Shown here: positions 1 through 37,387 of the stretch, one piece after another
Numbering within the stretch: the stretch's first letter is position 1
Layout: each line of letters opens with the position of its first letter
NCBI GenBank assembly: GCA_948468685.1
Contig: CAOKJC010000001.1
Location: forward strand, 1-37,387
Source of the DNA: an uncultured Clostridium sp.
GTDB lineage: Bacteria > Bacillota > Clostridia > TANB77 > CAG-508
DNA: 37,387 bases
Direction: 5' to 3'
Translations under genes and position numbers: made by a program
The notes under the pieces: generated by a model
What the model was told of the DNA's origin: nothing
What the model saw: only the letters and a program-made list of their open reading frames with translations
The model's database searches: none

Positions 1-3000
1 TTCCTGGTACTAATCCTGTAAAACTAAATTCTCCATTATTTCCTGTCATATATTTTGCATCTGTTATTATAACATTTCCAGCTCTATCTAAATTATATAA
101 TTTAGTAGTATTATTTCCATTGCAGTCAATTATTTGTACATCTACATTACTTAATGTCTTCTCTCCATTGTCATATATACCATTTCCTTTTCTTTCTTCT
201 CCAGTTTTTAATTCTGGTCCTAAGTTAGTATAGTCTTCATATACTAATCCTGAAATAACTTTTGAATCTTTTCTTTTAAATTCTAATCCTGGTGCAACAT
301 CTGTGTCATCTTCATATGTATCAAAATTGCCTTTTTGTATATTGTCTGGTGCTGAGTCTTTGTCAATTCCTCCATATCTATTTCCGTTTTTATCCCATGT
401 TGAATATGAACTTATTTCTGTAATGTTGTCATCCATTTTTAATGTTTCGCCATCTTTTAAATTTGCCATTTCTATTATTGTATCTGTATTTAGCTCATAT
501 ACTAAATACACATATATACATTCTGATGGGGCTATATCAGCTTTAACTTCTTCTGATTGCCATACTCCATTACCTGCTAAATTCCAATTTACTGGTACTT
601 GATTTCCATTTCCATCTAAATAATATGAATATGAGTAATTTAATCTACTGTCCGCATAATTTTTTAAGCTTGCTCTTGATATTAAACTTCCACTTTCATT
701 TTTAATTGCTATATTATATTTAACAAATACTCTTAATCTATCATTCCTGTCTTTATTAGCTTTTGTATATGCTATATATGAGTCATATATTTCTCTTGTA
801 TATGAACAATTATATGTTCCATTTCCTCTTTTTACTCCTACTGAGAATCCATCTAATACTGCATCATATCCTGGGTTTATATCTTTATCTGGTATTCCTG
901 TATTGTTCATATATGGTGATCTACTCTTATATTCATATGTATGACTATATGAACCATTTATTGTAAGTTGTATATCCTCTATATCTGTTGCAATTGCTAA
1001 ATCTGGTTGTGATCTTTCAAATATTCCTAAATTTATGTCTTTTACTCTACGTATTCCTGCATTCCATTTAATTTGATATCCTGCTGTTGTAGTATCTGCT
1101 ACCATTAAAGCACTATTTTGAGGATCTACACTTCCCTCTAATGACTGTGCAGTATATCCTGTATTTTGTATTAATTCAGAAGTTCCTAGTATTGGTTTAG
1201 AATATTTTAATTTTACTTCTAGTCCAGTTCTATCTTTTTGAACATTATAGAATTTTTCATTTATACCATTTCTATCTTGTTCCATTTCCATTACTTTTGA
1301 ACCATTTTCTGAATCTAGATTTTTTACTACTTTTTCATATTTTAAACCGTTATATTCAAATTGTACACTATATTGTGATAATTGTTCTATAACAATTTCA
1401 TAATTACTTCCTTTTGCTTCGAATAAATATTCTCCTTGTGCTCCTGTTATTGTTTCTGATATAACTTGTCCATTTTTCTTTAGGAATACTTTCAATCCTT
1501 GTACCTTTTTGTCTTTTGATCCATTAATATATAGATTGTCTCTTACAGTTTCTTTTCCATCTCCAATGTCTTCCCACACATATCCTGTTATATCTACACG
1601 AATTTGTTTATTATCAACTTGTCTCATTGTAACAACTGGTGTAGATGCTCCATTATAATTATTGTCAAGTTTTACTTCATATGGTTCTCTTATATCATAA
1701 TATTGTGCTATTTCATCTGGTAATTTTATTTCTTCAATATAATAATTATAATATTGTGGCAAATTATCTATTTCAAATGCTGAATCTTCTCCTTTTGTTG
1801 TAAATATTTTAGCTCCTGTTACATTTCCTGTTGTAGTTGGTATTATTTCATATTTTTTCTCTCCAGAATCATATTCTTTTAATTCTGCCATATATCTTTT
1901 AGTTGTTTCTCCTGGTAAACTATATGAAATAACAAAGTCTATATTTTGTAATACTAAATCTTCTAATGATGTTTTTCCTGTATCCTTATCTATCTTTTGT
2001 ATTTTTAAATTTCCATACAATCTATTTTTATATTCAACTGTAACTATTCCATTACCAGTTGCAACAGAAGTAATTGGATATGAATTAGGATTTTGTTGTG
2101 ATTCTTGTATAGCTGTTTTATCTTCTTGTACAATAACTTCTTTCTTTATTAGTTGTAATTCAAGATTATAATTACTTGGTGCCTTCGTTTCTGTAATTAC
2201 ATAATTTCCTATTGGTAAGTTATCTATCCTTAATATTCTTGTGTCTGGAATTGTAACATTCATATTTATATATCTTGGGTCAGTTGGATTTAAATTGTTT
2301 GTAATATTAAATTGTGCCCCATCCAATTTTTGCTTTGTATCATAATCTGTTTTCATAAGAATAAGGTGTCCACGTTTTATAACATCTTGTACTACGACTC
2401 TAAAACCTTCAAGATAATTTCCATTATTTGTATCTAAAGTTATTATTCCTGACATATTATACCATGGTTTATATTTGTCTGGTAAATTTACCTCTTCAAT
2501 TCTATATGTTCCCATTGGCATATTGTTTAATATAATATCCCCACTAGAGTTTGTTGTAAATTTCGTTGCATTGTTTTTACTTGATATTAATGTACTAGGC
2601 TTTAATATTCCATTTTCTTTTCCATTATCTCTTGTAAGATATCCATTTCCATCTGCTGTTTGTACATAAATATAAAATTCTACTCCATCCATTGTGGCTT
2701 CTTTTTGGAATACTTTTTTGTTTATTACTATATTAGTAAATTTTCTATTTTTAATAGTTACTGGTGTAGTTCTTCCATTTAACACACTTGCTGTTACTAC
2801 AGTAGTTCCTAATTCATTTTGTAAATTCAAATCATATCCAGATGGTGCTCCTATTTCTGTTACTTTATAATTACCTGGAATCAAATTTTCAAATAAATAT
2901 GTTCCACTTGTCATTGTAACTGTTTTACTATATTCTACATTTATTCCATCTAAACGTATTGTTGCTCCTGATATCATTTGATTTGAATCTGTATCTTTTT

Positions 3001-6000
3001 TTGTAACTTCTATTTTTCCTTTAGGCATATCAACTACCCATTTAAGTTGTTTGCTTACAGTTTTTGTTTCATACCTTGATTCTACTTTTGCTTTAGTATA
3101 TGACTGTGGATGACTTGTTTCATTATTACACTCTGCACAAAGATCATAATACTCTCTAATTGTATCATCTTTAAATTTTGGATCAGATTTTCCACAGGCA
3201 TCATAATGTAAAGCATATACTTTGCTAACACTTTTTGATATTGTATATTGAATATTAGCAGTTACCTGTATACCTTTTAAAACATCGTCCACTAATAAAT
3301 AAAAGTTTTTGCCTTGTAAATTACTTATTTGTTTATTTGTTATTTTATTAGAACTATAATTATTTCCATCATATATTTCATAGTTTATTGTTTTTCCATT
3401 ATTGTCTCTTACTACTAATGTATTATAATTATCTAATTCATATTCTGAGTTTGATGAAGAACTTGTAAAATAAAATGGTCCAATAAATACTTTATCCTCA
3501 ACATATTCATGAGTATTAATATCTATTTCATTTTTACTTGTACTAACTGTTGTTCCTGGTATTTCAAAATCTTTTTCTTTAAATCCCATTTTTATTGCAA
3601 GTGGTCTATTATCATAATCTGGATCTTCTGGATAATAACCTGAAGAATTATATTTCTGCTGCCAGTACTGTCCTCCACCTAAACCATTTACTAAAGATTT
3701 AAAATCATAATATATTTTTGAGGCAGATTGATTAAGTCTATATAAATGATTTGTTGGATTATCACTTTTATAATCTCCACAAGTTTCATGATCTGAAATG
3801 CTTGTACAGGTATACAAATCCTTTAAATAACTTCCTCTACTATTTTGTGCAGTAGCATCATGACCATATGCTAAATTCATATATTTCCAACATGGATTAT
3901 TACCAGCCCATATTGCAATGTATCCTACATCATGTACAGTTATTATTACATAATCGGGTTGCCCCCTATATGATCCGCTACTAACAGTTGTCAATACAAC
4001 CTCTGCTTTTGTGCTTGTTCCTATTGTACAAATTATAGTACTAAACAAAACAAAAACTAACATTTTCTTATTTATTTTTTTACTTATACATAAATATACT
4101 AAAACTATTAAAACTATTAATATTCCAATAATTCTGATTACATTTATTACTACTCCTGTTTTTACAGAAACAATAAATTCTGCCTCTGAATAATCATCTT
4201 CTGCTTTATTTTTATTATTTTCTGTTGAGTCAATATCCTTTAATTTATAAACATTATCTGTATTGCCTATTTCTGCTGAATTTATTATTCTTGCTACTTT
4301 TCCTTTTACTGTTAATACTAAGGTTACTTCTCTACTTTCTCCTGGTTCAATTCTTTTATCTGCTAATTCTTTTGTTACAATGCTTCCATTATTAGTTTTA
4401 TCCCATTTTATATTATTAATTAGTGCATTATATTCTAATCCCTCTGGAATATAGTCAATAATTTCTTTTGCAAATCCACTCACATTACCTTCATTAGTTA
4501 CTACAATTTTATATTTTATATCTATTTCAGTACTATTTATTTGTTTTGCTGGTATCTCAACTTTTGCTAATTTAGAATTATTAAATTCATATATTTTTTC
4601 TTCTTTACTGTTTTTTACTATAACTTCTGAAACATATTTATCTAATTTTAGGTCAAATTTATGTTCAACAGTTAATCCCATATCTATATTGTCATAATTT
4701 TTATTTAATATAATAGTATCTGTTACACCAACATTAAGTATCTTTCCATCTATATTTACTTCTTTTTCTATAGCATCCGAATTCTTTGTTTCACTTACTG
4801 ATTTTTGTTGATATGTAGTTATATCGTACTTGTCTGTATCATACTGAAATAAAACAATATATTTTCCTTCTTTTATGTCTTTAAATTCGTAATATCCATT
4901 TTTGTCTGTTGTTACTTTTTTTATATTATTATCTTTATCAACTACTATTGCTCCTGTTTCTATATCAAATAATTTTACAATAATTCCTGATAGTAATTCT
5001 TCTCTTTCTTCTCTTTGTCCATTTTTATTTTCATCTATCCAAATAACACCACTTATATTATATTTATTTTCAACATTTGGTTTATCAGGTTTGTCAGGAG
5101 TATCAGGATTGTATGGATTATCTGGATTATCAGGATTATCTGGATTGTTTGGATTGTCTGGTTCTTCTGGATTATCTGGATTGTTAGGATTGTCTGGTTC
5201 TTCTGGATAATCTGGTTTGTTTGGATTATCTGGGTTGTCTGGGTTCTCTGGCTGTTCTGGATCTTCTATTTCTTCAAAATTATAATGCAAAAGTTTATTT
5301 TTTATTCCATTTGATGTTCTAGTAAATACATCTTCTCCTACAATTGTTGCTACATTTATAACATCCTTATCCTCATATAATAAATCTACTTCACATTTTA
5401 TTTTGATTTGCATTGTTTTCTGTTCTGGTATAATTATATCTATTTTAAAATCTTCTTGTTGTTCTCCCTCAGCCTCTACTTGTTGGGATATATCTAAATT
5501 TTCAATCCTTTTTTCATATTCTTTTTTATCTTCATTCCAATCATAGTACTCATATTCTGCTGAAACAGGAATTAAACCTTCTGGTAAATCATCTGTTATT
5601 TTTATTAATGCTGGTATTTTTCCTTCATTTTTAACAACAAAATTATATTCAATTTCATCTCCATATTTTAATGTCAGACCTTCTTGTTCACTTGTTTGAA
5701 TAATAGAAATTTTTGCAACTTCAACTTCTTTTACTACAAGATTTGACCTATATGTTTCTTCATTCATATAAGATAAAGCATATAATTCAACATCATAATC
5801 ATATTTGTAATCTTCAAATTTGTTTGCCTCTACAAGTAATTTAATAGATGTGATCTTATTTGCTTCCATTTCATTATATTTTACTGTAACTGTCCCTGTT
5901 TCATTATCATAATCATTCTCATCAAAATATCCTGTTACCGCTAAATATTCTAACTCTTTTCCAATAAAAATTTTAACTGTAACATCTCTTAAAGTTTCAT

Positions 6001-8281
6001 TTGTTAAATTATTAACTTCTAAATAATAATTATAATAATATCCAGACCCATTATTTAAATCTACTGGATTAAAGGCATCTACTCTAATTTTTGCACTTTT
6101 ATATATAAAACTCATCTTTTGTTCATTCACTTTTTGTTCTTCAACAAAAAATTCAAATATATTTTCAATTGTAGTTTCTTCTGTCATTTCTTCAACAAGT
6201 ATATCATATACAACTTCATAAACCTCTCCTGGAGCTAAAAAGTCCCTATTTATTTCACATTGTGAAATATCTTTATTTATATTCCATAATCTATTAGTCT
6301 TATTCCCTGAAATAGTTCCTTCTAAATTTTCGTTAGAAAATCTTTCATTTCTTGTTGCATATACAAGTCCATCAGGAAGTTGATAAATCCCTTTTATATT
6401 ATTTATTACTTCTTCTGTTTCATTTTTCAATTTTACAGAAAATGAAATAGCTTCTCCCTGATATACTATATCATTTTCTTTTAATATATCTTTTCCTACT
6501 TGTGCTTTAACATCTATTGTTAATTTGTTAGTACTCTCAGTCTCATTATTTTCATTGTTCTCTTTATTGTTTTCATCATTTACTACACTCAGATTTTGTT
6601 GAAAATTTAAAACATTTTTAATATTTACATTAATTTGTTTATTTTCATTTCCCTCTACATTATAATCATTTATATTTCCTATTTCATTTGTATATGTATA
6701 TTCAATACTAGTTTCTTCTGAAATACTTTCCTTTTCTATTATAATTGTTGCTGGAATTAATAGTTCTGTACCAGATGTCATTGAATTTTTACAATATTCA
6801 ATTTGTTCTCCGTTCAATTCCACTCTAATAATCTTATAATCATTTTCTTCTACAATTCCAGTTTTCTCTATTTCTAGTCCGTTTGCATATAACAAAGAAG
6901 CTTCTTGTAAAATAACTTTTTCAACTTGCTTTGGTAATTTTATTTCAATACTAGGATTTTTAAATAAATTATTTTTATTATCTGTTGTTACTAAAGTTGC
7001 TTTAAATATAACATCATTTTGTATATTGTTTGTCCAATTAATTGTATCAACAGATAAATCTATTTTTGATACTGCTTCTTTAATTTCTATTATATGATAA
7101 TCTAAACAATTATGTATTCTTTTTCTTTCTACATCTTGCTTAATACATTCAATAGTATTTTGATAATATATCTTATCAATATCAGTATTAATTACATTTG
7201 ATTTTATTTCTCTTTTATTTTGTAATAATATTGTTCCTACATTTAGTGGCTTACTTGTTTTAACTATTATTTTATCTATATCATGATCATATATAAATTC
7301 ATATATGCCATTATCTTCAAATTCTGTATCTTTATTAATATCAGCTAATATGTCTCCATTAATATTTAATATTTGTAAATAACCATCTTCTCCTAATACA
7401 TTTTGTAAATTTTCTTTACTTACTTTTGTTGATTTATATACAATATCATCTACTTCAAAAATATTATCTTTATTATCTAAAAAAACATTTTCAATATTCA
7501 AAAATATTTCATCAGAAATATCTTTTTTGCTTATATTCATTTCAACATTTTCTATAAATTCTGTATTATAATTTGTTCCATTTTCCTTATTAGCCTTTAT
7601 ATAACCATTATATATTTCAGAAGTTTTTATATTTGTAGATACTATTTCTGAAATGTTTTCTGTAACAAAAAAATTTTCTTCAACATCTTTTTTTATTTGA
7701 ATATCATTACTAATGTTTGTTTTTATATTACCTAATATACTTAATTCTCTTTCTTCTCTTTCTTCTTTATAGCAATTTGAACTATAATAGCAAATAATTG
7801 TATATTCGTCTTTAGATTCTTTAATGTTTTGGTTGTAATCACTGATTTCTTCGTTATTTTCTACTATAATTTCTATATTTCCATTTTCTTTATCATATTG
7901 ATATTTAAAGTCTTTTTCAATTTTACTTCCATTTGTTTCATGAGTAGGTAATTCTATAATTTCGACACTTTCTGGATACTCATTTTCTATTTTAGGTAAT
8001 CTTAAAGATGTTTCTGTAGATGTTATTCTGTCATAATCAATCTCTTCTAAATATTCAATTCCACTTTTTAAGTCTAATTGCACTAAAGTTCCTTTTTCTT
8101 CTTCAATACTATAATTAACATATTTTTGTATATTTATTTCATATGCTAAGTTAATTTTATTTTTGTCTATAATTTTGCTTACATCATTAATAGCAATAGA
8201 TACTACCTTTAAAAAAGAACTATTAATAAATAAAACTGCTAATATACAAACTATAATTAAATTTTTTAAAAACGCTTTCAT
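1..8281 (-). CDS. Giant cell-surface adhesin-like protein, partial (runs off left edge; at least 2760 codons open)
   Basis: Absent from the ORF track because no stop lies in the window. Hand translation of the minus strand from ATG 8281 (AGGAGAAAGTTT directly upstream) stays open to position 2, and 8281..2 is divisible by 3. Frame spot-checked at about 7140, 6060, 5400, 4200 and 2700. N-terminus MKAFLKNLIIVCILAVLFINSSF looks like a Sec signal peptide. Recognisable modules: DUF11/CARDB-like (IKYKIVVTNEGNVSGFAKEIIDYIPEGLEY), SdrD-B-like (ISGVIWIDENKNGQREE...DKNGYYEFKDIKEGKYIV; ITGYVWEDIGDGKE...GAQGEYLFE), Cna-B/SpaA-type (GKIEVTKKDTDSNQMISGATIRLDG...GTYLFENLIPGNYKVTEIGAPSGYDL; LPIGNYVITETKAPSNYNL). 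All listed plus-strand ORFs at 303-5314 are antisense shadows. Confidence 0.85.
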   Translation of the reverse strand, partial: MKAFLKNLIIVCILAVLFINSSFLKVVSIAINDVSKIIDKNKINLAYEINIQKYVNYSIEEEKGTLVQLDLKSGIEYLEEIDYDRITSTETSLRLPKIENEYPESVEIIELPTHETNGSKIEKDFKYQYDKENGNIEIIVENNEEISDYNQNIKESKDEYTIICYYSSNCYKEEREERELSILGNIKTNISNDIQIKKDVEENFFVTENISEIVSTNIKTSEIYNGYIKANKENGTNYNTEFIENVEMNISKKDISDEIFLNIENVFLDNKDNIFEVDDIVYKSTKVSKENLQNVLGEDGYLQILNINGDILADINKDTEFEDNGIYEFIYDHDIDKIIVKTSKPLNVGTILLQNKREIKSNVINTDIDKIYYQNTIECIKQDVERKRIHNCLDYHIIEIKEAVSKIDLSVDTINWTNNIQNDVIFKATLVTTDNKNNLFKNPSIEIKLPKQVEKVILQEASLLYANGLEIEKTGIVEENDYKIIRVELNGEQIEYCKNSMTSGTELLIPATIIIEKESISEETSIEYTYTNEIGNINDYNVEGNENKQINVNIKNVLNFQQNLSVVNDENNKENNENNETESTNKLTIDVKAQVGKDILKENDIVYQGEAISFSVKLKNETEEVINNIKGIYQLPDGLVYATRNERFSNENLEGTISGNKTNRLWNINKDISQCEINRDFLAPGEVYEVVYDILVEEMTEETTIENIFEFFVEEQKVNEQKMSFIYKSAKIRVDAFNPVDLNNGSGYYYNYYLEVNNLTNETLRDVTVKIFIGKELEYLAVTGYFDENDYDNETGTVTVKYNEMEANKITSIKLLVEANKFEDYKYDYDVELYALSYMNEETYRSNLVVKEVEVAKISIIQTSEQEGLTLKYGDEIEYNFVVKNEGKIPALIKITDDLPEGLIPVSAEYEYYDWNEDKKEYEKRIENLDISQQVEAEGEQQEDFKIDIIIPEQKTMQIKIKCEVDLLYEDKDVINVATIVGEDVFTRTSNGIKNKLLHYNFEEIEDPEQPENPDNPDNPNKPDYPEEPDNPNNPDNPEEPDNPNNPDNPDNPDNPYNPDTPDKPDKPNVENKYNISGVIWIDENKNGQREEREELLSGIIVKLFDIETGAIVVDKDNNIKKVTTDKNGYYEFKDIKEGKYIVLFQYDTDKYDITTYQQKSVSETKNSDAIEKEVNIDGKILNVGVTDTIILNKNYDNIDMGLTVEHKFDLKLDKYVSEVIVKNSKEEKIYEFNNSKLAKVEIPAKQINSTEIDIKYKIVVTNEGNVSGFAKEIIDYIPEGLEYNALINNIKWDKTNNGSIVTKELADKRIEPGESREVTLVLTVKGKVARIINSAEIGNTDNVYKLKDIDSTENNKNKAEDDYSEAEFIVSVKTGVVINVIRIIGILIVLIVLVYLCISKKINKKMLVFVLFSTIICTIGTSTKAEVVLTTVSSGSYRGQPDYVIITVHDVGYIAIWAGNNPCWKYMNLAYGHDATAQNSRGSYLKDLYTCTSISDHETCGDYKSDNPTNHLYRLNQSASKIYYDFKSLVNGLGGGQYWQQKYNSSGYYPEDPDYDNRPLAIKMGFKEKDFEIPGTTVSTSKNEIDINTHEYVEDKVFIGPFYFTSSSSNSEYELDNYNTLVVRDNNGKTINYEIYDGNNYSSNKITNKQISNLQGKNFYLLVDDVLKGIQVTANIQYTISKSVSKVYALHYDACGKSDPKFKDDTIREYYDLCAECNNETSHPQSYTKAKVESRYETKTVSKQLKWVVDMPKGKIEVTKKDTDSNQMISGATIRLDGINVEYSKTVTMTSGTYLFENLIPGNYKVTEIGAPSGYDLNLQNELGTTVVTASVLNGRTTPVTIKNRKFTNIVINKKVFQKEATMDGVEFYIYVQTADGNGYLTRDNGKENGILKPSTLISSKNNATKFTTNSSGDIILNNMPMGTYRIEEVNLPDKYKPWYNMSGIITLDTNNGNYLEGFRVVVQDVIKRGHLILMKTDYDTKQKLDGAQFNITNNLNPTDPRYINMNVTIPDTRILRIDNLPIGNYVITETKAPSNYNLELQLIKKEVIVQEDKTAIQESQQNPNSYPITSVATGNGIVTVEYKNRLYGNLKIQKIDKDTGKTSLEDLVLQNIDFVISYSLPGETTKRYMAELKEYDSGEKKYEIIPTTTGNVTGAKIFTTKGEDSAFEIDNLPQYYNYYIEEIKLPDEIAQYYDIREPYEVKLDNNYNGASTPVVTMRQVDNKQIRVDITGYVWEDIGDGKETVRDNLYINGSKDKKVQGLKVFLKKNGQVISETITGAQGEYLFEAKGSNYEIVIEQLSQYSVQFEYNGLKYEKVVKNLDSENGSKVMEMEQDRNGINEKFYNVQKDRTGLEVKLKYSKPILGTSELIQNTGYTAQSLEGSVDPQNSALMVADTTTAGYQIKWNAGIRRVKDINLGIFERSQPDLAIATDIEDIQLTINGSYSHTYEYKSRSPYMNNTGIPDKDINPGYDAVLDGFSVGVKRGNGTYNCSYTREIYDSYIAYTKANKDRNDRLRVFVKYNIAIKNESGSLISRASLKNYADSRLNYSYSYYLDGNGNQVPVNWNLAGNGVWQSEEVKADIAPSECIYVYLVYELNTDTIIEMANLKDGETLKMDDNITEISSYSTWDKNGNRYGGIDKDSAPDNIQKGNFDTYEDDTDVAPGLEFKRKDSKVISGLVYEDYTNLGPELKTGEERKGNGIYDNGEKTLSNVDVQIIDCNGNNTTKLYNLDRAGNVIITDAKYMTGNNGEFSFTGLVPG
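4004..4168 (-). other. In-frame internal anchor-like segment followed by a signal-peptide-like segment (predicted central transmembrane hairpin)
   Basis: Translation reads ...AEDDYSEAEFIVSVKTG-VVINVIRIIGILIVLIVLVYLCI-SKKINKK-MLVFVLFSTIICTIGTSTKA-EVV... This is a xxKTG motif, a hydrophobic helix and a basic tail (like a C-terminal sorting/anchor signal), immediately followed by Met (ATG 4063-4061), a hydrophobic stretch and an AxA-like site (like an N-terminal signal peptide). No stop codon and no SD between them (AGTAAAAAAATAAATAAGAAAATG). Confidence 0.6.
5079..5267 (-). repeat. Tandem 9-nt-periodic repeat encoding a Pro-rich PxNPD/PEEPD linker; includes a 36-nt tandem duplication (5133-5168 / 5169-5204, 1 mismatch)
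   Basis: Plus strand reads ggattatct/ggattgttt/ggattgtct/ggttcttct units. Minus-strand translation is PEQPENPDNPDNPNKPDYPEEPDNPNNPDNPEEPDNPNNPDNPDNPDNPYNPDTPDKPDKP. The GLSGLSG and WIIWIV ORFs in the track are antisense frames of this repeat. Confidence 0.8.
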
Positions 8282-8313
8282 AAACTTTCTCCTAATTAAA
8301 TTATCTTACAATA

Positions 8314-8342
8314 ATTTTACATAAATATGATTTCATTTTCAA
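8314..8342 (-). promoter_or_regulatory. Candidate sigma-A promoter of the adhesin gene
   Basis: Minus strand TTGAAA (8342-8337), 17 nt spacer, TAAAAT (8319-8314), about 30 nt upstream of the ATG. Confidence 0.35.
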
Positions 8343-8635
8343 GTCCTCTATTTTTTTATTACATTAACCATTTGCAAATATATTAGGGAAGCTCTTTTTT
8401 TTACATTTAACATTCTTATATTAAATTTATATTACAATTATTTTACAATCAAATAGAAGATATTTTTTGACTAATTTGTATTACAATTATTCATATATAT
8501 TTCATTTCTTTCGCCATATTTCCTGTCCTTTTCTTTCATTCCAAATACTGTTGTTTTATTTTCAAATGTTATTTGTGAAGAAATATTATTATTTAAAATA
8601 CATTACTACATATTTTAAGGGATTTTGAATTTATC

Positions 8636-8686
8636 ATCCAAAAAAATAAACCTAAATTATTAAATATTTGTCCAATAATTTAGGTT
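8636..8686 (-). terminator. Rho-independent terminator after the Spo0E-like gene
   Basis: 13-bp stem AACCTAAATTATT (8649-8661) / AATAATTTAGGTT (8674-8686), followed on the minus strand by a T-run (plus-strand A-run 8636-8647). Confidence 0.55.
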
Positions 8687-8711
8687 CACACTATAATTTA
8701 TACTTATTATC

Positions 8712-8882
8712 TCACTTATTATTTTTCTCTTTACACTTAACTTCGTTTTTAGCCTTTCCATAATACTTAGCAATTAATTCATCTAATTCAATACTCAATT
8801 TATAAGTTATACTATAATCATCATTTTTTTCTATACTTTTATTTAATTTATCTCTCAACTTACAAATTTCTTCATTTAACAT
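8712..8882 (-). CDS. Spo0E-family sporulation regulatory aspartyl-phosphate phosphatase-like protein (56 aa, below the track cutoff)
   Basis: ATG 8882 preceded by AAAAAAGGAGAGATTAAT; stop TGA 8714-8712. Translation MLNEEICKLRDKLNKSIEKNDDYSITYKLSIELDELIAKYYGKAKNEVKCKEKNNK matches the Spo0E-like pattern (I..LR..L...., S.ELD.LI..YY). Confidence 0.7.
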   Translation of the reverse strand: MLNEEICKLRDKLNKSIEKNDDYSITYKLSIELDELIAKYYGKAKNEVKCKEKNNK

Positions 8883-9119
8883 ATTAATCTCTCCTTTTTT
8901 GTTTTTTCTCTTCTGTATAAATATAAATTAGCATATAATTTCCCCTTAGTCAAGTATTTTCAACGGTTTTTAGCAACTTTCGTATGACTGTATTTTTCAA
9001 ATTTCGACATATAAAATTATAAAAAAACAGCATAAAATATTTTTCAATTTTTATACAGTTTTTTTAACAACATTCTTAACTATAAAAAACACATTTCTAA
9101 TACTTAAAAATAACATTAT

Positions 9120-10391
9120 TTAATTTTTTACAACAGATAATATCATATTTTTATCATCAAAAACATTTTTTAGCACCTGATTCAAATATTCTACATTTAT
9201 TGTATTAATTTCCTCTAAATAATCAAAGCTATTTATACCTTTAAAATAATCTGACAAAAACATTCTAGCTATATTAGTTACATCATTATATTCTTTTATA
9301 TACTCTCCATAAATCATTTTCTTAGTTCTTTCAAAATCAATCTCATCAATTCCATTTTGGACTAATTTATTAATTTGTTTCTTGAACATTTCATATAATT
9401 CTTCTGGATTATTAGACTGACCACTAATTAAAACATGTGCATAATTTTTATCAAATTCATATTCAAAACTAGGAATTGAATAGCAATTTCCAATATCATA
9501 TAAATTTTTATATAATTCTGAACTACTACCTATTATAATATTCAACAAAATTTCTATTGATATATGTTTTTTCACTCTTTCCTTCTCTTCTGCTGGAAAG
9601 CCTTTTACCCCAATAGTATAAAGAGGTTGACTCACCTCCATATTTTGTTCAGTCTTTGCTTTTACAATTTCTCTAGGTTCTTCTTCATAAACCCTTTTTA
9701 TTTCTCCATTTGACTTATTATTAACTAATCTTTTCTTTATCTCTTCTAATAATTCTTCAGGTTCAAAATCACCACAAACAACCATTGCCATATTTGATGG
9801 ATTATAAAAAGTATTATAGCATTTATATAATATATCTTTATCTATATGAGAAATAGTCTCAATAGTACCAGTAATATCAAGCTTTACTGGATTTTTATGA
9901 TACATACACTCTAATGCATTTAAATACACCTTCCAATCAGGATAATCATCATACATCATTATTTCCTGACCAATTATACCCTTTTCCTTTTCGACATTCT
10001 CATCTGTAAAATATGGATGTTGAACATAATCCATAAATTCGTCTAATGCTTCATAAAAATTATCTGTACCTTCATACAAATATGCAGTATGGTTATTCGT
10101 AGTATAAGCATTTGCATTAACACCTAATGCAGTTAATACATCTAAACTATTTCTTCCATTCTTTTGTTCAAACATCTTATGTTCAAGAAAATGAGCTACT
10201 CCTTTAGGTACTTCTGTAATTTCACTTTCTCCTGGTACAATAAAAGTACTATCATTTGAACCATAATTTGTTCCCCATATAATATACTTTTTCTGTATTT
10301 TCTTTTTAGGAATTATCATAACAGTTAAACCATTTTCTAATTTTTCAATATATAGTTTCTCTTTAACTTTTGAATTTTCAATTATTTGCAT
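9120..10391 (-). CDS. M16 (pitrilysin/insulinase) family zinc peptidase, catalytically competent partner (YmfH/YfmH-like)
   Basis: Inverted zinc motif HxxEH present (GVAHFLEHKMFE). Strong SD GAAAGGAGGTAAAGA-ATG. Paired with the upstream M16-like gene. Confidence 0.85.
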   Translation of the reverse strand: MQIIENSKVKEKLYIEKLENGLTVMIIPKKKIQKKYIIWGTNYGSNDSTFIVPGESEITEVPKGVAHFLEHKMFEQKNGRNSLDVLTALGVNANAYTTNNHTAYLYEGTDNFYEALDEFMDYVQHPYFTDENVEKEKGIIGQEIMMYDDYPDWKVYLNALECMYHKNPVKLDITGTIETISHIDKDILYKCYNTFYNPSNMAMVVCGDFEPEELLEEIKKRLVNNKSNGEIKRVYEEEPREIVKAKTEQNMEVSQPLYTIGVKGFPAEEKERVKKHISIEILLNIIIGSSSELYKNLYDIGNCYSIPSFEYEFDKNYAHVLISGQSNNPEELYEMFKKQINKLVQNGIDEIDFERTKKMIYGEYIKEYNDVTNIARMFLSDYFKGINSFDYLEEINTINVEYLNQVLKNVFDDKNMILSVVKN

Positions 10392-10397
10392 TCTTTA

Positions 10398-10467
10398 CCT
10401 CCTTTCGCGAAGCATCTCTTCGCTCATCGTCATCCAAGATTTTCTTTAAAAATCTTAGATGGCAAAT
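10398..10467 (-). promoter_or_regulatory. Two-hairpin leader element, copy 1 (intercistronic, directly upstream of the SD)
   Basis: mRNA sense: AUUUGC-[CAUCUAAGAUUUU UAAAG AAAAUCUUGGAUG]-ACGAUGA-[GCGAAG AGAUG CUUCGC]-GAAAGGAGG. HP1 10431-10461, HP2 10407-10423, SD 10398-10402. Related copy at 22551-22620. Confidence 0.5.
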
Positions 10468-10507
10468 TGTATATAATTATTCCAATAAATACATATCTTA
10501 TACACTC

Positions 10508-11776
10508 TTAGTTTTTAAGAAAATATATAGTATTTACGCTAACTTTATTTGCAATATCTATAACATTTTGTTTATTAATTTTATTTACTCTTTCCATATA
10601 TTCTTCTATTCCTAATTTATTTTTTGAAAGTTCTTGACTAAAAAAGTACATAACTTCAGTATCCTGTTCATCATCTATTGATTTAATTGCTGCTATTATT
10701 CCTTGTTTTGCATTTTCAACCTCTTCATCTGTAAAATCCCCTTTTTTCATGTCTTCTATTTGTTGTTTTATGATTTCTAATGCTTTATCATAGTTTCCTA
10801 TCTCTATTCCACAATTTATAAATAAATTATTTTTAAATCTATAATAACTTGAACTTGCTGTATATGCTAAACTTGCTTTCTCACGAACATTTTGAAATAA
10901 TTTCGAGTTAGCACTTCCTCCTAATATACTATTATAAATAATTGCATCATATCTTAAATCTTCATTATCTAAATTTAAATCTAACCCTATTATAAGCTTT
11001 CCTTGATTTACTTCCATAGATTCTTGAATAATATTTTCTTGTTCAGAGTTTTTAGAAGTTATCTCTGGCATAATGTATTCTGGATTTCTTTCGTTTAATT
11101 TCTTTATATTTTCATTATTTTTTATTATATCTTCTATTTTCTGTCCTAATATTCCTGAAACTAATATATCGATTTTACATTTATTTATTAAATCAATATA
11201 ATGTTCATATAAATTTTTTTCATCAATACTATTTAAATCTTCTATATACCCATATTTGTAAAGTCCATATGGTTCATTTTTGTACATTTCTTCTATACAT
11301 CTATCTAATGCATATCTTGCTTTGTTATCTATCTTTCCTTCAATTATTTGCTTCAAATTTTCCTTTTCCTGTTGAACATATTCTTTTTTGAAACAATTAT
11401 TTTCTAAATATGGATTAAATACAATCTCGAAAATACTTTCCAAAGATGTTTTCAACATATTTTCAGCACATTGTGGTAAAAATTCATCATTTACAGTTTC
11501 TATATAAAATTTTAAAACTTGATTATCTCCTGTCTTGTCTAATCCACAATCAAAACTCGCCCCATACATTTCTTCTAACTTCTTATTTATTTCTTCTTGT
11601 GTATTTAATTTAGCTGTTCCTCTTCTTAATATAGCTGGAATTAAAGCGTTCTTCGTAACACTTTCTTTTTCTAATTTAGTAGTTAGCATTACTGCAATTA
11701 GATTTGTTTTAAATTTATCTGTTTGTATTTTATGAAGTTGTATACCACTTTTTATATCTATTTTATTATATTCCAT
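10508..11776 (-). CDS. M16-family peptidase-like protein lacking the HxxEH motif (non-catalytic partner, YmfF/YfmF-like)
   Basis: Similar length and architecture to the downstream M16 gene, with no HxxEH. N-terminal region (FKTNLIAVMLTT...SVTKNALIPAILRRGT...LEEMYGASF) is typical of the inactive partner of Firmicute M16 pairs. SD GGAAAGGGAG. Confidence 0.8.
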   Translation of the reverse strand: MEYNKIDIKSGIQLHKIQTDKFKTNLIAVMLTTKLEKESVTKNALIPAILRRGTAKLNTQEEINKKLEEMYGASFDCGLDKTGDNQVLKFYIETVNDEFLPQCAENMLKTSLESIFEIVFNPYLENNCFKKEYVQQEKENLKQIIEGKIDNKARYALDRCIEEMYKNEPYGLYKYGYIEDLNSIDEKNLYEHYIDLINKCKIDILVSGILGQKIEDIIKNNENIKKLNERNPEYIMPEITSKNSEQENIIQESMEVNQGKLIIGLDLNLDNEDLRYDAIIYNSILGGSANSKLFQNVREKASLAYTASSSYYRFKNNLFINCGIEIGNYDKALEIIKQQIEDMKKGDFTDEEVENAKQGIIAAIKSIDDEQDTEVMYFFSQELSKNKLGIEEYMERVNKINKQNVIDIANKVSVNTIYFLKN

Positions 11777-11963
11777 AAAACTCCCTTTCCACTTAATCTA
11801 TTATTTTTTTAGCAATTATATTTATATTTTATCCTAAACTTTAAGTATCATACCATACACTTATGCTTTATATCAAGTAATTTTTTAAAGTAACATATCT
11901 CAAAAATTTTTGTTTTCTATCTTATAAATATTTATTCAACAGTTAAATATTTAGTATATTATT

Positions 11964-12001
11964 AGAGTATGATTTAAATCTTATTTTAAAACTCATACTC
12001 T
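11964..12001 (-). terminator. Hairpin downstream of the Rpn-family gene
   Basis: AGAGTATGA (11964-11972) / TCATACTCT (11993-12001), 9-bp stem with a 20-nt loop, just after the stop at 12010. No clean T-tract. Confidence 0.35.
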
Positions 12002-12009
12002 ATATGATA

Positions 12010-12963
12010 TTAATTAATTTGTTTCTTTATTTTCATTATCTCTTTTTCTGTTAGATTTGTAATTTCTGATATTAACTTTATTGGTAATTCTTTTTTCAAC
12101 ATCTTTATTGTTACTTCTCTTTTATGTTCTGCTTTTCCCTCTGCTTTTCCCTCTGCTTTTCCCTCTGCTCTTCCTTTTTCTCTTCCTTCTGCTTGTGCCT
12201 CTTCTTTTGCATATTGCATCTCTGCTATTCGGTCTCTTTCATATCTTTCTTCTCTATCTAACATTTCTCTTAATTGTTTATTAGCACTTAATTTTCTTAA
12301 TTGCTCTAATGCTTCATTAATATCTTGATTCTCTTCACTCATACACTTTACCTCCATACTATTTGGATTATCGAAGAAACTCATCCATTGTGCTACTTTA
12401 TCGCCTTTATTATTTCCTAATATTTCTTTTGCTTTCTTCATCTCTATTATATGTAATTCAAAGTTATTTGTCAATATTAACTTTTTATTTTTATCTTCAC
12501 GTATTCTCCAAATTGTATGATAATCTTCATCTATAAATTCTTTTATATTAAAATCCACTATTGCAATTAATATTGTTCTTTTCAATTTTGTATAATCTTC
12601 CCCTTTATCTAATTGACTAGAATATAACTTTGCCCAATACTCTAACATTCTTTCTCTAAAATTCTTTTTATTTATAAGTTGAATTTCTATATTACATATT
12701 TCTCCATCATCTAATTCAACTTTTAAATCTAATATTTCATTTTTCTTTTCTATATCATTATTTGCTATAATAACATTTTTATCCATATCAATAATCTTAT
12801 ATTCTCTTTTTGTTATATCTTGGATTAAAGCTTTTGTTATATTTTCATTACCTTTTCTAAATAATGCATGAAAGACAACATCATATTTAGGTGATAATAG
12901 TTTATATCCTTTTAATCTCACCTCCTCTACATTTAAATTTTCTTCTTCATGATTTTTAATCAT
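12010..12963 (-). CDS. Rpn family recombination-promoting nuclease / PD-(D/E)xK putative transposase (YhgA-like)
   Basis: LLSPKYDVVFHALF..., ILDLKVELDDGEICNIEIQL (D...E.Q-type nuclease core), YWAKLYSSQL and a Lys/Glu-rich AEGK repeat tail followed by an HTH-like end. SD AAGGAGGAG. Confidence 0.8.
   Translation of the reverse strand: MIKNHEEENLNVEEVRLKGYKLLSPKYDVVFHALFRKGNENITKALIQDITKREYKIIDMDKNVIIANNDIEKKNEILDLKVELDDGEICNIEIQLINKKNFRERMLEYWAKLYSSQLDKGEDYTKLKRTILIAIVDFNIKEFIDEDYHTIWRIREDKNKKLILTNNFELHIIEMKKAKEILGNNKGDKVAQWMSFFDNPNSMEVKCMSEENQDINEALEQLRKLSANKQLREMLDREERYERDRIAEMQYAKEEAQAEGREKGRAEGKAEGKAEGKAEHKREVTIKMLKKELPIKLISEITNLTEKEIMKIKKQIN
12128..12174 (-). repeat. 12-nt tandem repeat (about 3.9 units) encoding (AEGK)n inside the Rpn-family gene
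   Basis: Plus strand tctgcttttccc x3 (12128-12163) plus a partial unit. Protein reads GRAEGKAEGKAEGKAE. Confidence 0.85.
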
Positions 12964-13210
12964 AAAACTCCTCCTTTTGTAAAATATTCAAACTGCCAAG
13001 TAAATAAATTTTCATATAGTTTTTATTGGATTTATCCGAATTTAAATTTAGAAATTAATTTTCTTTGATTTTAACTCTTAAGAATAAAAATTTTCTTTTA
13101 GAAAAAATTAAAAATTTGCATTTACTAAGCTGTCTGTATTGGTAATTTAACATAATTCTAATAATAAGTCAATAGCCTTTTAGTTTTTATTAATATTTCT
13201 CCTATATAAC

Positions 13211-13242
13211 AAAAAATAGAAGTATAAGAACAAGATACTTCT
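13211..13242 (-). terminator. Rho-independent terminator of rpsU
   Basis: Minus strand AGAAGTAT-cttgttctt-ATACTTCT followed by ATTTTTT (plus-strand A-run 13211-13216). Confidence 0.6.
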
Positions 13243-13272
13243 TCTCCCAAACTTCCACCTTTTACTATGTAA

Positions 13273-13443
13273 TTAAAATTTTCTTTTTCTTGCTGCCTCT
13301 GATTTTTTCTTTCTTTTTACACTTGGTTTTTCATAGTGTTCTCTTTTACGAACTTCTTGTAAAACTCCATTACGTGCACATTGTCTTTTAAACCTTTTTA
13401 AGGCATCTTCTATATTTCCATTATTAACTTTGATTTCTGACAT
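13273..13443 (-). CDS. rpsU: 30S ribosomal protein S21 (56 aa, below the track cutoff)
   Basis: Translation [56 protein letters not shown] is the canonical S21 sequence pattern. SD GGAAGGAGGGG. Confidence 0.9.
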
Positions 13444-13503
13444 TTATATTCCCCTCCTTCCGGTCATACGAAAATGTATGTGGGATTACCCGATACGTTA
13501 CAC

Positions 13504-13533
13504 ATTATACATTATTATGTGGTATATTGTCAA
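13504..13533 (-). promoter_or_regulatory. Near-consensus sigma-A promoter of rpsU
   Basis: TTGACA (13533-13528), 18 nt spacer, TATAAT (13509-13504). About 60-nt leader with small hairpins (GGG-TAAT-CCC; CATAC-ATTTTC-GTATG). Confidence 0.6.
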
Positions 13534-13568
13534 TAGCTAAAATTCAATTTATTTACTTCTATACAAAT

Positions 13569-14507
13569 CTAAAACCATTCAAAAATATAATCTTCAAAAT
13601 AACATGTTTTATCAAATATTGGTTTAAATCTATTAAAAGAATATTCTATTTGCTCCATATCTTCACCATATTGTTTCAATCTAAGTAAAAATTCATATAT
13701 CATTGTAAATTCTAACTCTTTATGGAATTCTATTGGCACTTCCCCATTAAATAATCCTCTATAAATTCCTCTATATATTGCCCTATCCTTTTCAATATTA
13801 TCTCCTGTCCATCCATACCAACAATTTCCCCTAAAATCTAGCGCTCTAGACTTAATTTTCCCTCCGTCTATATCTATAAAATATGGTATTTCGTCTTTAA
13901 CAATAACATTTTTAAAATTTATATCATTATGTATAAAAGTTGGATTTTGCAAATAAATAAATTCTTTTAATTTTACAAAACTTTCAAATAATCTGTTCAT
14001 ATCAATATATGGTAATTTTGTATTACTGTTATTTTCATAAAATTTTTTAAGTTCAATCGAGTTGCACATTAAATTATTAATTTCTTTATCAAATTCTTCT
14101 TTAAATTTTTCTTTATCACCTATAATTTTTTGAAACTTTTTTAACTCTCTTCCTATTTTAACTCCAATTTTTTCTAAATCTTCTATACTTAAAATTCTCG
14201 CTAATTCATATAATGTATTCCCTTCTATATATTCATATACTACATAAGTCTTATTAATATTTTCTATATATCCCATTTCAATCGTTTCTGCTAGACAAAT
14301 TTCTAATTTGGAATAAATATTATTTATCTCATTAATATCCATAATTCTATCATTCTCATATATTTTTATAAAATATTTATTATTTCCCTTTGTACAAACA
14401 TATCTTAATGCCCTAGAATGTCCTCTAAAGTCCTGTTCAATATTATCCATATCATTAAAAAATTCTATTTCTTTTATTGGTTCTATATCTTTTACATCAA
14501 TTACCAT
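13569..14507 (-). CDS. Aminoglycoside/choline-kinase-like phosphotransferase family protein
   Basis: Kinase-like catalytic loop FIHNDINFKNVIV (HxDxxxxN) and the metal-binding FIDIDG motif. SD GGAGGAATATGTA-ATG. Confidence 0.65.
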   Translation of the reverse strand: MVIDVKDIEPIKEIEFFNDMDNIEQDFRGHSRALRYVCTKGNNKYFIKIYENDRIMDINEINNIYSKLEICLAETIEMGYIENINKTYVVYEYIEGNTLYELARILSIEDLEKIGVKIGRELKKFQKIIGDKEKFKEEFDKEINNLMCNSIELKKFYENNSNTKLPYIDMNRLFESFVKLKEFIYLQNPTFIHNDINFKNVIVKDEIPYFIDIDGGKIKSRALDFRGNCWYGWTGDNIEKDRAIYRGIYRGLFNGEVPIEFHKELEFTMIYEFLLRLKQYGEDMEQIEYSFNRFKPIFDKTCYFEDYIFEWF

Positions 14508-14634
14508 TACATATTCCTCCAGTATTATAAAACTTAAATATAATGTATCTTATCATAAAAATAATAAAAAATCACTTCTTTTTTTATACTTAATATGATA
14601 AAATTATTATAAATTAAAATTAAAAGAGGAAAAA

Positions 14635-15141
14635 ATGAACATCTTATTTAAAAATAAAACCAAATACACTAAACAAGCTTATGAAAAATATTTACAATTT
14701 CATCAAAACAAATATGGATACAATTATCAATTCATCACAATAGTAACAATATTACTATTATGCTTCTGTGCAATTATGAATTTAAAATATGCAAATTATA
14801 TTACAACAATTATATTAGCTATAATTTTAGGAATTTTTTGTTATTATAGATTTTTTAATCCTGTAAAAAAAGTACAAAAAGAACTAAAAACTGAAAAATT
14901 TAAAAATGAAAAAGAATTTACTTTTACTTTTTATGAAAAATATTTTATAGTTTCTGATAAAAAAGATTCTTATAAAATAAGGTATTGGAATCTGCATAAG
15001 ACTTTTGAAACAGAGGACTTTTTTTATCTTTATATAAATAAAGACCATGCTTTCTTATTAGATAAATCTACTTTTTCTAAAGGAAACATTTCAGAATTTT
15101 TAAAATTTTTAAAGAAAAAAATATGGTATAAATTATTTTAG
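14635..15141 (+). CDS. Small membrane protein, possibly YcxB-like
   Basis: Two central hydrophobic helices followed by a soluble C-terminal domain. SD AAGAGGAAAAA-ATG. Family assignment is by general resemblance only. Confidence 0.4.
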   Translation: MNILFKNKTKYTKQAYEKYLQFHQNKYGYNYQFITIVTILLLCFCAIMNLKYANYITTIILAIILGIFCYYRFFNPVKKVQKELKTEKFKNEKEFTFTFYEKYFIVSDKKDSYKIRYWNLHKTFETEDFFYLYINKDHAFLLDKSTFSKGNISEFLKFLKKKIWYKLF

Positions 15142-15165
15142 GCAAGAAGCAGAAGCTCCTTGCCT
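15140..15165. terminator. Hairpin between convergent genes
   Basis: AGGCAAG (15140-15146) / CTTGCCT (15159-15165) stem between the stops at 15141 (+) and 15184 (-). Confidence 0.5.
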
Positions 15166-15183
15166 ATTCATATAAAACTACAT

Positions 15184-15738
15184 TTATGAATTCTCAGAGT
15201 CATATACAAACTGATAAAAATCTGCAAACTCCTCCTTTGTGACAACATCAAAATCACGCCTTTTTGTTTCTCCTGTAAGTATTCCATAGACTCCAATTAG
15301 GTTATGATTTCTTTCCAAAACTGCATAAAGTTCAACTTTTTCATCTTCTTGCAATCCTAAAACAAAATCTCCAAAATCACATTTAGACTTGGTAAGTATA
15401 ACTCTTATTGGCTCTCCTGGAGTCATCATTCTCTCCACCAAAGACTTACTTATATCTTTAAGTAATTTCTCATATGCCCTTCTTCTAAAATCGGATTTTG
15501 ACATAAACCACATAAATGGTATTAGTAAAATATATAATACTATACATACTATACTTAAAGGCACTTGAGATGCAATAAAACCAACAATACCCTGTTTAGA
15601 CATCGCTCCTCCCCATGCGCAAAGCAAAAGAAATAATAGTAAAATTATCACAGCAATTGGAGTAATGTACTTAATTAACTGTTTCCGTGTCTCCTTTTCC
15701 AATTTGATGTCAAATGCATTTTTCTGCTCTTTCTTCAT
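15184..15738 (-). CDS. Hypothetical membrane protein (2 TM helices plus a cytoplasmic domain)
   Basis: Strong SD AGGAGGACACATTAT-ATG. Hydrophobic segments IAVIILLLFLLLCAWGG and LSIVCIVLYILLIPFMWF. No family recognised. Confidence 0.5.
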   Translation of the reverse strand: MKKEQKNAFDIKLEKETRKQLIKYITPIAVIILLLFLLLCAWGGAMSKQGIVGFIASQVPLSIVCIVLYILLIPFMWFMSKSDFRRRAYEKLLKDISKSLVERMMTPGEPIRVILTKSKCDFGDFVLGLQEDEKVELYAVLERNHNLIGVYGILTGETKRRDFDVVTKEEFADFYQFVYDSENS

Positions 15739-15885
15739 ATAATGTGTCCTCCTATAAGTTTTAACATAGCAATGAAATAATAATTTTCAATGCCTCTATA
15801 AGTTACATGCACTAATTTTATCATAATTTTACATAATATTCAATATTTTTTATAAAATTTTTAGTCAAAGAACACAAACAAATAT

Positions 15886-15914
15886 TTGACATATAATAAT
15901 CTTCATGTTATAAT
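15886..15914 (+). promoter_or_regulatory. Consensus sigma-A promoter of the radical-SAM operon
   Basis: TTGACA (15886-15891), 17 nt spacer, TATAAT (15909-15914). The TTG start used by the ORF track is the -35 hexamer itself. Confidence 0.65.
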
Positions 15915-15939
15915 CAAACAAATATTTGGAGGAAAGCAG

Positions 15940-17238
15940 ATGGATACATTAGAAAAATTAAAAATATTATCAGATGCCGCAAAATATGATGCATCATGTA
16001 GTTCAAGCGGAAGCAATAGAAAAAATAATAACAATGGAATTGGAAATGGAAGTATGGCAGGAATTTGTCACACCTGGGGAGCTGATGGGAGATGTATTTC
16101 TCTATTAAAAATTTTACTTTCTAATTGTTGTATATATGATTGTAAATACTGTGTAAATAGATGCACAAATACTGTAAGAAGAGCAACATTTACACCAAAA
16201 GAAGTAGCTGATTTAACTATTAATTTTTATAAAAGAAATTATATAGAAGGTCTATTTTTAAGCTCTGCTGTAATCAAATCTCCTGATCATACAATGGAAA
16301 TGCTAATCCAAGCAGTCACTATATTAAGAGAAGAATATAATTTTAATGGATATATTCATTGTAAAACAATTCCTGGCTGCAGTAAAGAATTAATTAACAA
16401 ATTAGGGAACCTTGTTGACCGTATGAGTATCAACATTGAATTACCTTCTAATGATAGTTTAAAATTACTAGCACCACAAAAAGAAAAAACAGGAATTCTA
16501 GAACCTATGAGCTATATTTCTAATAATATAAAAATCACAAAAATGGATAAGTCAAAATTTAAAACAGATTTTGTTCCAGCTGGTCAAACAACTCAACTTA
16601 TTGTTGGAGCAACTCCTGAAAGTGATTTAAAAATACTGAAACTATCTGAAAATTTATATAAAAAATTAAGCTTAAAAAGAGTATATTATTCAGCTTATGT
16701 TTCAGTAAATCAAGATACTAATTTACCAACACTAGAAAAACCACCTCTTTTAAGGGAAAATAGATTATACCAAGCAGATTGGTTACTTAGATTTTATGGA
16801 TTTGAGGCAAATGAATTACTTAATGAAACACATCCAAATTTCAATACACTATTAGACCCCAAATGCGATTGGGCATTAAGAAATTTAGACAAATTTCCTA
16901 TTGAAATAAATACTGCCTCTTACTTTACATTACTTAGAATACCCGGTATAGGCGTAATTTCAGCTAAAAAAATTATTACTGCTAGACGTAATTTCAATTT
17001 AGATTTTAGTATGCTAAAAAAATTAGGAGTTGTATTAAAAAGAGCTCAATTTTTCATTACTTGTAAAGGAAAATATTATGATAAAATTTATAAAATGAAT
17101 CCATCTTTTATTGAAACCAATCTATTATCACAAGAAAGATTAAGCTTGCCAAAACTGCAATTTAAGCAATTATCATTATTTGATAATTTGCTACCTACAA
17201 AGGAGGATAAAATAAAATGTCTAACTGGAAACTTATAA
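15940..17238 (+). CDS. Putative DNA modification/repair radical SAM protein (TIGR03916-like)
   Basis: Start reassigned to ATG 15940 (GGAGGAAAGCAG-ATG). N-terminal KLKILSDAAKYDASCSSSGS...GICHTWGADGRCISLLKILLSNCCIYDCKYCVNR contains the CxxxCxxC radical-SAM cluster. C-terminal helix-hairpin-helix LLRIPGIGVISAKKII. Confidence 0.8.
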   Translation: MDTLEKLKILSDAAKYDASCSSSGSNRKNNNNGIGNGSMAGICHTWGADGRCISLLKILLSNCCIYDCKYCVNRCTNTVRRATFTPKEVADLTINFYKRNYIEGLFLSSAVIKSPDHTMEMLIQAVTILREEYNFNGYIHCKTIPGCSKELINKLGNLVDRMSINIELPSNDSLKLLAPQKEKTGILEPMSYISNNIKITKMDKSKFKTDFVPAGQTTQLIVGATPESDLKILKLSENLYKKLSLKRVYYSAYVSVNQDTNLPTLEKPPLLRENRLYQADWLLRFYGFEANELLNETHPNFNTLLDPKCDWALRNLDKFPIEINTASYFTLLRIPGIGVISAKKIITARRNFNLDFSMLKKLGVVLKRAQFFITCKGKYYDKIYKMNPSFIETNLLSQERLSLPKLQFKQLSLFDNLLPTKEDKIKCLTGNL

Positions 17239-17975
17239 ACAAAACTTATCTTTATGATGGTACATTTGATGGATTACTAACTATTGTTTTTGATTGCTAT
17301 TCTACTAAAACATTACCACAAAATATCGAAAATGAAAAAAGCTATACTAGCAACTTTTTAGACAATACTGTTTTTATACTTTCAAATTATGAAAAATCCG
17401 AACGAGTCTTTAAAGGAATTGAAAAAAATATTTGCTATGATGCCTTATATAACAGTTATTACACATTTTTAAGTAATGAAAAGAATAAAGAAATAAATAT
17501 TTTAAAATATTTATGTGATGGTTTTGATATTGGTCCAAAAATAAATACTATGCTAACAACATCATATGTATATAAAGTTGTCTCTACAAAAAAGAAAGTT
17601 TATGGTGAATGTCATAGATTTAAAGGCTTATTACGCTTTATTGATGTTGGAAATAACCTCTTTTATAGTTCAATACATCCTGACAACAATATTATTGAAA
17701 TATTAGGACACCATTTTATAAATCGATTACCTTCTCAAAATTTTATAATACACGATAAAAATAGAAATATTGGATTTTTGTATAATGGAAAAGATTACAA
17801 AATTGAAGAAATGCCAAGATTTATTTTGCCTAATCTTTCAGATAATGAAAGATTATATCAAGAGCTTTGGAAATCGTTTTTTAAGTCAGTTACTATTAAC
17901 GAAAGAACTAATAGAAGATGTCAAATGCAATTTATGCCTAAAAAATATTGGAATGATTTAATAGAAAATCCTTAA
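17217..17975 (+). CDS. TIGR03915/DUF4130-like putative DNA repair protein, partner of the radical SAM protein
   Basis: Overlaps the upstream gene by 22 nt. SD AAGGAGGATAAAATAAA-ATG. N-terminus YLYDGTFDGLLTIVFDCY and ...HRFKGLLRF...SSIHPDNNII are typical of this partner family as I recall it. Confidence 0.65.
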   Translation: MSNWKLINKTYLYDGTFDGLLTIVFDCYSTKTLPQNIENEKSYTSNFLDNTVFILSNYEKSERVFKGIEKNICYDALYNSYYTFLSNEKNKEINILKYLCDGFDIGPKINTMLTTSYVYKVVSTKKKVYGECHRFKGLLRFIDVGNNLFYSSIHPDNNIIEILGHHFINRLPSQNFIIHDKNRNIGFLYNGKDYKIEEMPRFILPNLSDNERLYQELWKSFFKSVTINERTNRRCQMQFMPKKYWNDLIENP

Positions 17976-18001
17976 ATTTTCTTGGAATTTTTACAGTAAT
18001 T

Positions 18002-18391
18002 ATGTGCATTTTAACAATAGTTCTAATTTTGATTGACCCTGTTATTTGCATAAGTAACCCCATTTTAAGGTGTATAGTAGGCATATTATTTATAATCTTA
18101 TTTTTAGTAAGCCTTATAAGTTTGATTATCTTTATAGAATTGCTTATTTTTACTTTAATTGGCAATTATATTACTAAGAAAAACATTAAAAAAATACAAA
18201 GTCTTACAAATGAATTTACACCAGTATTTCTAAAACCTAATGAAAACACATTATCAACTTACATTCCAAGTAATGAAATCAAATGCATGGCAAAACTTGA
18301 TGAAGATGGTAAAATCATTTACAAAATTCAGGTTGATATTGAAGCAAGTACCGAAAACTATAATGCATTCCTACAAGAATTTGAAATCTAA
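18002..18391 (+). CDS. Hypothetical membrane protein
   Basis: Hydrophobic N-terminal half and soluble C-terminal half. Weak SD, start uncertain. Confidence 0.4.
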   Translation: MCILTIVLILIDPVICISNPILRCIVGILFIILFLVSLISLIIFIELLIFTLIGNYITKKNIKKIQSLTNEFTPVFLKPNENTLSTYIPSNEIKCMAKLDEDGKIIYKIQVDIEASTENYNAFLQEFEI

Positions 18392-18399
18392 TACTTTAA

Positions 18400-18430
18400 A
18401 AGGAAGAACTTAATTCATGTTCTTCCTTTT
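18400..18430. terminator. Bidirectional rho-independent terminator
   Basis: AAGGAAGAAC (18400-18409) / GTTCTTCCTT (18419-18428), 10-bp perfect stem followed by TT..TTTTT, between convergent genes. Confidence 0.6.
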
Positions 18431-18452
18431 ACCTTTTTATTATATTAATAAA

Positions 18453-19301
18453 CTAATCTATAAAATCAACTCTAACTTCTCCTACACCAGCTTCAACTTT
18501 AATGTCAGAATTACCATCACCAATAATTTGATTATCACTTGCCTTCTTTCCATCAACTAATAAACTTCCTAAACCAGTACCTGTTTTTACCTTATAATTA
18601 TCTCTATTGCCTTCTAGATTAATAATTAATTGTCCAACACCAGCTTCTATTTTAGCCTCTTCTGATATTTTAGAATTTATAGTAAATTTTCCTATTCCAG
18701 CATCTAATTTAAGAACATCTAAAGTGGATTTATTTATATTAGTTTCTCCTGCTCCGCCACTAATTTTAACTTCTTCTGCTACAATATTATTAACTACAAA
18801 TTTTCCTACTCCTATCTCAATATCAACTTTATCAGCAATTAATTCTTCAATATAAGTTTCACTAACACCTGTATTTATTTCTATCTCTTCTAACTTAATA
18901 TTATCAGGAATATAAACAACTATTTCAGGAATAACATCATCAGAAAAATTAAACAAATTAACATTTGTTCTTTTATCTTTAATTTTTAAAGTATTTCCAT
19001 TCATTTCACAATAGAATTTATTAGTTGGATTAATAACCTCTACTTTAAATTCATCACCATTTTTAATATTCAATTTACTAACATCTAATTCTATGTCTAA
19101 ATTATTAACATTTTCATAAACTTCTTCAAAATCGACTATTCCTTGAGTTTCTTGTTCTTTATATGAATTATATTTATTCAATCCAATCGAAACTCCAAAT
19201 ATTGCACTTATACTGAATATTATAGCACTCAAAATAACAAATACTAAATAAAAACCAAATGCAATAGCACCATATTTTATTACTTTTTGTAAAGATGTCA
19301 T
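18453..19301 (-). CDS. DUF4097-like beta-strand-repeat protein (LiaG-like), N-terminally membrane anchored
   Basis: N-terminal TM helix, then repeated (I/V)E(I/A)GVG.. strands: IEIGVGKFVVNN, ISGGAGETNIN, LDAGIGKFTIN, IEAGVGQLIINL, VEAGVGEVRVDF. ATGA start/stop overlap with the upstream gene. Confidence 0.65.
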   Translation of the reverse strand: MTSLQKVIKYGAIAFGFYLVFVILSAIIFSISAIFGVSIGLNKYNSYKEQETQGIVDFEEVYENVNNLDIELDVSKLNIKNGDEFKVEVINPTNKFYCEMNGNTLKIKDKRTNVNLFNFSDDVIPEIVVYIPDNIKLEEIEINTGVSETYIEELIADKVDIEIGVGKFVVNNIVAEEVKISGGAGETNINKSTLDVLKLDAGIGKFTINSKISEEAKIEAGVGQLIINLEGNRDNYKVKTGTGLGSLLVDGKKASDNQIIGDGNSDIKVEAGVGEVRVDFID

Positions 19302-19981
19302 TTTACATCAACACCTCCAAATAGACAAAATGCATTTATGTAAATTGTAGGTAAACTTTCATTTATATTATTTTTTACTTTATTAGATACTCCTCCAAAT
19401 ATTGGTGTAGATTTAATTTTTACATTCACACCACTAGGAACTCTTATATCTATACCTCCAAAAATAGCACTTGCATTAATAATTTGGTCATGATTTACAG
19501 CAGCCTGTGTTAAGTCAATATCTACTCCTCCAAATATTGCGTCTATATTAGCGCCTTTAAATTCTTGACCATTAAAGTCACTTTTTATTCCTGAAAAAGT
19601 TGCACAGAAATCTTCTCCATCAACTCTTTCTGAATTCAATTTTCTTATTTTTTCATTTACTTTTGTTCTAAATGTGTCCTTAAAAATAAAGCTTAATCCT
19701 ATCATTACTAATATAAATGGGAAAATTAGTTTTCCTATAATATCAAATGATAAAATGTCTCTTGTACATAAGAATAACACTATTCCTATTACTAACCATA
19801 TAATATCCCATGTTCTATTATCATCTTTAAATAATCCAATAAAACTTGGTACTATTATAAATAGTGTCCACCATCCTTCAAAAAATATATTGATATTAGT
19901 AATTCCCATTGCATTACATCCTATAATAAATCCAACGATGATAAATACCAATCCCCATAAAATGTTTCCAAATTTTTTCAT
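19298..19981 (-). CDS. LiaF-like cell-wall-stress response membrane protein (LiaF-TM plus DUF2154-like C-terminus)
   Basis: Start reassigned to ATG 19981 (AAGGAGAAAATTT-ATG; the track start at 20008 lacks an SD). 4 TM helices (LWGLVFIIVGFIIGC, WWTLFIIVPSFIGLF ...) and a C-terminal fourfold IFGG(V/I)D repeat. Confidence 0.65.
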   Translation of the reverse strand: MKKFGNILWGLVFIIVGFIIGCNAMGITNINIFFEGWWTLFIIVPSFIGLFKDDNRTWDIIWLVIGIVLFLCTRDILSFDIIGKLIFPFILVMIGLSFIFKDTFRTKVNEKIRKLNSERVDGEDFCATFSGIKSDFNGQEFKGANIDAIFGGVDIDLTQAAVNHDQIINASAIFGGIDIRVPSGVNVKIKSTPIFGGVSNKVKNNINESLPTIYINAFCLFGGVDVK

Positions 19982-20106
19982 AAATTTTCTCCTTTTTCTT
20001 TTATACAATTATATTATATTATATTTAACTAAATTTTACAATAGTATTAGAAATTGTTGTTATATTTTAGTTACATAAATACTTAATAAATTTTCATCAT
20101 ATTAAA

Positions 20107-20134
20107 ATGAGAGACTCTATATAGATTCTCTCAT
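20107..20134 (-). terminator. Hairpin terminator after the small membrane protein gene
   Basis: ATGAGAGA (20107-20114) / TCTCTCAT (20127-20134), followed by TTTT on the minus strand. Confidence 0.45.
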
Positions 20135-20168
20135 TTCATACTAACTATTATTTTTGCAATTCTATAAA

Positions 20169-20366
20169 TTAGTTATCCTTCCTCTCTTTTTCTTTACTTC
20201 TAACATATTCTATAAAGTAAAGCTTCCATGCCATTGAAAGTCCACATATTACAACTAAAGTTGTAATACCTGCACATAAGTAAGTTTCTTTTAATAAACT
20301 ATATGTACCAATAGCTAAAATTACTGTTATTACTAATACTATCAAAATCACTCTAGTTCTTTTCAT
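20169..20366 (-). CDS. Small hypothetical membrane protein (65 aa, 2 TM)
   Basis: Strong SD AGGAGGTAGAAGTT-ATG, two hydrophobic helices, basic C-terminus. Confidence 0.5.
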   Translation of the reverse strand: MKRTRVILIVLVITVILAIGTYSLLKETYLCAGITTLVVICGLSMAWKLYFIEYVRSKEKERKDN

Positions 20367-20652
20367 AACTTCTACCTCCTGAAAATATTTTTTTACTTAG
20401 CTGTCATAGTTCTCTTTCTTAAAATTTTCTTATTAATAGTTACTATATCTTAGTAGTAAACAGGATTCATTAAAATTTACTATTAATAGTATAGCATAAT
20501 TTCTATTGATTGTAAATCTAATTTTTCAATTGTTACTAAATTTTATATAACGCATTGGTGCCATCAACATAATGTAATATTGTATTAAAGAAACTGCAAA
20601 ATTTCTGTTTAATCTTCTTTTTTAAGCATTCTTACTTTCTATTAAAAACTAC

Positions 20653-20677
20653 CCCAGATAAATTTATATTATCTGGG
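20653..20677 (-). terminator. Terminator downstream of ftsH
   Basis: CCCAGATA (20653-20660) / TATCTGGG (20670-20677) stem. Minus strand continues GTAGTTTTT. Confidence 0.5.
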
Positions 20678-20734
20678 TATTTTTATTGTCTAAAGAAAAT
20701 TGAGACAGTTTAGCACTGTCCCAAATGTCTCATT

Positions 20735-22543
20735 TTATTCTGAAAAAATTCTCTCAAATTCATCAGCTTCAATTTTCTCTTTCTCAAGTAAAATTCCAGC
20801 AACAGCATGTAATTTTTCAACATGGTCAGAAAGAATTTGTTTAGCTCTATTGTAACCTTTATCAACAATAGCTTTTGTTTCCTCATCTATAATAGCTGCA
20901 GTCTCTTCTGAATATTCCTTAGATTGTGCAAAATCTCTACCTAAGAATACTTCTTCTTGATTTTGACCTAACATTAAAGTACCAATTTTTTCACTCATGC
21001 CATATTTAGTAACCATACTTCTAGCAATTTTTGTAGCTCTTTCTATATCATTACTTGCACCTGTTGAAATATCATTTAATATTAAAGCTTCTGCAACTCT
21101 ACCACCTAATAGTGATACTATATTTTCTTCCATTTCTGTTTTAGACATAAAAGATTTATCTTCAGTTGGTCTATACATTGTATAACCACCTGCCATACCT
21201 CTTGGTACAATTGATATTTGGTGAACAGGATCTTGCGTATCTAAGTAATGACTTACAACAGCATGACCTGCTTCATGATATGCTACTAATCTATTTTCTT
21301 TTTCACTTCTAACTCTTGTTTTCTTTTCAGGTCCCATAGTTACTTTAACCATGGCATCTTCAATTTCTTTCATTCCAATTTCATTTAAGTTTCTTCTTGC
21401 AGCTAAAAGTGCTGCTTCATTTAATACATTCTCTAAATCTGCACCTGCAAATCCTGATGTATTTTTAGCAATAACTTTTAAATCAACATCTTCTGCTAAT
21501 CTTTTCTTTTTAGAATGAACTTCTAGTATTTGCTCTCTAGCTTTAACATCTGGAGCTCCAACAACTATTTGTCTATCAAATCTACCTGCTCTTAATAAAG
21601 CTTTATCTAATACATCTGGTCTATTAGTTGCAGCAAGCACAATAACACCTTCATTATCAGAAAAACCATCCATTTCAACTAATAATTGGTTTAAAGTTTG
21701 TTCTCTTTCATCATGTCCTCCACCAAGTCCTGCACCTCTTTGACGACCAACAGCATCTATTTCATCTATAAATATAATACATGGGGCATTCTTTTTAGCT
21801 TGCTCAAATAAGTCTCTAACTCTTGAAGCACCAACACCAACAAACATTTCAACAAAGTCTGAACCACTTATAATAAAGAATGGAACTCCTGCTTCTCCTG
21901 CAACAGCTTTTGCTAATAATGTTTTACCTGTTCCTGGCTGACCTACCAATAAAACTCCTTTAGGAATTCTTGCTCCCATATCTGTAAATTTCTTTGGATT
22001 TTTCAAAAATTCTACTATTTCTTGTAATTCTTCTTTTTCTTCATCAACACCTGCAACATCCTCAAAAGTAATTTTATTTCTATCAGCTGGCGTCATCATT
22101 CTAGCTTTACTTTTTCCAAATGACATTGATTTTGTACCATTTTGACTATTTCCTACTCCACCCATCATGAAGAACCAGAAAATAAAGAAAATTATTAAAA
22201 TTCCAAATGGTGTTAATAGTCCTATTATTATAGATAATGCAGATTCTGAATTTTCTTCTAATGTAAATGCACCATTTTTAATAAAATCTTCTGAATAGTT
22301 CATAAAATTTTCCATATTTGGAATATTTACTTGTTTCTTTACTTTATCATCAGATAATTGTACTGTTGCAGATACCCCATCAGAATCTATAACTATTGAT
22401 TCTACTTTTCCCTCATTTATTTTCGTAATTAATTCTGAATACTTTAATTTAGTATTAGTATTTGTCATTATAGAAGATAATAACACTATAAATATCACTC
22501 CTATAATTAGCCACATAGCTAATGTTTTAATTCCGTTTTTCAA
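20735..22543 (-). CDS. ftsH: ATP-dependent zinc metalloprotease FtsH
   Basis: Walker A GQPGTGKT, second region of homology [21 protein letters not shown], zinc motif HEAGHAV. TTG start with SD AAAGGAGGAATTATT. Confidence 0.95.
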
Positions 22544-22550
22544 AATAATT

Positions 22551-22620
22551 CCTCCTTTTGAAAAGCTTCGCTTTTCTCATTGTCATACAAAATTTTCTTT
22601 AAAAATTTTGTATGGCAAAT
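22551..22620 (-). promoter_or_regulatory. Two-hairpin leader element, copy 2 (ftsH 5' UTR, directly upstream of the SD)
   Basis: mRNA sense: AUUUGC-[CAUACAAAAUUUU UAAAG AAAAUUUUGUAUG]-ACAAUGA-[GAAAAGC GAA GCUUUUC]-AAAAGGAGG. HP1 22584-22614 (13-bp perfect stem), HP2 22560-22576, SD 22551-22555. Confidence 0.5.
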
Positions 22621-22738
22621 CTTGCGCTTTGCTTTACTTCTCTTATCGTCATTCGTTATAGTTAAGTAAAAACTTGTTTAATCTAATTAAAATCATATCT
22701 TACTTAACTATAGCTATCATTCAACATATTCTTTAAGC

Positions 22739-22767
22739 TTTATAACATAGATATTTTTTTTTTGCAA
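22739..22767 (-). promoter_or_regulatory. Candidate ftsH promoter
   Basis: TTGCAA (22767-22762), 17 nt spacer, TATAAA (22744-22739). Implies a 5' UTR of about 190 nt. Confidence 0.4.
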
Positions 22768-22827
22768 TATTTTTTTTATTACTTTTTGATTACAAAAAAT
22801 GCTTGATTTCAGAAGTATTACGGATAC

Positions 22828-23823
22828 TTAAGTTTGGTTTATAAAATAAATTTTAGAATTTTTTACTAAAATTTTTATATTCTTATTGGGAGTCAAATAT
22901 TTATTACCAATGTTATTTTCACATAGCTTTATTACATCTTCTATATGTATTTTTTCAATACCTTTTGTTGTTCCCAAAAGCCTTGATATAGTATATAACA
23001 ATATTCTTGATTTTATAACTTTTTCTTGTTTATTAAATTCTTTTAAATTCATAACAAATTCTCTTAAATTTTCTTCTAAAATCAACTCATTATACTTGTC
23101 TCTAACAACTTTATCTAAATATTCATCCTCTTCCTTAATTAATTGCGATAATCTATCCATTGTCTGAACTATATTAGGATTAAATTCCTCTTTAATATAA
23201 GGAATTACTACATTTCTTACTTTATTTCTAGTATAAATATTTTCAAAATTAGTCCTATCAATTCTTGCATCAATCTGCTTGTCTTTGCAATACTGTTCAA
23301 TCTCAAATCTTTCACATTCAATAAGAGGTCTTATATATTTTCCATTTTTTATAGGCTCAATTCCCTTCAAACCCGCTATTCCGCTACCTCTTAAAACATT
23401 CATAATCATAGTTTCCACTTTATCATTTTTATTATGAGCGATAGCAACTTTATTTGAATCTGTCTTTTTCAAAACTTCGTCAAAAAATTCATATCTAGCA
23501 TTTCTACCAGCTTCTTCAGTTCCTATTTTATTATTATTAGCAATTTTTTGAATATCTATACTCTTTGAATAAAACTGAACACCAATTTTTTCACAAAAAT
23601 CTTTTACAAAAATTTCATCATCTTTTGCTTCATCTCTAATCAAATGATTAACATGTGCCACTATTATATCAAACTCCATATGTAATTTTTTGTCATTTCT
23701 TATGTCATTCAAAATATTTAACATACAAATAGAATCAGGTCCACCTGAAACACCCAAAACAATTCTATCACCATTTTCTATTAAATTATATTTTTTTATT
23801 GTATTTAAAACTTTCTCTAACAT
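22828..23823 (-). CDS. tilS: tRNA(Ile)-lysidine synthetase, short form
   Basis: PP-loop VLGVSGGPDSICML and the N-type ATP-pyrophosphatase domain. SD AAAGGAGGAAAG-ATG. Confidence 0.85.
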   Translation of the reverse strand: MLEKVLNTIKKYNLIENGDRIVLGVSGGPDSICMLNILNDIRNDKKLHMEFDIIVAHVNHLIRDEAKDDEIFVKDFCEKIGVQFYSKSIDIQKIANNNKIGTEEAGRNARYEFFDEVLKKTDSNKVAIAHNKNDKVETMIMNVLRGSGIAGLKGIEPIKNGKYIRPLIECERFEIEQYCKDKQIDARIDRTNFENIYTRNKVRNVVIPYIKEEFNPNIVQTMDRLSQLIKEEDEYLDKVVRDKYNELILEENLREFVMNLKEFNKQEKVIKSRILLYTISRLLGTTKGIEKIHIEDVIKLCENNIGNKYLTPNKNIKILVKNSKIYFINQT

Positions 23824-23834
23824 CTTTCCTCCTT

Positions 23835-23865
23835 TGTGTCAAAAGGGACGCCCTTTTTTGACACA
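23835..23865 (+). repeat. REP-like palindromic hairpin, subfamily TGTGTC (copy A1)
   Basis: TGTGTCAAAAGGGACGCCCTTTTTTGACACA. On the minus strand it ends at GACACAAAGGAGG, so it abuts the tilS SD. Confidence 0.85.
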
Positions 23866-23870
23866 TTTTT

Positions 23871-23900
23871 ATACCAAAAGGGACACCCCTTTATTTCCAC
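23871..23900 (+). repeat. Degenerate REP-like hairpin (A2)
   Basis: ATACCAAAAGGGACACCCCTTTATTTCCAC. Same CCAAAAGGGAC core with a decayed right arm. Confidence 0.45.
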
Positions 23901-23923
23901 AAAAATTTTTATATTATCATTTT

Positions 23924-24634
23924 TTATTCACTTTGAACTCGCCTAACTTTTTCTCTAGATATTTTTAAATACATTGCAATTTTTCTTAAGGATACATCAT
24001 ATTTATCTTCTAATATCGTAATCAATTCTTTAATATTTTTTCTATTATCCTTTAGTTCTTCCAATCGCAAATTATTATCAATTAAATACTTTTCTATCAA
24101 TTCTTTAATTTCTTTTTCTGTCTGTTCTTCATCTTCTAAAAATTTAATGTTATCATCTTTTTCACTACATACATTGTTAATATCTCTCAAATCAAATTCA
24201 AAATTATTATAACTGGAATATTTATATTCATATGGATATCTACAAATTCTTGCCTTAACTGGATTATTATGTATATAATTGATACACACATATAATTGTT
24301 TTTCAGAATAAATTCCTTGACTCTTATATCTATCTCTATACACATATCCAACTCTATTATACTTTTTGTTATAATACATAGCATATAAAGTATTAACTTT
24401 ATGCATAAAGTCACTTAGTTCTTTGACTTCTTTAATCTCTACTAATAAATGAACATGATTATCCATTACACAATGTGCAACAACTTTCACATCACATTGA
24501 TTTTCTATCTTTTTCATAATTTTCAAATATTCTTCTTTATCATTGTCATTATCATAGATATATTCTTTATTCAATCCTTGAACCATAAGATGAAAAAAAG
24601 AAGATTTTATATAACTTCTTGACATTCTAGCCAT
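23924..24634 (-). CDS. REP-associated tyrosine transposase-like protein (IS200/IS605 Y1 HUH family, COG1943-type) with a C-terminal HTH-like tail
   Basis: HUH motif DNHVHLLV, GYVYRDRYKS, catalytic-Tyr motif YVCINYIHNNPVKARI. C-terminal VSLRKIAMYLKISREKVRRV resembles an HTH. Confidence 0.8.
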   Translation of the reverse strand: MARMSRSYIKSSFFHLMVQGLNKEYIYDNDNDKEEYLKIMKKIENQCDVKVVAHCVMDNHVHLLVEIKEVKELSDFMHKVNTLYAMYYNKKYNRVGYVYRDRYKSQGIYSEKQLYVCINYIHNNPVKARICRYPYEYKYSSYNNFEFDLRDINNVCSEKDDNIKFLEDEEQTEKEIKELIEKYLIDNNLRLEELKDNRKNIKELITILEDKYDVSLRKIAMYLKISREKVRRVQSE

Positions 24635-24680
24635 ATTCCCAACCTTTCCGTCCCAAATTATATTTTTCTTCCCCTTTTAC

Positions 24681-24709
24681 ATAATATACCTTTATTTAAA
24701 ACTTGTCAA
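24681..24709 (-). promoter_or_regulatory. Near-consensus promoter of the RAYT gene
   Basis: TTGACA (24709-24704), 17 nt spacer, TATTAT (24686-24681), inside the hairpin-bounded unit. Confidence 0.5.
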
Positions 24710-24745
24710 TAAATTTGCTACAATATACTAAAATTTAGCATTTAT

Positions 24746-24771
24746 GACTCAAAAGGTTGTCCCTTTTGGTC
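24746..24771 (-). repeat. Degenerate REP-like hairpin (B1)
   Basis: GACTCAAAAGGTTGTCCCTTTTGGTC. Its reverse complement resembles A2. Confidence 0.45.
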
Positions 24772-24777
24772 TATTTT

Positions 24778-24808
24778 TGTGTCAAAAAAGGGCGTCCCTT
24801 TTGACACA
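24778..24808 (-). repeat. REP-like palindromic hairpin, subfamily TGTGTC (copy B2), exact reverse complement of A1
   Basis: TGTGTCAAAAAAGGGCGTCCCTTTTGACACA. Starts 0 nt after the dnaB stop codon (TAA = 24811-24809). Confidence 0.85.
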
Positions 24809-26146
24809 TTAATCATCAAATCTTTTTTCCAAATTAACAAATTTAGTATAACTTCCTAGCCATCCTAAATCTACTGTTCCTGTTGAACCACCTCTATGTT
24901 TTGCAATTATTACTTCTGCTATATTTTTTCTTTCACTGTCTTCATTATAATAATCATCTCTATATAAAAACATAACAATATCAGCATCTTGCTCTATTGA
25001 ACCAGATTCACGCAAGTCTGATAGCATTGGTCTATGGTCTGGTCTTTGCTCAACAGCTCTTGATAATTGTGAAAGTGCTATAACTGGAACATCTAATTCT
25101 TTTGCTAAAATCTTTAATGATCTACTTATTTCTGCTATTTCTTGCTCTCTACTTCCACCTCTAGTTCTATTACTTCCTTGAATTAATTGCAAATAATCTA
25201 TAACAACTAGTCCTATATTTTTTTCTAATTTTAATTTTCTACATTTTGCCCTTATTTCCATAACAGATATACCTGGTGTATCATCTACATATATACCCGT
25301 TTCTGAAAGTGGCCCTATTGCTTCTGCAAGTTTTGCCCAGTCTTCGTCTTCTAATTTTCCTGTTCTGACCTTATTACTATCTACCATCGCTTCACTACAC
25401 AAAATTCTATTAACCATTTGTTCTTTTGACATTTCTAAACTGAAAATTGCTACTGGTGCATTTCCTCTTAGTGCCGAATTTGTAGCTATGTTTAATGCAA
25501 ATGCTGATTTTCCCATAGCTGGTCTTGCTGCTATTAATATAAATTCAGAACCATGTAATCCTGCTGTTCTATAATCTAAGTCTGTAAATCCTGTTGGAAC
25601 ACCTGTTATATGTTGCTTTCTATTATATAACTCTTCAAGTTGTGTAAAACTGTCTACTAATATATCTTTTATTGGTGTATATCCTTTTTGGTCTTTATTT
25701 TGCATTAAGTTAAATATTTTCTTTTCTGCACCTTCCATAATATTTTCAACTTCTTCTGTTGTATCATATCCTAATTCTATTATTTCATTTGCAGTTTTTA
25801 TTAAATTTCTTAACACAGATTTTTCTTCTACTATTTTTATATATTTTGCAATATTTGCAGTAGTTGGAACTTTTTCTGGTAATTCTGCTAGATATTCAAA
25901 TCCACCAACTTGTTCAAATTTTCCCATCAACTCTAATTCTGCTTTTACTGTAATTAAATCTATTGGCTCTGCTCTATTATATAAATTTAACATTGCTGAA
26001 TATATTAATCTATTATCTTCTCTATAAAAATCTTCTTCTTTTAAAACTTCTATACTACTTGATACAGCCTCTTTGTCTGTAAGCATACTTCCTATTACTG
26101 CTTGTTCCGCTTCTATATCATGTGGTGGTACTTTTCCAATATCCAT
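24809..26146 (-). CDS. dnaB: Replicative DNA helicase (DnaB family; DnaC in Bacillus nomenclature)
   Basis: PHDIEAEQAVIGSML N-terminus, Walker A ARPAMGKSAFALN, ...VIDYLQL..., SQLSRAVEQR. Confidence 0.95.
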   Translation of the reverse strand: MDIGKVPPHDIEAEQAVIGSMLTDKEAVSSSIEVLKEEDFYREDNRLIYSAMLNLYNRAEPIDLITVKAELELMGKFEQVGGFEYLAELPEKVPTTANIAKYIKIVEEKSVLRNLIKTANEIIELGYDTTEEVENIMEGAEKKIFNLMQNKDQKGYTPIKDILVDSFTQLEELYNRKQHITGVPTGFTDLDYRTAGLHGSEFILIAARPAMGKSAFALNIATNSALRGNAPVAIFSLEMSKEQMVNRILCSEAMVDSNKVRTGKLEDEDWAKLAEAIGPLSETGIYVDDTPGISVMEIRAKCRKLKLEKNIGLVVIDYLQLIQGSNRTRGGSREQEIAEISRSLKILAKELDVPVIALSQLSRAVEQRPDHRPMLSDLRESGSIEQDADIVMFLYRDDYYNEDSERKNIAEVIIAKHRGGSTGTVDLGWLGSYTKFVNLEKRFDD

Positions 26147-26177
26147 TCTTATTCCCCCATAAAATTAATTTATTATT

Positions 26178-26275
26178 CTATATTTGGTTTATATATTAAT
26201 ATTCGAAAGCAAATACCTAATGGTAGACCCCAAATATGTTTTTGCTAAGAATATTAATATATAAACTAGATATAG
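26178..26275. repeat. 98-nt imperfect palindrome in the rplI-dnaB spacer
   Basis: Left arm CTATATTTGGTTTATATATTAATATTCGAAAGCAAA (26178-26213). The reverse complement of the right arm (26241-26275) is CTATATCTAGTTTATATATTAATATTCTTAGCAAA. The 27-nt loop contains a TACC-TAAT-GGTA mini-hairpin. Confidence 0.75.
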
Positions 26276-26320
26276 CTTTAATAAATTTTAACAACGAAAA
26301 ATGTCCTTTATTTTTAAAAT

Positions 26321-26767
26321 TTATTCTGAAATAACATCAACTTTAAGCTTACCAGCAACACCTTCAAACAATTTTATATCAACACTAAATGTCCCTAAAG
26401 TCTTTATTGCATCTTTCAAATCAATTTTCTTTTTATCAATTTTTATTTGATATTGTTTTTCTAAATTTTCAGCAATCTCCTTTGATGAAACTCCTCCAAA
26501 TATTTTTCCATTTGCTCCTGATTTAACTTTAATTTTTAACAATATTTTTGACAACTTATCTGCAACTTTTTCTGCTTCTTCTTTCTCTTGAGACTTCTTA
26601 AATGCATTTGAATCTTGTTTTGCTTTCAATTTACTCATATTTTCTGCATTTGCTTCTACTGCCAAATTTTTAGGAAATAAAAAGTTTCTTGCATATCCAT
26701 CTGACGCATTTATTACTTCATCCTTCTTTCCTACTCCTTTTATATCTGCTTTTAATATTACTTTCAT
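26321..26767 (-). CDS. rplI: 50S ribosomal protein L9
   Basis: MKVILKADIKGVGKKDEVINASDGYARNFLFPKNLAVEA is the canonical L9 N-terminus. Start reassigned to ATG 26767; the track uses an upstream GTG at 26776. Confidence 0.9.
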   Translation of the reverse strand: MKVILKADIKGVGKKDEVINASDGYARNFLFPKNLAVEANAENMSKLKAKQDSNAFKKSQEKEEAEKVADKLSKILLKIKVKSGANGKIFGGVSSKEIAENLEKQYQIKIDKKKIDLKDAIKTLGTFSVDIKLFEGVAGKLKVDVISE

Positions 26768-26845
26768 AAAAATCACTATCCTCTCTCTTATATTGTATAT
26801 TTTACATTAAAAACACAAAAATAGCAAGATTTTATTAATAAAACA

Positions 26846-26874
26846 TTGACACATTATGTTAGATAGTATATACT
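26846..26874 (+). promoter_or_regulatory. Near-consensus sigma-A promoter of the LRV-repeat gene
   Basis: TTGACA (26846-26851), 17 nt spacer, TATACT (26869-26874). About 80-nt leader, SD AGGAGGAAAAAT-ATG. Confidence 0.6.
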
Positions 26875-26954
26875 AATTCCATCATTTTTTAATATTCCTT
26901 TAACGTATTAATAGTAACTATATTAAACACAACTAAAAATTTAGGAGGAAAAAT

Positions 26955-27935
26955 ATGATTAACTTAGCTGATTTCATGGATCTTTCCAAGAATGAACGGA
27001 AGTCAAAAAAAAGAAATTTGTCATTAGAAGAATTTAATTGCATAAAAAATTCACCTACAGAAATCCTTATTAAATTAAGCTTATCTCATGATATCAAGAT
27101 ACGTGAAGCTGTTGCAATATCAAGTAACACTCCAATAGAAATACTTGAAAAGTTAGCAACTGATGAAACCTCTGTACGTGTGTGTGTTGCATATAATAAA
27201 AATTCAAGTAAAGAACTTTTAACAAAATTAGCAGATGACAAACATTTCTTGGTACGTTTCGAAGTAACTCAAAATAAAAATACACCTATTTGTATTTTAA
27301 AAAAATTGGCAGAAAATGATAATAATGAAGAAGTTCTAATGTCCGTTGCTCAAAATAGAAATATAACTCCAGAAATTCTTCAAAAATTGGCAGAAAGACA
27401 TAACATTAATGTATGTTTGATTATTTCAAAAAATCCAAAAACAACTTCAGAAACTCTTGCTGAAATGGCGAAATATTGTAATGATATAGTACGTGAAATA
27501 ATAGCAATTCATCCAAATACAAATTTGGATACCCTTGAAGAATTATCTAAAAACTATAATCATGAGATATATTTAACAATGGCATATAATGACAATATTA
27601 CTTCAAATCTGCTTACAAAATTAGCTAGAAATTCAAATTACAATAATGAAATATGTAAAGCAATTGCAGAAAATTCTAACACAAGTTCAGAATTGCTCGT
27701 AGAATTATATAAAAATTGCAATAATGATAATGATGTCTGCATTTCAATAGCACATAATAACAATGCAAGTCCTAATCTACTTAATGAATTAGCAGACCAT
27801 AAAGATCCTATTGTTTGTTATTTTGTTGTATTAAATGCCAATACATCTCTAGAAACAATAACAAAATTACAAAAGCATGAAGATGAAGCTGTACAAGAAG
27901 CAATCCAAAAAGTAATTAAGAAACGTTTTAGCTAA
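26955..27935 (+). CDS. Leucine-rich repeat variant (LRV / HEAT-like) repeat protein
   Basis: At least 10 tandem units of about 23-24 aa of the form N.NT..E.L..LA.......V...(V/I)A, e.g. SSNTPIEILEKLATDETSVRVCVAY, NKNTPICILKKLAEND, NRNITPEILQKLAERHN, HPNTNLDTLEELSKNYN, NSNTSSELLVELYKN, NNNASPNLLNELADHKD. Confidence 0.7.
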   Translation: MINLADFMDLSKNERKSKKRNLSLEEFNCIKNSPTEILIKLSLSHDIKIREAVAISSNTPIEILEKLATDETSVRVCVAYNKNSSKELLTKLADDKHFLVRFEVTQNKNTPICILKKLAENDNNEEVLMSVAQNRNITPEILQKLAERHNINVCLIISKNPKTTSETLAEMAKYCNDIVREIIAIHPNTNLDTLEELSKNYNHEIYLTMAYNDNITSNLLTKLARNSNYNNEICKAIAENSNTSSELLVELYKNCNNDNDVCISIAHNNNASPNLLNELADHKDPIVCYFVVLNANTSLETITKLQKHEDEAVQEAIQKVIKKRFS

Positions 27936-27956
27936 TCTAAGTCTAACAATTAAGTT

Positions 27957-27991
27957 TTATATAATAGGAAAGTCATACTTTCCTATTATAT
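27957..27991 (+). terminator. Perfect 16-bp hairpin after the LRV gene
   Basis: TATATAATAGGAAAGT-cat-ACTTTCCTATTATATA. No classical T-tract, so the terminator function is inferred. Confidence 0.5.
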
Positions 27992-28002
27992 AAAAAGAGG
28001 TA

Positions 28003-28039
28003 TGAAAAATAGTTACTGCATATAAGTAGTAACTATTTT
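28003..28039 (-). terminator. Hairpin downstream of gdpP
   Basis: GAAAAATAGTTACT (28003-28016) / AGTAACTATTTTC (28027-28039). On the minus strand it is followed a few nt later by CTCTTTTT. Confidence 0.4.
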
Positions 28040-28055
28040 CATATATTTATAAATA

Positions 28056-30074
28056 TTAATTTTCTATCTCTGAAAAATACTCATTAACACAATCTATTAA
28101 TTGTCTTTTAACATTTTCAATAGTCATACCTTCAACTTGAGCACCAGCAAGTGTAATATGCCCACCGCCACCAAGTTTTTCTAATATAACTTGAACATTT
28201 ATATCCCCTAAAGAACGTCCACTAATGCAAATTTGTTCACCTGTATTTCCTAAAACAAATGATGCTGTAACATTACCTATTGTAAGTAATTCATCAGCAG
28301 CTTTCGCACACAATAAGCTTACATCCTTTTCTTTTTCTTGGTCATATAAAGCAATTGCAATTGAATCATTTATCATTTCTGCACTTCTAACTATATCAGC
28401 AATTTTATTAAATGACTCTAAATCACTTTGGAACCATTTTTTTACTTTTATAATATCAACTCCACATTTACGCAAATATGCTGCCGCTTCAAAAGTTCTT
28501 ACTCCTGTTTTGAAAGTAAAACTTTTTGTATCCATCATTATTCCTGCATACAAGCTTTCTGCCTCTATCTTCTTTAATTCAACATTTGTTTCTGCATATT
28601 GTAATAATTCTGTTACAAGTTCTGCTGCTGATGATGCATACACTTCTTGGAATGTTAATGTAGCATTTTCTATATAGTCAGCACTTCTTCTATGATGGTC
28701 TATTACTACAACTTTATTTGCTTTTTCTAAAACTTCTGGTGACTCTACATAGTTTATTTTATGAGTATCTACAACTACCAATAAAGTATCTTCATCTATA
28801 TTTTCTTCAGCAACTTCTTTACTAATTAATACATCTTCATATTCTGGTTCTTCTAATAAACTATTTCTAAAGTTTTGTAAAGTTGGCGTATCACTTGTAA
28901 TAATATATGCATTTCTTTCTAAACTCTTTGCAAGTCTATATATTCCTATTGCAGAACCTATTGCATCTATATCTGGATTAGAATGCCCCATAATCATTAC
29001 TTTACTTGATTCTTGTATAAGGTTTTCTAGTGCATGTGCAACAACTCTAGCTTTTACTTTAGTCCTCTTTTCAACCTCTTGAGCTCTTCCACCAAAGAAT
29101 TTGTATATATCATTTTGTCTTATAACTGCTTGGTCTCCACCTCTACCAAGTACAATATCCATAGCTGTTTGAGCAGATTTATATTTATCTTTATCTACTT
29201 CTCCTTCATTTGAAATCGCTATACTTAATGTAAATTGAACTTTTTGTTTTGGATCTATTTCTTTAATTTTGTCTAATATACTAAATTTGTCTTCTTTAAT
29301 CGTATTTAAATATCTTTGTTCAAATATATAAATATATCTATCTCTATCTGATTTTATTAAAATTCCATTAGTTTCATTTGTCCATTCATGTATTTCTTTA
29401 TCGATATCAGCTATATACTGTGCTTTTTCTTCATTTTCTAGCATTTGCATATTTTCTTCATAATTGTCTATCATAATGATTCCAACACATGATTTTGAAT
29501 CATTATATTCTTTTTGTAACTTTATATTTTCTGTTTCATCTATAAAATATAAAATTACCATATATTCATCTTTATTAATTCTAGAATATCTTTTAGAATT
29601 TACAAATTTTCCTACTAATCTATATGTCTTTTTGTTTATTTGTACATCCTTTAATATTGATTTATCATTTTTATCTTTTTTATTTTGAATTTCATCTTGT
29701 AAATCAAACACTAAGTCATTTACAAGTGTATCTATATCCGTCTCTGCAAATTCAGATACAAATTTCGAACTCTTCCATATAACATTTCCATCTGTTTCTA
29801 ATATTATTAAAGGAAATGGTGAATTAATCAAACTCGTCTTTGCTGCCGAATCTACTGATAATGTTAAGTCTTGCAATGTTTCTGATATTTCACTTTTCCT
29901 TTTATTATTGGCAAAGTATGTATATCCTATTACTATTGCATAAACTAATATAGATGGCACTATGAATCCTATATTTTGGCAACATATTACAATTAACAAT
30001 ATTAAAATTATTACTAAATATATTTTTGTTCTTGATATTAAATTATCAAAAACCTTTTTATTGTTGTTTTGCAT
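28056..30074 (-). CDS. gdpP: Cyclic-di-AMP phosphodiesterase GdpP (YybT-like: 2 TM, PAS-like, degenerate GGDEF, DHH/DHHA1)
   Basis: Two N-terminal TM helices, DHH motifs IMGHSNPDIDAIGS, VVVDTHK, VVIDHHRR, and DHHA1 LGGGGHITLAGAQ. Conserved neighbourhood with rplI and dnaB. Candidate promoter TTGACA (30129-30124), 18 nt spacer, TAAAAT (30105-30100). Confidence 0.85.
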   Translation of the reverse strand: MQNNNKKVFDNLISRTKIYLVIILILLIVICCQNIGFIVPSILVYAIVIGYTYFANNKRKSEISETLQDLTLSVDSAAKTSLINSPFPLIILETDGNVIWKSSKFVSEFAETDIDTLVNDLVFDLQDEIQNKKDKNDKSILKDVQINKKTYRLVGKFVNSKRYSRINKDEYMVILYFIDETENIKLQKEYNDSKSCVGIIMIDNYEENMQMLENEEKAQYIADIDKEIHEWTNETNGILIKSDRDRYIYIFEQRYLNTIKEDKFSILDKIKEIDPKQKVQFTLSIAISNEGEVDKDKYKSAQTAMDIVLGRGGDQAVIRQNDIYKFFGGRAQEVEKRTKVKARVVAHALENLIQESSKVMIMGHSNPDIDAIGSAIGIYRLAKSLERNAYIITSDTPTLQNFRNSLLEEPEYEDVLISKEVAEENIDEDTLLVVVDTHKINYVESPEVLEKANKVVVIDHHRRSADYIENATLTFQEVYASSAAELVTELLQYAETNVELKKIEAESLYAGIMMDTKSFTFKTGVRTFEAAAYLRKCGVDIIKVKKWFQSDLESFNKIADIVRSAEMINDSIAIALYDQEKEKDVSLLCAKAADELLTIGNVTASFVLGNTGEQICISGRSLGDINVQVILEKLGGGGHITLAGAQVEGMTIENVKRQLIDCVNEYFSEIEN

Positions 30075-30143
30075 AAAACTCTCCTTTTTCTCCTATTATA
30101 TTTTACACCTATAATATGGTTTTTGTCAAGTTTAATACTTACA

Positions 30144-30174
30144 TGTGTCAATAGAGACGCCCTTTTTTGACACA
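30144..30174 (+). repeat. REP-like hairpin (copy C1), intermediate between the two subfamilies
   Basis: TGTGTCAATAGAGACGCCCTTTTTTGACACA followed by TTTTTATG, as at A1. Confidence 0.8.
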
Positions 30175-30180
30175 TTTTTA

Positions 30181-30205
30181 TGTCAAAATTGAACATCCCT
30201 ACTGA
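30181..30205 (+). repeat. Degenerate REP-like hairpin (C2)
   Basis: TGTCAAAATTGAACATCCCTACTGA, in the same position relative to C1 as A2 is to A1. Confidence 0.35.
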
Positions 30206-30222
30206 ATTTTTAAATAATAAAA

Positions 30223-32109
30223 TTAATCGTTTTTTTCATCTTTAAGCACATCATTTAAAACTGCATTTTCTTTATTTTGCTCACTTTCTTGTTGTTTCTT
30301 AACTCCATCAATTATCATAACAAACTTAACATCACCATCATTTCCCTCATTGAGCATTGTAAAATTATTATAATCTTTAGATAATTCAGTTAACTTTTCA
30401 ACTCTATCAGTAAAATCTTTCACATTATTCTTCATAAAATTGCAAATTTTATCAACACCATCTCTATTAAAAGTATAAATACCTTCCGCCAAATCAGTAG
30501 CACCATTAGCAATAGTAGTAGCGCCATCTGTCAATTGACCATTTGCAAAAGTCAATTCTTTTGTACTAACATCTAACTTTTTCATACCTGATTTTAAAGA
30601 AGTTGAACCACTTCTTAATGTACTAGCACTAGATTGCAAAGTTCTAGAACCATCAACTAAAGCCTTTGAACCATCAGCTAACTGTGTCAAAGCTGTTGGT
30701 AATTGGTTAGCAGCTGCATTTAGTTGTCCTAATCCTTGTTCTAACTTTTGTGTAGCTTGCGAAATTGATTTAACACCATTATCTAAGGCATTTAAATTAG
30801 CTTGTGCTTGTTCAGATGTTAGCTGTGTTAAAGTTGCAGTGTCAATTGTTATCTGCTTTTGTAAATTCATTATTATTTCATCACTTTCTAAATATCCCGC
30901 TTCTATTAATTGATTCTTTGTATTAGTTAATGTAGTAACATTCGCACTCAATGTTTTTATAGTAGCCTCTAGTGAATCTTTTACAGTATTTATACCATTT
31001 ACTAAACCATTTTCTGAATTAACACCTAAATTTAACTCTACACTTCCTTTATATAATTGAGAAACACTCTCTGGTAAAGAACTTAATTTTGTTTCTAATT
31101 CATTAATTCCAGAGTTCAATTGTTGTGCACCATTTACTAATGAAGAACTACCTGCATTTAATGAGTTTATACCTGAATCTATTTTAGAATAATTTGAATT
31201 TATACTACTTACACCTTCAGAAACTTGATTCATTGCACCATTAAATTCTTTACTCTTCTCACTATAATTTATAGCACCATCTTTTAAAGTATTTGCACCT
31301 TCTTCAATTTGTTTGCTTGAAACTTGTAAAGTATTAACTTGACTATAGACCTCATCTAATTTATCAAAAATACTTAAATCTTCTTCATCTAAAACTTTTG
31401 GAGTAACAAAAGAAACTATACTATTACTTTCAAAGTCTTTTGCATCCATTGTAATTTCAATATCACTTGATATTTCTATATCTTTATCTAATACCCCTAA
31501 ACTTTCTTGTAAACCTGGCATAGCCATACCAACCACAATTGTTTTCGTTCCATCATCAATTACTTTTCCAGAAGACACTTGTACATTAGTAGCAACTTCA
31601 TTTTTAACAATTGTACCAGCAACAACTACAAATGGAACATACATCTTAACTTTTTTACCATTTATATCAACAATTCTCTCTTCTTTATTTGAATATTGAA
31701 TAGTTATTTTAACATTTCCGCTTTTCCCTGCGATATCTTCTGGTGAAATCTCTTCTCCATCTAATTCATATTTTATTATACACTCTATTGGTAAGTCCTT
31801 TGAACTCTCACCTTGATAATATATATCATTCTTATTAGCTTTCCATGTAAAAGTATTTCCATCTTGAGTATAAGTTTCATCACCACTTGTATTTTTTATA
31901 TTCAATAAATCTGACATATCTTTTATTAAATCTTCATTCTCTTCATTTTTTATATGTGTACTAACTATCGTTTTATAACCATCTCCTGATGCATCTAATT
32001 TAGAATAAACTGTCTCATCTTTTGTATATGCAAACACAGGTAATGTATATCCAATCATAGAACATAGCAATACTCCTGAAATTACTTTAGAAACTACTTT
32101 ATTATTCAT
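30223..32109 (-). CDS. Secreted or N-terminally anchored protein with a YhgE/Pip-like coiled heptad-repeat region; likely MMPL accessory protein
   Basis: N-terminal signal/anchor VISGVLLCSMIGYTLPVFA. Long Asn/Ser/Gly/Leu heptad region (GAMNQVSEGVSSINSNYSKIDSGINSLNAGSSSLVNGAQQLNSGINELE...). The ATG at 32109 is preferred over the track's TTG at 32118 because GGAAAGGA lies 10 nt upstream of it. Family call is tentative. Confidence 0.55.
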   Translation of the reverse strand: MNNKVVSKVISGVLLCSMIGYTLPVFAYTKDETVYSKLDASGDGYKTIVSTHIKNEENEDLIKDMSDLLNIKNTSGDETYTQDGNTFTWKANKNDIYYQGESSKDLPIECIIKYELDGEEISPEDIAGKSGNVKITIQYSNKEERIVDINGKKVKMYVPFVVVAGTIVKNEVATNVQVSSGKVIDDGTKTIVVGMAMPGLQESLGVLDKDIEISSDIEITMDAKDFESNSIVSFVTPKVLDEEDLSIFDKLDEVYSQVNTLQVSSKQIEEGANTLKDGAINYSEKSKEFNGAMNQVSEGVSSINSNYSKIDSGINSLNAGSSSLVNGAQQLNSGINELETKLSSLPESVSQLYKGSVELNLGVNSENGLVNGINTVKDSLEATIKTLSANVTTLTNTKNQLIEAGYLESDEIIMNLQKQITIDTATLTQLTSEQAQANLNALDNGVKSISQATQKLEQGLGQLNAAANQLPTALTQLADGSKALVDGSRTLQSSASTLRSGSTSLKSGMKKLDVSTKELTFANGQLTDGATTIANGATDLAEGIYTFNRDGVDKICNFMKNNVKDFTDRVEKLTELSKDYNNFTMLNEGNDGDVKFVMIIDGVKKQQESEQNKENAVLNDVLKDEKND

Positions 32110-32132
32110 ATTTATCAAATCCTTTCCATATA

Positions 32133-32163
32133 TGTGCCAAAAAGGGACGTCCCTATTGGCACA
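32133..32163 (-). repeat. REP-like hairpin, subfamily TGTGCC (copy D)
   Basis: TGTGCCAAAAAGGGACGTCCCTATTGGCACA, identical to 35060-35090. Overlaps the last codons and the stop of the MMPL gene. Confidence 0.85.
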
Positions 32164-34222
32164 CTTTTTTCATTCCAACTGTTGTTTTACAAATAATCTT
32201 ATCAAACAACATTAAAAACGCTGGCAATACCATAATTACACTAATCATACTAACAATAGCACCTCTAGACATTAAAGTACATAGAGAACCTATCATCTCT
32301 ATTTTTGAGCAAGCTCCAACTCCAAATGTTGCACCAAAGAAACACAATCCACTAACAATAATTGAACTTATTGAAGTTCCTAGAGCTTCATCAACCGCCT
32401 CTTTCTTTGATTTTCCTTCTTTTCTAAAACTTACAAACTTAGTTGTAATTAATATTGCATAATCTATTGTTGCACCTAATTGTATTGTTCCAATTACTAT
32501 TGATGCAATAAATGGCAATGTTGTATTTGTATATGTTGAAAGTCCCATATTTATAAATATAGCAAATTCAATAACTGTCATTAATATTACAGGCAATGAA
32601 ATTGATTTTAATACAAATATCATAATTATAAATATAATTACAATTGATACTCCATTTACGCTATTAAAATCATGGTCACTTATTTCTACTAAATCCTTCA
32701 TAAGTGGTCCTTCTCCTGCTAGTATTGAATTTTCATCATATACTTTTATTATTTTATTTACTTCATTAATTTGTTGGTTTAACTCATCTGTTGCCATTTC
32801 ATATTTAGAATTTATTATAACTAATTGATACTTATCATTTTCAAAGATTGATTTTACATCTTCTGATAATATATTATCTGGAAGTTCAGTTCCTGCTATC
32901 TTTGAATACCCTAAAGCCCATTCAATTCCATCTATTTTTTCGATTTCTTTTAACATTTCATTAACTTTATAATTTGGAACATCCTTGCTAATTAAAGCTA
33001 ATTCTGTTGATACCATATTAAAATCATTTTTTAATGCATTATTTGCTTCGACACTTAATAGTGTATCTGGTAATGATTTATCTAAATTATAATAAACACT
33101 TATATTACTATATCCATATACTGCAAATGGTAATATTATCAAAAATACTACTATTATTGCTTTATAATGTTTTATATTGAAATTTTTTAATATTTCAAAT
33201 TTTGGTAATATTTCTTTATGCTTTGTTTTTTCAATCCATTTATCAAATACTAAAAGCATTGCTGGTAATATTGTTACAACACTGACAACTCCAAGAAATA
33301 CTCCTTTTGCCATAACAATTCCAATATCTTTTCCTAAGCTTAAATTCATACTACAAAGTGCTAAAAATCCTGCTATTGTTGTTAATGAACTTCCTACAAC
33401 TGACACTAATGTTTTTGATATCGCATGTGCCATTGCCTCATCATTGTTTATGTACTTTCCTTTTTCTGCCTTATAACTGTGATATAAGAATATTGCAAAA
33501 TCCATAGTTACTCCTAATTGAAGTACTGCGCTTATTGCTTTTGTTATGTATGATATTTCTCCCAAAAACACATTTGAACCCATATTATATAAAATTGCTA
33601 TTCCTATATTTAATAATAAAAATAGTGGCGCTATATATGAATCTAAAGCTAGTTGTAAAATAATTAAGCATAATACTACTGCTATAACTACATATATTGC
33701 TATTTCTGAATTAGACAAATCTCTTGTATCTAAAACAGTTGCTGACATTCCACTTATTTTGCATTGCTTGTCTGTTAAATTTCTTAGTTCTTCAATTGTT
33801 GACATTGTACTATCTGAAGAAATTCCATCTTTAAATGTTACAAGCATTGGTGTACTTCCATCTTTATAAATCTTATTTGTTATTTCTTCTGGCAATACCT
33901 CTACTGGTATGTTTGAACCTAATACATCTGCAATACTTATAACATGCTCTACATTATCTAGTTTGCTTATTTGTTTTTCTAATTTCTGAATATCCTTAAT
34001 ATTCATGTCTTCAACTATAACAACTGAAAATGCTCCCATATCAAATTGTTCTGATAAAATTTTCTCACCTTTTATTGTTTCTATATTATCTGGCAAGTAA
34101 ACTAAAATATCATAATTGATTCTAGTTGCTTTTATCCCTATAATTGAAGGAATTAATAATAGTATCGCTATTATCAATATTAATTTTTTGTACTTACATA
34201 TTTTTTCTGCAAATTTTAACAT
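32153..34222 (-). CDS. MMPL-family (RND superfamily) membrane transporter
   Basis: Two repeated halves, each an extracytoplasmic domain plus a bundle of about 5 TM helices (12 TM overall). Start reassigned to ATG 34222 (AAAGGAGAGGGAGATAAGA-ATG), because the track's TTG at 34339 lies inside the operator region. Divergent TetR neighbour. Confidence 0.8.
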   Translation of the reverse strand: MLKFAEKICKYKKLILIIAILLLIPSIIGIKATRINYDILVYLPDNIETIKGEKILSEQFDMGAFSVVIVEDMNIKDIQKLEKQISKLDNVEHVISIADVLGSNIPVEVLPEEITNKIYKDGSTPMLVTFKDGISSDSTMSTIEELRNLTDKQCKISGMSATVLDTRDLSNSEIAIYVVIAVVLCLIILQLALDSYIAPLFLLLNIGIAILYNMGSNVFLGEISYITKAISAVLQLGVTMDFAIFLYHSYKAEKGKYINNDEAMAHAISKTLVSVVGSSLTTIAGFLALCSMNLSLGKDIGIVMAKGVFLGVVSVVTILPAMLLVFDKWIEKTKHKEILPKFEILKNFNIKHYKAIIVVFLIILPFAVYGYSNISVYYNLDKSLPDTLLSVEANNALKNDFNMVSTELALISKDVPNYKVNEMLKEIEKIDGIEWALGYSKIAGTELPDNILSEDVKSIFENDKYQLVIINSKYEMATDELNQQINEVNKIIKVYDENSILAGEGPLMKDLVEISDHDFNSVNGVSIVIIFIIMIFVLKSISLPVILMTVIEFAIFINMGLSTYTNTTLPFIASIVIGTIQLGATIDYAILITTKFVSFRKEGKSKKEAVDEALGTSISSIIVSGLCFFGATFGVGACSKIEMIGSLCTLMSRGAIVSMISVIMVLPAFLMLFDKIICKTTVGMKKVCQ

Positions 34223-34252
34223 TCTTATCTCCCTCTCCTTTAACAATTGTTT

Positions 34253-34341
34253 AAATGACCATCGGTCATTTTTATATATAATACTACCTTTATGACCATT
34301 AGTCAATAGTTTTTTTAAAAAACATTGACCTTTAGTCAAAT
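34253..34341. promoter_or_regulatory. Three TGAC-N5-GTCA operator-like palindromes overlapping divergent promoters (TetR/MMPL control region)
   Basis: O1 AAATGACCATCGGTCATTT (34253-34271), O2 ATGACCATTAGTCAAT (34292-34307), O3 ATTGACCTTTAGTCAAAT (34324-34341). MMPL promoter on the minus strand: TTGACT (34306-34301), 17 nt spacer, TATTAT (34283-34278). tetR promoter: TTGACC (34325-34330), 16-17 nt spacer, TAATAAT. Confidence 0.55.
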
Positions 34342-34377
34342 TTATGTAATAATTTATATGTAGGAGAGTTTAAAAAT

Positions 34378-34971
34378 ATGAAAAATGATAAAGAAGAAAA
34401 AGAAAATAGATTATTAAATACAGCATTCAAACTATTTACAGAAAAAGGAATAAAAGACACATCAATTCAAGATATTGTAGATAATGCAAGTGTTGCCAAA
34501 GGAACATTTTACTTATATTTTAAAGATAAATATGAAATAAGAGACATTCTAATAGTAAAAAAATCAGAAAAATTATTTTCTGATGCATTAACATCTTTAA
34601 GAAAAAACTATATCTCAAATTTCTCTGACCAAATTATATATATTATAAATTATGTTATAGATGAATTGTCAAAAAATCCTCTATTATTAAAATTCATTTC
34701 AAAAAATTTATCTTGGGGAGTGTACAACAAAACTGTATTAAAATTATATGAATCAACTGAACAGAGAAAAAATACTTTACATGATTTATTTATGAAGGGT
34801 ATAAAAGAAAATAATATAAAATTAAGTAATCCTGATGTAACTCTATTTATGATTATAGAGTTAGTTGGTTCTACTTGTTTTAATTCTATTCTCTATAAAG
34901 ATCCTTTACCTATTGAAGAATATAAACCTTATCTATATAAAGCTATTCGAAATTTAATTGAAACTAATTAA
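34378..34971 (+). CDS. TetR/AcrR family transcriptional regulator
   Basis: Canonical TetR_N HTH LLNTAFKLFTEKGIKDTSIQDIVDNASVAKGTFYLYFKDKYEI. SD AGGAGAG. Divergent from the MMPL operon. Confidence 0.85.
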   Translation: MKNDKEEKENRLLNTAFKLFTEKGIKDTSIQDIVDNASVAKGTFYLYFKDKYEIRDILIVKKSEKLFSDALTSLRKNYISNFSDQIIYIINYVIDELSKNPLLLKFISKNLSWGVYNKTVLKLYESTEQRKNTLHDLFMKGIKENNIKLSNPDVTLFMIIELVGSTCFNSILYKDPLPIEEYKPYLYKAIRNLIETN

Positions 34972-34976
34972 AATTT

Positions 34977-35007
34977 TGTGCCAATAGGGACGTCCCTTTT
35001 TGGCACA
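34977..35007 (+). repeat. REP-like hairpin, subfamily TGTGCC (copy E1), exact reverse complement of E2 and D
   Basis: TGTGCCAATAGGGACGTCCCTTTTTGGCACA, 5 nt after the tetR stop. Confidence 0.85.
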
Positions 35008-35023
35008 TTTTAAATTACAATTT

Positions 35024-35055
35024 TCACATCAAATAAGAGTATCTCTTTTGACTCA
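35024..35055. repeat. Degenerate REP-like hairpin between E1 and E2
   Basis: TCACATCAAATAAGAGTATCTCTTTTGACTCA (TCAAATAAGAG-TAT-CTCTTTTGA). Confidence 0.35.
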
Positions 35056-35059
35056 TTTC

Positions 35060-35090
35060 TGTGCCAAAAAGGGACGTCCCTATTGGCACA
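35060..35090 (-). repeat. REP-like hairpin, subfamily TGTGCC (copy E2)
   Basis: TGTGCCAAAAAGGGACGTCCCTATTGGCACA. Overlaps the last codons and the stop of feoA. Confidence 0.85.
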
Positions 35091-35316
35091 CTTTTATGTT
35101 TTCAGCATCTTCTCTTCTAATAGCAATAATACTTCCTCTAACTTGAAACGCTCTTGGATCTTTAGATGGACTTAATAAAACTGGTATAATATTTGTTCCT
35201 TTCACTAGACCTAAATCCAATAATCTTCTTTTTATATTTCCTTCACATTCAATTTTTTGTATAATTCCATTTTGATTTAATGGTAATTGATCTAAACTTA
35301 TTACTTTTTCATCCAT
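35080..35316 (-). CDS. feoA: FeoA-family (ferrous iron transport protein A-like, SH3-like) small protein
   Basis: LDQLPLNQNGIIQKIECEGNIKRRLLDLGLVKGTNIIPVLLSPSKDPRAFQVRGSIIAIRREDAENIKV is the FeoA pattern. The second ATG (35316) has the better SD (AAGGTGATAATT); the track start is 35331. Confidence 0.75.
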   Translation of the reverse strand: MDEKVISLDQLPLNQNGIIQKIECEGNIKRRLLDLGLVKGTNIIPVLLSPSKDPRAFQVRGSIIAIRREDAENIKVCQ

Positions 35317-35431
35317 AATTATCACCTTCATGTATTACATAATATAATAATAGACATTTACTAATATTAATACTAATAAATATCTACTACTATTATATTT
35401 TGTCGAATTATAAATGTTACTATCATAGTAA

Positions 35432-36850
35432 TTATAATTTATGCTCTCTTGCAAAAGCCTCTGCATCTTGATTCATTTCTCTCTTTACATTTTCGACAAT
35501 CTGCTCATTAGATAATCGATCTTTATTTTCATACATTTCTCTTAATAATTTATCTTTAACTTCACTTTCGGAAAAAACTTCCTTAATCTTTTCGTCTCCC
35601 TCTTCATTTTCATAATTAAAAATTTCTGTCACATAACTATTTAACGCTTCTTCTGACAAATGACTATGTGTTTTAGTATATTCTAATCCATCATAATCTT
35701 TAGCATTTGTAGGATTGCATCCTTCTTCAGTATGTTCTTCAACTTCATTTTGTATTCTTTCTTTTTGCTCAATTCCTTTATTTCTATTCATTATCTCTTT
35801 TGTTTCAATTGGAATAACTGGTGTCTTTGAAGTCTCAATTTGAATACCTACATTTTCATTCTCTTCTAATGTTTTCTGATACATAAACATTTGAACACTG
35901 CCTTGACTGTTTTCACATCCTATACTTATTCCATTAGATTTTCTTGTATAAACTGATAAATCTTCATTATCTCTTGTTGCTGTTCCATCTGCTCTTATTT
36001 TAGTTTGTTCTCTACTTGCATTATTTCCTACTGTTTTGTCCATTTCAAATTCATCATTTAAAACTCTTGCTTCTCCATCCTTTGTCATTCCAACTAATGA
36101 ATATGTTGTATTATTTATTTTTGAATTAGCTGTAACTTCTTTTACTTTTTCAGAATAAACAACATATACACTATCATATTCTTCTAAATCTAATCTTTTT
36201 CCTAAAGTTTCTTTCCCATCTACTAATTTATTTAAGTTAGCCTTTTGAATTCCATTTACTTTGATTTTTTCAGATTGTTTTTCAGATAAATCGTTTTCAT
36301 CTTTATCTTCACGTTCTTCTTTTTCCTCATTTAGCTCTTCGATTTCTTCTTTATCCATTTCTTCTAAAAGTTCCTCAACTTCATCCTCTGAAACTTCTTT
36401 TCCTAAATGAGCTGTTAAAACTTCTGAAAGTTCTTTTCTTTTTAAAGCATTTAATGAATTTGCTTCTATTTCTTTTTCCGATGTTCTTTCTAATAATTCA
36501 TTAACAGCTTGCATTTTATCTAGCTCTGAATTTTCAAAACTTGAATTATATGCTATTTCATTGTCTCCTATTGTGCCACCAATACATTTATCTCCCAAAT
36601 AATAATTTTTTTGCTCTGTTATCCTCTCTTTCCCTTCTTCGTCAATTTCTTTAATTTGTTTTTCTACTATAAATAAGTTTTCTGAGATTGGTTTTCCATT
36701 AATTTTGTCTTGCCATGTTGCTTGTCCTACAAATTTTATATCTTTTATTGATACTTCTCTATTTTCTTTTTGATTTTTTATTAATTCATTTTCTATTGTA
36801 TCTTTTAAGTCTTCTTCTAATTCTAATATTTCTTTTTCTCTTTGATTCAT
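35432..36850 (-). CDS. Hypothetical highly acidic protein (472 aa), no family recognised
   Basis: Long ORF with consistent codon usage. Candidate promoter TTGACA (36924-36919), 16 nt spacer, TATAAT (36902-36897). Glu/Asp/Lys-rich central linker (EDEVEELLEEMDKEEIEELNEEKEEREDKDEND). Confidence 0.5.
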   Translation of the reverse strand: MNQREKEILELEEDLKDTIENELIKNQKENREVSIKDIKFVGQATWQDKINGKPISENLFIVEKQIKEIDEEGKERITEQKNYYLGDKCIGGTIGDNEIAYNSSFENSELDKMQAVNELLERTSEKEIEANSLNALKRKELSEVLTAHLGKEVSEDEVEELLEEMDKEEIEELNEEKEEREDKDENDLSEKQSEKIKVNGIQKANLNKLVDGKETLGKRLDLEEYDSVYVVYSEKVKEVTANSKINNTTYSLVGMTKDGEARVLNDEFEMDKTVGNNASREQTKIRADGTATRDNEDLSVYTRKSNGISIGCENSQGSVQMFMYQKTLEENENVGIQIETSKTPVIPIETKEIMNRNKGIEQKERIQNEVEEHTEEGCNPTNAKDYDGLEYTKTHSHLSEEALNSYVTEIFNYENEEGDEKIKEVFSESEVKDKLLREMYENKDRLSNEQIVENVKREMNQDAEAFAREHKL

Positions 36851-36926
36851 AATATTTCATCCTTTCTTTTAGATTAATATTATTATACCACAAATTATTA
36901 TAATTCCAAGTATAATATTGTCAAAT

Positions 36927-36957
36927 TAAAAAACAAAGGAATATCAAGCTTATTCCT
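36927..36957 (-). terminator. Rho-independent terminator after the 63-aa ORF
   Basis: Minus strand AGGAATA-agcttga-TATTCCT followed by TTGTTTTTT. Confidence 0.5.
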
Positions 36958-36982
36958 GATATCCCTTAGTACTTCATATGCG

Positions 36983-37174
36983 TTATTTCATATTAACCTC
37001 TTTCACACTGAACCCAACATATTCGTTATTGATAGAATAATTCTTTTCTACTATTTCTTCATCTACATTTTCTATATCAAGTTTGTTTGCTGTCCAGCCT
37101 TCAGCCGCTCCTCTGTAATCAAGACTACCCTTTACTGCAATAAACGCTATTGCAACATTCCAATTAAAACACAT
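36983..37174 (-). CDS. Hypothetical small protein (63 aa)
   Basis: ORF only. Weak SD. Followed by a terminator. Confidence 0.3.
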   Translation of the reverse strand: MCFNWNVAIAFIAVKGSLDYRGAAEGWTANKLDIENVDEEIVEKNYSINNEYVGFSVKEVNMK

Positions 37175-37196
37175 AGTAAGATTCTCACATTCTTCT

Positions 37197-37387
37197 CTAT
37201 ATATACTTTCTCCATGTAGTTCCTTTTACTGTTGAATATGGATTTCCATTTACTACAAAATATATTATTTCATCATTACTTTCATTTTTTCCAAAACTAC
37301 CTATATAATTCTCATATTCTCCTAATATTGAGTTTTCTCTTCTTTCTGCTTCTTCATAACTATTTTTGGCATCTCCTGCCTTTTGGA
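37197..37387 (-). CDS. Hypothetical protein, C-terminal fragment (5' end outside the window)
   Basis: Minus-strand frame is open from the window edge to TAG 37199-37197: ...QKAGDAKNSYEEAERRENSILGEYENYIGSFGKNESNDEIIYFVVNGNPYSTVKGTTWRKYI. Confidence 0.4.
   Translation of the reverse strand, partial: QKAGDAKNSYEEAERRENSILGEYENYIGSFGKNESNDEIIYFVVNGNPYSTVKGTTWRKYI

Follow-up and report, generated by a model that had tools for sequence, protein, structure and literature searches.

REP/RAYT biology is known almost entirely from Proteobacteria. In the E. coli TnpAREP system (REPtron, REP-BIME; PDB 4ER8), a single-copy transposase gene lies between inverted cognate hairpins of an extragenic repeat family. 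In the Pseudomonas REPIN-RAYT system (Bertels & Rainey 2011, PMC3116915), the RAYT lies inside a "+ ... -" pair and is inherited vertically, the repeats form inverted doublets within 130 nt with one main polarity, and there is more than one repeat subfamily and possibly more than one RAYT. Another branch has been described as TIRYT, with its TIRtron (Di Nocera et al. 2013, PMC3733652), as TnpAY1 subclass 2.1 (Quentin et al. 2018, PMC6006769), and as RAYT Group 1 (Bertels et al. 2017, PMC5581495). RAYT Group 1 has already been reported in Clostridia (PMC5581495), the repeat motif published for TIRYTs is GGGGWSAS (PMC3733652), and Y-x3-NP is given as the signature of class 2 (RAYT / TnpAREP) by Quentin et al. 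(PMC6006769). The IS200/IS605 elements (IS608, ISDra2) have the same Y1 HUH fold and subterminal hairpins that are recognized as ssDNA.

These features have counterparts at the locus described here, which lies between dnaB and tilS in a window (the whole stretch of DNA analyzed) of 37,387 nucleotides from an uncultured Clostridium sp. 4ER8 is its top solved structure by profile and by fold, but the locus differs from the E. coli system in having no GTAG foot, in a protein identity of about 16-22%, in an HTH-like tail that is absent in E. coli, and in repeat copies that number tens, not hundreds. It differs from the Pseudomonas system in that the RAYT is of Group 1, not 2 or 3, the repeat populations are far smaller, and in most genomes the doublet spacers are not conserved. 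In contrast to IS200/IS605, the whole unit is neither multi-copy nor mobile, its ends are inverted, there is no tnpB, and the protein falls under the IS200 cut-off. The closest likeness is to TIRYTs: the motifs MPRxPR, QG.N, C.M.NHVHLL, Y..YYN..Y.R.G...R.YKS, and Y...NPVKA...YSSY are shared, a single-copy gene encodes a long protein that is predicted to end in an HTH-like extension, long inverted repeats with a GGGG/GGGAC-type motif flank that gene, and some published TIR families are likewise self-complementary, moderately abundant, and present in dimers. However, the tail has no sequence match to the published C termini (profile matches end at about residue 145, or 192 for one), the repeat matches GGGGWSAS in part only, and it is a full, REP-like hairpin that is intergenic and occurs in doublets and mini-cassettes.

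The transposase gene and its flanking arms

The features of the central unit are as follows.

23835..23892 (+): left (gene-3') 58-nt arm, with the outer 31-nt hairpin at 23835-23865 and an inner GGGACAC-motif hairpin at 23866-23892
23924..24634 (-): Y1 HUH transposase gene (TIRYT / RAYT Group 1 type), 236 aa, from Pfam, NCBIfam, AF2, and fold matches
24648..24657 (-): conserved motif TTTGGGACGG in the leader, about 15 nt before the transposase start codon
24681..24709 (-): sigma-70-type promoter TTGACA-17-TATTAT of the transposase gene, 11 of 12 positions matched, with parts that are invariant in orthologues
24751..24808 (-): right (gene-5') 58-nt arm, with the outer hairpin at 24778-24808 and the inner hairpin at 24751-24777

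The 236-residue product carries DNHVHLLV, GYVYRDRYKS, and YVCINYIHNNPV, and matches Y1_Tnp (PF01797) over residues 14-124 with 52.4 bits against a cut-off of 23. The top NCBIfam model is the REP-associated tyrosine transposase NF047646 (69 bits, short of its cut-off of 80), and the IS200 model NF033573 gives 27 bits, under its cut-off of 55. A search of the PDB with the single sequence found no transposase; a profile built on 73 homologues retrieved 4ER8 with E = 3e-4 and IS200-type TnpA with about 0.13. 4ER8 is also the closest fold to the AF2 model (pLDDT 86.6; Foldseek E = 5e-7, TM 0.69), and the top 30 Foldseek matches to the whole model are all Y1 transposases, but it should be noted that the search with the whole model identifies the N-terminal domain alone. 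The original prediction of a Y1 HUH transposase is therefore borne out. H60 and H62 of the HUH motif, the catalytic Y120, N124, and P125 are invariant among the 73 aligned homologues, as is the class 2 signature, present as Y120-IHN-N124-P125. The gene has a dN/dS of 0.21-0.24 and a dS similar to that of the neighboring genes in the closest relative, and its intact catalytic motifs are kept under purifying selection.

When the profile was compared with published sequences, 14 of the 17 TIRYTs scored 61-122 bits (residues 1-145) and five RAYTs scored 23-55 bits; blastp identities with published TIRYTs are 25-32% over residues 1-144 or more. Judged by sequence, the protein is a member of the TIRYT / RAYT Group 1 / subclass 2.1 branch and not a classical GTAG-REP RAYT, so that the identification of a REP/RAYT system was essentially right but the type of RAYT is a different one.

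The left outer hairpin, TGTGTCAAAAGGGACGCCCTTTTTTGACACA at 23835-23865(+), recurs as its exact reverse complement at 24778-24808, and no match like this inverted 31-nt pair, which had been predicted, arose in 100 shuffles. The 58-nt arms as wholes (23835-23892 and 24751-24808) are inverted and 88% complementary, and in each the outer hairpin is followed 35 nt further inward by a weaker second one; when folded as ssDNA, the outer hairpins have energies of -9.8 kcal/mol (z about -5) and the inner ones -4.8 and -7.7 kcal/mol. The inner hairpin had been described as decayed, but it is a conserved part of the arm and recurs in RAYT-less elements of another MAG. As predicted, the unit abuts its neighbors: the dnaB stop codon (24809-24811) lies against the right outer hairpin with a gap of 0 nt, and the Shine-Dalgarno sequence of tilS (AAGGAGG) begins directly beyond the left one.

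The predicted promoter of the gene itself was recovered at 24709-24681(-), and its TTGAC and TATTATGTAAA do not vary across six orthologous loci. The leader motif TTTGGGACGG resembles both the GGGACG core of the hairpin and the published TIRYT motif GGGGWSAS; in one locus, L011, its position holds GGGGACAG, which matches GGGGWSAS at 8 of 8 positions. The hairpin core itself, GGGACGCC or GGGACACC, matches 6-7 of these 8 positions. The window has a G+C content of 26.3%.

A hairpin family in gut Clostridia

The strong copies of the hairpin that a covariance model detects in the window number exactly six, at 23835(+), 24778(-), 30144(+), 32133(-), 34977(+), and 35060(-), with E values of 5e-16 to 4e-14. 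Beyond the two that flank the gene, these belong to the following features.

30144..30205 (+): solitary arm between gdpP and its upstream gene, with an outer hairpin at 30144-30174, which has 2 mismatches, and an inner part that is decayed
32133..32163 (-): solitary C-type hairpin (TGTGCCAA...TTGGCACA), from the covariance model
34977..35090 (no strand): inverted doublet of C-type, its copies at 34977-35007(+) and 35060-35090(-) being exact reverse complements

The hairpin at 32133-32163 overlaps the final codons and the stop of an MMPL-family open reading frame, 32153-34339(-), and the copies of the doublet are 52 nt apart and lie between convergent genes. The model found no copy in the first 23.8 kb of the window and did not recover the decayed inner hairpins, and the 9.4 kb past the right end of the window also hold no copy; the next matches of the model, at 35621 and 36700, have E values of about 0.3-0.4 and are not significant. 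Four clear and two degenerate solitary copies had been predicted. The four, at 30144, 32133, 34977, and 35060, stand; the two degenerate ones are borne out in part only, the sequence at 30175-30205 being the decayed inner-arm remnant beside 30144. The window is 99.99% identical to ENA ERZ14863986 NODE_325 over 13924-34634; its identity to MAG GCA_948436985.1 is 99.8-99.9%.

The predicted excess of solitary hairpins outside the window was found in related genomes. A search of 596 Gb with a 25-nt hairpin pattern, for which about 0.3 chance matches are expected by our own estimate, matched at least 108 stretches from no fewer than 28 MAGs, all of related gut Clostridia, and viral contigs gave no match. 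Strict copies per genome reach at least 19 among the matches listed, so that copy numbers are modest, tens per genome and not hundreds, as lower bounds. The intergenic bias and doublet orientation put forward for checking are both pronounced. Only 22 of 175 copies lie inside long open reading frames, although these make up 82% of the DNA fetched, and the "+-" orientation accounts for 29 close pairs as against 8 for all other orientations combined; the family is strongly intergenic and, among the matches listed, restricted to a clade of low-GC gut Clostridia. The "+-" pairs are spaced by 35-163 nt (28 of the 29 within 107 nt), with spacers that are unrelated in most genomes, and 101 of the 175 copies stand without a strict partner inside 200 nt. 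One MAG has three occurrences of a conserved two-arm unit. No GTAG or GTGG foot is conserved beside the hairpin in 150 aligned copies. Within genomes, many copies have outer arms that do not complement each other in the distal stem, with frequent "hybrid" distal arms.

In relatives, the 5' end of tilS contains an in-frame copy of the hairpin, which adds about 10 residues; alternatively, translation may begin at a downstream TTG. The in-frame copy recalls the Rickettsia palindromic elements (RPE), but is found here at one gene only.

Descent, homologues, and turnover

The transposase gene is a vertically inherited single-copy gene and not an ordinary IS. In the ten places examined, the exact protein occurs at the dnaB-tilS locus only, in line with the prediction that the unit is not multi-copy; tilS is downstream wherever flanks exist, and dnaB is upstream on five long contigs. 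The order dnaB-RAYT-tilS is kept at 100, 80, 61, and 56% protein identity, and homologues of 53-80% identity retain the position, the promoter, and the flanking hairpins. A protein search of 0.8 Mb of hairpin-bearing loci gave four matches only.

Homologues of 45-49% identity at other loci have inverted repeats on both sides, which share GTCAA..GGGACG and TTGAC with the hairpin of the window; in distant homologues, GGGACG is conserved even in non-palindromic repeats. A 38% identical paralogue at queA-tgt is flanked by a C-type hairpin. In all, there are four different loci at which related enzymes and related inverted repeats occur together. A RAYT of the queA-tgt type, sought as the owner of the C-type hairpins in the window, was found in other samples of the ERZ series, but could not be assigned to the same genome.

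The hairpins turn over between species and strains. Their occupancy of orthologous junctions varies between species, and in one MAG there are RAYT-less mini-cassettes that consist of both arms without the gene, the arm having two parts as at 23835..23892. In one strain, the doublet at 34977-35090 is reduced to a single palindrome by a change of 84 nt whose two breakpoints lie at the center of the hairpin; slippage of replication on a long palindrome would account for this collapse equally well. In a related MAG, the rplI-dnaB block is inverted with hairpins at both boundaries, which gives indirect support to the dnaB/tilS seam as a possible rearrangement point.

Interpretation and alternatives

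The structure and distribution of the locus are best explained by a REPtron/TIRtron-type system, composed of a domesticated single-copy transposase of the TIRYT / RAYT Group 1 / subclass 2.1 type and a clade-wide hairpin family, to which we assign a probability of roughly 0.75. The transposase gene would be transcribed from the promoter within the unit, the inverted 58-nt arms on either side of it having 31-nt imperfect hairpins as their outer parts, and the hairpin would exist in intergenic DNA as singlets, fixed-polarity inverted doublets, and RAYT-less mini-cassettes. The enzyme would bind the hairpin as single-stranded DNA, like E. coli TnpAREP, and would cut and rejoin DNA through Y120 and an HUH-bound metal; non-autonomous hairpin elements may thereby be mobilized or rearranged while the gene stays put and is inherited vertically. 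Transposition itself, with the Y1 transposase as the mover of the hairpins, is inferred, and so are the site of cleavage and any advantage for the host. Several observations count against this reading: copy numbers are modest, the source organism has 6 copies in about 47 kb, all of them within 11 kb, the protein falls short of the NCBIfam RAYT cut-off, the hairpins have no GTAG foot, the distal stems are only partly complementary within genomes, the collapse in one strain has slippage as an equal explanation, and REP-like sequences were not found for subclass 2.1 by Quentin et al. (PMC6006769).

A more specific proposal is that the Group 1 / TIRYT enzyme is an active mobilizer of REPIN-like hairpins in Firmicutes that acts at the hairpin center (GGGAC^G), not at a foot, and that doublets, mini-cassettes, and the RAYT cassette arise by insertion into and excision from hairpin loops. 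The breakpoints of the 84-nt change, the frequency of hybrid distal arms, and the GGGACG in the repeats of distant homologues are compatible with central cleavage, but we regard the proposal as improbable. If true, its geometry would be unlike those of IS200/IS605 and E. coli TnpAREP.

It is improbable that the hairpins are instead host RNA or DNA elements (terminators, mRNA stabilizers, or supercoiling sites) under selection for expression, accompanied by a co-opted transposase-like protein that no longer moves them. Copies do lie at gene ends and are low in number, Group 1 RAYTs have been viewed as co-opted single-copy genes (bioRxiv 10.1101/2021.07.10.451892), and many copies have A-runs on the 5' side and T-runs on the 3' side (consensus edges nAAnnn...nnnTTT), the hairpin at 23835 being scored as terminator-like on the + strand in a terminator scan. 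However, the coding strand continues past the two gene-flanking hairpins as AAAATAG and AAGGAGG, without the T-run of an intrinsic terminator in the direction of transcription, and a search of the whole window at Rfam gathering thresholds gave no match to any family. Also against a host element are the related inverted repeats that accompany related enzymes at four unrelated loci, the strong dominance of a single doublet orientation, the dispersed RAYT-less mini-cassettes, and the copies found in frame within coding sequence.

The C-terminal tail raises the question of whether the palindromes are double-stranded operators, bound by this HTH or by another regulator, with the protein acting mainly as a site-specific regulator or architectural factor. 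Residues from about 165 to 236 are predicted to form a helical HTH-like tail, with five helices at 169-235 in the AF2 model (pLDDT about 90), in which S215, R217, R227, E228, and R231 are invariant or nearly so among homologues; its matches to HTH_60, Sigma70_r4, HTH_28, and HTH_23 are all sub-threshold, and those to sigma-70 region 4 in NCBIfam are weak. The extensions that mark the TIRYT branch are of the Bac_DnaA_C, HTH_23, or HTH_28 type. The symmetry of TGTCAA...TTGACA and the conserved GGGAC motif in the leader of the transposase gene would also suit an operator. Nevertheless, this explanation is very improbable, since a pure regulator would not need an invariant HUH motif and Tyr under purifying selection, several stem variants coexist in one genome, and the two halves of the hairpin are asymmetric, with 4 A in one and 5-6 T in the other. 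Base pairing fits the family better than a fixed half-site: the stem pair 9-31 is U-A in 135 copies, C-G in 14, and broken in 1, so that, family-wide, 14 of 15 C-type copies remain paired in spite of the T-A to C-G change, and 88.8% of cells are paired as against 46-59% with the structure slid.

That the unit is an ordinary autonomous insertion sequence of the IS200/IS605 family, landed by chance between dnaB and tilS, is barely tenable in spite of its Y1_Tnp domain, terminal hairpins, and own promoter. In the ten places examined, the exact protein is confined to one locus, and homologues with as little as 53-56% identity still occupy that position. The hairpins at the two ends have opposite orientations and do not lie on a single strand, a tnpB gene is lacking, and copies of the hairpin are much more numerous than the gene; the protein reaches 27 of the 55 bits required by the IS200 model, and viral contigs are without matches.

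The REPtron/TIRtron-type system in the window is a clear, not a fundamentally new, example of a repeat family with a domesticated transposase. Group 1 / subclass 2.1, the largest RAYT branch, has been described without a REP partner, and here an enzyme of the Group 1 type is linked with a well-defined hairpin family that forms doublets. With its mini-cassettes, strain turnover, hairpin-bounded inversion, and apparent in-frame insertion in tilS, this abundant, uncultured lineage of gut Clostridia bears on this picture. The hairpins disrupt metagenome assemblies, and gene calling in MAGs of the clade can be confused. A 31-nt hairpin with a highly conserved core and a 236-residue protein offer a compact test of repeat mobilization by Group 1 enzymes.

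Cassette and Hairpins at the dnaB-tilS Junction

The window (26.3% G+C) carries gdpP, rplI, dnaB, the transposase gene, tilS, and ftsH alike on its minus strand. The features of the cassette and a related solitary element are as follows.

23924-24634, minus strand: transposase ORF (236 aa) with the motifs DNHVHLLV, GYVYRDRYKS, and YVCINYIHNNPV
23835-23865, plus strand: left outer hairpin, TGTGTCAAAAGGGACGCCCTTTTTTGACACA, ending beside the tilS SD
24778-24808, minus strand: right outer hairpin, exact reverse complement of TGTGTCAAAAGGGACGCCCTTTTTTGACACA, beginning at the base adjoining the dnaB stop codon
24709-24681, minus strand: promoter, TTGACA-17-TATTAT
30144-30205: solitary arm

The original prediction of a transposase gene between inverted hairpins is upheld, in that the motifs are present and the outer hairpins are exact reverse complements, a match obtained in 0 of 100 shuffles; the promoter and the contacts with the dnaB stop codon and the tilS SD were also correctly described. 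However, the inverted symmetry is longer than the 31 nt first reported and extends over 58-nt arms (23835-23892 and 24751-24808; 88% complementary), each composed of the outer hairpin and, 35 nt further inward, a second hairpin-like unit. Folded as single-stranded DNA, the outer hairpins reach -9.8 kcal/mol (z about -5); for the C-type copies, the variant at 32133-32163, 34977-35007, and 35060-35090, the energy is -10.5 kcal/mol (z -6.8). A covariance model derived from 150 members of the hairpin family identified six strong copies in the window (23835+, 24778-, 30144+, 32133-, 34977+, and 35060-), all within 11 kb of the approximately 47 kb covered for the source genome; across the whole window it found no further copy below an E of about 0.3, the first 23.8 kb being empty. 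The strong solitary copies noted earlier (30144, 32133, 34977, and 35060) therefore stand, but two degenerate ones also proposed have weak support.

The last codons and the stop codon of an MMPL-family ORF (32153-34339, minus strand) lie inside the hairpin copy at 32133-32163. The transposase leader contains a TTTGGGACGG-like motif (24648-24657, minus strand), located about 15 nt before the start codon and at a similar distance in all six orthologous loci, which is similar to both the hairpin core and the published motif GGGGWSAS and could be an autoregulatory site or the relic of a third hairpin. An open reading frame at 2-8305 on the minus strand (at least 2768 aa, with the N-terminal signal-like sequence MKAFLKNLIIVCILAVLF) runs off the window start, which is why no long ORF was listed in the first 8.3 kb.

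Family, Fold, and Descent of the Transposase

The protein matches the Pfam Y1_Tnp profile, as anticipated, with 52 bits (cut-off 23). With a profile of 73 homologues, the best solved relative is Escherichia coli TnpAREP (4ER8, E = 3e-4), as compared with an E of about 0.13 for IS200-type TnpA proteins. The AlphaFold model (pLDDT 86.6, pTM 0.79) is also closest in fold to 4ER8 (E = 5e-7, TM 0.69), followed by the ISDra2 and IS608 TnpA proteins, and residues H60, H62, Y120, N124, and P125 are invariant in the 73 homologues (44-80% identity). In comparisons with the published alignment of REP-associated tyrosine transposases (RAYTs) and TIRYTs (Additional file 5 of PMC3733652), the family profile scored 61-122 bits over residues 1-145 with 14 of the 17 TIRYTs used, including those of Geobacter (gbm 2474), Hahella (hch 1378), and the Firmicute Desulforudis (dau 2153), but only 23-55 bits with canonical REP-associated RAYTs. 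Identity to TIRYTs by blastp is 25-32%, and the TIRYT motif pattern is present (MPRxPR, C.M.NHVHLL, Y..YYN..Y.R.G...R.YKS, and Y...NPVKA...YSSY). In the literature, TIRYTs are equated with TnpAY1 subclass 2.1 and RAYT Group 1, whose members are described as long and as extended at the C terminus by an HTH-type region (PMC6006769; PMC5581495). In the AlphaFold model the tail (residues 169-235) forms five confident helices; its sequence gives sub-threshold matches alone to HTH models (HTH_60, Sigma70_r4, HTH_28, and HTH_23), and profile comparison with the C termini of published TIRYTs produced no alignment.

The exact protein is recorded on 13 contigs. Among the 10 places where its genomic context was examined, tilS lies downstream wherever flanks are present and dnaB lies upstream on the five long contigs, so that the gene occupies one syntenic locus, in agreement with the single copy originally expected. 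The same slot, on the same strand, is occupied by homologues of 80, 61, and 56% identity and, in UMGS1516 (URZW01000007.1, L057; approximately 83-89% nucleotide identity to the window) and a Hadza gut MAG, by homologues of 53-55%. The dN/dS of the transposase relative to orthologues in this slot is 0.21-0.24, and the gene is therefore under purifying selection, although the constraint is 3-10 times laxer than on dnaB, rplI, and ftsH; in the closest pair its dS is similar to that of the neighboring genes. These sequence comparisons indicate vertical descent of a working gene. An IS200/IS605 element is ruled out by the single conserved slot and by the score with the NCBIfam IS200 model (27 bits, cut-off 55). 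Homologues of 45-49% identity are found elsewhere, one site separating a ClpB-like gene from an NlpC/P60 gene and the other divIVA from a uvrB-like gene, each site being stable across many contigs.

Association of Enzyme and Repeat

Inverted hairpins sharing the core GTCAAWAGGGACGCCC..TTTTTGAC lie on both sides of the gene at all orthologous loci, and their outermost stem varies with compensation (TGTG/CACA, CTGG/CCAG, GTTG/CAAC); the -35 box, TATTATGTAAA, and the leader motif around GGGAC are also retained. The inverted repeats flanking the 45-49% homologues (TGTGTCAAAAGGGACGGGGCAYTTTGACACA for one locus and TGTCAWTGGGGACGGAGATTWTTGACA for the other) share the left half and outer stem and have a non-palindromic interior. 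A 38%-identical paralogue of 259 aa in another MAG, located between queA and a NUDIX-like gene/tgt (773-1638 of L078 and 2913-3780 of L135, L numbers denoting stretches of other assemblies), has a C-type hairpin (TGTGCCAAAGGGGACGTCCCTTTTTGGCACA) on either side, the two being in the same orientation and the 3' copy encoding the last residues of the ORF; an enzyme of this type may be the partner of the C-type copies in the window. Four related proteins, each with a related repeat of its own, at four different loci make a chance association very unlikely. In strains with an identical distant homologue (L130, L131, and L132; about 4860-4875 and 5700-5730), the bases just outside the flanking repeats differ, and L131 has a partial duplication, TGTCAAGGGTGTCAAGGGGACGG, at the repeat boundary.

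A scan of one genome per species (596 Gb) for the pattern GYCAAWRGRGACGYCCHTTTTTGRC, with about 0.3 chance matches estimated, matched at least 108 stretches in at least 28 species-level genomes, with at least 15-19 strict copies in the best-sampled genomes. The matches listed are all from gut MAGs labelled uncultured Clostridium or Clostridia (hosts: human, rabbit, mouse, chicken, and roe deer), every relative being a MAG or metagenome contig; the viral contigs scanned gave no match. ORFs of at least 100 aa fill 82% of the fetched DNA, yet they overlap only 22 of the 175 copies. Among pairs within 200 nt, 29 are in the +- arrangement, spaced 35-163 nt apart (no more than 107 nt in 28 cases), as compared with two -+, three ++, and three --; the transposase gene itself sits inside a + ... 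- pair. Pairing holds in 88.8% of the cells of 150 distinct copies, versus 46-59% when the structure is slid, and the 9-31 pair, not imposed by the search pattern, is U-A in 135, C-G in 14, and broken in one. Complementarity outside the core is partial, and "hybrid" outer arms are common among the copies of one genome.

Repeat Turnover and Relationship to Known Systems

Copies at orthologous junctions vary between species. L014 has copies at the gdpP/rplI and rplI/dnaB junctions that are absent from the window, and in the Hadza MAG the gene has three copies towards tilS, one of which lies within the tilS ORF, and two on the opposite side, with a doublet at the dnaB/gdpP junction. The rplI-dnaB block is inverted in this MAG relative to the window and other relatives, and hairpins of opposite orientation lie at both boundaries (7200-7270 of L049 and 1205-1279 of L115, CAKPAB010000010.1), consistent with inversion between hairpins. 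In MAG JAAWDR01, three elements of about 125-135 nt, at dispersed sites, comprise both 58-nt cassette arms and no ORF.

L060, 5441-5562: gene-less mini-element
L084, 6789-6919: gene-less mini-element
L129, 781-912: gene-less mini-element

Their arms consist of the outer hairpin, TTTTT, and ACCAAAAGGGACAC, separated by a short AT-rich spacer. The inner hairpin, originally regarded as decayed, thus belongs to the arm as a conserved element, and the cassette has RAYT-less derivatives.

The window and three other assemblies of the same species have the doublet at 34977-35090, but in ERZ14863986 NODE_325 (L140, 11757-11793), otherwise 99.8-99.99% identical, it is replaced by a single perfect 30-nt palindrome, TGTGCCAATAGGGAC joined to GTCCCTATTGGCACA, which fuses the 5' half of one hairpin with the 3' half of its partner. 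Both breakpoints of this 84-nt strain-level change are at the hairpin centre, between GGGAC and GTCCC. The change could reflect enzyme-mediated cleavage and rejoining or, equally, slippage across a long palindrome; such joining of half-hairpins would account for the hybrid arms.

Some relatives have an extra hairpin copy that lies in frame within the 5' end of the predicted tilS ORF and is missing from the window and L011.

L014, 7812-7842: in-frame tilS hairpin
L016, 10800-10830 (also L017-L021): in-frame tilS hairpin
L049, 6212-6250: in-frame tilS hairpin
L057, 2052-2090: in-frame tilS hairpin

TilS begins M-EKK-SCQKGASLLT-EVLETIKKYNL with the hairpin and M-LEK-VLNTIKKYNL in the window; either a 30-nt REP was inserted in frame, adding about 10 residues, or tilS starts at a TTG in the 3' arm of the hairpin. 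The length of the gdpP/rplI spacer ranges between 123 and 502 nt in one species with an identical transposase: L016 (7629-7995) and L021 contain an unrelated insert of about 245 nt bounded by long inverted ends (GGTAGCTAAGAAGATAATAG...), L018 lacks it, and L017 has a different, longer insert (L019 was also compared). Several metagenome contigs start or stop in or beside the flanking hairpins (L010, equivalent to window 23841-24807; L007, ending at 24774; L012; and L013), and many homologues are known solely from contigs of about 900-1100 nt; evidently the inverted arms break short-read assemblies.

REPtrons and REPINs are mostly known from Proteobacteria (PMC3116915; PMC5581495), and Firmicutes go unmentioned in a survey that covered tagged REPs from eight phyla (PMC3733652). 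The window family differs from canonical REPs in having no GTAG foot, and the protein scores below the cut-off of its top NCBIfam model, the REP-associated tyrosine transposase (69 bits, cut-off 80). Bertels et al. found Group 1 RAYTs in Clostridia, in single copy and with flanking 16-mers occurring only about 12 times (PMC5581495), and Quentin et al. detected no REP-like sequences for subclass 2.1 (PMC6006769). Di Nocera et al. described TIRtrons, TIRYT genes with TIRs that have GGGGWSAS in common, some TIR families being self-complementary, moderately abundant, and present in dimers (PMC3733652). The present system fits this description well, the corresponding motif being GGGACGCC or GGGACACC, while one leader has GGGGACAG. 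The system is thus a new and unusually clean example of the known TIRtron type and not a new kind of system; it comes from a phylum and habitat in which none is known to have been characterised.
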